The translations under genes were made by a program, and so were the position numbers. Positions 1-64,000 of a stretch of DNA of 64,000 nt are shown one piece after another. The notes below the pieces were generated by a model that was given only the letters and a program-made list of their open reading frames with translations, was not told where the DNA came from and ran no database searches. Source of the stretch: Octopus sinensis (lineage: Eukaryota); the NCBI RefSeq assembly GCF_006345805.1, contig NC_043005.1, forward strand, positions 7,564,001 through 7,628,000, read 5' to 3'. How positions within the stretch are numbered: position 1 is the first letter of the stretch; each line of letters starts with the position of its first letter.

Positions 1-311
1 GTAGTAAAGAAATAGGTATAAATATGTACATGAGAGTGGTTCTTGAACTTTTGGCATCCCCTTCCCCTTTCACCATGTTTGGGATGCTATTCCTCCCCAT
101 TGTCAGGTCATTCCTCATATTGATTATCCAAGTGAGGCATTCCAACCAATTTAGCTTTTTTCGGCAAAAGTTTCGGCAGAAGTTTCTGCAATTGGACCAC
201 TAGTATGCAAGGAAACCCACAATTTTAGTAGAAACACTGTCTTCTCCTCCTCCCCTGGAGGATTGCCATCCCTTTTCCTGAATCACTGGTAAATAACATG
301 ACAACAAAAAA

Positions 312-680
312 TCTTTATATATAAAAGTGAAGTTGTGTGTCAGTCTCCTGCAATTTAGATTCCTAACTACTCCCACATCTTGCGGTGCAGTTTAACCAAA
401 AGCGGTTATCTTATAGACGTGATTCATATTGAGCCCTTCTGGGTATTAGCGCGCGTCTACGATGAGTCTACGATTTAAAAAAAAATTTACCATCATTTTT
501 TCCCATTTTTAATGCATTTTTTTGGCTACGATGAGTCTACGAATTAAAAAAAAATTTTCCATAATTTTTCCGCATTTTTAATGCATTTTCGATCGATTTA
601 TATAAGGGAAGTAACTGTCTATAAATGCTTATATAGTTATTTCCCTTACAAACCCAAGCAACGCCGGGCGATACTGCTAG
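312..680 (+). mobile_element. Non-autonomous Helitron-like element
   Basis: 5' TC, 3' GC-rich hairpin (ccc.agcaacgccggg) then CTAG, inserted between A and T; near-identical copy at 47697-48080. Confidence 0.75.
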
Positions 681-929
681 TACTATATAAGAAACTATTC
701 ACAACAGCACACCGTCTGTCATTTTATATACAGCAAAGTAACCACCTCTTCTATGTTCGGCTTTGTTTTAGAGAGGGCAACTCTCATTTCTGGTGTGATA
801 TCCAGTCGATTTTGTGACTTAGTTTTGATGGCAAGGAAAGTGGAAAATGCGGTCTCACACATAGGTAGTTGGAAATGGCATTATATTGCATTAATAAATC
901 AAGCTATTGGAATTACTGCAGACTCCCTA

Positions 930-1390
930 GCTCACAGTATATGGACACAGATCATATGTCAGTAGCCAGCTGGAAAAGATGTCTTGCTAAGGCTAAAAAG
1001 TAGTAATATTGTCCTACGTAGGACTGCCACTTTGCATTGGCAAATAGACTTTACTGTACAGTACTGTTACTACTTATTTCTCGCTCAGAGATTTAAAACT
1101 AGTTGTTTTTCTCTTTATGAGATCAGCGACTGTGTGTTACTTTAAAAGTATATACTGTGAGCAAGTGCAAGTGGCTGCCATCTCTAGCCGATGGTTGTCT
1201 TGTACCAATGAAGGGAAATTACCCAGAAACCATTGATCTACAAGTATCGCTATGGCTAGAAAGGGAGCAATAGAGTCCCTTTCTTGCAATATACGGACAC
1301 AGATCATGTGTCAGTAACCAGCTGGAAAAGCTGTTACATCATCCTACATAGATCTGCCACTTTGCATTGGCAAGTAGACTTTACTGTAAA
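930..1390 (+). repeat. Diverged ~352-bp tandem repeat with degenerate hammerhead motif
   Basis: ggacacagatca..tgtcagta.ccagctggaaaag...gccactttgcattggca recurs at 943 and 1295; homologous to the 12.2-13.0 kb element. Confidence 0.65.
1199..1244 (+). ncRNA. Degenerate type I hammerhead ribozyme
   Basis: Stem I cttgta/tacaag; core CCAATGA (CTGATGA mutated); stem II ggg-aaatta-ccc; GAAAC; cattgaTC. Confidence 0.55.
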
Positions 1391-1911
1391 GATATGCTTG
1401 TTTTCTGTATAATGGACATAGAATGTGCTGGGGGATTGCCGTTGTCTGTTTCCAAATAGGAAACATATAGCTAGTGCACAGTGGTTAAAGCAAGATATAG
1501 TTTCATAGGAAGTTAGTTATTATAAACAGTTAGAAGTTCAAGGATGTAAGAAAACAGTAGATTAACTGTGGTAAGGACAAACAATAACAACTACTACTTA
1601 GAATGATAAGTAGACTAGAAGTTGTTTTAAATAATTGAAAACAAACCAGGATAAGCAATTTCCAAATTTCTCCATGGTCAGTCACAATTTTCAAGGGAAG
1701 CAGGAAGCAAACATCATTTGTGTGAGGGTGATGCTCTTTTACAACCATTATATGTTGTCAAGAAAATGCTTCACACATGTATCTACTTATCTTTCTATTA
1801 TCTATATATCTATCTACACACACACACACACACAATGACCCATTTCAGGTTTCCATCGACCAAATCTAGTCACATGGTTTTGGTCAACCTGAAGCTATAA
1901 TAAATGACAAG

Positions 1912-2135
1912 ACGGCAAGCTGGCAGAAACGTTAGCACGCCGGGCGAAATGCGTAGTCGTATTCCGTCTGTCGTTACGTTCTGAGTTCAAGTTCCGCCGA
2001 GGTCGACTTTGCCTTTCATCCTTTCGGGGTCGATAATTAAAGTACCAGTTTCGCACTGGGGTCTATGTAATCGACTTAATCCCTTTGTCCTTGTTTGTCC
2101 CCTCTATGTTTAGCCCCTTGTGGGTAGTAAAGAAA
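1912..2135 (+). mobile_element. tRNA-derived SINE family B
   Basis: Head gctggcagaaacgttagc..gagttcaa, body gcctttcatcctttcggggtcgataa..agtaccag; many copies in the window (e.g. 3549, 4837, 7858, 14525-, 44627-, 53505-). Confidence 0.8.
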
Positions 2136-2942
2136 TATATAATAGATGACACTTGCCCAATATGCCACACGGTGGGACTGAACCCACAACCACACTAGTG
2201 GTATTTTTCCATTGTACCATGGAGTCAAAAGCCTGTGAGAAATCAACAAACAGTGATATTGCTTCATGATTTCTGACTTTTACTCCTTCCAGTATTCCCT
2301 ATTCCTTCATTTCTTAATATAAATCATAAACAATTCATATTATTTAAGAAGTTTAATTAGAAAAAGATCTTCTTTGTTATATTCCAAGATGGTTATTTTC
2401 CCTCTTGCCAAATAAACACATGCACTATATATTCATTTTACACTCATTTATTATTGTTCTTATTTTATTTTACATCCATTGTCTGGAAATCTTTTATCAC
2501 ATACCCATGACCTCTTCAGTGACCCTTCCATCCCACGTGTCTCCTCCAGTGTGTTTATTTAGCAAGACACAAAATAACCATCCCGAAATACTGCAATATC
2601 TATTTCAACACACAATTTCACATCAGAGATCTTACAAAACAAATTCCACTGCTGGAATTCAAGCAAAAACTTCAGACTGTCCATATTTTAAACTCTGATT
2701 TTAAAATAATATTCAAAAAAGAGTGGAAATTTTATGTTTAAGTGGGAATAAAAATTGCACATCTGTAACTGCTCATAATCTGTGCAGTGTAAATACATGT
2801 AAGTCATGAGGATCATAATAATATGGTATGTAAAATTGCAAAATAAGAGAAAATAAATTTTGAGGATGAACAAGTCTCCATGTTCTATATTGTTATGATT
2901 ATTGCCAATATATCTATATATGTGTGTGTTTGTGTATATATA

Positions 2943-2979
<37 letters not shown>

Positions 2980-2981
<2 letters not shown>

Positions 2982-3135
2982 GAAATATTAAAATTACTAA
3001 GTCTCTCTAAAGGAGATTATGGCAGCGTTACTGGATATTAATAGTTATTGCCATACTAATATGGTAGTCTATAAATATAAAACTAAAGCTGTCGCTCTTG
3101 GAGCTAATCAGCAACAGCTTTAGTCTTATATTTAT
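2980..3135. repeat. Fold-back fragment related to 7419-7756
   Basis: Reverse complement of 7595-7722 joined to a short inverted arm (ataaatataa.actaaagctgt / acagctttagtcttatatttat). Confidence 0.75.
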
Positions 3136-3216
3136 GTGAAGACACATACAATAGAAATACAAACTGGCTGACAGTTAGTAAGGAGAGACACACAAATAAG
3201 AAAGAAGAAAGCAAAG

Positions 3217-3260
3217 GACCACTGATGTGGTCACAGCAGTGCGACGAAAGAACTCTGGCC
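3217..3260 (+). ncRNA. Degenerate minimal hammerhead-like motif
   Basis: acca-CTGATGT-g-gtcaca gcag tgcgac-GAAA-gaaCTC-tggc; the conserved A9 is replaced by T. Confidence 0.4.
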
Positions 3261-3372
3261 GAAATAAGATTAAGTTTAATGTAAAAAATAAATAACACTG
3301 AAGCAAAGTAACACCAAATATATAGTCCGTGTGTTTTTATTGGCTAAACTGGCAAAATGACCATTCCAAAAT

Positions 3373-6013
<2,641 letters not shown>

Positions 6014-6301
6014 CAATAATAAAAATTATTATTTTATCTATTATTTTCTCTAATTTATATATATATATATATATCATTATTATTATTATTATTACAAATT
6101 TGGAATTTTACCAATAGGACCACAATTTCAATTTCAGGACAACCTTATTTTCTGGAGTACACATAGAAAGTTATATCCAATATACTAAACTAATAATATA
6201 TGCATTTTAAAGCCTTCTATAACTTACAATAATATTAAAGTATAATAGAATTAATTTAAAATTGTTTAAACATATTTGAAAAATATATATACCTTACCAT
6301 A

Positions 6302-6705
6302 GGCATAGGAGTGGCTGTGTGGTAAGTAGCTTGCTAACCAACCACATGGTTCCGGGTTCAGTCCCACTGCATGGCATCTTGGGCAAGTGTCTTCTGCTAT
6401 AGCCTCAGGCCAACCAATGCCTTGTGAGTGGATTTGGTAGACGGAAACTGAAAGAAGCCTGTCGTATATATGTATATATGTGTGTGTGTGTATATGTTTG
6501 TGTGTCTGTGTTTGTACCCCCCAACATTGCTTGACAACCGATGCTGGTGTGTTTACGTCCCCGTAACTTAGTGGTTCGGTAAAAGAGACCGATAGAATAA
6601 GTATTGGGCTTACAAAGAATAAGTCCTGGGGTCGATTTGCTCGACTAAAAGGCAGTACTCCAGCATGGCCGCAGTAAAATGACTGAAACAAGTAAAAGAG
6701 TAAAA
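6302..6705 (+). mobile_element. tRNA-derived SINE family A
   Basis: ggagtggctgtgtggtaag (A box), ggttcagtccc (B box), internal TA/TG tract, agtaaaag tail. Confidence 0.85.
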
Positions 6706-6827
6706 GTAACTTACTAATATATTTTTACAAAATTTTTAAAATTCATAAAAATTTAATAAAATTAAACACCTAAAAATGCAATAGCAATATATACATAGAA
6801 AGTGGTAAATATAAAGAAACTCTCTCT

Positions 6828-7226
6828 TTTACTTTACTCTTTTACTTGTTTCAGTCATTTGACTGCGGCCATGCTGGAGCACCGCTTTTAGTCAAGCAAA
6901 TCGACCCCGGGACTTATTCTTTGTAAGCCCAGTACTTATTCTATCAGTCTCTTTTGCCGAACCGCTAAGTGACGGGGATGTAAACACACCAGCATCGGTT
7001 GTCAAGCAATGCTAGGGGGACAAACACACACACACACATACACATACATATATATACATATATACGACAGGCTTCTTTCAGTTTCCGTCACCCAAATCCA
7101 CTCACAAGGCATTGGTCGGCCCGGGGCTATAGCAGAAGACACTTGCCCAAGATGCCATGCAGTGGGACTGAACCCAGAACTATGTGGTTGGTTAGCAAGC
7201 TACTTACCACACAGCCACTTCTACGC
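6828..7226 (-). mobile_element. SINE family A
   Basis: Reverse complement of 6302-6705; tail-to-tail pair. Confidence 0.85.
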
Positions 7227-7418
7227 TTATTATTTTATAAACACATCAAATTATACCACCTATCTATATAAACATTACGGGAATTGATAATTTATTGTAA
7301 GAATTACCTTTATCAATACTAGAGTAAATTACTATTATTATGTCAAACGTAAGTTTATAATATTTAAAAAGCAAAAAAAAATGACCATCCTAAAATACTA
7401 CAATATGCCATGCTGGAG

Positions 7419-7756
7419 CACTTCGTTGATATATATATATATATATTAATAGTTATCGCCATACTAATATGGCAGTCTATAAATATAAGACTAAAGCTGT
7501 CGCTAATTAGCTCCAAAAGGCCATCACCTCTAGCTAGCTATATGACATACGAACCTGCGTTCATATATAGCTAGCTAGAGGCGATGGCCTCTTGGAGCTA
7601 ATCAGCGACAGCTTTAGTCTTATATTTATAGACTGCCATATTAGTATGGCGATAACTATTAATATCCAGTAACACTGCCATAATCTCCTTTAGAGAGACT
7701 TAGTAATTTTTTAATATTTCTAATATATATATATATATATATATATCAACGGAGTG
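7419..7756. repeat. Fold-back element with ~103-bp arms
   Basis: 7443-7545 is the near-perfect reverse complement of 7561-7665; outer arms cacttcgttga(ta)n / (ta)tcaacggagtg. Confidence 0.85.
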
Positions 7757-7840
7757 ATATAGTAAAATAAGGATTCAGATAGAATCAGGTTCTTGAAAGG
7801 ATATGCACCAGGTAGGGCTGAAAAGACCTGTGGTTCCAGG

Positions 7841-8248
7841 GTTGGCTGTGTGGTAAGCTCAAATTCCGCCGAGGTCAACTTTGCCTTTCATATTAAATTA
7901 AGTACCAGTTGCTGCATACTGGGGTCGATCTAATCGACTGGCCCTCTCCTCAAACATTTCGGGCCTTGGGTAGAAAAGTAGCTTGTTTACCAACCACATG
8001 GTTTTTGGTTCAGTCCCACTATGTAGCACCATGGACAAGTGTCTTCTACTATAGCCTAGGGCCAAAAAAGGCCTTGTGAGTGGATTTGGTAGACGGAAAC
8101 TGAAAGAAGCCCATCGTATGTATATACGGCAAAAGAGACTGATAGTATAAGTACTATGCTTACAAAGAATAAGGATTGGGGTCAGTTTGTTCGACTAAAG
8201 GTGGTGCTCCAGCATGGCCACAGTCAAATGCCTGAAACAAGTAAAAGA
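7841..8248 (+). mobile_element. SINE family A with nested SINE family B fragment (7858-7978)
   Basis: Family A head interrupted after gtggtaag by ctcaaattccgccgagg...; resumes at aagtagcttg. Confidence 0.75.
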
Positions 8249-8268
8249 ATATATATATATATATATAT

Positions 8269-9776
8269 CCTGATGGGCTGGAGGCTTTTCCTGGCTTCAT
8301 ACCCTTAATTGCTTTATCTACCAGGGAGCTGTCTATTGGGATAGCTGGTCCCTCAACTGGGTCAACATTTGACAGGCTCTCTTCTTCCCATTCATTCTCC
8401 ACGTTCAGCAGTCTTTCATAGTGGCTTCTCCAATCCTCTTTCTTTACAGAATCATTAAATGCAAGTGCACCATCATCCATGCGGACACATTTCTCTTCTG
8501 TGACATCACAATTTTCTCTCACACACTGTCTTGCAATCCAAAATACCTCAGTTCTTTGGTCCTCACATCGCTGGACATTGGCAAACTTCTTTTCTGCTTT
8601 GCCCTTGGCTATGTATACCTGCCGCTCAGGCTTTCCAGGCCTGTTTCTTTGCTCTAATGGCTCTACCATACTATTCCACCACCACATAACTCTAGGTCTA
8701 GAAGGGACTTTGCACCATCCGCATATTTGGTCTGTGGCACTCAGCAAGCTGTCCGGTAGGAATTTCCAGCTATCTTCTATGTGCCATGTCTGCAGCTCCT
8801 CCTCCTTCTCATCAAATTTCTTGATGCGGATATCCCTAAATCTCTGACCATGTGAAGGGTTCTTTAGCTTCCAAATCCTTCTTTTTGGGATTGGTCTACT
8901 TCTTGGTATCCATTTGGCCTCGAGCCTAAAGTCAGTAATGGCTAGCCTATGCTGGGGGGATACATTCTTCACCCGGGAGGGTCTTTGTATTTAAGAACAT
9001 CCCTGTGTCCCGCTGTCTGGTGAGGATGAAACCAACCTGGCTAGCAGAGTCGTGTGACTGATAGGTTATCAGGTGGCTGTCTGGTTTCCCCTGAAGTTAG
9101 TGTTGCAGATTAAAAGGTTACATGCATCACAGAACTCTAGTCGCCTAGTTCGCTTGTCGTTTTGGAAAGCAATACCATGGCCCCCGTGTACACCAGTGAA
9201 GATACCAGATTGCCGCCCAGCATGCCCATTAAAATCTCCAGCCGCAAAGATGAAGTCATTGCCACTCATCTTTGAGGTAGCCTGTAGAAGGGTATCATAA
9301 AAGTGGTCCTTCTGATCATTTGATAGGCCCGCTTGTGGGGCGTAGGCAGAGATAATTGTAGCTGTGCTGTTCTGCAGGACTAGCCTGAGCTAAAGCACAC
9401 TATTGCATACTCTGACAACCTCTATGACTTTATCTACCCATTTCTCCACAAGGAGTATGCCTACATCCCCCTCTCCATCCATCTTACCTTGCCAGAAGAT
9501 TTTGTACCTATGTGCCTTGCCTGTGAGGACCTTAGCTGAAGCTCCTCTCCACCTTACCTCTTGTATGCAGCATACATTGACACGTCTCCTTTCAAGCATC
9601 TCTACAATCTCACTAGACCTAGTTTTCAGTGTGCCTACATTGACTGTGTCGACTCTGAAAACTGGGAAAGGAATGTGAGGTGAGGCTTGTGGAGGAGAGA
9701 TATTATTCAGTGTCAGAAAAGAAGAGGAAGGTTGTCGGGTTCGTTTTTTAGTCATGCTTCATCTGTTCTCACTTCC
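8269..9776 (-). mobile_element. RTE-clade LINE, 5' part (AP endonuclease), disrupted and 3'-truncated
   Basis: ORFs with NVGTL..CIQEVRW, AGDFNGH, QHRLAITDF, WWWNS; stops and frameshifts; ends at a (TA)n tract. Confidence 0.85.
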
Positions 9777-11029
9777 GACCTAACATCATTCATACATTCA
9801 AGTGTGTTAGGATTAAGATCGTTACCCCTACAAGAGATAGGACTAGGAGTTTTAGGTGTTAGCGGCATTGTGAGCATAAGCATTATGGTCATGGTAAGGT
9901 GGGAGGGGTGATTTCAGACAGAAAGAGAGGAAGCAAGTTCATCCATTGTCATCATAAGAGGTGGGTGATTTCAGACAGAGAGAGGAAGCGAGTTCATCTA
10001 TACATACACACAAGCATGCACGCACACAGACACAGGTGGAAAGGTAACAAGTTCATCCTTACATACACACAGCACGCATGCATACAGACACAAGCAAACA
10101 AGCACACACATACAGCCCATTAGCTGTCTCCTTCACTTGATATGTGCAAAAAAAAATTACTGGGTAGTTGTTGGAATATTTCTAGACGGGATGAAATGAA
10201 ATGAAGGATAGTCAGTTAAGTAGGTGGGCAGATAACCTAGTTGCATTTTGCGGGGAGAGAGTGGGGGTGCAGATAGTATAGAGAACAGCACCAGAGAAGA
10301 AGGGGGACTGAGAGAAGAGACATCTGGTAATGGTGGTGAGAAATCGCTAGACAGAACGAAACGAAATGAAGGGCAACTGAATTAGTTGCATATGCCCCAG
10401 GAGAGAGAGAGAGAGAGAGAGTGCAGGTAATATATAGAAAACAGCCCAGTGAGGAGAAGTAGTGAAGAGAAGAGACATCAGGTAATGGTGGTGGGAGGAG
10501 AGAGAGATATCCAGTGTTGATGGTGAGAAGATAGAGATAAAGATCAGGGTAAAGATCAAGATATCCAGTATTGGTGGTGGGGTGGGACAGGGTGGGCGCA
10601 CCGTGAACAAACGAGTTTAATTTGGGAAAAATGGTATGAGCATCTATCGTAAGTATCAGGGATGTTTAGTATAATATACATTCATAGTGTTTATGGCAGA
10701 TGAGAAATTAAAATAGAGAAACAAAAAATAAGAAATTAAACAGGCCAAGATACAAGTAATTATCCTAATTTAATTAGTTAGCTTCTGAGAAAAATTAATT
10801 ATTAATAAACAGTACATTTAAATAGTGAACATTACATTTAAAGTGTTAATGGCGAATGGATGAATGAAGGATTGAAAAATGAGGCTTAGCTTAGCTTAGC
10901 AATGCATGATAATCATTTGGTGATTGGGCAAGAATACATGAGAAAATTGAATAGTAGGGGGCACGTAGGACAGGGATTTTAAAACAGATAAATGCAACCA
11001 GAAGCTAGTTTAGGGGAGATGGTTGGAGG

Positions 11030-11392
11030 CAGTTGGATGGAACCTACACTCGCCTCCTTATGAGAGCTCAAAATCTCTCGTGGAAGCGCCATCCAACCAA
11101 AATGCAAATATATGGGAAACTACCACCTGTGTCATCTCTTGTGAAAGGTGGGAGAGTCCAGTTTGCTGGACATTGTTGTAGAGCTGAAAAAGAGGTAATT
11201 TCTACTCTTCTCCTCTGGAAGCCATCTACTCGCAATACCAGAGGGCGCACACTCTCCTACCCTGATGTAATCTCCAGAGATACAGGCATCCAGCAACAGG
11301 ACCTCCGTAATGCCATGATGGACCGTGAAGTCTGGCGTAGCATGGTAAATTCCATTGTCTCGACCATGGTCGAACAATGATGATAATGATGG
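11030..11392 (+). mobile_element. RTE-type LINE 3' end (second copy 20127-20410, minus)
   Basis: ORF ..RVQFAGHCCR..MMDREVWR ending in a (GAT)n tail. Confidence 0.75.
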
Positions 11393-12021
11393 AGATGGTA
11401 CGAGGATCAAATGAAAGGAGCAGGAGTGTTTTGTATAGTATACATTCATAATGTTCATGGCGGATGAGAAATTAAACTAGAGTGCGAATTATGCTATTTC
11501 TTGCACAAATTTACAGCTCAAATCCAATTGAAATGATCTTTTTCTATTTTGTAATTTGTGTTTGTGATGAGCGTATTTAAAACACCTGATCTTCAATATA
11601 AACTTAAAAGGAAGTTTTTCCAGAAATCCTGTCCTTTACCTTTTCTTTCGAGCATATCTGAGGTGACATTTCTGTCCCCACCCCCTTATATTGTTTCCTA
11701 AATTTCTTCCGATTCCTATGTTTACGACACAGAACATTAGGACTTCACCCACAAAACATGTTCTCAAGATTTTCATTTTCTCCCTCTCCACACCAAATTC
11801 ATTTTTTTACTTCTTTCAAATTTTTACTCTTGGTAAGCTATGAAGCAAAAAACAGAGAGTACAAATCTTTAAGAATTTTACCCATATACACACTCCCAAT
11901 GTTTCGCTTTTAGCTTTTTGGAAAGCAGGGAAGTTTCGTCAGAAATAATGTCATTTACCTGTTGTTTCTAGCATGTTGGCTTTTCTGATGGTGGTTTGGT
12001 ATTTTTTAAGTCTGCTATTTC

Positions 12022-12045
12022 AGTAGAATTCTGCGCATGCGGAAA
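12022..12045. promoter_or_regulatory. NRF1-like palindrome TGCGCATGCG upstream of a putative minus-strand first exon
   Basis: ctgcgcatgcgg at ~12031-12042; minus-strand donor cag|gtaaat at ~11958. Confidence 0.3.
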
Positions 12046-12393
12046 ACATTAGACAAAAGTGAAAGATTAAGAGATTTTAGCTTTTTGAAACCTGGTAGGT
12101 GATGGGTGGGCAAGGTGGGGGAAGGGCATTGAGTGTTTCTGTAAGAAAAATTAAACTATAAAATATATATATATATATATATAATGATAAATATCAAAGT
12201 GAGTTATATACAGTAGCGGTAACACATCATGACGTATTTTTGCCATTTCAATATGGCTAACCCCTAAGGGTGGATGCTACTGTAGTTTTTAGCCCCAGGA
12301 GGACACACTCCTCCAGCTGGCCATAGACACACTATCTGTGTCCTGTCAGTATTTGCAAAGGGAAGTCATCCTTCCCGTCTTCAACTTATGATA

Positions 12394-12438
12394 CACACGG
12401 ACTCGAGTTTCGAGGTATTGACCTCTCGTCAGCGTGTG
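12394..12438 (-). ncRNA. Type I hammerhead ribozyme
   Basis: Reverse complement reads cacacg-CTGACGA-gagg tcaata cctc-GAAA-ctcgag-TC-cgtgtg; full catalytic core. Confidence 0.88.
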
Positions 12439-12732
12439 ACAATCATAGTTGTCGCCGAGAATTAGATTTCCTTCACAAATGCCTATACTTTTTCCAGCGC
12501 CCACTGTCGCTGATATTGAAAAAGTGAAATCAAACAATGATAAATATCAAAGTGAGTTATATACAGTAGCGGTAACACATCATGACGTATTTTTGCCATT
12601 TCAATATGGCTAACTCCTAAGGGTGGATGCTACTGTAGTTTTTAGCCCCAGGAGGACACACTCCTCCAGCTGGCCATAGACACACTATCTGTGTCCTGTC
12701 AGTATTTGCAAAGGGAAGACAACTATGATTGT

Positions 12733-12777
12733 CACACGCTGACGAGAGGTCAATACCTCGAAACTCGAGTCCGTGTG
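12733..12777 (+). ncRNA. Type I hammerhead ribozyme
   Basis: Stem I cacacg/cgtgtg, CTGACGA 12739-45, stem II gagg/cctc, GAAA 12760-63, palindromic stem III actcgagt, GUC cleavage after 12771. Confidence 0.9.
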
Positions 12778-12975
12778 TATCATAAGTTGAAGACGGGAAG
12801 GATGACTTCCCTTTGCAAATACTGACAGGACACAGATAGTGTGTCTATGGCCAGCTGGAGGAGTGTGTCCTCCTGGGGCTAAAAACTACAGTAGCATCCA
12901 CCCTTAGGGGTTAGCCATATTGAAATGGCAAAAATACGTCATGATGTGTTACCGCTACTGTATATAACTCACTTC

Positions 12976-14072
12976 AAGGAAATAACTCCATTCTGCTTTC
13001 TTGCATAGAGAAAATCAAAATTTCAACGGGAAACTATTATTTTGGTTGAATCTTGGAAGACGGGAATTTGCAGTTTCATTCCTTAGCAAGCATATCCACT
13101 AAGCTTCTTGATGATGACTTAACAGTTGATGTTGATCATTTGAAGCAGTTACATAATGATATGGAAATTCGCTTCTCTGATCTACTCCAAATGTTAGTGC
13201 CACAATGGTTTGTGGATCTCGTCATTGTTGATCCATCTGAAGTTGATATTGACATACAAGAAAGCTTCATTGAATTTCAAAATAACACAGCAGCTCTAGC
13301 TAGGTTCAAGTATGGAGGATACCAGAAGCTGAGGATGAATGAAGAGATCTCTAAAAAGTACCCATTACTCTGGAAAAATGTTAAGTTGCTTTTACTCGGT
13401 TTTCCCACATCTTATTTAATTGATTCAAGTTTCAGTCGGGTGATGTGTCTGCTGTCAAAGACTCGAAATTGCTTTGACTTAGAAAAAAGAGGAGATTTAC
13501 GCCTCTCACTGACAGCTTTGAAACAAACTAAACATTGAAAAGTTGGTAACCCTGCATTAGTCACAAAATTCCCATTGAAATCAGGCAATATAAACTAAAA
13601 TTGTTATATTTTTTGCTTTGTAAATGTAAATAAATTTATTCAAATGAAATATTTATTCAACTATTTTTTTTTTTTTGTTTACAAGTGGGTTGGATGTTTG
13701 ATGCAAAATTATATTTCTTTCAACTTCTCTAGATGCATTAAGTTGAGGGACAGAGTGGGGATAAAAACTTAAATTAGCATGGGGGCCATAACAATTTCAC
13801 ATTGAATTAACCCTTTCGTTACTGTATTTATTTTGAGATGCTCTGTGTTTCTTCCAATCATTTTAAATATAACAAAGAATTTAGTAAAATAACATCGTTA
13901 TCATTAAGCTAGTGTTAGGAACATAAATTGTGACTAAGATTTGGTGGAAGATTTGAATTCAAAACTTATGAAAACAAGAGATTCATACTAAAGAGCCAGA
14001 GCCGGTTTCAGCCAGGTTGGTAACGAAAGGGTTAAAGGGGGCCACAACCAGAATGAAATTGAGAAACACTAG
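12976..14072 (+). mobile_element. hAT (Charlie/Buster-like) transposon 3' remnant
   Basis: ORF 13053-13538 with YPLLW..LLLGFPTSYL..GDLRLSLT (hAT C-terminal dimerisation region); end motif ttgagaaacactag. Confidence 0.75.
13811..14031. mobile_element. piggyBac-type MITE
   Basis: TTAA|ccctttcgttac ... gtaacgaaaggg|TTAA; 221 bp. Confidence 0.85.
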
Positions 14073-15139
14073 GTTAGATGATAAGCTGGAGAGCTGTACT
14101 GAGGTTTAGTCCATTTTGGTTTGGTTTCTAATGCCCTTCCTGATGCCAATCACTTCACAGTGTACAGGGTGCCTTTACATGTCACCGACATGGCTGCCTT
14201 TGACATGCCTTCTCAAACACAGCAAATCGCCAAAGGTCTCTGTCACGTGTCATCACCTCCATGAGCTCAACATCTGAAGATCATATTTCACCACCTTGTC
14301 CCACATCTTCCTGAGTCTACCTCTTCCACAGGTTCTCTCCACTTTTTACGTGGTCCATATGCATCACATGACCATACCAGCACAGTCTTTCACACTACGT
14401 CTGATGCCTCTTATAACTAATTTTTCTCTTAAGGCAAGTAAATAAATAGATAAATGTATAAAAATAGTTAATTCATTATAAATAGATAGAGAAAATAATT
14501 AATTGGCATATCAATTAAATAATCCTTTCTACTATAGGCAGAAGGCTTGAAATCTTTGGGCAGGGGGTACTCAATTAGATCGACCCCAGTATGCAACTGG
14601 TACTTAATTTATCGACTCCAAAAGGATGAAAGGCAAAGCTGACCTCGGCAGAATTTGAACTCAAAATATAAAGATTGACGAAATACCACTAAACATTTTG
14701 CCTGGCTTGCTGATGATTCTGCCAGCTCACCACCTTCTTATCAACTAAATTAAAACAATAAGTACTGCATAGTCATGTTTTGTTTTGTTCGGTTCAATGT
14801 AAACAAGCTGTGTAATTTGTATTACAGCAATGTGAATGGCACTACTGGAGTTGGGGGAGGACAGAAGGAGAAGTGTTGTTGAGAGAGAGAGAGGTTCCGG
14901 TACAGAAGAGAGGTTTCTGGTGAGGACAGGAAAGGATGGGTGCATCATGGATAAGGAAACAATGGAACAATTGTGCCTTTAAGAGCCAAAGCAGTAATGG
15001 AGAGAGAGAGGGGCAATTCAGATAAATTTTTTACACAGTAGCAAAAGGAGAAACTAAGTTAACTAGAGCTAAAGCCATGAATACATTAAATTACATTAAA
15101 TTAATATAATTACATATATATGTACATATATACATACAC

Positions 15140-15182
<43 letters not shown>

Positions 15183-15193
15183 CAATGATGATG

Positions 15194-15224
<31 letters not shown>

Positions 15225-15412
15225 GGGTGCGGTGAATAAATTGATGTCTAAACCAGTGATTCCCAAAGTGGGCAATAATAGGGTGGCCAATGGATGTAAT
15301 CCCCCGCCCCGCTCAAATACAATAATGGGTTACACACTAAAGATTTTGACCTTTAAATTTGGGGAAAAATACAGATTATACTCGAGGATTTATGGTATAT
15401 ATATATATGTTT

Positions 15413-16172
15413 ATCATCATCATCATCATCGATTAACGTCTCTTTTCCATGCTGGCATGTTTTGGTCAGTTTGACTGAGGTCTGGGGAGTCAGTGGCTGC
15501 ACCAGGCTCCAATCTGGTCTGGCAGATTTTCTACAGCTGGATGCCCTTCCTAACGCCAACCATTCCAAGAGTGTAGTGGGTGCTTTTTACGTGCCATCAG
15601 CACAGGAACCAGTCAGGCGGGCCTGGGGATAGTGCTTTTTTACGTGCCATCGGACCAGGCATTGACCATGTTTGGATGATGCTTTTCTCATACCACTTTG
15701 CATGGGAGCCAGTCAAGGGGCACCAGCCCCAGCTACAATATTGGTTTTACTTGACTCAACAGGTCTTCTCAAGGATATTATTTCATATCACCCAACACAT
15801 CAGGAGTATTCTTAACAGGGCTGGACATGTGTGGTTGGGATCTCACTTTAGTTGCCGGATCTTCTCAAGTACAGCATATCTCCAAAGGTCCTGGTCTTCT
15901 GTCATTGCCTCAGTGAGGCCCAGTGTTCGAAGATCATGCTTCACCACCTCATCCCATGTCTTCCTGGGTCTACCTCTTCTACAGCTTCCTCCTACAGTTA
16001 GGGAGTGGCACTTCCTCACGCAGCTGTCTTCATTCATATGTAACACATAGCCATGCCAACGCAGTCGCCTCTCTTGCACACCACATTTGATGCTTCTCAT
16101 GCCCAACTTTTCTCTCAGGCCACTTACACACTGTCCTGTATGCACACTGACATTACACATCCAACGGATCAT
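15413..16172 (-). mobile_element. RTE LINE 3' end plus SINE family C-like tail
   Basis: ORF RRLRWHGYV..RGRPRKTW, followed by family C sequence and a (GAT)n tail. Confidence 0.75.
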
Positions 16173-16439
16173 TTTGTTTTTTATTATGAAGTAAAAAATT
16201 CTGTTTTGCCAAAGTCATGTGATATTCTGAAATAAGAGAGAAAACAGTATAAGATATTAGAAGATACTTAAAATGTACAAAATCAACAACAGAAATTTTG
16301 TATTTCTATATTGATAAACTGTAAATATAAACATTAACCAAAACAATTTGATTTACTTTCAAATTTGTTATTAAAATTATATCATACAACATTATGTAAA
16401 GCCTATATACATTTACAGAGTACATTTACACCTTCATAT

Positions 16440-17365
16440 ATATTAATTGCTCGATGTTTTAGACACTGAGCAATCCCTCTCTTTACACTGTATGAATGGT
16501 GGGAATTGAAGTTGAGGTATCATCCAGTGAAAGTCGGCTTGCGGTGTACGGATATCCTCAATCCATACTTGGTGCGTGTTATTAATACGTCCAGGAATGC
16601 TAGCTGATTGTCTTTTTCTTTTTCCATTGTGAACTGTATGGATGGCTTTATTGAGTTCAAATGGTCTAACAGCACTTGGACATCTTCCTGGTGGAGCCAG
16701 AGTATGAAGGTGTCATCAACATATCGCAGCCATAGGGTTGGTTTTAGTGGTGTTGATCTTAAATTCTCAAAGTATTCCATGTATATTGGCTATTATCGGT
16801 GATAATGGCAAACCCATAGCTAAACCCTCTTCTTGTCGATATATATCGGTATCCATACTGAAGTAGGTAGTTTCTACACAGAAGGTAGAACATTTCCATC
16901 AAGTTTCTTAGTGGTATACTAATGCGTTCTATTAGATGGGTGTTTGTCACTAGTTTTTCTTGAATCACCGATAGTGCTTCACCAGTTGGGACTTTGGTGA
17001 ACAGACTTATCACATTTAGACTCACCATCTGGTTGGATTCAATGGGAGTATCCGTGATCAATTCTATGAAGTGGATGAAATACATCATGTACAATTTTGA
17101 CTTTCCTGCTAATGGACTGATTATATCCACAAGGAAGCAGCTCAGTGGATGACATGCTGAACCTCTACAGCTCACTATAGGTCTTAATGGAATACCATCC
17201 TTGTGAATCTTAGGAAGACCGTACCTGTGTGGTAGTTTCCTGTAGTGTTGAGTTAGTTGTCTGTACTTCATAGGTGTAAAGTGATCCTTGTTCTTGCTCA
17301 AGATCTGTGACAACTTCCTCTCTGTTTTCAAAGTAGCGTCTTTCTTTACTTTGCTGTAGCTACAA
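16440..17365 (-). mobile_element. Penelope-like element reverse transcriptase fragment (frameshifted)
   Basis: YGLPKIHKDGIPLRPIVS, SLFTKVP, WLRYVDDTF, FTME.E...LAFLDV, VHRKPT. Confidence 0.88.
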
Positions 17366-18053
17366 GCGTTTTATAATGTGAGACATTATAAAATACCGAA
17401 AAAAACTAAGGAACAATAATTTGAGGTGGAGTGGGTATATAAAAAGCTTGAAATACATGAATTTAAAATTCTTTTTTAACTGTGAATTACATGTATCTTA
17501 GAATATGAGATATTATAACATGACAGACAAATGGCGTTATCTAGCAAGCCAGACACAACTATTTCTTTGGCTCGCATGTTTTGAGCATCAGAGATTAAGA
17601 TTCTGCATAAAAAAGAGGGGACAGGCACACGCAGTTTTTCAGTCCCGACTTTACGCAAACGTTTTTCAAAATATATGTTTTATAAAGTTAAGCATATTTT
17701 AAAGAATCACAATCTCAGATGTTTAAAAGCATATTCCTCAAAAAACTTTTTGAAGAAAGTAAAAGCAGAAAAATTGAGGAAAGGGGAATGGGAAAAACTC
17801 ACCTTTTTTTTTTTTTTTTTTCTTTTCAAGAATCGTAATCTATGATGCTTGAAACATACACTTCCGAATTACGATTTTTGGCGCAATAGATAATTTTTGA
17901 CTTCAGTAGGAATGCCGTTAAGAGATATATAAATACAATTTACTAAAGTAAACAGTAAGAAAATAGAGGACATTATTTACACGTTATTACAAACTCAAAG
18001 TAAGTAACTTATGTCAACTAACTCGTAATAGCTGCAAACAGTGAACCAGTTTG

Positions 18054-18475
18054 GGTGATCTTTCGTCTCTAGTAGACCTTTCCGTCGATTTCCGTAAAAA
18101 AAAATTTTTTTTGTTACATATGGGCTTGCGGGAATTTTTGAAGTAATATACATACATATACACATACACCGAGTAAAAAATTTCAGTTATCTCTCTCTTT
18201 CACACATTACTCTCTCTGTCTCTTCACACACACTAACAGAAGCACTTCACTTACACAACATACTGTCTGTCTCCCACACCCCATCAAACACACACACATG
18301 TACATCAATGCTCCCCATGAACGGTAACTTCAAAAGAATTTCCCTTGTCATACAATCGCTTTCTCTTAGTCTCTTTCGCTCTCATTACTTCAAAAGTTCC
18401 CGCAAGCCCATATGTAAAAAAAAAAATTTATTTACGGAAATCGACGGAAAGGTCTACTAGAGACGAAAGATTGCC
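18054..18475. mobile_element. MITE with ~95-bp TIRs and 8-bp TSD (Merlin-like)
   Basis: TSD ccagtttg (18046-53, 18476-83); GG...CC termini; long inverted arms. Confidence 0.85.
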
Positions 18476-19117
18476 CCAGTTTGCTTTTCACAAAACAACA
18501 AAATCAAATTTACGTTTGTGAATTTAAACGCTATTCATAAAACACCCAACATCTTTAACCAGTGATTCGTACCTCATCATAGCGTGGCGGTGAAGGTGGT
18601 TTTGTCTTTGGCCGCACTTTCGATACGGAATATATACGTCTATATATTAAAATAAAATGTATTTGCTTTGAACTGACATTATGATGAGAAGAATATGTAT
18701 ATCTTTATTAAAATTTATTTTTTATGGAAAGTTATACACAGAAACCAGTGAAACATTAATTGAAATATACCCATTACATGTAAATTGAGTTTTATTGTAT
18801 ACTTTGAAGAAATCTGAAGTAACTTCGAAGTTACAGCTTCCTCCCTCTATATATGTGTGTGTGTGTGTGAAAGGGCGAAAGAGAGAAGGCACGTAGCCTT
18901 GAATTTAGGTAACTGGGCTCTTAGAAATGAGGTTGCAGATTCGATTCCTGGTTTGGAAGGCTCTTGGGATCTTGTATATTTGGATAAAACATTTTACTTC
19001 TGGTTGCAGCAGTCCACTTAGTGGGTAATATACTTCAGCTGAAGGATACGCCCAGAAGTTTACTACTACTATATCATATTTTTACATCTTTACCAATACA
19101 CATACAAATATATACAT

Positions 19118-19650
19118 ATCAAATCAAATCAAATTTATTGGCAGAAGAACACAGTGTGCTAAACCCAGTTTAAAAAGTTATTGTTATATACAGTTTTATA
19201 CACAGTCGCCACAGCTGTCCAGAGCCTCTTTGAACAGGGGAGTGGTGGGCAGTTGAATGACATCTTGTGGTAGCTTGTTCCACGGGGCTGTGATACGAAC
19301 AGAGAATGTCATCTTCAGGCTGTTGAGTCGAAAGTGTCGGTGGCAGAGTTTGTGATCATGCCCACGAAGACCTCTATCTGGCGCAGGGGTGAAAAACTCT
19401 GCAACTGGTAGGTTTACATTCCCGTTGAAGAAGTTGAAAGCCAGGATGAGATCTCACCGCATCTTCCGTCGTTCGAGTAAAGGTAATGCCAGCCGTTGGA
19501 GACGTTCCTCATACGTAAGCTTAGACAAGCCCGCGCCCTTTCGGGTGGTTAAGTGCTGAATGTCTTTCCCGAGATATAGGTTTGAGGCCTGGCCGTAATA
19601 TTCTAGGATGGGTCAACCTAGAGTGGCGTATAAAGGCCGAAAGCCCCTAA
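19118..19650 (-). mobile_element. CR1-type LINE 3' fragment
   Basis: Minus strand encodes YEERL..RRRKMR..LRGHDHKL..FSVRITAPWNKLP; (TTTGA)n tail. Confidence 0.8.
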
Positions 19651-21399
19651 GACCGAACCTTAAGAGATCAAAAAGATGTTCTGTATACTTGCTTGAAAAA
19701 CTGTATTTTTTAAAAACTTAAGAACCTCAAGTGACTATGTAAATACTAAGAGTGTAATTTTTTTCATGTCTGCATTGTACAAAATACATTTTTGCAGAAA
19801 TTAAGGATAAACGAGTGAACACAACAAAAAGCATACCAGTGTAGGTTTATGTCAATTTTGGTATTCATAAGACACTGGCTATATTTACTGTGATGTTAAT
19901 TATCTCCCTTGTGTTTCTGTCTGTGCTCATTCAAATATCGACTATATTCAATGCATTTCCTAAAACTTTTGTTTTTACTAGCTTAATAATTAGCAAAATA
20001 AATATTTTGGCCAGAAAACACTGTATTTCACAAGGCTCTTTATGGGTTTTATAAGTATGTACGTAAGTACATGTAATAATAAATAGAGGAAAGGGAAGTT
20101 AATTGGGACCTGGAGTAGATAGAAACATCATCATCATTGTTCGACCGTGGTCGAGACAATGGAATTTACCATGCTACACCAGACCTCACGGTCCATCATG
20201 GCATTACGGAGGTCCTGTTGCTGGATGCCTGTATCCCTGGAGATTACATCAGAGGAGGAGAGTGTGTGCCCTCTGGTATTGCGAGTAGATGGCTTCCAGA
20301 GAAGAGTAGAAATTAGCTCTTTTTCAGCTCTACAACAATGTCCAGCAAACTGGACTCTCCTACCTTTCACAAGAGATGACACAGGTGGTAGTTTCCCATA
20401 TATTTGCATATAGAAACACTTCTTCCAAGAGAAATAATGAACCTGGTAAGGACTCCACTGTTCACAAGTTTTACACAAGATGCAACTCCTATTCTGGAGC
20501 TTTCAAAGTGAGTACAACTCGTACAGGTGAGAACAGAGGATAGGTAGGGTAAAGGTACGCCAGCCTCTATCACCATGTTTTAGCATTCTCTTCACCCTTA
20601 CAAGAGAATGTGAATTTTCTCAAGTATTGCATGTTGTGGATCTTTGTCATCTCTTTGTCCTGTTTTTCTAGGTCTCCCACCTTTACAGATACTATCCCCT
20701 TTGAGTGCTTGACATTTTTATGCAGTTGTTGTCATCTGTACACTTTGTATGTCCATTCCTATGTAATCTTATTTGATCAATATATCAGATTCCCCTTAGG
20801 CCCCAATTATTCTCTCAGCTCATTTGTTACATTACAAAGCCAGTGGAGCATATTCCTGTCATTTCTTTCCAGTGTTCACAAACCTGCTAAATTTAATGTC
20901 CATGTTCTGCTACAATAAAACAATGCATCATAGTTTGTCCTTTACTCTGAAAGACAAATCCTCTGTTGCCAATAAAGGTTAATAACGCCCTGAACTTACA
21001 ACTCTTTACTCTGGCTCCTATGCTTTTGGTACACTTACATTTACTGCTAATTAAGTCATTTAGGTAATAGAAGCTATCAAGTACTTCGAGAGAGGCACAC
21101 AGAGAATCCATTAAACAAATGATATTAAAGTTTACTGCAATTACTGCATATGAATTCTATCTTCTCCATCAGCCTAACTCAAATTCCACTCGGAAATCCA
21201 GAGTCTATATTCAGTACATCATACAGAATTTCTACTTACACATCTTCTACACATCAATCTAAATCCAACTCAAGTTAGCAATGAAAAACAGGAAAAATAT
21301 GAAAAAGATTTTGTAAGTTAAAATGTGGCAAGATAAAATTTAATTGTAGATAATCAAAACCAAAATGGATTTAAATAACTCTAAAATTTTATATCAAGG

Positions 21400-22620
21400 T
21401 AGGCTGGGAAATGGATTAGAGAAAACAATTTGTAGCAGTTTCACTATCAAATAGCAGTGTTCAAAGAAGGATTAGCAATATTGATATCAATGAGTAAGTG
21501 CATGAGATAAAGTCAGCAACATTTAACTTAATTCAGCTTGATGAGTCAACTTATGTGTATAGCTACTGGGATTTTAAAGTTATGTTTGCTCTGCTTAATT
21601 TAAGGGGGAGTTTCTCTTTTGTTTCCCTCTCAAACAATCAAAGCTTCAGATACATTGGAAAATGTTTCATCTTTCACGGAATCATAAAAACTTTTGTGAG
21701 ATGTCTATAGGTACTGTACAGATGCTGTACCAGCTATACTGAGATCAAAATCTGGATTTCAAGTTTCTAAAGAGAAATAAGCTCCAAAACTGAAAGTATT
21801 TGTTATATGACCCATAAAACATACCCAGCTCAAGAGGTTTTGAATATTTGTTAAAGGTGGAACTTTTACCTTTTGAAGCAGCTATGTATTGACATGGAGT
21901 TCAAAGATTTTAAAAATAAAAAACTGAATGAGTGTTTGGTCTTCGAGATAAGTTCAAATTATTTTTGGAAGTTCAAAATGAAATTTTGTACCCTGTTGAA
22001 TCATGAGAAATAGATCATACAACTCATATTTGATCAGTTTTTGAGCAGCTAAATGAGCTGAATCTTCAAATGCAAAGAAAGAATATACATCATAAAATTC
22101 ATCGATTCCTGGAAAGCTTTCATGAACTGGAAAATTAGGAGAAAAATGAGCATACCAAAAAGTTTAATGTTTGAGAAACTACCAGTCATTTTTGATGCTG
22201 GTGGTGAAAAGCAAGTGCTTCTAGAATTTCCAAAACACAAAATTTTGTAGCATTTGATAGCACCACGAAATGAATTCAACCAATATTACCTTGAAATCAG
22301 TAATGAGCAGATGTTGGTAAGCGCTAGGGCATTGAAAATGTTCCTGGATGATTGTTAGGATGACTTTCTCAGCTGAAGAACAATTCAAGAGCAAACATGG
22401 TTTTTCGTGAGAAAGCTATCACAAAATTTTAATGGAAAATAACTGAAACTGGCAAAAGAGTCAGACACGCATTGCTTCCATTTGTGTCAACATACTTTTG
22501 TGAATGTGGCTTTTGAACTCTGCTGCAGTAGATTTAAAGTTGAGAATGACTTGCATTATGCCCCTTGAAACACTCCTTCATACATTTGAGAAGTGACATA
22601 GAAGTAATCTTCAAAAGAAT
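21400..22620 (+). mobile_element. Degenerate hAT/Buster transposase remnant
   Basis: IQLDEST, LNLQMQ and PFVSTYFCECGF motifs in broken frames. Confidence 0.65.
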
Positions 22621-22844
22621 AAAATAGATCATGATAACTTTACTTTCTAGTGATTTTTTTTTTGTTTGTTTATTGAAACATGTACGTTTCAGTAACATAA
22701 TTAGCTGTGAATATAAAAAAGGTACTCCTTTATTCAAGTTTTAAAACCAATCCACATTTTCTATTGCATTTGCATTTTTGAAACTCCATTATAAAAATAA
22801 TCTAAGAAAAATAAATATTGGGTCATCCTATAAATAATGCGGTT

Positions 22845-23012
22845 TTTCACGTAAAAAACACCATCCGTTCGTGGCCGTTGCCAGCCTCGCCTGGCTCCCG
22901 TGCCGGTGGCATGTAAAAAGCACCATCCGTTCGTGGCCATTGCCAGCCTCGCCTGGCCCCCGTGCCGGTGGCATGTAAAAAGCACCATCCGATCGTGGCA
23001 CGTAAAAAGCAT
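22845..23012 (+). repeat. ~60-bp tandem repeats from the SINE family C interior
   Basis: Repeated cgtgccggtggca.gtaaaaagcaccatccg.tcgtggcc units. Confidence 0.8.
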
Positions 23013-23436
23013 GAAAGGTGTTCTTCAATCTGGATAATGCTCAGCCACATAAAGCAAGGATGACATTCCAAAGGCTGGAGCAGTTTGAATGGGAAATGAT
23101 GCCCCATCTTCCATTTTTGTCAGACATTGCTCCATCTTCATTATCATTTATTCCACAAGAGGACTGTTGCAAGTCTACAGGAGAATAGATGGAAGATCAT
23201 TATAGAAAATGAAGGAGAATATATTTTAGATTAAAAAAGAACTTTATCTTAATTTTGAAGAATAAAAGAAATATTTAAGAAACTGCATTACTTATGAGAT
23301 GACCCAATATGTATTAATACAGTAAGTGTATATGTATTAATTTAGTAAAAATAAGATTTTTAATATTACATGTGTGTTATTTTAATTCACCTTTTGACTT
23401 ACACAATGTAAAAAAGAAAAGACTGACATTCTAAAT

Positions 23437-23439
<3 letters not shown>

Positions 23440-23468
<29 letters not shown>

Positions 23469-23843
23469 GCTGAAGTTGTCTGTGTATGGTAGGTTTGGTA
23501 GCCTTCAACTAACACTATCTCCTCCGAGACCCTGCAGCGCAAGTTGACCAAAATTGAGAGTATGATAGAAGGCTTGCTCTTCCTTCCACAGAAGAAAAAA
23601 TTCAAATCGGACCATGTTAACACCAAAAGTTATTTACATCAAAAAGGTGCTTTTTTTTCTATGAAAATCCCTATTTTTTACGATTTTTTTGACGGCCATG
23701 TTGCCATTTTTCGGTGTATTTCAACCAGAAAAATGTTCACTTAAAGAGAATAACAAGCTACATAATGTAAAGTTTTTACTTTTCAAAAATTCCAATTCTA
23801 AAGGGTTGAAACAAACCCGAGCAATGCCGAGCGATACTGCTAG
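23440..23843 (+). mobile_element. Non-autonomous Helitron-like element
   Basis: Same 3' end as 312-680 (aaacccgagcaa.gccg.gcgatactgCTAG|t). Confidence 0.65.
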
Positions 23844-23887
23844 TATAGTTAAAAGGGGAAAAAAGTTGTGAGAACCACTGAATTGGA

Positions 23888-24147
23888 ATCATCATCATCA
23901 TCATCATCATCGTTTAACGTCCGTTCTCCATGCTAGCATGGGTTGGACGGTTCGACTGGGGATCTGGGAAGCCAGAAGGCTGCACCAGGCTCTTATCTGG
24001 CAATGTTTCTACAGCTGGATGCCCTTCCTAACGCCAACCACTCCGTGAGTGTAGTGGGTGCTTTTTACGTGCCACCTGCACAGGTCCTAGGCGAGGCTGG
24101 CAACGGCCACGGTCGGATTGGTGCATTTTACGTGCCACCGGCACGTA
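23888..24147 (-). mobile_element. SINE family C (RTE-like (GAT)n tail)
   Basis: (cat)n gtttaacgtccg..ctggatgcccttcctaacgccaacc; multiple copies. Confidence 0.8.
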
Positions 24148-24428
24148 ATATATCTGAATATTCAAAAAGAATGATTTTTTTTTTTTAAAGTACACCTTGA
24201 TAAGTTATCTCACCAATATCAATGTAGATCTGGTTAGAGTAAGGAAGCTGTTATCACAGTTTATATATTCTTCCCTAGTGAATACATTAGGAGTTAGATA
24301 AGCTATTTATTTTTTATATAATAAATCTTGGTGGTTGTGTTAAATACAGATTGCAATGGCATATCATTTAATGTTTGTTGAACAAATTTTTTCCATTTCT
24401 TTTTGTTGGTGTATCTAGTAATTTTGAC

Positions 24429-25289
24429 TTATTCTTCTGCATGAATAGCTACATGTGTTGTTAAGTGACTTTTTTGAGAGAATGATTTATCACAGATATC
24501 ACAGTGATACGGTTTCTCACCTGTATGAATGTATTTATGTTTCGTTAATTCACCATTTTGGCAGAATGATTTACCACAGATGTCACAGTGATATGGTTTC
24601 TCTCCAGTATGAATGCGTTTGTGAATAGTTAAGTTACCATTCTGACAGAATGATTTACCACAGATATCACAGTGATATGGTTTCTCCCCTGTATGAATAC
24701 GTTTGTGAGTATTTAAGTTTCTACTTCCAGAGAATGACTTACCACAGGTATTACAGTGATATGGTCTCTCTCCTGTATGAATACGTTTGTGAGTAGTTAA
24801 ATGACTTGTAACAGAGAATGAATCACCACAGATATCACAACGATATGGCTTCTCACCTGTATGGATACGTTTGTGAATAGTTACCTCATCATTTCGAGAG
24901 AAGGATTTACCACAGATATCACAATGATATGGTTTCTCCCCTGTATGAATACGTTTGTGCTTAGTTAAGTGATCATTTTGAGAGAATGATTTACCACACA
25001 ATTCACATTGATATGGTTTCTCTCCAGTATGAGTATGCTTGTGTCTAGTTAAGTTGTTTATTTGGGAGAATGATTTACCACAAACATCACAGCAATATGG
25101 TTTCTCACCTGTATGAATATGTCTATGTTTAGTCAAGGTATTTATTTGAGAGAACGAATTACCACAGATATCACAATGATATGGCTTCTCACCTGTGTGA
25201 ATATGTTTGTGAGTAGTCAGGTGACCTTTTTGAGAAAATGACTTTTCACAGATATCACAGTGAAATGATGATTTTATTTCTTTTGGCAT
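24429..25289 (-). CDS. C2H2 zinc-finger protein, 10 tandem fingers
   Basis: CxxC-x12-HxxxH repeats with HTGEKPY linkers; single coding exon; candidate acceptor at 25522 and 5' exon at 26760-26827. Confidence 0.92.
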
Positions 25290-25659
25290 CTCTTTAAGGA
25301 AAAGTCAATCCTTTATATTTCTGACATAAATCCTTTTCCATCATTTTTCTATTCTCACCACAATATATGACTACTTTTCTTATTTTTAGTTTTTATGCTT
25401 TCCCATGTTGATGGAAATACTTTTGAAGAGCGTTGGAAAGTTTTGCCATTAATCTCAGTTCTCAAATATTGATGATGCATCCGAAGCCAAAATTTGTTTC
25501 ACATCAATGTTGTCTGATGCTCTGAAAATAATACAAAAACAATGTAAGAAACAAAGATTACTTAAAAAGTAAAGATTTAACAATGGAAATTTTACATTTT
25601 TGTACAAGTAAACTGTAGAAATAAGATGTATTTCTAAATATACCAAATCAAATCAGATA

Positions 25660-26090
25660 TCAGAAAGCAGAACCAAAATCGAAGTCGATCAACATCAATG
25701 GAAATTGCAGCTGTGATACCAGTGCCGGTGACAAGTAAGCGAACCATCCAATCGTGGCCGTTGCCAGCGCCTGGCCTGGCCCCCGTGCCAGTGACACGTA
25801 AAAAGCACCATCCAATCGTGGCCGTTGCCAGCCTTGCCTGGCCCCCATACCGGTGGCACGTAAAAAGCACCATCTGTTCGTGGCTGTTTGCCAGCTCCGT
25901 CTGATACCTGTGCGGATGGCACATAAAAAGCACCCACTACACTCGCGGAGTGGTTGGCGTTAGGAAGGGCATTCAGCCGTAGAAACACTGCCAGATCGGA
26001 CTGGGCCTGATGCAGCCTTCTGGCTTCCCAGACCCCAGTTGAACCGTCCAACCCAGGCTAGCATGGAAAGCGGACGCTTGATGATGATGA
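25660..26090 (+). mobile_element. SINE family C with internal 60-bp repeats
   Basis: Ends in (gat)n; tail-to-tail with the next copy. Confidence 0.8.
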
Positions 26091-26142
26091 TATTACATCA
26101 GTCTATATATTTGTAATTACAATTACACATTCAGAGTAAGTG

Positions 26143-26555
26143 TCATCATCATCATCATCGTTTAACATCCGCTTTCCATGCTGGCATGGGTTGGATGATT
26201 TTGACTGAGGGCTGGCGAACCAGATGGCTGCACCAGGCTCCAATCTTGATCTGGCAGAGTTTCTACAGCTGGATGCCCTTCCTAACGCCAACCACTCCGA
26301 GAGTGTAGTGGGTGCTTTTTACGTGCCACCGGCACGGGGTCCAGCGAGGCAGTACTGGCAATGACCTCGCTCAAATCTTTTTACACATGCCACCGGCACA
26401 GGTGCTAGTAAGGTGACTTTGGTAACGATCAGGCTTGAATGGTGCCCTTTTACATGCCACGGCACGGGGAGCCAGTCAGGCGGTACTGGCAATGACCTTA
26501 CTCGAATCTTTTTACACATACCACTGGCACAGGTGCCAGTAAAGCAACGTTGATC
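26143..26555 (-). mobile_element. SINE family C
   Basis: Reverse-orientation copy ~50 bp from the previous one. Confidence 0.8.
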
Positions 26556-27357
26556 ACTTAAATAAACTACAGTATAGTAGATAATTTTCTTTGCCTAAAT
26601 TATTCAGCATTGCTTGGTTGTGGTTGCTTAGTCCCGATCAGCACTGAATAAGCAGACCTATGACAAAAAGAGGTAGGTTTTCATGGGTAATATGAATCTT
26701 ATGACAGAACAAACAAAAAGAAAATATTATACTGCTGAACAAAGAAAGGATTAACATACCTAACTTATATGATTCTATTTCAGGTGTAAGAAGACTGAAA
26801 TGGAAGTAAGCTTTGACTACATAGTATCTGAAAGGAAAAAAAAACCTTGTTGAAAAGTTTTCAAAATTTCTGACAAATGATAAAATGAAAAGAAATTAGG
26901 GGTCTTTTCTGTTTGGCTGCACCTGTGGAAATTTCAAAGTTAAGTAAAAATTTCAAAATTTAATGTATTGATGAATTTTCCATGCTGAATATCTGGGGAT
27001 ATTTAATTTTTCCAAGAAAAAAATTTTAAAAAAGTTACAGAGGTTTCAAGTTTGATCGTTTTTTACCCAAGTCATAAAACAGGATTTGGAAGTTGTCATT
27101 TTGTGCATGACAGCATGCTAAGTCAAATGTGAACCAATGAAATATTGGCAGAATTCTGCTTTATGCATGACATATAACCCCTCATAACATTTTTAATCTT
27201 AGGAACCTTCAGAAAATTTTTGCAAATTTGAATTCTACACACAGGAATTCATACAATTGTGCAAAACCACGACCACCACCCCTAAAAAACTATTTAGCCA
27301 TTATTTTTAGCATATTTCACAACCACCATTTAATAAGCAAAAATGACTGTACGAGTA

Positions 27358-27869
27358 CTGTAAATCCTCGAGTATAGTCCACTCTTGAGTATAATACGCA
27401 GGGGATTTTTAGGGGGCTGTACCTCTGAAAAACCTAAACCTTGTGTATAATACGCACCCCTTCTCTAACTTGAGTCAAGGAGGTCTATATAACGTCCTTG
27501 GTTTGTGAAAATATATACGGTAAAGTCCTTTATTATTGTTGTATGTATAACATAATGCCAACGTGTAGCTTTGGTATGCATTTTGTTTGCAGAAAATAAA
27601 GAAATAACAGTAATAACGTTTAATAAATGTTGCTTATTGCGAGTTATGGATGATTCTTTTATGACTTCATTGCTTTCAGGCTTAGCTGAAGGTATTTTCG
27701 CGCCCGATATCACAAAATGCATCTGAATAAACATTGCCGGACAGCAAATAGAGACTCGGACATTGCTTAGAAAATTATTTTTATTTTTAACCTCGTATAT
27801 AGTACGCACTAGGGATTTTGACCTTTAAATTTTGGGGAAAAAATGTGGATTATACTCGAGGATTTACGG
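27358..27869. mobile_element. pogo/Tc2-like MITE
   Basis: TA|ctgtaaatcctcgagtata ... tatactcgaggatttacgg|TA; partial copy at ~15305-15397. Confidence 0.8.
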
Positions 27870-28049
27870 TAAATAGTTTGGGAACAGCTTGACATGTTAC
27901 TATGAAAACAGGCATGAATGTGTTTGTGACTTATGATTGGCTAAAATTACCCAAAATTTGCAAACTTTAAAAGCTATTAACTCTTTATTTATTGATTTAG
28001 GCAAAAATGAATTTCATGTCTATGATTAGCATACAAGACTACATCATTA

Positions 28050-29200
28050 CACCTAAGAAGAAATCAGTTGGAAGAGATTGAAGAAATTGAAAAGTGGCAG
28101 CCAAGCAGAAAAGATCTGAAATTAGTCACTAAGGAAGCTATGAGTAGATGAATGGCCCATGAAGGCCATAGAAGATGGTACAGAGAAACAAGGTGAGAGT
28201 CAGTTATGAGTTCAGTGGTGAATTCAGTACACAGGACTGAGTTCTTAGCCCCATCCTCAAGTTTGTCTTCCAGTTCATAAAAGGAGTTTGTATTTCTGTG
28301 AGAGCTCCTGTATGTTGATAACTTAGTTCTCACAGCAGAGTCTGTAAAAAGAACTTAGATATGAAAGTAAAACCTGAAAGAGTAGAAGGGCTTTAAAGTA
28401 AGCTTAGGAAAAAGTAGATGATGATGAGAGAAGGCAGGATCCAGTTACCATCTGGGAAAATGGCCATACTTGGTATCTAGAAAAAAAGCAAGCAGAAATT
28501 CCATATAGCATATGCAGTGTAAACAATGTACACGAAAGCAATATAGTGAGGTCACAAGCAGGATGACAGAAAAGGTAGACTTCTCATGCAGTCGATGCAC
28601 AGGGGCAATAAGGTCTAAGAACACCTGAGAAATAGATTTTCATAATAGTGCAGGTGGTTCCCAAGAAGTAACTTGAAAATTCTGGTAATTATATAAGTGA
28701 ATTTGCAGTGGGGAGAGGCCTGGAACCAGTAGCTAGAGTGAAAATGAGTTGGGAAAAAAATGGGGGAACTCAACTTCTACTGGCAACAGAATAAAGAACA
28801 GATTTTATGGTGATTGCATGCAAAATACAATGCTTAAAAATAGCAAGATAAGGGCCTTCAATGGAGAAGATTTGCAAAAACCAGAAAGAAATGCAGCTTA
28901 CTTCACTGGATGTATAATGTTTGAGTTGATGAATGCTGAAGACATACTAAATATAAAAGATATCAGATACATTAGAGAAGACTACACTGATGCAGACATG
29001 TGAGGTATATAAAATACGAGAGATAGATAAAGAAATTCCAAGGACTCAGAATGAATGGAGCCTGCAAAAAAGAAGACCAAGGAAGCCTTGAAATGAAATA
29101 GTGGTGACTGATCTTGAGATGTTGCAATTCACAAATGAGATGACAAAGGAGTATGATAAATAGTAACAGAAGATACAGCAACCAGTGCAAGCACAGTAAA
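28050..29200 (+). mobile_element. Highly degenerate RTE LINE RT/3' region
   Basis: ELLYVDNLV (YADD-like), plus resemblance to the RTE 3' ends at 14200 and 15843. Confidence 0.55.
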
Positions 29201-29227
29201 AGGTATGTTAAAATAGGAGTAAGTGAA

Positions 29228-29600
29228 ATCATCATCATCATCATTTAGCGTCCGTTTTCCATGCTAGCATGGGTTGGACGGTTCAACTGGGGTCTGAGAA
29301 GCCAGAAGGCTGCACCAGGCCCAGTCTGATCTGGCAGTGTTTCTATGGCTGGATGCCCTTCCTAACGCCAACCACTCCGTGAGTGTAGTGGGTGCTTTTT
29401 ACGTGCCACCCGCACAGGTGCCAGATGGGGCTGGCTAACGGCCACAGACGGATAGTGTTTTTTACATGCCGCCGGCATGGGGGCCAGGCAAGGCTGGCAA
29501 CGACCACGATCGGATGGTGCTTTTTACGTGCCACTCGCACAGGTGCCAGACGGGGCTGGCTAACGGCCACGGACGGATGGTGCATTTTACGTGCCGCCAG
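29228..29600 (-). mobile_element. SINE family C
   Basis: Same sequence as 23888-24147, with extra internal repeats. Confidence 0.8.
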
Positions 29601-29959
29601 CAGGCCTTTCGTCCATTTCATATCTGCAAAGTTTTCATCTACTGCCTTTCTTGCCTATTCAATATTCTCTCATTAACACCCATCTCCTACTCATTTCTCC
29701 ATACCACTCATGTAATGATGGAGAACATATCTAATCATTTCCAATTCTCCCCTGCTGCCATCTGTATCTCTCTACTCCTCTCAAGATGTTTGAGTAATGA
29801 GGGATTGCTCATTTGCAATCCTGTGATGCCTGATACCACTCCCTCTTCAGGTAACTCTTCATTGACAACAATTAATCTAACAACTGCTCTCTCTCTTACA
29901 GGCTAACATTGGCCATCTGTGCAGCCAGCAATCACTTTATCTTCCCAGGACACACATTA

Positions 29960-30365
29960 CTTATTCCTTTACTGCCCACAAGGGGCTACACACAGAGGGG
30001 ACAAACAAGGACAGACAAACGAATTAAGTCGATTACATCGACCCCAGTGCGTAACTGGTACTTAATTTACCGACTCCAAAAGGATGAAAGGCAAAGTCGA
30101 CCTCGGCGGAATTTGAACTCAGAACGTAACGGCAGACGAAATACCTATTTCTTTACTTCCCACAAGGGGCTAAACACAGAGAGGACAAATAAGGACAGAC
30201 AAACGGATTAAGTCGATTACATCGACCCCAGTGCGTAACTGGTACTTAATTTACCGACCCCGAAAGGATGAAAGGCAAAGTCGACCTCGGCGGAATTTGA
30301 ACTCAGAACGTAGCGGCAGACGAAATACTGCTACGCATTTCGCCCGGCGTGCTAACGTTTCTGCC
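29960..30365 (-). mobile_element. SINE family B, tandem dimer
   Basis: Two successive copies of ccacaaggggct..gtcgacctcggcggaatttgaactc. Confidence 0.85.
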
Positions 30366-30469
30366 GTCCATTTGCCCTCTCTCCTGCCAGCAAAAATGTA
30401 GCTGCTATCTCTGTCCCATTACTCAATGGTCATTGATATTTCATATTACACCTGTTTATTACTTTCTCC

Positions 30470-30845
30470 TTTATCTTGTACTTGTTTCAGTTATTAGGCT
30501 GCAGTCATGCTGGGGCTCTGCCTTGAAGAATTTGAGTCAAATCAACCCCACAACATTTTTTTTTAAAGCCTAGTACATTGTTCTATCAGCCTCTTAGTCA
30601 ACTGCTATGTTATGGGACATAAACACACCAACACCGATTATCAAACAATGATGGGGGACAAAGACACAAAAGCACACCCACATGGATCCACATGTGACAG
30701 GCTTCTTTCGGTTTCCATTTACCAAATCCACTCAGATGGCGTAGGTTGGTCTGAGGCTGTAAGACACTTGCCCAAAGTGCCATGTAGTGGGACTGAACCT
30801 GGAATTAAGTGGTTAAGAAGCAAACTTCTTGCCACACAGCCACAC
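30470..30845 (-). mobile_element. SINE family A (older copy)
   Basis: Diverged match to 6828-7226. Confidence 0.7.
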
Positions 30846-32419
30846 TGTTTCTCCCATTTCTCCCTGCTCTGTCACCTCAATCACTCCTCATCCATTCTTC
30901 ACCACTTACAACCATTCTTTCTCTGACCCACTCTATTGTTATCTTGGATGAACAGTGACAATGTTATGCAGCAAGTACACATTTGTTTTGCAGAGTACAT
31001 CCTTGTAAAGTGGTTGGTTAGTGAGCAGAGACGATGTAGGTCGGTAAGGACCCATGTCTTGTGGGTGACATAACTCTGGGTGCATAGTTATTGGTGTTAG
31101 AAAAGGCATTCAGCTGTAGAAATTGTGCCAAAATAAAATTCCCAAATAAGACATAAGCTCCTGACCCATCTACGGGGACAGTAATATGGAATTAAAGCTT
31201 AACAACATATCCAACCAAGGTCCATATGGAAAGGAGGTACAAAATAATGATGAAATGTGAGAAAATCGAAAAGTGAAGTCTTTATGTTTCTGGAATATGA
31301 ACAAGAATGCAAATGAGATAAAATGGTTGGTAACATGATTATGAATGAATGGAAATTGGTTTAGTTCCAACACAATTTCTGTTTGCATAAATACAACCTT
31401 GAAAACAAAAGTTTCCACACCTCGTAAGATTATATGTTATAAACCTAAATATAAACACAGAGAACGAATTAAGGGATCAGCTTAATTTTATTGAATGTAT
31501 CTCTTCTTTTTTCCAGAAAGAAAGAATTTAGAATCCCTCTCTAAAAAATGTAAATACTGACTTGATGCTTGGAAACAAAGGGGGCGATTAAGGCTTTCTT
31601 TCGGTTTATAAATAACAAAATGAAAGTGGTAAAAAACTGAAATTTCTTTAAAATGTTTCCCCATAATCGTAGTTTGCGTATTTTTAAGCATGGATTTTAA
31701 AAATTTTTTATCGAAACGGTTTAATTCTTTTTAAATGAATACGGACCAAAATAGCTTTAAATATAACTGTATAACAAACAGGTGGAGACTTGCGACAAAG
31801 ATATATTTAATTTCAATGATTTTTTATAACAACACAATTTCGAAATATATCCTCAGCAATTTAACGGGAACGTAAAATAGAACATAGTAATACCATATTT
31901 CTGAATAGCTAAGTTATGTAAGCTCTCTCACTCTCATAATATATACACACATAAACACATTACGAAAGAAGCTTTCATATCTCGCGCCGCGCGGATACGG
32001 GAAATTGTGTAACATTTTCATATTTTGGCTTCGAAATTATTTTGAGGAGGAATCACTTGATGTCTTGCAAACAACTTGCACATGCAAGTGCTACCAGTCA
32101 AAAGCTCCGTATACCGCAAGCTAGCAAGTGTGTGGGGTCATCAGGAGAGAATGCGCGCCGTTTCGGGGCCTACCTCTCGACGGCATCAATGCGCACCGCC
32201 CCCCCCCCTCACTGATATGAGGCCCCGCTTGCTAGATCAGCTGGTTATGAAGAACTCAATATACTTCTGGCCATATATATAAATGAATTAAATGAGTTAC
32301 AGCGGTTGAATTTTTTTTATGGCAGTTTTGCGCAGGGTTTTAGAATAACTCCCACGAAGTCCCTGAAAAAAAGTTTTCCCAAAAGTTCAGACTTCTAAAT
32401 TTTTGCTCTTACTTCCACC

Positions 32420-33030
32420 TTGTGTATAGGAACATGTATACATACATTGTGATACATCTTGTAAGCGCATCATTTAACCGACTGTAACTTTTTTCTTCGG
32501 ATTTCAGCGGAATATTTGGAATGGCTATTCCTCGAAGTCCCATACTAAATAGTAAAGAAAAAGAGGGCGGAGGTAAATTGTTAATAGATAGCGAAATAAG
32601 TTTATATTTCATACATTAAGTCACAGCATGAAAAAATTTCAGACTTTTAAAAAATACCAACGAATGCGCACACCACCCGTTTTCAGTGTAACCCTAACCT
32701 TTAATACTGTGTGTGCGTATTCTTAACCTTAGCCCTCTTATTCTTTACTATTTGGTATGGGACTTCGAAGGGCGTAACTTCGGTATAGGTACCGGATACA
32801 TTTCAAGAAAGTGTTTTTTTTAGGGTTAGTGTTAGGGGTGGGAGAAAAGGGTTTCTGTTATCTTCAGAAATGTAAACAAAGCCACTTACGGTACCTATAC
32901 CGAAGGATCGCCCTTCGAAGAATAGCCATTCCAAAATAACGCCGAAATCCGAAGAAAAAATGTTACGGCCGGTTAAATGGTGCGCTTACACGAAGCATCA
33001 CAATGTATGTATACATGTTCTTATACACAA
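32420..33030. mobile_element. Fold-back/MITE with ~115-bp inverted arms containing a nested MITE
   Basis: 32420-32538 is the reverse complement of 32913-33030. Confidence 0.75.
32771..32912. mobile_element. Small MITE, GGCG..CGCC termini, 8-bp TSD (Merlin-like)
   Basis: TSD cttcgaag on both sides; same family as 42025-42179. Confidence 0.8.
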
Positions 33031-33861
33031 ATTTATCGGGCGAGAGTTTTAGTAATAAACCCGATTACTTCACAACATTTTACATCATATTAGTATGTAG
33101 GATCCGGCAATTGCCGTAGGATCCATCTTAATAATAAAAATCTGAAATGGTTAATAAATAGCGAAATAAGTTTATATTTCATACATTAAGTCACAGCATG
33201 AAAAAATTTCAGACTTTTAAAAATACCAACGAAAATGTAAAATATTAATAGACAATATTTTAATTATTGAATACTTTCAGCCATAAATACTTACTGATAT
33301 TGTAATAATTACTGACAGTAAAAGTTTATCCAATTAGTGCAACTTAATTGAAAAAAATAAATAAAGCAGTCTGGTTTCATGGGGGAAATAGAAAACCAGG
33401 TTTCATTGCGCATGTGTACAAATTTTATACTATATGGAAGGCTGGCAAAAAACACCCGGCGTTGCCCGGGTGTTAAGAAAATAATGAAATTTAAAACTAC
33501 CTTTCAGATTTCTAACATGAAACATAGACTACGCAGGTCTCACCTCCTAATAGCTGAGATACATATATATATATATATAAGAATACATATCAATACGTAT
33601 ATGCTTAAAGTACACATACACACACACATACGTACGTACATTCAAACATACATACATACACACACACGCATATATACATGTATGTATGTAGATAGACAGA
33701 TAAATAGACAGGCAGACACATAGATAGATAGATAGATAGATAGCTAGATTATACGCAAACATTTTATTTTTAGTCTGTAGAGTTACGAAGTAGTTAAGCA
33801 ACTCAGCACCCATGAGTTTCATGCATGCGTCTTATATACACATACATAAGTACATATATTC

Positions 33862-36470
33862 AGCAAAATTCGATGCCGTCTATTGCAAGCTGAGCCTATC
33901 TGAGTTTTGCCTGCCCGTGTTGGCTGTCTACAGGCCGCCTCTTGCCGACCCCCAGGACGATGCTCATTTACTTGAAGCGATAAGATTCGTTTCAGCTTCG
34001 CATGACTGTTTGGTACTAGGAGACTTCAACGCTCCCACGATCGATTGGCCCGCATCAATTTGTACAACATCTTCCCGTTTCGGCCAGGCCCTTCTTGACG
34101 TGGCTGAAGATTGTTTTCTATCGCAACATGTTGAATATCCGACAAGGCATCGGTCTGGGCAGCAGCCATCTATGCTAGATCTGGTATTCTCCCGCTATCC
34201 AAGATCAGTGTCAGACGTATCTGTGTGCGCCCCTCTTGCCAAGAGTGATCATGCAGTCCTGAAGTTCGTCATGCACACAACTTTTTCTACGCCCACGACT
34301 ACTTCGCTGCCACGTAGAGTCTTCTCTGCAATTAATCTTGAAATTCTAACCGAGGCTTCCGCGCTTCTGGACTGGCGATCCCTGATGACGTTGTCCTCTG
34401 TTGACGAACTATGGTCATCCCTCAAAGCATATGTAATCTGTTTGACTGACCAGACAGTTTCCGTTAGGCTTCCCAAGAAGAAGAAACACAAGCCCTGGGT
34501 GACGAAGAAGGTTAAACGAGAACGTCGACTCAGAGATATTGCTTGGGCTGAATTCAAAAATCTGGATTCAACTGCAGCTTTTGAGGTGTACAAAACTCAA
34601 CGAGACCGAGCCTTGAAAATAGAAAAGAAAGAACGCTTCAGTTATGAATACAAAATCGCGGCAAATGCCAGTAGCAATCCAAGAACCTTCTTTGCCCATG
34701 TCCAGCGGAATTCCCGCTTGAACAACCAGATTGCAACGTTGGTAGACTCAACAGGCGTATCGATTGAGGACCCTTATCAACAGAGTCAATTATTTGCTGA
34801 TGCTTTTTCAACTATTTTCAAACAAGATGATGGTCGTGAACCCCCTCCATTTGATAGATCGGTACCTCCAATGCTTCGATTGGTCATCACGCGGGACGAA
34901 GTCAAACGTGTTATTCAAGGCCTCGATGTTAACAAGGGTCACGGCCCTGACGGCATACACCCACGGGTTATCAAAGCGTTGGCTCCGGTCATCTGCGAGC
35001 CCTTAACACGACTATTCAATATGTCATTGGTGTTATACCTGCAGACTGGAGAACAGCGATAATCTGCCCAATTTTCAAGAAAGGGAGCCGCGAAGACCCG
35101 CTTAACTACTGACCGGTTTCCCTTACATCAATAATCAGCAAGATGTTCGAAACCATCCTTAAGAAAAGTATGATGCTCCACCTCCTAAACACAGCCTCTA
35201 TCTCCGATTCCCAACACGGCTTCGTGCCGAAGAGATCATGCTTGACCAACTTACTAGTAATGGAAGAATTGGTGACGCGCATCCTCGATGATAGTGATGC
35301 TGTTGACATCGTTTTATTGGACTTTGCCAAAGCTTTTGACTCGGTAAACCACCGCCTATTACTTGTCAAGCTTCAAGCATATAGTTACCATCCGGATATT
35401 ATACGATGGGTTGGTGCCTTCCTCTCAGATCGCTCCTTCCAAGTCCAAGTTAATGGTTCGCGGTCCGACGTCTCCAGTGCGAGCAGTGGCGTGCCTCAAG
35501 GTTCAGTGCTTGGGCCCTTGTTGTTCTTAGTCTTCATAAATGACTTGCCCGACGACCTCACGCAACACACCCTTCTATTTGCCGACGATATCAAACTGGT
35601 CGCTCCTCACGGTAATATAGAGGATCTTCGTCGATGCCTCCACCAAATTTGGAAGTGGTCTAACGATTGGGACCTGTGTCTGAACATGTCAAAGTGCTGT
35701 CATCTGCCTGTCGGCTCTACTCCTGCAACTCAACTTGATTTCGAGCCGGGTCGTCTGCTGCTGGAGAGGACCGATCAGGTAAAGGACCTGGGTATCTTGG
35801 TGGATTCCTCCTTTTTGCCTTCGGCCCAGTGCGTCCATGCTGCCAACAAAGCACGTGGAATTCTGTTCTTGATTCGACGGTCATTCGGAATGCTCACAGC
35901 AGCCATATTCCTACCACTCTATGTCACGCTGGTGAGACCCAGATTGGAGTATGGGATTCAAGCCTCTTCTCCTTATCTCCTCAAAGACATACAGCATCTC
36001 GAAAGAGTCCAGAAGCTGGCTACCCGCATGGTTCATGATCTCAAAAATTTGTCCTACGAAGAAAGGCTGAGGACGCTCGACCTTTATTCTCTTGAAAAAC
36101 GCCGCCGCCGTGGTGATCTCATTCTCGACCACAACATCATAAGCGGAAATTGTAACCTCTCGAAAGAGCTGTTCTTCACTCCTGCTCCAGAGCGTCGGCT
36201 GCGGGGTCATTCCGAAAAGCTCTACCTGCGACGATTTCATCTCAATCGAAGGAGAGGAGCTTTCTCCGTCCGGGTTGCGGATCCGTGGAACAAGCTGCCA
36301 GACGAGATGGTGAAGATGCTGACGACTGCTTTGTTCAAAGCCTCCCTGGACCTCAAGTGGCCTGAACTCTTTACATGAACACCACCCTGTACTTAACTCC
36401 ATGTCCCCCTACATGGCCTTGCTATTTGCTTTTGAGCCAAATTAACTAACTAACTAACTAACTAACTAAC
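33862..36470 (+). mobile_element. CR1-clade LINE, 5'-truncated ORF2 (APE + RT), young
   Basis: LGDFN, SDH, GPDGI, QHGF..RSC, LDFAKAFD, GVPQGSVLGP, FADD; one frameshift and one stop near 35030-35110; (TAAC)n tail. Confidence 0.92.
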
Positions 36471-36576
36471 ATACACACACACATATCGTTTAACGTCCGT
36501 TTTCCACGCTAGCACGGGTTGGACATATATATATATATATATATATATACTTTATTTAAGGCAGCAGAAAATTCAA

Positions 36577-36626
36577 CAAAATCTGTTACTCTGAGTTTCT
36601 CGTTGCCGTTCATCAGACAGTTTTTG
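36577..36626 (-). ncRNA. Type I hammerhead ribozyme
   Basis: Minus strand: caaaaactgt-CTGATGA-acg gcaa cga-GAAA-ctcagag-TA-acagattttg; core intact, stem II weak. Confidence 0.75.
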
Positions 36627-37741
36627 CTAGAATGGAACCGATATATCAATTCAATCTAGACTCTTACAAACGCTACACCTTTAAAAAAGATGGACTTCTT
36701 TGATTGGCCCTTTAGAAATAACGGTCAATCTTCGAGCGATAAACAAAAAAAGCTCAAAAATATATGTATATAATATAAAAAATTATAAAATTCGAGGAAA
36801 AAACCTTACATTGAATAAAATACATATTGACATTAATGAAGAAAGTATAGTTAATGCATAGAAATTAAAACCTATTATAAATATTACACTGCAATACATA
36901 TTTATATTAAAGTGTACATATATATATATCAACATACACAGAAGGATGCGTGCAAACGCCATACATATACAGACGTATAAATATAAATCTAAAATATACA
37001 TATAAATGCATGCGTACATATATGCATGCAATCTATCTCGCACGCAAGTTAAAATCATCGATGTAGCGATTCTCATATATTGAGTAAAGCTTAAGTAAGG
37101 GGGACGTAAAGTTGCATCAGTATCAGTTAGAGAAAAAAACGAAAGAAAGGAAGAGAGAGAAAAAGGAACGAAGAAGGGGGAAGGAAAAAAGAAAAAGGAG
37201 GGGTGAGGAAAAAAACGAAATAAGAAAAATTATGTATACAAGCTGTGTAACCGCATTATTGACATATATGGAGACAAGTATACAAATACACAAGTTCGAA
37301 TGGATACATACACATACAGTCGTGTATATGTGTGCTTAAGCACAAACATACGCTCACTTACACATACATATATACGCATGCTTACAAATACATATCCATG
37401 GCTATACACATACTCATATCAAAATTCTAATTTTTGACAACATTGCTTTTTTTAAAAAAAATGAGTGCAATAATAAAAAATATATACGAAAGACATATAA
37501 AATAAAATATAACACCCTATTTTGGATCATCTATAAATTAAAAATCAAGGTAATCCTATACAATACAATAACATGGAATAAACAAAGTCAAAGGTTTTTC
37601 CTAATGTATATGTAGAAATATAAGACTTTGCTATACGGAATGAAATCTGCATAGTGCGAAGCAAAATCCATCGTAGCGTTTACATACTAGTTCAAGAGTC
37701 AAAATCAAAATTTCAAAAATCAAAAATACAAAATATGTACT

Positions 37742-38200
37742 CTATCCATATGGTATATTTATATTCGACATTTTAAATTTAGTTGCGTGCCTACATAAGT
37801 TCATTAGCTCACTACTTTGATTCAAAGAATTATTGTCTTTGAATAAAATGTACATTTTTTCTAATAGGCAAAGTTTGCATTTAAAATTATTTCTGTATGC
37901 TCCATGCCTGTATGGTGCCGCTCTGTCCAGAATGCTCCATGTCACGTTGAAAGGTGGGGTTTCCTTTTCTTTTAGTTCCCAGACATATTTTGCTAGGCTG
38001 GTCCTCTTCCTATTCTCTGGGTATTTAAATGAATTTTTATGTGAATAAAATCGTGTTTTAAATGAATTTTCTGAAGCCCCTGTGTATGTCTTGTATTCCG
38101 ATGAGCCTTCTACTTGCACCTTGGCTCTATAAACTACTCCTTTCACTAGACATTTCCCTTCTAACGGACAGGAGTTTTCGTTTTTGCAATAAAGACAAAC
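37742..38200 (-). mobile_element. Penelope-like element GIY-YIG endonuclease C-terminal fragment
   Basis: CPLEGKC..VVY.A..YTG..FKTRFYSH..SF..TSLAKYVWELK..CKLCLLEK..CRH. Confidence 0.85.
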
Positions 38201-39511
38201 CACGATGGACAGGCATGTATACAAACGTGTATATATCTGTGTTTGGCATAGTAAGTAAGTAACCAGCTATTTACACACACGTATGTATACATCATTACAG
38301 TTGTGACGATTTCTGATAAAAAAGAATTCCTAAAGGTATATATGTGTGTGTATATGTATATATGTACTTATGTATGTTTGTACACACACACATGTATATA
38401 TACATCATTACAGTTGTGATGATTTCTGGTAAAAAAGGTATATATATATATATACTCTTGATACCCTTCCCCCCATCCCTAATCCTAACTAACCCTAAAA
38501 TAGATTGAAATGCAATAGATCGATACTAGGGTCATAATTTCGGGTGACAATTTCATACGACACCACTAGAAAAAACTGCCGTTCAAACCGACATTTATAC
38601 ATTACTGCATATGCTTTATACGCACTTTTGACAAATTGTGGTACACCTGAGTACTGTATACTATAATTTCATTATATATTTCATAGTTATCTGATTCACT
38701 TGCAATATCTATTCAAAACAAATCAGTAACAAATGGCACTTGAATATCTGATCTTAACAGTAACAACAATTAAGCAAAAAGGTGTGCTGCTGGGCATCTA
38801 TCATCCAAGCATGGATGTCATCATAAGCCAATAAAAAACTGAAAATATCAAAACATCCTCTAACCTACAGAATTCTACACATCACTGAAGCAATATGACC
38901 ACTGTCAGTAAAACTAAGCTACTAGAATGTTCTAATAGCCTTAGATATATCAAAATACAAGATCCACTATCTTTAACTTTGAATATATATAGAAATTTTA
39001 TTCAACAATATTTTCAAGGGTGAATCAATTTCATGAGATCTAGAAAGTACCATCCAACAAATATCATAGGTAAGAGATTTTAAACTTGGTTTTTATTTAC
39101 ATATACATGTGAATTTAAGTTACTAAATTTTATAAGAACTTTTTACAATTGTCTTTTTCTGATAGTCCTTAAAAATCAACACTTAGAAAATGAAAGTTCT
39201 CTTAATAAAATACTTCTGTTTATTATTTTTTCGTTGGTGTTAGGAAGGGCATCCAGCCGTAGAAACATTGCCAGATCAGACTGGGCCTGGTGCAGCCTTC
39301 TGGCTTCCCAGACCCCAGTTGAACCGTCCAACCCATGCTAGCATGAATTGCTTTGTTCATTCAAAGAGACAAGAATTTGGGGGGGTTGATACATTTAACT
39401 AAAAATTCTGAAAACGAAAAAAATAACTATGACTGAACATAACTATTCTTTTCACCCCCAAACAACTATGTCAGACCTGTAATATTTGCACCTAGTAGAA
39501 GTTCCATAAAT

Positions 39512-39891
39512 AGGCGTAGAAGTGGCTGTGTGGTAAGTAGCTTGCTTACGAACCACATGGTTTCAGGTTCAGTCCCTCTGCATGGCACGTTGGGCAAGTG
39601 TCTTCCACCATAGCCTCGAGCTGACCAAAGCCTTGTGAGTGGATTTGGTAGACGGAAACTGAAAGAAGCCCGTCGTATATATATATATATACATATATGT
39701 ATGTGTTTGTGTGTTGTCCCCTCAACATTGCTTGACAACCGATGCTGGTGTGTTTACATCCCCGTAACTTAGCGGTTCGGCAAAAGAGACCGATAAAATA
39801 AGTACTAAGCTTACTAAAGTACTAAAGGCGGTGCTTCAGCATGGCTGCAGTCAAATGACTGAAACAAGTAAAAGAGTGAAAAAAAGAGTAA
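39512..39891 (+). mobile_element. SINE family A
   Basis: Full head and tail; inverted relative to 40151-40533. Confidence 0.85.
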
Positions 39892-40150
39892 ATATTTATG
39901 TTGAAATACATGCATCTATTTCACAACAGAAGTGTTGTTGATATTTACCCCAGGAAAACTCTTTTCTGTAGATGGCATTACATATTTTTTTTAGTAATAA
40001 CATGTTGCAATGGCAGGTAGTTTCTTAATGACACTTTTCAGCAGCTGCTGATTATGCTCTCCACAGAAGAGTGACATAATTGACATTTGCAATAGCACCT
40101 TAGAATTTTAAGGGCCTCATTGTCCTATTTATTTACAAAATATTTCATTC

Positions 40151-40533
40151 TCTTTTACTTGTTTCAGTCATTTGACTGCAGCCATGCTGGAGCACCACCT
40201 TTAGTCGAGCAAATCGACCCCGGGACTTATTCTTTGTAAGCCCAGTACTTATTCTATCGGTCTCTTTTTGCCGAACCGCTAAGTGACGGGGACGTAAACA
40301 CACCAGCATCGGTTGTCAAGCAACGCTAGGGGGACAAACACAGACACACAAACATACATCTATATATATACGACGGGCTTCTTTCAGTTTCCATCTACCA
40401 AATCCACTCACAAGGCATTAGTCGGCCCGAGGCTATAGCAGAAGACACTTGCCCAGGATGTCACGCAGTGGGACTGAACCCAGAACCATGTGGTTGGTTA
40501 GCAAGCTACTTACCACACAGCCACTCCTGCGCC
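40151..40533 (-). mobile_element. SINE family A with 32-bp TSD
   Basis: attgtcctatttatttacaaaatatttcattc at 40119-40150 and 40534-40565. Confidence 0.9.
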
Positions 40534-40680
40534 ATTGTCCTATTTATTTACAAAATATTTCATTCATATCTCTTACTTTTGGAATGCAAAAGCATGACCT
40601 TCCAGATGCATTACTGGGTTCATATGGGAGGTCATCAGGGAGTGAGTGTTTCTTTAGAAGTTTACTATCAACCCAGAATC

Positions 40681-41946
40681 TCACATTTTCAAGTTTGATT
40701 GTTTTCTTGCAATGTGTATTTCTTTGTGTCTTTTTAAAACTCTATTAGAGACAAAAGAATTCTCACATAGTCCACACTGATATGGTCTTTCTCCAGTGTG
40801 ACTGCGTTTGTGGACTACAAGATTGGATTTATTAGCGAATGATTTTCCACATATCCCACAATGATATGGCTTCTCTCCTGTGTGACTACGCTTGTGAACT
40901 ACAAGACGAGAATTATCAGTGAAAGATTCTCCACATATCTCACAACGAAATGGTTTTTCTCCTGTGTGACTACGTTTGTGAACTACTAGACTAGAATTAA
41001 CAGAAAAAGATTTTCCACAGATTTCACAAGGATAAGGTTTTTCTCCAGTGTGACTTCGTACGTGAACTACAAGTTGAGAATTATTACTGCAAGATTTCCC
41101 ACACATTTCACAGTGGAACAGTTTTTCTCCAGTATGTATTTTTTGATGCGTTTTTAACAGAAAATTAGTGGAAAACGATTTTCCACACATTTCACAATGA
41201 AAGGGTTTTTCCCCAGTGTGGATTCGTTTGTGTTTTGTTAAATTACCATTGGAGACAAAAAAATTTCCACATATTTCACAGTGGAAAGGTTTTTCTCCTG
41301 TGTGGATTTTCTTGTGTGTTGTTAAATTACTATTATACACAAACGATTTTCCACACACCTCACAGTGAAACGGTTTTTCACCTGTGTGTAGTCTGTTATG
41401 TGTTGTTAAATCACTGTTAGAAACAAAAGATTTTCCGCATATTTCACATTGATACGGTCTTTCTCCAGTGTGTACAGTCTTGTGAACTACAAGATTGGAA
41501 TTCTGAGCAAAAGATTTTCCACATATTTCACAGTGGAAAGGCTTTTCTCCAGTGTGACTACGTTTATGAATAACAAGTCTTGAATTAACAGAGAAAGATT
41601 TTCCACATATTTCACAACGAAACGGTTTTTCTCCAGAGTGTGTTCTTTTGTGACTTATTAAATTAGAATTATCAGCAAATGTTTTTCCACATATATCACA
41701 GTTGAAAGGTTTTTCAGCAGTGTGTAGTCTTCCGTGTCTGTTTAAAATACTGCTGGAGGCAAAAGATTTTCCACACACTTCACAATGATAAGGCTGTTCT
41801 CCAGTGTGGCTACGTTTATGGACGACAAGATGAAAACTCTTAAAGTAAGATTTTCCACATATTTCACAGTGAAACATTTTTCCTCCACGGTGTATTCTTT
41901 TGTGACCTGCTAAATTACAATTCTTCACAAAATATTTCCCGCACAC
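40681..41946 (-). CDS. C2H2 zinc-finger protein, 15 fingers; N-terminus disrupted, first in-frame ATG at 41877
   Basis: HTGEKPF-linked fingers; upstream in-frame TAG at 41989-91, a MITE insertion, and TTG where the paralogue has ATG. Confidence 0.85.
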
Positions 41947-42024
41947 TTCACACTGAAAAGATTTTTGTTCAGTAATTGTTTCACCACTCTATGCCTGTAT
42001 CCGTATGTATGGTAAAAAAAAACA

Positions 42025-42179
42025 GGCGTAACTTTGGTATATGTACCGGATACATTTCAAGAAAGTACTTTTTTTTTTATATATGGGGAGGTGTTAGGGT
42101 TAGGGGTGGGAGAAAAGGGTTTCTGTTATCTTCAGAAATGTAAACAAAGTCACGTGTGTACCTATACCGAAGCATCGCC
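42025..42179. mobile_element. Small MITE (Merlin-like), 8-bp TSD aaaaaaca
   Basis: ggcgtaactttggtata..tataccgaagcatcgcc; internal gttagggttaggg. Confidence 0.8.
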
Positions 42180-42573
42180 AAAAAACATTTGCATTAAATG
42201 CATGCAGGTGATTAATGCCTTCCAAATCTCGAGGAATTTTTAAAAGCTGGCGAATGTCCGCGAATGTAATCTATTGTAGTTCAGTTTAAGGTCTTGGATA
42301 TCATAGGATGTTGTTGACATGTGTAGAAAATATGCAATATAGATATATTTTCAACTTACCATTTTATCGCTTGTTGCTAATTAGGTCTTCTCCATATTGC
42401 TGGAGACAAGAAGACTTCTGATTCTACTCTAAGAAATATAGGTGTTTAATAAATATCATACATGCTAAAACAGTATATACTCTACATAAACAGCTTGTAT
42501 TGGACATGTTGGTGAAATCGGCGCTCTACAGGTTATAACAGAACGTTCTGACAACACAACTGCGTGTGCACGT

Positions 42574-42618
<45 letters not shown>

Positions 42619-42621
<3 letters not shown>

Positions 42622-42968
42622 CAGCGGACTCGCGGTTTCGATTCCCAGACCGGGTGTTGTGAGTGTTTATTGAGCGAAAACACCTAAAAAAGCTCCACGA
42701 CGCTCCGGCACGGGATGGTGGTGATCCCTGCTGTACTCTTTCACCACAACTTTCTCTCACTCTTACTTCCTGTTTCTGTTGTACCAGTATTTCAAAGGGC
42801 CGGCCTTGTCACTCTCCGTGTCACGCTGAATATCCCCGAGAACTACGTTAAGGGTACACGTGTCTGTGGAGTGCTCAGCCACTTACACGTTAATTTCACG
42901 AGCAGGCTGTTCCGTTGATTCGGATTAACCGGAACCCTCGTCGTCGTAACCGACGGAGTGCTTCCATC
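42619..42968 (+). mobile_element. Probable SINE with truncated tRNA-like head
   Basis: B-box-like ggtttcgattccc after a (TA)n tract; GC-rich body. Confidence 0.5.
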
Positions 42969-43573
42969 CATATATATCGCTCGTGTTTAGTAAAGAATCA
43001 TGTTCGTTCCATCACGGGAAATAGAAAAGTAGTGTTTGCTGCATGTTGTGATGGTGATCCAAATATTTGATTTGGGAGCCTGTAGGAAAAGTGAATTTTG
43101 GTGATTAACACGAGATAGTCATTACCCGATAAATTCCTTTCTACAAAAGGCACCAAACCTTGATATTACAGAGGTACTAGTAGCACCACAGAGGTACTAG
43201 TAGCGTAGACTGGACCCGGTTTGCGCACCACAGAAACGAAATGAGATGTCACTAAGATAAAGAGTTACCGGTGTCGCTGACAATTTTTCCTCCCCCCGAA
43301 AAGATACCGGTAACATAAGTTAACGTTAATTGAAGTCACCAAGAAATTGTCATCATTTATAATATTCACAGTTAAACATGTAAAACTGAGACGATGTAAT
43401 GTACTTTGTGCATTTACACTGCTACACGGACATCAATTTGTTAAAATTATTATTTGTGTTGTAACAACACTGTCATCTGTCGAGACTTCGCAATATATCG
43501 TTAGTTCCTCCTCGCAGAGCCTTGGAATAAATTTGGTAGACGGAAACTGTACGGAAGCTAACTGTGTATGTAT

Positions 43574-43611
<38 letters not shown>

Positions 43612-43746
43612 GAGAGTAGTGATGTTTGTATGAAGTATTATCTGATGTATATAAATGTTTTTAATTAATTATTACTTTAAAAAAAATGGCAAAACAATGC
43701 AACTTATAAGAAAAGTACCGGTCGATGGTTAATACCTTTACTTGGC

Positions 43747-43787
43747 ATTTCAATATTTCAGGGTTAGGATTGCCTCCTTCAGGAAAT
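43747..43787 (-). ncRNA. Degenerate minimal hammerhead-like motif
   Basis: Minus strand: atttc-CTGAAGG-agg caatcctaac cct-GAAA-ta-TT-gaaat. Confidence 0.45.
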
Positions 43788-45202
43788 CTTCAGAGAAATG
43801 GCGTTGTGAGATGAATACATGAATGCAGCTCAAAAAAAAAAATCACGGGGGTTTTGTCCGGATCTCATAAATTAATTGTGACTTTATTACCGGTCACCGA
43901 ATACATAACAGAAAAGTATTTCCTATTTTCCTTCTTTGAAGACATTATGTCTTCAAAGAAGGAAAATAGGTAATACTGTCTGGAGGGTGTAGTCTGTTTT
44001 TTTGTTTTTTTTTTTAATGGGAAGATCATGGCAAGAATACCTTTGGTTATAGGTTTGCTGCATCAAGGGTCTGATTAAATGCTAAATCACTAAATTCCCC
44101 ATCCCTAACTTCCTTCCAATAACCCGCTTTCACTTCTAAAGTTGGTAATTCAAAATGTTTCAATTACAGTAGAGGGGAGATAACTCAAAAGAAATGACTG
44201 CTTTTAAAGGTTGTTATAGACTTAAGGTTAGTTTGTGGAACATCACTGTATTCTGATTTCTTTTATTTATGTCTGATCTTAACATGATTGCTTCTACTAT
44301 ACTGACCCATTAAATATATTTATAACGAACAGCTTACACATACATATCAGAGTCAGAAATAAGAATACCTTGCAGGTGGTCGTCGCTATTGATTTAGTTC
44401 AAGGACTTAGGTACCAGATACCAAGAGTTAGCACTAACATCGCAGCAGTACTTAAATTTAGTTTGTTTATTATTCAAATGTACATCTCAAACAAATATCA
44501 CTATATATAAAAAAAAACAAAAAAAACAATTTGGCAGCTCAAACTGGATGCCAAAACTAAATATCTTTGTAATTACAGAAGGCAAAATAGCAACTGTTTG
44601 AGGTAAGTGAAATGACACTGAGAATATATTTCTTTATTACCCACAAGGGGCTAAATACAGAGAGGACAAACAAGGACAGACAAACGGATAAGTCGATTAT
44701 ATCGATACCAGTGCGTAACTGGTACTTAATTTATCGACCCCGAAAGGATGAAAGGCAAAGTCGACTTCGGCGGAATTTGAACCCAGAACGGCGTGCTAAC
44801 GATTCTGCCAGCTCGCCAGCCATCCACATTAAGCTGGATTTCCTTAGGAGCCGCTGGGATTTTTAAAACTCCTTGTATCACGACGACGATGATTTTATTT
44901 CTTTGTTTGTTCGTGTTTCTTTCATAACTTTAAAATACTTATAGGAAACAAATAATACCGTTTCATTCAGGTTAAGGCACTGGAATTGTTTTATTGATAC
45001 TTTTAATATTTTTCGAGTTAAATTGGGAAAGCTTCGATTAGGTGGGGGTAAGAATTATTTTAAAGAATGCGAATTGCAAATGTTTCTGAACACGGAGCTT
45101 TAACGGTAATCCTCGCCGTGAAGTCAGAGCGAGTTTTAAAAAATGTATAAACAGTATCAGCATAGCAATGTTGGAAGAGGCGACTTTGATGAAGATATTA
45201 AT

Positions 45203-45218
45203 GGCCCTGAAAAGGGCC
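45203..45218 (-). terminator. Histone 3' stem-loop of the H4 pseudogene
   Basis: GGCCCT-TTTC-AGGGCC, ~30 nt after the stop codon. Confidence 0.92.
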
Positions 45219-45246
45219 GGTATGTCTGAAAAATTTGATTTTAGTT

Positions 45247-45487
45247 TTAACCTTCAAATCCGTACAGAATCCGTAAAGAATAAACATTCATAGCGGTCAC
45301 ATCATCATGGATAACATTCTGAAGAAATACCGTCAACACACCGCGTATTCCTTCGTAGATCAAACCAGAGATACGTTCGATACCACTTCGACGACGGATA
45401 TTGGGCATGGTGATACCATGGATGTTATCTTTCTCAACACCTTCCTGTAATGCTTAGCGCCTCCGGCAATCTTTCACGGTCATTCAT
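45247..45487 (-). pseudogene. H4: Histone H4 pseudogene
   Basis: Minus strand reads [65 protein letters not shown]; frameshifts and deletions. Confidence 0.92.
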
Positions 45488-45548
45488 GATAAAATATTTC
45501 TTACGATCAAATTTCAAGATAGACTTATGAATCACTAGAAAATATGCA

Positions 45549-46773
45549 CAGGGCGCGGTGAATAAATTATCGTCTAAATTGCATAAAAGTGAACATAACA
45601 GACATTTCATTCTAACATACATTTACCAGAATTACGATTCAATAAAATCGCCATCGGCTTCAACGACAGCCTCCAGACGACATTGGAATTTCCCGCAACA
45701 CTTCCGGACGGTCTCCTTGTTTAAGTTGATGAATGCTGCCATAATCCTTGCCCTCAGTTCATCTTTGGTGTTACAAGGCGTTTTGTTGGTCTCTCGCTCA
45801 ACTGCGCCCCACACATAATAATCAAGGGGGTTGCAGTCTGGGGAGTTAGGTGGCCAAATGTTAGGGGTGATGTGGTCGCAGAAATTGTCTGACAGCCATG
45901 ACTGGGTTCTCCTGCTTGTGTGGCATGGTTCAGAGTCCTGTTGCCAGATATAGGGTCTTCCAGCAGCTACCCTCTTGACCCAGGGTAGCACCACCTCCTC
46001 CAGATACTTGATGTAGACCTCCGTGTTAAGTGTGAGGCCGTGTGGAAAGATGACTGGTGGCATAACGTCACCATCACTAGTGATCACTCCAAACACCATG
46101 ATGTTAACTGGAGGGTTATCTGTTGGTACATCCTTTGGGGACACTACAAGCCAACGGTTGTCCTGTGCGTTCGTCTGATCCTGGCAGAAATTTTTCTCGT
46201 CTGAGAAAAACCAAAGCACATTGGGTTGGAGGGGATGCTGGAGTTTATTCAAAAGCTTCGTAGCGCGGTCTTTCCTTTTGTCCTTGATGGCTTGGGATAA
46301 AAATTGGCCCTTTCTCATTTTGTAAGAGGAATACCGAATGTCTTCATGCACTACCTGCCTGATAAGGCGCTCAGACACTCCCATGTCCCTGGCTATGGAC
46401 CTGTTTGACTTGGAGGGATCATTGTCAATAACGGCCCGGATCTTACAAACAAATTCAGGAGTTCTTTTCTTATCAGAACGATCCGAGTGAGTTTTCCGAG
46501 CTGCCGTACCTTCGTAATCACCATTAGATTCATCCAACTCTTTCCGAATTCTCTGCACTGTCCTCAGGTTGACACCCAAACACTCTGATATGTTCATATT
46601 GGAGCTTCCGGCGCGAATGCCAAGCAGTACGGCATGTCGTTTCCAAATTTCTGGCACAGTTAATTGCGTCATGGTGTCCAACTGACCCTACGAAACTGTG
46701 TAGTCGACAAAATCAAAATACAATGCGCAAAATTTTAAATATAAAACAGCGACAATTTGTCAGTCGCACCCTG
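45549..46773 (-). mobile_element. Tc1/mariner maT (DD37D) transposon
   Basis: Imperfect TIRs cagggcgcggtgaataaattatcg / cagggtgcgactgacaaattgtcg; TA at the right end, CA at the left. Confidence 0.88.
45632..46672 (-). CDS. DD37D transposase, open 346-codon ORF
   Basis: HTH region, FSDEK, WQQD-x37-D (SPDCNPLDY); first ATG at 46672. Confidence 0.88.
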   Translation of the reverse strand: MTQLTVPEIWKRHAVLLGIRAGSSNMNISECLGVNLRTVQRIRKELDESNGDYEGTAARKTHSDRSDKKRTPEFVCKIRAVIDNDPSKSNRSIARDMGVSERLIRQVVHEDIRYSSYKMRKGQFLSQAIKDKRKDRATKLLNKLQHPLQPNVLWFFSDEKNFCQDQTNAQDNRWLVVSPKDVPTDNPPVNIMVFGVITSDGDVMPPVIFPHGLTLNTEVYIKYLEEVVLPWVKRVAAGRPYIWQQDSEPCHTSRRTQSWLSDNFCDHITPNIWPPNSPDCNPLDYYVWGAVERETNKTPCNTKDELRARIMAAFINLNKETVRKCCGKFQCRLEAVVEADGDFIES

Positions 46774-46775
46774 TA

Positions 46776-47395
<620 letters not shown>

Positions 47396-47425
47396 ATGTG
47401 GAACATAATGTGAACATTATAAAAT

Positions 47426-47441
47426 GGCCCTTTTTAGGGCC
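47426..47441 (+). terminator. Histone 3' stem-loop (H3)
   Basis: GGCCCT-TTTT-AGGGCC. Confidence 0.92.
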
Positions 47442-47696
47442 CCCTAGATTATTTCGAAAGTATTTTCTTTCGTTCATGGATATGCTATTTGCTTACCAGT
47501 TACTCATTTGTTTTAATATGTAATCTTGTAAAAATTTGGCGGTGACCGATTCTTCGATATCTCAGCTTACACTCTGCAGTATTTTTTAGATATTTCTCTT
47601 AACTATACAACAGCGATTATTTTTCGAAGTAAATCATCTGAAACGTAAAATATTCAACAAACTCTGACGTCGTTTATTTTCGTTTTCCAATGTTCA

Positions 47697-48080
47697 TCTT
47701 TATATATAAAAGTGAGGTTGTGTGCTGTCTGTCTCCTACGATTTAGATTCCTAACTACTCCCACATTTTGTGGTGCAGTTTAACCAAAACCGGGTATCTT
47801 ATAGTCGTGATTCATATCGAGCCCTTCTGGGTATTAGCGCGCGTCTACCATGAGTCTACGATTTAAAAAAAAATTTACCATCATTTATTTCCGTTTTAAT
47901 GCATTTTTTCGCCATTATATAAGGGAAGTAACTCTCTAAAAATGTCTAAGATGAGTCAACGATTTAAAAAAAATTTACCATTTTTTTTTCCATTTTTAAT
48001 GCATTTTTTGGCTATAACTCTAAAAATGCTTTATAGTTATTTCCCTTACAAACCCGAGCAACGCCGGGCGATACTGCTAG
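47697..48080 (+). mobile_element. Non-autonomous Helitron-like element
   Basis: A|TC...hairpin CTAG|T; copy of 312-680. Confidence 0.75.
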
Positions 48081-49962
48081 TTATGTATATTTATGTGTTT
48101 GTCCCCTACCGGTGCAGGTGTATTTACGTCCCCATAACTTACCGGTTCGGCAAGAGACCGTTAGATTAAGTAGCAGGCTTTGAAAACAAGTACTGGAGAT
48201 TGAAGACAAAAAAACAAAAAAACAAATTGAAGTTTAAATTGTAAATTCAGAAGACAAAGGTCTGTCAGTTCATCCTCATCTATACAAGAAATGGTTCTTA
48301 TGAATAATGCTTACGTACATTTGTAGCCTCTGCATTAACTAAACCCAATATCCCTTAACCGTTTGAAAATGCATGTACCTGTTAGTAAGATTATGTAAGC
48401 GTAGAAATTAACCAAAAGTAAGAAATTTACCCAAAATACTGTACATCTTAAAAGTAAACTAACCTTATACATGGAGAATAGATATTAATTTTATTGGAAT
48501 TTCATATCAAGACGCCTACATATGTTCGGTTTTCTTCGTTTTTGACTGATTTTTCCCAATTTTTTTCTTCACGACTGCCTTGGATATGATGGGCATTTTT
48601 TTAAGCACCTCCCTCTTCGAACCGATTTTAGTCTATTATTTTTTTCTGCACTACGCTCTTGGAAGAAGCCGTTTCGCCTCCTCGTTTGTAACGTTCAGAT
48701 GTATTGTTTTTCCAATATTTTTTTCCCCCGTAACCATGCTATTAAAACAAATTTGAAAACCATTTATTTCAACCCTACTTGTCCCTCGTTTCTGTTTATA
48801 ATTTTAAAATACTGTAGATCCCGAAAAAAAATCATAACTGGGATTTATCTACAGTGGTTTAAAAGAAGCATGCGAAAGAATTCATTTTGGCGGAATTATT
48901 TTACACCCTCATCCCCAAATCCTAAAATCTCATCTCTTTTTTTCAAATTTTATTTTACTCGGTGTTTAAAATCCGGACAGTCCGAATTTTTGCTTCAGCC
49001 CAGTAATGGACCCCGCTTGGGTACATTATCATTCCAGTAAATGTATTTACGAAGAGAAAAATATTGAAAAACATCGCTACACATCAGTACCAAAGAAACG
49101 AGGAAAATATCAGGTGGTCGTGAGATGTGCTAAAAATAGCAGCTAAATTGCTCTTACATCACTAATTTTTTCATAATCTTATGAATTCCTACGTGTAGAA
49201 CACATTCGAAAAAATTTTCAGAAAATTCCAAAGAATAAAAAAGTTATGTGGTTTGCTTAAACCAGAAATTTGTCTTTTTTGCTAATTCAAATTCAACAAT
49301 ATCTAGGAGAATTGGACCTTCCCTCAGGGATGGCAGAGCTGAAAAAAGTAAGGATCCAACAAGAGAGGGGCAGTAAAGTCAGCCCTGGGTCAAGTACAGT
49401 AAAGAAGAATTATCTATGGCCCGTGCTCCACAGGAGTGAAGGGCTTAAGTGAGTAAAAAAATTATAATTACTTGTTGAATATAAAATCCTTTGTATTTGC
49501 TGAGGTCCTTGCAGTTGATGCAGTTTTGCACATTTTTCAATATCGGACAAAATGAGGATCACCTGGAATATAATTTTTACACCTAAGTGATTGTAAATTT
49601 TTGAGGGAAGTAAATAATAAATGTATTTATTAATCTAATTTACATCGAATATTTTTATATCGCTAATAATAAAAGATTACAAAAAGTCACTTGTTTGGCA
49701 ATCAAGGAATTGCCCTAAGTATTTGAAATAGCATAAGAAATTAATATAATGATCCTCATTTAAAACTGAAATATATTAATTTAAAATATTAAACTAAGAA
49801 ACTAGAGCTAGATTATTCAGTATAACTCCTGTGGGAACAGTTTTTAAAAATAACCAAATAAACCTAGAGCTACAAAGTTTTGGGCAAAATGAACAAATAG
49901 ATGTTATGTAACTTTCAAAAAAAAAAAAAAAGAACCTATATCTAAAAGATGAAGAATTATTT

Positions 49963-50274
49963 ACATCATTTACATTTGACGGATATTTGTCCTCATCTTG
50001 CTTGTTGTTAACACAACGTTTCGGCTGATATACAGGTGTCTTGGAATTTCGAACCTGGGTTCTCATTCCTAAGATATTTTTCCGACGACGACGTTGTTGT
50101 TGTTCAGGTCACTGCTTGGAATCGAGCGCGGGTTACTAACCGCAAGATTCCGAGTTCGATTCCAAGCAGTGACCTGAATACTACTACTAATAGTAATATC
50201 GAAAAATACCTTAGGAATTTCCCTCATAACAACAAACACGACAAGGACAAATATCCGTCAAATGTAAATAATGT
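49963..50274. repeat. Fold-back element with a tRNA-like SINE segment and a deleted hammerhead remnant
   Basis: atttacatttgacggatatttgtcct is inverted at 50244-50270; related copy at 55843-55985. Confidence 0.65.
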
Positions 50275-51941
50275 TTAAAAATGAAGATTTTAATTTCGCA
50301 TGAATTACTCTGTCATATTACTGCAGGAAATTACTCTGAAAGAAATCTTTGCAGAAAGGTTAGTAGGTTGATTACGTATTTCTTTCATTATGTTATCGCA
50401 GTTTTGTGAGATTTGGCTGTTACTTCTAGTATGTGGATAGCCTACTTGAAGGCCAAGGCGGTAGAATTGAGAGGAGGAGAGGTATTTCTCTTTTTTAAAT
50501 CGAAATTTTACAATTTTTTTCAGAATCGGGTTCTCCATAGCCAAAATCGTGGGATTTCATATTAAATAAATCAATATATATCCATTTTCCTGCAAGTTAT
50601 GAGGGAAAAATCGGATCTTGTGAATTTTCCAAAAGTCCCCTCCCATCAGGTTCGTTTGCGCAATTTTTTTTTCACATTCATTTTCTACAGTTGTTAACAC
50701 CCAGCAGGCTGGTTTTTTTTTTTTTTTCGTTAACGGGTGAGGGAGGATCTCTTTATTTACCAGTTTATCTACCCTGCTATCCTTTGGGTCTTCGGATTTT
50801 TCAAAGGCGTTTTTGTTACATTTTCGTAATGATTTATACTTCTATTTTTCTTTCACATGAAATTCTAATATAATCTACAATCTGAAATGTCTGAAAATTT
50901 TATTACAATAAACCATTTTTCAGGAAGTTAGAAGGAAACCAAATCAGGGGTGGACATGAATACATCTGTGGTTATGACCCGCCCATCCCAAATTAAAGCT
51001 GCTCAACAATAACAAAAATCTGACTTCCAACCGTTTACATATTCGTTTCGCTTATTCAGCAAACCCGAGGCTATATTTGTATGTTCCCATATTGATTTGC
51101 TTTTGTTATCTATTCTGGAGTTGTACTTAGAGCCCCAAATATGTATGGGAGGACGGAGCGTTCGATTCTTCAATCAGTTGGGTACTTTAGTAAGGGTTTT
51201 CATTCCGTATAACTAATCTATTAGCTGAAAACGAATACCAACTAGCTGTTAGTGAAGCCCTCTTCTTCTCGTTACAACATCCTCGATGTTCCTCCAGTTG
51301 GGAAAGCCGTGAAGGTGCCTTAAGTCTGCTCATAAAACAATAGCGAAAGCTACAATATTCGCCAGCGAGTGATTATGCTTATAAAAATTCGGTGATGTTT
51401 TGGGTTTAAGTACATATGAAATAGGAAGGTCGCTATAGTGACTAACTGTTGTTCGTTTTAATTGAATGTATGTAAAAACGTAACAATTTTATCTCCTCAA
51501 AAAACTCTATTGAATTCGAGACGTAACAAGTACCGCAAGGGTTTTTTTTTCCCTGCGTTTTACCATTATTATTGATTATTCTAACAGTCTGTTTTGCCAT
51601 CGATTAAATTGACTAGTATTTTCTTTTCTTTCACATGAAATTCTATTTTATGAAAGGCGAAGTTTTCTTTAAGGATACGTAATTAATACCGACTATAGTT
51701 GATCACAAATTGCATTTTAGTAGGCTTTTTTTCTTTTTTTAGGTAAAATTGTCTGCACTGGCTCGGCGATCTTTTATTTGAATTTAGCGCCTTATGAGTT
51801 CATTGGCGGATGACAGTCAGGTGACAAACTCTAACTCCGCCTAATTAGCTTACTGACTGCGGAGACCTGTAGCTTATTTAAACTGATAAGAACAAAGAAA
51901 ACATTTTAGCTGTCTGCTACGTAACTGTAATCAACTCAACA

Positions 51942-52319
51942 ATGTCTGGACGTGGTAAAGGAGGCAAAGCCAAGGCCAAGAGCAAGACTCGATCTTCTCG
52001 TGCCGGACTTCAGTTCCCCGTCGGCCGTATTCACCGTCTTCTACGCAAAGGAAACTATTCCGAACGTGTCGGTGCAGGGGCCCCGGTCTACCTTGCTGCT
52101 GTAATGGAATATTTAGGTGCTGAGGTGTTGGAATTGGCTGGAAATGCTGCCAGAGACAACAAGAAAAGTAGAATTATTCCCCGTCACTTGCAGTTAGCAA
52201 TCCGTAACGATGAAGAATTGAACAAACTGCTGTCTGGAGTAACCATCGCCCAGGGTGGTGTTCTTCCTAACATCCAGGCTGTCCTTCTCCCTAAGAAGGC
52301 CCACAAAGCAGCTAAATAG
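51942..52319 (+). CDS. H2A: Histone H2A, replication-dependent
   Basis: [42 protein letters not shown]; intronless. Confidence 0.99.
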
Positions 52320-52346
52320 GTTAATTACCTTGGTTTTTCAACAAAC

Positions 52347-52362
52347 GGCCCTTATAAGGGCC
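52347..52362 (+). terminator. Histone 3' stem-loop (H2A), loop TATA
   Basis: caaac-GGCCCT-TATA-AGGGCC-acca. Confidence 0.9.
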
Positions 52363-54464
52363 ACCACAGTTTACGTTTAGTTTTCTCCTGATTGTTGATG
52401 AATGCGATAGACTTATTTCAAGTTTAATCTTTTTTTTTTCGCTTTGATAGTTTAAAAAAAAGTTGTCTTCACTTACGTAAATGGTTTCATTTTTCGTAGA
52501 TTAAAAAAAATGCCTTTTGTTTCACGAAATTTTTACTTTTCAGCAATTGGACTTCTTGAAGTGACAGTATCTTTGTCTAAAAATGTTTTGGTTAATGATT
52601 TGCTTAAATTTGAACATGACCTTTTGCTTACGCTGCGGCCCTTATTTGTCCTCGGATATTGTTAGATGGAAGGGCGTTAGACTTCACTACGATTTTGTGG
52701 CTGGTGATCGACTGTATAGAAATTCAGTTACTTTTTATGACTACAAATACGAGGATTTCCCGAGATGACGGTCCAATTCATATTTTCCTCCAGTATCTAA
52801 CGGTTCAGTTATGCGCAATTCTTATTCAAATTTCAAGGAATAACTTTTCATCCCAGGAATGAGGCGTTTCAACCGTCTTAAAAAAAAAAAAAATTTGGCA
52901 CTGTCATGCCTTTAGTTGTCAGGAGGAAAGTAGAAAACAGTTTTCAAACTAACAAAAGCCAGCGGTGGAATTCTGGTCAAGTACATCATATAGCCTCTCA
53001 TAACTTTACATTTAAAAAAAAATATTTAAAGAAAATTTTTGCGAATGTGTTCTACGCACGACAATTCATACGATTATGTAAACTACCCGTGATTTAAAGG
53101 CTATGTAGCTGTTATTTTTAAGCACACGTCTCGACCATCTCTCACACCCTCCTTATTTATCAGTTTGACGTATTGATGTGTACTTTTAAACCAGAATTTC
53201 GTCAAATCAGCCACAATTTTTCTTTCTTTCTTGTATTTATATATTTCTTTCCAAGTTAGAAACTCTCTTGAACATGAATTCGTCCGCCCACTTTTCTATC
53301 TTCACTCATTCCTTGCTTTTCCCTTTTTACTAGAAACACTGTCGTAGACACCCAGTGAAGTTTCGGAAAAGGCACACCATTTGACCGAATTGTTTTGAGC
53401 ATGAAATCTTTTCAGGCGAACGTAAAGAATACGTACACTCGGTGTTTAGGGTTTGTGTTATGTCGAAAACGGGTGGTACGTATTCTTGACCTCCGCCAAA
53501 TATTCTCTACTCTAGACACAAGGCCCGAAACTTTTGGGGAGGAGGTCAGTCTATTAGATCGACCTCAGTACGCAACTTGGTACTTAATTCATCGACCCCG
53601 AAACAATGAAAAGCAAAGTCGACCTCGGCAGAATTTGAACTCGGAATGTAAAAATAGACGAAATACTGCTAAGCATTTCGCCCAGCGAAAAATATGAGCT
53701 GCAGTAGTAACTTACGCTGTAAAAGTAAATATTAATGAATAAGGTAATGATTTCTAAATATAGGCGAATCTGTAATTTTCAGAAATTTTTGCCAATGTAG
53801 TGTACACACGGGAATTCATACAACTGCGCAAAAACCCAAACAAAAATATTTTTGCGAGATTTTATTCCACGGCTTCTCAGAAGCTGATTTAAATGAAAGT
53901 TGTGTGTGAACTTGGTGGAAAGAGTTTATTGGAATAATTATACGACGTTTTGTCCCGTAACACCCCAATTGGAAATGCAATGAATCTAAGATACTTGTTT
54001 CCCTGTCAGGAAGAAAGATAAGGGCTAAAGAAATAATACAGCCCTTAAATCACGCCAAAACTTTTTGTGTTATTGCGCAATCGAATGAATTCCATTCGCA
54101 AAAATTTCTGAAAGCTGTAAAAGTTATCACGAGTTGTATTGGGTGCTTAAAGTAGAATTTCGCCGAATATATATATTTTTTGCTTTCTACCACAGGCACG
54201 AAGCCTTTTGTGGGGAATAGGCTCGTGAATTACTTCGACCCCACCCCCAGTGCTAAAGGATGACCTCGGCGGAATTTAAACTCGGTCCGACGTACTGACG
54301 GTTCTTTGCTGCAGCTAATTATTATTATAACCAGGCGGGAAGAGAATAGTTAAAGAACCAATTTTTCATAAAGTAGTAAGAATGTTATAAAACACTGGAT
54401 ATTTTCTTGTCACTTAATTAAAAGAAAAAAAAAACGCATATTGGGGAGGCAAAAATGTATTTAA

Positions 54465-54673
54465 ATTTGAGTTTGGCGCCTTGCGATTTCATTGGCAGAA
54501 AATGTCAAGTGACAACTATGCTAACTTAGTACTTGTTGACTGCAGATGCCTAATTATTGGAAGATTAAATGTATATAGGCTACCATTTTTACCGTTTATT
54601 TCAAATTTGCAATGTCTAGGCGCAATGTAGCAACAGCCAGATTTACTCCGCTTTATCCTCGTGCAGGCTTCAG
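54465..54673 (+). pseudogene. H2A: H2A promoter plus 5' coding remnant
   Basis: Aligns to 51776-52013: gcgcctt..ttcattggc..gtca.gtgacaa..tgactgc; caATGTCT at 54612 and tcgtgcaggcttcag (RAGLQ-like). Confidence 0.65.
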
Positions 54674-57600
54674 AATTAAAATTGATTAGGAAGACTTTTT
54701 AGTCAGTTTTTATTATCTGGAATACTCATTTCTCCAAATCAAATGTTTGCATTAACAATTCTGATAACTGTCTATGTAACCCAAGTATAAAAATAAATTT
54801 TTACTCCCATCCCCTCCCGGACCGATTTTGGGGGCGCTTAAAAACGAATGGGGAGAAACCTCTTCGTTAAAATTCAACTCCATATCTATGAATTTCTTAA
54901 CATTATAAACGGAATTTTTATTCTTTTTGTTAAACATTTTTCCATTATTCGAATGTGTTTATGGAGAGAGAACTATTTAAGGAACAAGGTATTATATGAT
55001 CGTGAGATGTGCTAAATCGCCCTTAACTTTTCCATAAAACCATATTCAAACACCATTTGTATGAATTTGCTTCTCTCACCATGAAGCATGGAATTTTTTC
55101 TAATACTATGGAAAAAATTAACGGCGATTTATCTGTTGTCTTATCTCTTCTAGTTCCTTTCTTGTTTAATATTTTTCCACACATAAACAGAGTAATGAAA
55201 AAAAGGTTTTTTAAAAATGCCATGTTGAAAGAAATTTACGAACATGGAACATTTTTTTTTAACTTAAAGGTTTCTCGTTTATTAAGTGTGTAGTACCCAC
55301 AAAATCGAGTAAAAAGAAGAATATCGGCGGACATGGAAGTCAGTCAGCACCAGCAGTTGGAATCTCTCCGTTTCGACGGGGATTTTTCAGATATTTTTTC
55401 GCGATGCCCTTGGGAACGGTCTGGACGATCGTTTTAGCAAAAAAATGAAATTGCGAAAATTTTTAACTCCCTGACCGATTTTTCGAATTTCTCAGTTTTT
55501 ACGGGGATTTTTTTCACCCCACTACCTCCTCGACTAATTTTGTTGGCATTACGCTCAATGATTTCCGCCTCTTCTGACGGATTTTGTGGTCACTACACGT
55601 TTAAAAACGATGGCAGAAACCTTTATATAACAAAAAAAAAAAAAAAAAAAAGGATCTTTTCATCTACCGGTCAAAGTGAAAAGATCCCCCCCCCCAAATA
55701 TCCATATTTATGAATTCCTTAACATGATACATGACTTTTTTTGTTCAGCCTTTTTCGGTTACTCATGTGTTTATAGGGAGAAAAATATTAAACAAACACG
55801 GAAGGTGGTCGAGATCTGCTAAAAGCAGTGTACTTGTGTTTATCATTATTTACATTTGACGGATATTTGTCCTGGGTTCTCATTCCTATTTTTCGATATT
55901 ATTATTATGCAGGTCACTGCCTGGAATCGAACTCGGAATCTTGGTTAGTAGCCCACGCTCTTAACCACTACGCCATATGCCCGTGGAGTGAATTTTAGGG
56001 TTTATAAATCTAATATTCTCCCATCAATACACGCGAGAGTGAGAAAGAAACGGGGAGGGTGGTCTTGGGATGTGCTAGAAGCAACAGCCAAATTCTTCTT
56101 TAACTCCCTTTCCTCTGAAAATATTTACAATCTTTTTTTTTTTTTGCCGGAAAGGCCCCTCCCAAGGTTTTTAACTGGAAAAAAAAATTGGGCAATATCG
56201 GTCCGGAGTGGGTAGTAGCCCCCCCCCCCCCAACTTTTCATACAAAAGATGTCCCTTCTCCCTCCATCATTTCGAAAAAAAAAAATCCCAGCCAAAACTG
56301 AGAAAATCCAACTTATGTGGTATTCCTGATCCGAAACTCCTCCTGACTCCCTCGGAAAACTCTTCCCCTACAGATTTCTTTATAATCGTAACCTATGCCG
56401 TTTGAAAGGTTTCATTAAAAGATACCCATTTTCCTGAAAGCTATGAGGGGGAAAAAAAGTCGGGTCATGTGAATTTTCCGAAACTCCTCTCCCGAAACCC
56501 TCGGAAAATTTCTTAGCAACAAATCCCTATATACTCTGAATTTACAGCATCTAAGCAGTACTTGTTAAAAATTTCGTTAAAAAGTATCCATTTTTCTGGA
56601 AGTTATGAGGCAACAAAGTCGGGTGGGTACATCTGTAGTTATCCCAAAGTAAGTATCAGTTGATGTAATCAACTTACTTCCTCTCCCAAATTTTGAAACT
56701 AATATTTTCCTTATTGCTGACGCAAATCGTTAATGGTTTTCTCGAATTTTACTCTTTCATAGCTCAATATTTTTGTCATTTTCTCCAGTCTAAGGGAAAT
56801 AACTCTTGAACTTCAGATAGAGTTCAAATTTAAATATTTGGACCTTGCGGTTGAGTTTCGGATGAGGACACACCCGCATTTTCTTCGTTTTGACCGGGAT
56901 TTCCCCAATTTTTCCCCCAACTATACCTTTGGAAATGATGGGGGATGGGGGGTTTAGTATTTTTTATGAAAAAAAAAAATCTTTTTGAAAATTTTTCACC
57001 CCACCTGCAGACTGATTTTGACCCTTTTTCTTTTTTTTTCACTACATACTTAAAAACTATGGAAGCCTTTTCGGTAAAAAAAAAAAAAATTAATTAAATA
57101 AAATTTCAGACAAAAGCCTTTTCGGTAAAAAAAAAAAAAAAAAAATTAATTAAATAAAATTTCAGACGAAAGGGTGTGATTTAAGGGAGATTTAGCTGTT
57201 GTTTCGAGCACATCACGATCACCTAGTACCCTTCCTCTTTTCTTTCTTACTCTGACATGTATTGATGTTTTTCTACCCATGAACATCTTAATGCTATTAA
57301 AGTTATGAAAATTTGATTTTTCACCCTCTCCTTCATCGTTTCTGTTTTTAATTTTAAAATCTTGGAGAATCTGGGGTCACTGGTGGGATTTATCCCGTTA
57401 TTTACAAAAGCTATGTAAAACATACGCTAAGAGTTGTTGAAGCATGGAACAAACTGCTGGCATCAGTTGTTAGTTGTCGGAGCACTGCATCCTTCGAAAC
57501 TTCAATGTTTTCCGAGATTCGCCAACACTACACCTGATTTTCTTCCCTCCATACACATTTGTACATTACTGTATGCGCTTTATACGCACTTTTGACAAGT

Positions 57601-58114
57601 TGTGGTGCACCTGAGCACTGTATACAATAATTTCATTATTATTATATTATAACAATTTATTTTCTGATCTCTTTTACTTGTTTCAGTCATTTGACTGTGG
57701 CCATGCTAGAGCACCGCCTAGGACTTATTCTTCGTAAGCCTAGTACTTATTCTATCGGTCTCTTTTGCCGAACTGCTAAGTTACGGGGATGTAAACACAC
57801 CAGCATCGGTTGTCAAGCGATGTTGGGTGACAAACAGACTCAAACATATACACACATACATACATATATAAAATTTTCTTTGTGGTTTATCATGTATTGT
57901 TGACAAGCTATAAGTTTTACTAAAATGGTCAGCTAAATATCCCTTAAAATCACATTTTCTTTTGGTTTCTGCATAGTCAGAAAATTCCAAAGAAACAAGT
58001 CAAGGGGTTATATTCTGTGCGTAAAGCAGAAATCCACCGAAAAATCTCTAGTAGATGAAATTAAAATCGCTGCGAATGAAAGAGAAAGAGAAAACAAAAA
58101 TGTAAAGTGTGAGA

Positions 58115-58130
58115 AGCCCTGAAAAGGACC
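58115..58130 (-). terminator. Histone stem-loop of the H2A pseudogene
   Basis: caac-GGTCCT-TTTC-AGGGCT. Confidence 0.8.
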
Positions 58131-58170
58131 GTTGATACGGATACAGCAAAATGCCACCCAAGAAATATAT

Positions 58171-58548
58171 TTGCTTCGAAGGTTTCTGAGTCTTCTTGGG
58201 AAGAAGAACAGCTTTGAATGGTGGGAAGAACACTACCTTGAACAATGGTTACTCCAGACAAAAGTCTGTTTAATTCTTCGTCATTGCTGATAGCTAATTG
58301 CAAATGACGGGGAATAATTCTCAATTTCTTATTCTCTCTTGTAGCATTTCCAGCCAATTCCAACACCTCGGCAGCCAAATATTCCATTACAGCGGCTAAG
58401 TAGACTGGGGCTCCGGCATCAACACGTTGGGCATAGTTTCCCTTGCGGAAAAGACGGTGGATACAGCTAAAAGGGAACTGAAGTCAGCACGGGATGAGCA
58501 GGTCTTGCTCTTTCCCTTCACCTTACCTCCTTTACCATGTCCAGACAT
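58171..58548 (-). pseudogene. H2A: Histone H2A pseudogene
   Basis: MSGHGKGGKVKGKSKTCSSRA / [15 protein letters not shown].. / [13 protein letters not shown] in different frames; stop mutated to CAA. Confidence 0.95.
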
Positions 58549-58685
58549 TTTTAAAGTTCGATAGGAATTTAAAAAAAAATAGAAATCTTTTTCTTTATTT
58601 GCCACTAGGGCCCAAACACAGATAATGACGATACAAGGAAAAAAACCCCAGTAACTGAATCACTAATAGAGCTGTTTGCCTTTAA

Positions 58686-58905
58686 CCCTTTAATGTTCAG
58701 ATTACTCTGTTAAATGTAATACTTTTTTACTCAAATTGTTTTGAATTAATCATGCATTATCTCATAGCTCTGAGGTTTCAATGATGTGAATATTTATTTT
58801 TAGAATGTCAATGTAGGTTAGGTGTGAGAGGCTAGATATGGCTAGTTCAAATATAAAACATGTAGAATATTTGGGCTGGATGTTGCTGGTTTAAACACTA
58901 AAGGG
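58686..58905. mobile_element. piggyBac-type MITE in the H2A-H2B intergenic promoter
   Basis: TTAA|ccctttaatgtt ... aacactaaaggg|TTAA; 220 bp. Confidence 0.8.
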
Positions 58906-59082
58906 TTAAATACCCTGTAGAAGGCTCCAGCAACCGACATTTATACTAAGCAAGTAAAAGTAAGTGGGTTTTTGTTACGTGACTGTTAATTGTCAAATTC
59001 CACCAATGAATATGAATGGCGCAGATTTGCAAAATGTTGATCTGCTGAGTCTACTTGACAGCTATAAATAGAGTAGATGGTT

Positions 59083-59241
59083 ATGCCACCAGCTACTGCT
59101 TTGAAAGGAGCCAAGAAGGCTTCCAAGGCTAAAGATTCATGTCCCACAGGAGACAAGAAGAAGAGGAAGGAAAGTTATTCCATCTACATCTACAAAGTAA
59201 TGAAACAAGTCCACCCTGACACTGGTATTTCCAGCAAATAA
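59083..59241 (+). pseudogene. H2B: Truncated histone H2B
   Basis: [47 protein letters not shown]; TATAAATA 59063, CCAAT 59003; followed by a SINE. Confidence 0.93.
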
Positions 59242-59258
59242 ACAATCTGGATGTGTCA

Positions 59259-59489
59259 AGGAGTGGCTGTGTGGTAAGTAGCTTGCTTACCAACCACATG
59301 GTTCCTGGTTAAGTCCCACTGCGTGGCATCTTGGGCAAGTGTCTTCTGCTATAGCCTTGGGCCGACCAATGCCTTGTGAGTGGATTTGGTAGACGGAAAC
59401 TGAAAGAAGCCTGGGCTTACAAAGAATAAGTCCCGGGGTCGATTTGCTCGACTAAAGGTAACTGAAACAAGTAAAAGAGTAAAAGAGAG
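59259..59489 (+). mobile_element. SINE family A (internally deleted)
   Basis: Head and tail match 6302-6705. Confidence 0.85.
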
Positions 59490-59884
59490 TATTGAAGAGT
59501 GTGAGGGAGTGCCCTCGCAAGTTAAATGTGTATTAATGAACAGAAAGAACTTGCAAAGATTAAGTGAGGATTACAGGAGAAATATTATTATCTCACAAAA
59601 GGAAATTGATACCAAGGGGATGCAGTCAATGATAAGCTATCATGAACTTCTAAGGGAATTTATCATGGACATATGAAGTAATTATTAAGTCGTCAATTGT
59701 TTTTAAAAAGTTTCAATGAGGTCACTTGGATTATGGGGTCCGAGTGGCCTCCATTTCATCCATTCATTTTTTACACCATCCTTCTCATTTGCTTTATTTT
59801 TCTCCCCACTTTTGTGTTTTTGTCCATCTTTGTACTGTCCCTCTATGTTTAGCCCCCTGTGGGCAATAAAGAAATTGTTGTTAT

Positions 59885-60958
59885 AATCATCTGAAATGGA
59901 ACGGTCAAAGTGCGATATTTGAACAGTTTTGCTATTCAACTTCAAAAAAAAGGATGTAGAGCTTCTGAAACTGCCCACGATATCAGCAAAATGTTTGGTG
60001 AGGAAATGACTAGTGAGTGGTCAGCTCATAAATGGTTTAAACGATTTTGCAGTGGAGACCTGGGCCTTGAAGATCGTAAGCATAGTGGATGTCCATCTGT
60101 CATTGATGATGGTCAATTAAAGACTGTCATTGAGAAAGATCTATGTAAAACCACTCAAGATCGGGCAAAAGAACTTCAAGGTAGCCAGAAAACTACCTGC
60201 AATCGGAAAATCAAAACAGATCAACAAATGGGCACAGCACAATTTGAATGAAAATCAAAAAATGCGCAGATATGAAATTTGTTCATTGCTTCTTCTCTGT
60301 AATCAGACATCCATTTCTTGACCATATTGTAACTTGTGATACTGTACAATAATAAAAAAAAACAAAACATTCTCGTTAAGAGGTTGGACCAAAATGAAGT
60401 ACCGAAAACCTTTCCTAAACCTTGGTTTTTCATAAAGAAGGTTATGATGACTGTTTGGTGGTGTACTGCTGGACTCATCCACTATAACTTCTTAAAACCC
60501 AGAAAATTCATTACTGCAGAAACATATTGCCATAAAATTGCCAAAATGAAGGAAAGACTGCAACTTCATCCCAGACTGGTCAACAGAAGAGGGTCACTCA
60601 TTCTTCATGACAATGCTTGACCACATGTTTCACTAACGATGTTCCAGAAGTTGTGGGAACTTGGCTATGAAGTTCTTCCCCAGACCTTTCTCCTACCACT
60701 TTTTCAAGCACCTTGATGGTTTCCTGTGAGAGAAAGAGTTCAAAAATCAAACCAATGCTGACAGTGTCTTCAACGAGTTCATCAACTCCAGAACACCAGA
60801 TTTTTAATGTTACCAGAATAAACAAACTTATATCTCGTTGACAAAAATGCGTTGATTGTAACAGTACATACTTTGATGAATAATATTTCTGCATTGTTGA
60901 AATATATTGTGACAAATTTCATGTTTTGAAATGTTGCTTACTTTTTACTTAGCCTGAT
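59885..60958 (+). mobile_element. Degenerate mariner transposon
   Basis: WFKRF.SGD..LED..SG, VTCD, KKVMMTVWW, ILHDNA and PDLSP motifs with stops and frameshifts. Confidence 0.82.
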
Positions 60959-61850
60959 ATATTATTTCTTGTACATCAGTTAATGGGTCTAATATTAATG
61001 ATTGCCATTTAAAACTAATGTAGCTGGATTTCCCAAGAATGAGAACAGAAATTACTTTTCCCTGATGAAAGTTATTTAATATTATATCGTCTGATTCTTC
61101 AATACGAAATCAACTATAAATATATTTGGCAGTGTTTCCACCACTCTAGGTTTATCCATCCTCTCAAAAAAAGATAATTCTGATCTTATTGAAGTTGGCT
61201 CCCTTGGTTACTATACACGAACTAAGTGTTAACCATCATATTACAGGTAATATTAGGAACATAATTTTGCTGTTGTTGATAACATCTGACGATGAATGAA
61301 TGGTTAAACAATAATTTTGTTATTGATAAAATATATTTATTGAAAATGTACAAATGAGAAATTCATTTTTATTTAATTTAATAAACAATTTATTCTGTAA
61401 ATTAGTATTCATTTCATTATTTAGTATAATCACCATGAAATTTGAAAAAGAAACTGAGTAACTACCCTTTAACATTGAAGTGGTAACTACCTTAGGTAAT
61501 TTTAATCAGCAGGTAAAAATGAAATATTGGCATAACAATGATACCACAATCCCTGTAATTTAAGACAAATTACAGTGAACAGACTACAGAAAATAAATGC
61601 CAACATATTTCACAACGATAATCTTCTCTACAATCAGTATTCTACTGTGGATTACAAGTGTAACCTTACTTCACACTGAATAATTCTCCATGTAGTTTCA
61701 AGTCCACACGATTACAATTCACAAAAAAATATTTCCCAAATACTTAGAGAACAAACTTCTTTCAAATATAAAGCAAAATGAAAATTCAAAGAGAATGATT
61801 TCTGATGTAATTTCATCATGATCAATGTTCTCAAATGTGTACTTGTTGGT

Positions 61851-62270
61851 GGGGCTGTTTGGTAAGTAGCTTGCTAACCAACCACATGGTTCCGGGTTCA
61901 GTCCCACTGCGTGGCATCTTGGGCAAGTGTCTTCTGCTATAGCCCTGGGCCGACCAATGCCTTGTGAGTGGATTTGGTAGACGGAAACTGAAAGAAGCCT
62001 GTCGTATATATGTATATATATATATATATAAGTGTGTGTGAGTATGTTTGTGTGTCTGTGTTTGTTTCCCTAGCATTGCTTGACAACTGATGCTGGTGTG
62101 TTTACGTCCCTGTCACTTAGCGGTTCGGCAAAAGAGACCGATAGAATAAGTACTGGGCTTACAAAGAATAAGTCCCGGGGTCGATTTGCTCGACTAAAGG
62201 CGGTGCTCCAGCATGGCCGCAGTCAAATGACTGAAACAAGTAAAAAGAGTAAAAAGAAAAAGAGTAAAAG
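61851..62270 (+). mobile_element. SINE family A, immediately 3' of the zinc-finger stop codon
   Basis: Full family A body; tail ends ~12 bp from the stop at 62282. Confidence 0.85.
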
Positions 62271-62281
62271 GATTCCACATT

Positions 62282-63862
62282 TCAATTAATAGGATTCCTC
62301 TCAGAATGTAGTTGTTCATGTCTTTTTAAATGACGACTAGTGATAAATGACTTCTTGCATGTTCCACAATGATAGGGTCTTTCTCCAGTGTGACTGCGTT
62401 TGTGGTCCACAAGATTGGAAGTATTAATGAATGATTTCTTGCATATTCCACAATGATATGGCTTTTCTCCTGTGTGAGTACGTTTGTGAACAACAAGACT
62501 TGAATTATTAATGAATGATTTTCCACATGTCTCACAGTGGAAAGGCTTTTCTCCCGTGTGACTACGTTTGTGAACTACTAGACTAGAATGGAAAGAGAAG
62601 GATTTTCCACAGATTTCACAATGATAGGGTTTTTCTCCAGTGTGACTTCGTACGTGGAGAACAAGATTCCAGTTATTGATGAAAGATTTTCCGCATATTT
62701 CACAGGGGAAGGGTTTTTCCCCCGTGTGGACCCGTTTGTGTTTTGTTAAATCCCCAGTAGAGGCAAAACCTTTCCCACATACTTCACAGTGGAAAGGTTT
62801 TTCTCCCGTGTGGATTCGTTTGTGAGTTGTTAAATTACTGTTTATCATAAACGATTTTCCACACAGTTCACAGTGGAAGGGTTTCTCTCCAGTGTGGCTA
62901 CGTATGTGGACACCAAGATTTGAATTATTAATAAAAGATTTTCCGCATATTTCACAGTGGAACGGCTTTTCCCCAGTGTGTATTCTTCTGTGTTTTGTTA
63001 AGACACTGTAATAAACAAAAGATTTTCCGCATATTTCACAGTGGAAAGGTTTTTCTCCAGTGTGACTACGCATGTGAATAACAAGTTGAGAATTCTTAAT
63101 AAAAGATTTTCCACATGTCTCACACTGGAACGGTTTTTCTTCAGAGTGGATTCGTTTGTGACTTGTTAAATAGCTATTATTGACAAAAGATTTTCCGCAC
63201 ATTTCACAGTGATACGGTTTTTCCCCAGTGTGACTCCGTATGTGAACTGTAAGCTTAGAATTAGAGATAAAAGTTCTTCCACATATTTCACAGTGAAACA
63301 GATTTTCTCCACTGTGCATTCGTTTGTGTGTTGTTAACATACTGTTAGAAATAAAAGATTTTTTACATATTTCACAAGCATAGGGTTTCTCTCCAGTGTG
63401 GTTACGTTTGTGGATTGTGAGCTGAGAATTATCAATGAATGCCTTCCCACATACTTCGCAATGATATGGCTTTTTCCCACTGTGAATTTGTTGATGTCTT
63501 TTTAAGTGACTGCTAGTAATAAAGGATTTCTCGCATACTTCACAGTGAAATGGTTTTTCTCCAGAGTGGATTTTTTTATGTTTAGTCAAGACACTGTTGG
63601 ATACAAAATATTTGCCGCAAATTTCACAGTGGAAGAGTTTTTCCCTATTATGCATTTTTTTGTGCAAGGAGACTCCATGTTTTGATGAGAATGTTTTCTG
63701 ACAAACGCTACAGTTATATTCAGGAATATTTTTGTGTAATATTATTTCTTCAGTAAATGTTTCGTTGCATAAAGGTTTCTCATCACTGTATGTTTGTGTA
63801 AATGTATCTATATTGTTAAATACAGGTGTGTTTGAAGTATCCAAGTGATTAACATCCTCCAT
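62282..63862 (-). CDS. C2H2 zinc-finger protein, 17 tandem fingers
   Basis: Intact ATG-to-stop ORF with HTGEKPF linkers; paralogue of 40681-41946. Confidence 0.95.
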   Translation of the reverse strand: MEDVNHLDTSNTPVFNNIDTFTQTYSDEKPLCNETFTEEIILHKNIPEYNCSVCQKTFSSKHGVSLHKKMHNREKLFHCEICGKYFVSNSVLTKHKKIHSGEKPFHCEVCEKSFITSSHLKRHQQIHSGKKPYHCEVCGKAFIDNSQLTIHKRNHTGEKPYACEICKKSFISNSMLTTHKRMHSGENLFHCEICGRTFISNSKLTVHIRSHTGEKPYHCEMCGKSFVNNSYLTSHKRIHSEEKPFQCETCGKSFIKNSQLVIHMRSHTGEKPFHCEICGKSFVYYSVLTKHRRIHTGEKPFHCEICGKSFINNSNLGVHIRSHTGEKPFHCELCGKSFMINSNLTTHKRIHTGEKPFHCEVCGKGFASTGDLTKHKRVHTGEKPFPCEICGKSFINNWNLVLHVRSHTGEKPYHCEICGKSFSFHSSLVVHKRSHTGEKPFHCETCGKSFINNSSLVVHKRTHTGEKPYHCGICKKSFINTSNLVDHKRSHTGERPYHCGTCKKSFITSRHLKRHEQLHSERNPIN

Positions 63863-64000
63863 ATTTATTCTTCAGGAATTCTTAAAAACTGAGAAATATG
63901 AGAATATAATTTATGGTTCAATTTCTTGTCTTGTATACGATGAGAACTCTGCTATCATGCATGAAAAATATACAATGTAGATATATTTTCAAATAATCAT

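What the first reader, a model, noticed from the sequence alone, without database searches (positions are those of the whole stretch)
930..1390. Diverged relative with the same unit length and the same ribozyme-to-motif spacing
Seen: the period is 352 bp (ggacac at 943 and 1295) versus 353 bp in the 12-kb element. A decayed hammerhead (1199-1244) has its cleavage C exactly 57 nt upstream of ggacacagat, as in the young element (12771 to 12828). Both have an intervening hairpin (gggaag/cttccc versus aggga/tccct). Stem I differs completely in sequence (cttgta/tacaag versus cacacg/cgtgtg) yet pairs. Inference: size and structure are conserved across sequence-divergent families, which suggests a functional RNA architecture.
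Basis: partly seen in the sequence, partly recalled or inferred. Interest (0 to 1): 0.75.

Follow-up and report, generated by a model that had tools for sequence, protein, structure and literature searches.

The report
Old retrozyme subfamily with weakened hammerhead
This is a decayed copy of an older branch of the same small, protein-free jumping repeat found 12 kb away; the branches kept one RNA fold while their letters changed, and the old branch spread to over a thousand sites with an altered, likely slow self-cutting core.

Summary
Observation confirmed. 920-1388 is a 5'-truncated insertion (about 1.35 units, one hammerhead) of an old subfamily of a ~352-nt non-coding repeat. The young 12-kb element is the same lineage: the units align end to end. 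Both end at the same two unit positions (about 111-118, or 40-60 nt further) beside (TA)n and often have a head-to-head second arm, the Penelope-like footprint. It is a metazoan non-LTR retrozyme. The scan has reported such elements in this genome before.

Covariation is real: of 49 pairs compared between young and old consensus, 19 changed (16 on both sides) and none broke. The 57 nt is the 3' strand of a ~56-bp rod capped by the ribozyme; it is 57-60 nt across subfamilies, not fixed.

The old consensus does not restore CUGAUGA: it has U4C and an A-A mismatch at 10.1/11.1, and this copy also lost G5. Arms with two or more ribozymes occur in 1 of 29 old against 11 of 17 young insertions, though age confounds this. 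Cleavage, circles and the partner enzyme are untested.

The parts
920..1388 (+). Whole insertion: single-armed, 5'-truncated partial tandem of the old subfamily (Ba)
   Evidence: L001/L217: unit 1-352 then 1-116; upstream remnant aligns from 920
920..942 (+). 5' remnant (last ~23 nt of a preceding unit); truncation point
   Evidence: w0: 21 of 22 identical to the consensus end
943..1294 (+). Full 352-nt unit, 91% identical to the family majority consensus
943..1075 (+). Structured domain downstream of the rod (hairpin H1, nested hairpin H2, multiloop with H3 and H4) that holds the main insertion end site (unit 111-116 = 1053-1058); predicted RT-recognition region
   Evidence: role inferred
1094..1118 (+). 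Region of the second ('tail') end site used by other old copies (unit 152-176)
1148..1204 (+). 5' strand of the long rod (extended stem I), with the conserved TTGT side of the internal loop
1199..1244 (+). Type I hammerhead. Core 1205-1211 (C4 is the family state; G5 to A at 1207 is private decay); 10.1/11.1 = A1212/A1225 mismatch; stem II 1213-1215/1222-1224; GAAA 1226-1229; near-palindromic stem III 1229-1237; cleavage C17 = 1238
1239..1294 (+). 3' strand of the rod (the '57-nt spacer'); contains the alternative local hairpin at about 1262-1281
1295..1388 (+). Partial second unit (1-116) with a 22-nt deletion; 3' end of the insertion at the family's main end site
12183..12721 (-). Young subfamily (Y), left arm: 1.5 units, intact hammerhead at about 12432, ends at unit 161 against (AT)n
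12718..12974 (+). Young subfamily, inverted right arm: hammerhead 12733-12777, C17 = 12771, ends at unit 147

Best explanation
920-1388 is a decayed, 5'-truncated genomic copy of an old subfamily of a ~352-nt hammerhead-bearing non-coding repeat, the same lineage as the young element at 12.2-13.0 kb, and it was likely pasted in by a Penelope-type reverse transcriptase/endonuclease borrowed from an autonomous element. Mechanism, step by step. (1) Shown: the unit is non-coding, dispersed and homologous end to end across at least nine subfamily groups. (2) Predicted, and backed by covariation: the RNA folds into a ~56-bp rod capped by a type I hammerhead, followed by a multi-hairpin domain; in a cleaved monomer the rod would hold the two ends together for ligation. 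(3) Inferred from other retrozymes: tandem transcripts self-cleave, probably as dimers through the palindromic stem III, and are ligated into circles. (4) Shown as a footprint, inferred as a mechanism: copying starts at one of two fixed sites in the hairpin domain at (TA)n targets, runs through the ribozyme site, stops at scattered points and often leaves an inverted second arm. (5) Shown: the old subfamily's master carried U4C and an A10.1-A11.1 mismatch, so it would have been a slow cutter; this copy also has G5A and is predicted dead.
For: Homology: score 232 against 68 +/- 12. Copy number: 2203, 1403 and 3340 first-look candidates for the old, young and third (C) queries (not copy counts). 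Ends: in 3'-anchored samples, 25 of 45 old arm ends lie at 101-116 and 16 of 45 at 144-176; 14 of 30 young arm ends lie at 110-118 and 13 of 30 at 161-164. Two-armed insertions are 12 of 29 old and 12 of 17 young, and the flanks are mostly TA/CA microsatellite. PMC8557442 (passages) describes partial tandems, an inverted 5'-truncated copy, a 30-40 bp tail at one end and (TA)n bias for PLEs. Recent RT+GIY-YIG elements that also end at (TA)n exist in this genome. Covariation: 24 of 58 predicted pairs change on both sides across 9 subfamily sequences, against 2-5 in slid controls. On 26 real copies, 87% of cells pair against 33-47% slid, and the covariation score is 0.304 against 0.195 shuffled. 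Young against old: 16 double, 3 single, 0 broken of 49. Rod duplex energy is -43.6/-65.4 kcal/mol within a family and about -20 across families. Stem III plus loop is a perfect palindrome in 7 of 11 sequences and nearly so in the rest, in several different sequences. Arms longer than one unit: 35 of 78 old, 49 of 61 young; 5' ends do not pile up at the cut site (4 of 78, p=0.18; 2 of 61). Core state: Ba dinucleotide 4-5 is CG 13, TG 8, CA 6, AG 2 of 29, like other CpG sites and unlike TG sites. In copies chosen without regard to the core it is CG 12, TG 9, CA 2, other 2 of 25, and 10.1/11.1 is A-A in 23 of 25 (some rows are tandem or duplicated copies).
Against: No autonomous PLE sharing the unit was found. 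Three unit hits lay in 46 GIY-YIG loci, none forming a PLE 3' end, and three PLE 3' ends looked unrelated by eye. Cleavage, ligation and circles were not observed. Arms longer than one unit fit uncleaved tandem transcripts as well as circles. Units of one old 5-unit array share few non-CpG variants (1-7 per pair), so single-template copying is not shown for the old family. The structure tested was derived from the same sequences, which inflates paired-cell counts, and related sequences can beat the shuffle control. In one search the count of double-change pairs (28) was reached by 15 of 500 shuffles, and pair-type diversity (70) was below the shuffled mean (76). The subfamilies form a ladder, so independent events are fewer than sequences.
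Confidence: 0.85

Rival explanations
1. The units are truncated pseudo-LTRs of an autonomous Penelope element that has not yet been found, and the copies are its 3' ends.
For: Same footprint. Retrozymes are related to pLTRs in Xenopus (bioRxiv 10.64898/2026.07.22.740005, parts 1-3 of 5 read).
Against: Sequence 5' of a unit is more unit, an inverted arm or unique flank; arrays of up to 6 ribozymes within 3 kb carry no ORF. No PLE among the 46 loci examined ends in the unit, but only 46 loci from 5029 GIY-YIG candidates were read.
Confidence: 0.08
2. The ribozyme of the old subfamilies was catalytically dispensable. The fold was kept as a recognition signal for transcription or the RT, and copies were made from uncleaved tandem transcripts. 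This is an alternative for step 3 only.
For: Two core defects are fixed in the master. A mismatch at 10.1/11.1 is the majority state in 6 of 7 groups counted, all but the young one. Old arms rarely reach two ribozymes (1 of 29). PMC8557442 (passages) notes that PLEs without hammerheads proliferate well.
Against: G5, A6, G8, A9, GAAA, U16.1, C17, stem III palindromy and the TTGT/TA internal loop are kept across groups 54-60% identical, which is hard to explain without selection on catalysis. U4C viroids remain infectious and a U-U mismatch at 10.1/11.1 supports cleavage (PMC3088659, passages and section 8). An axolotl retrozyme with a stem II base mismatch cleaves (PMC7229834).
Confidence: 0.2
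3. A host-functional, conserved structured RNA at this locus.
For: The window copy still folds better than shuffles (z -2.9; -3.2).
Against: The copy is 9% diverged from the consensus, with CpG-type decay, G5A and a 22-nt deletion, and folds far worse than a near-consensus copy (z -7.4). The covariation is between subfamily masters, not within this copy.
Confidence: 0.02
4. An ordinary satellite or SINE in which the hammerhead resemblance is chance.
For: Rfam finds no hammerhead.
Against: An intact CUGANGA core stands in 62 of 63 young sequences at positions 4-5, and all three stems covary. Copies are dispersed with fixed 3' ends.
Confidence: 0.01

Closest known systems
Metazoan non-LTR retrozymes (Cervera and de la Pena 2020, PMC7229834; parts 2-4 of 6 read, supplement unreadable)
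   Same: Non-coding 150-450 bp tandem unit with a type I hammerhead (mussel 350-390, axolotl 330/353 nt); highly self-paired predicted circle; short palindromic helix III; a stem II base mismatch in one axolotl family; PLEs proposed as mobilisers.
   Different: Probably a cephalopod host (inferred), and octopus is not named in that paper's main text. The old subfamily has U4C plus A-A at 10.1/11.1. Fixed dual end sites and inverted arms are mapped here. Expression and circles are not shown here.
Retrozymes as non-autonomous PLE derivatives (Li, Clavereau, Pollet 2026, bioRxiv 10.64898/2026.07.22.740005; parts 1-3 of 5 read)
   Same: Monomers, dimers and multimers; coexistence with PLEs; monomer share varies by family.
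   Different: Mostly vertebrates. There, 24 of 57 Xenopus families match known TEs, mostly PLE pLTRs; here no homologous PLE was found. Their search needs two consecutive units with complete motifs, which would probably miss this old subfamily.
EN+ Penelope-like elements and their insertion structure (Craig et al. 2021, PMC8557442, passages; Cervera and de la Pena 2014, PMC4209133, parts 1-2 of 4 and one supplement file searched)
   Same: Partial tandem, inverted 5'-truncated copy, tail at one end, microsatellite targets, hammerhead with palindromic helix III.
   Different: No ORF. The hammerhead is of canonical size (6-bp helix I, 6-nt loop 2, internal loop), not the minimal pLTR type; G10.1-C11.1, highly conserved in PLE motifs, is mismatched in most subfamilies.
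Natural hammerhead core variants (Perreault et al. 2011, PMC3088659; passages and section 8)
   Same: U4C is known (much slower in vitro, sufficient for viroid infectivity); a U10.1-U11.1 mismatch is known.
   Different: Both kinds of defect occur together here, as the master state of an amplified family. That study rejected core mutants in repeats as cryptic mutants unless activity was measured.

Membership tests
Metazoan non-LTR retrozyme | 150-450 bp non-coding unit in tandem copies | tested here: met
   352-nt unit; core-to-core periods 352, 352, 355 in old loci; no ORF >=100 aa over 920-1388
Metazoan non-LTR retrozyme | Type I hammerhead topology in each unit | tested here: met
   Stems I, II, III with compensatory changes
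Metazoan non-LTR retrozyme | Canonical catalytic core (CUGANGA, 10.1-11.1 pair, GAAA, UH) | tested here: inconclusive
   Met in the young subfamily of the same lineage; not met in the old subfamily consensus (U4C, A-A) or in this copy (G5A). Membership is claimed for the lineage; this copy is a dead member
Metazoan non-LTR retrozyme | No LTR, PBS or PPT and no coding capacity | tested here: met
   Arms consist of unit sequence only; PBS/PPT judged by eye only
Metazoan non-LTR retrozyme | Self-cleavage in vitro | not testable with these tools
   Needs a transcription assay
Metazoan non-LTR retrozyme | Expressed as linear and circular monomer RNA | tested here: inconclusive
   Only assembled contigs from runs not on record as RNA
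PLE-mobilised element | Fixed 3' ends with tail, variable 5' truncation, inverted second arm, microsatellite target | tested here: met
   this copy has the main 3' end but a single arm and no surviving (TA)n
Autonomous EN+ PLE | RT + GIY-YIG ORF between pLTRs | tested here: not met
   No ORF in the element; the unit does not form the end of the PLEs read
Non-autonomous derivative of a specific PLE | Sequence homology to a pLTR of the partner | tested here: inconclusive
   None in 46 loci out of 5029 GIY-YIG candidates

The most novel reading that the evidence does not exclude
The subfamily ladder is a natural experiment on what the ribozyme does for a retrozyme. Older masters spread with a weakened core (U4C and/or a mismatch at 10.1/11.1) and left mostly insertions of under two units. 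The youngest master gained a perfect core and leaves multi-lap arrays. Ribozyme efficiency would then set the share of circular templates and thus the array length, while the rod and the hairpin domain, not cleavage, are what the Penelope enzyme needs.
Probability: 0.25. Interest if true: 0.65.

Novelty: new member of a known kind. Interest (0 to 1): 0.38.

Why it matters
The class is known, and this copy is a fossil. Its value is comparative. Subfamilies down to about 55% identity give the covariation needed to define the fold of an animal retrozyme, including the domain where copying starts. They also show that a doubly non-canonical hammerhead was carried by a family that amplified widely. 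Why Penelope-type elements carry hammerheads, and whether circles are their templates, is described as open in the papers read (PMC8557442, PMC4209133, bioRxiv 2026). Paired old and young masters make both questions testable. Searches requiring a canonical core would miss such families.

Tried and rejected
Rfam scan: no hammerhead hit.

Partner search: a GIY-YIG search gave 147 matches from 5029 candidates; 30 loci plus 16 longer stretches were read. Three carried a unit of this lineage nearby (L117, L126, L131), but not as the PLE's 3' end, so I took them as independent insertions.

Expression: no RNA holder was listed. Contigs from runs guessed to be RNA cover the young unit; one is 383 nt (353+30), which a circle, a tandem transcript or tandem DNA would all give. 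Old-family contigs are short and shallow in those runs. Neither result is used as evidence.

Pile-up of 5' ends at the cut site, expected for a linear cleaved template: not significant. Shared private variants within an old array: too few to call. A first comparison of array length (21 of 25 young, 5 of 37 old, 1 of 29 family C with two or more ribozymes) was set aside because the queries select on length; it was replaced by 3'-anchored samples. A period count failed through a poor pattern and was redone, where some group labels follow the locus rather than the copy, so only clear rows are cited.

Groups E, F, G and B2 were found with a pattern that demands CYGANGA, so their core counts are biased and not used for the U4C claim. 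Fixed 57-nt spacing was rejected (57-60). No target-site duplication was seen by eye at 920/1388.

Literature: five searches showed no paper describing an octopus retrozyme. The supplement of PMC7229834 and one file of PMC4209133 could not be read, and the bioRxiv supplements were not seen; they may list one.

Full report
Observation. All coordinates hold. The motif recurs at 943 and 1295 (352 nt); the young element repeats at 353 nt; the cleavage C lies 57 nt before the motif in both. The two units align end to end (score 232 against 68 +/- 12 for 300 shuffles), so they are two subfamilies of one element. The insertion runs from about 920 to 1388: a 23-nt remnant, one full unit, and unit positions 1-116 with a 22-nt deletion. 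It holds one ribozyme and could not release a monomer by two cuts.

Family. The genome is 2.72 Gb. The old unit gave 2203 first-look candidates with best hits at 79-90%, the young unit 1403 at 98-99%, and a third subfamily 3340. These are not copy counts; the 3'-end queries gave 1158 (old) and 1534 (young) candidates. A pattern search (117 matches against 19 for the reversed control) added more. From 216 loci, 179 distinct pieces spanning ribozyme and downstream domain were put on a tree and grouped into 11 sets; consensus identities run from 92% down to 47%. Mean divergence from consensus is 0.8% in the young set and 11% in this copy's set (Ba).

Insertion footprint. In samples anchored on the 3' domain (30 loci each, reduced to 29 old and 17 young insertions), arm ends cluster at two homologous sites: 101-116 (25 of 45) and 144-176 (16 of 45) in old copies, 110-118 (14 of 30) and 161-164 (13 of 30) in young ones. 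Twelve of 29 old and 12 of 17 young insertions have an inverted second arm. Flanks are mostly (TA)n or (CA)n. This matches the PLE structure described in PMC8557442 (passages). 5' ends are scattered and show no significant pile-up at the cut site. The genome holds recent RT+GIY-YIG elements that also end at (TA)n; one has a Cys-rich linker that I recall as Neptune-type (label from memory). None of those read shares the unit.

Structure. RNAalifold on nine subfamily sequences predicts 58 pairs; 490 of 511 cells pair and 24 pairs change on both sides, against 2-5 when partners are slid. On 26 real copies a 60-pair structure gives 87% paired cells (33-47% slid) and a covariation score of 0.304 (0.195 shuffled, 0 of 500). 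The number of double-change pairs (28) was reached by 15 of 500 shuffles, and pair-type diversity did not exceed shuffles. Unconstrained folding of those copies recovered stem I, stem II and hairpin H1, with 14 of 25 pairs double-changed, but not the rest. Young against Ba: 30 pairs same, 16 double, 3 single, 0 broken; young against Bb: 34, 18, 2 and 3 broken. The structure was derived from these sequences and the subfamilies are related, so the counts lean in its favour.

What the 57 nt is. The 56 nt after C17 pair with the 56 nt before C3, forming a rod with the ribozyme at its tip; the GGACAC motif starts at its base. Within-family duplexes are -43.6 (young) and -65.4 (Ba) kcal/mol; cross-family ones are -20.7 and -20.3. 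Single-sequence folds give the rod (z -7.4 for a near-consensus copy, -2.9 for the window copy). The two folds use the same bases; a switch between them is possible but untested. Spacing is 57-60 nt. Stem III plus loop stays self-complementary while its sequence changes, as expected for ribozymes that act as dimers (PMC4209133).

The core. The old consensus does not restore CUGAUGA. Positions 4-5 behave as an ancestral CpG: CG 13, TG 8, CA 6, AG 2 of 29, against 49%, 21% and 18% at other CpG sites, while true TG sites read CG in 11 and CA in 3 of 464 cells. Copies chosen without regard to the core agree. The TG copies look canonical only through CpG decay; the window's CA is the opposite-strand decay and removes G5, the substitution I recall being used to inactivate hammerheads. 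Position 10.1/11.1 is A-A in 25 of 29 Ba and 14 of 14 Bb, C-A in 22 of 31 C copies, and G-C in 63 of 63 young ones. PMC3088659 reports that U4C lowers activity considerably yet supports viroid infectivity.1-11.1 the most conserved pair after 15.1-16.1. The rest of the core is kept across all groups, so I read the old ribozyme as slow rather than lost.

Array length. Arms with two or more ribozymes occur in 1 of 29 old and 11 of 17 young insertions (Fisher p about 1e-5; median longest arm 348 against 630 nt). Correcting the young sample for its bias towards arrays gives 39%. Old arrays may have collapsed or been split, and diverged pieces are harder to detect, so this is a lead and not a result.

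Verdict. A new member of a known kind: a dead copy of an old subfamily of a Penelope-mobilised non-LTR retrozyme. My reading was set before that look-up. What this finding adds is the covariation-defined fold, the explanation of the spacing and the weakened core of the older masters. Interest 0.38.

Noticed in passing
L126:2236 (-) and L132:4132 (+): A PLE family with a 775-aa RT+GIY-YIG ORF carries a minimal hammerhead with palindromic helix III in its 3' UTR; one copy has C at core position 4, the other U.
   Followed up: partly
L121-L130: A young PLE family (781-aa ORF, about 98-99% identical copies) ends at (TA)n, in some copies with a shared extra tail; my scans found no hammerhead in its 3' UTR. 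It is a candidate partner by age and target only.
   Followed up: partly
L042:693-927: A far more distant relative (47-57% identity) with different stem I and stem III that still pair; single copy seen.
   Followed up: no
L197 and L198: Two tandem units (L197) and two inverted arms (L198) of old subfamily B2 are about 2% apart but 10% from other copies, suggesting gene conversion or late copying from a diverged template.
   Followed up: no
window 12974-13538: The young element's right arm ends at unit 147 without (TA)n, directly against a 162-aa open frame with no Pfam match that I recall as hAT-like.
   Followed up: no
window 46973-47466, 51882-52386, 58061-58483, 45178-45223: Histone H3 and H2A genes with 3' stem-loops, a degenerate H2A copy and a further stem-loop on the minus strand.
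   Followed up: partly
window 24429-25304, 40681-41988, 62282-63871: Three C2H2 zinc-finger arrays (84-nt period) on the minus strand.
   Followed up: no
window 16759-17370 (-), 37742-38266 (-): A Penelope RT fragment (E 3e-9 to the L121 protein) and a frame that looks by eye like a GIY-YIG domain, with no Pfam match.
   Followed up: partly
window 45632-46687 (-), 33794-36378 (+): A Tc1/mariner-type transposase frame and a LINE endonuclease/RT in two frames.
   Followed up: no
window 3392-5991: Near-identical tandem duplication of about 1.29 kb.
   Followed up: no
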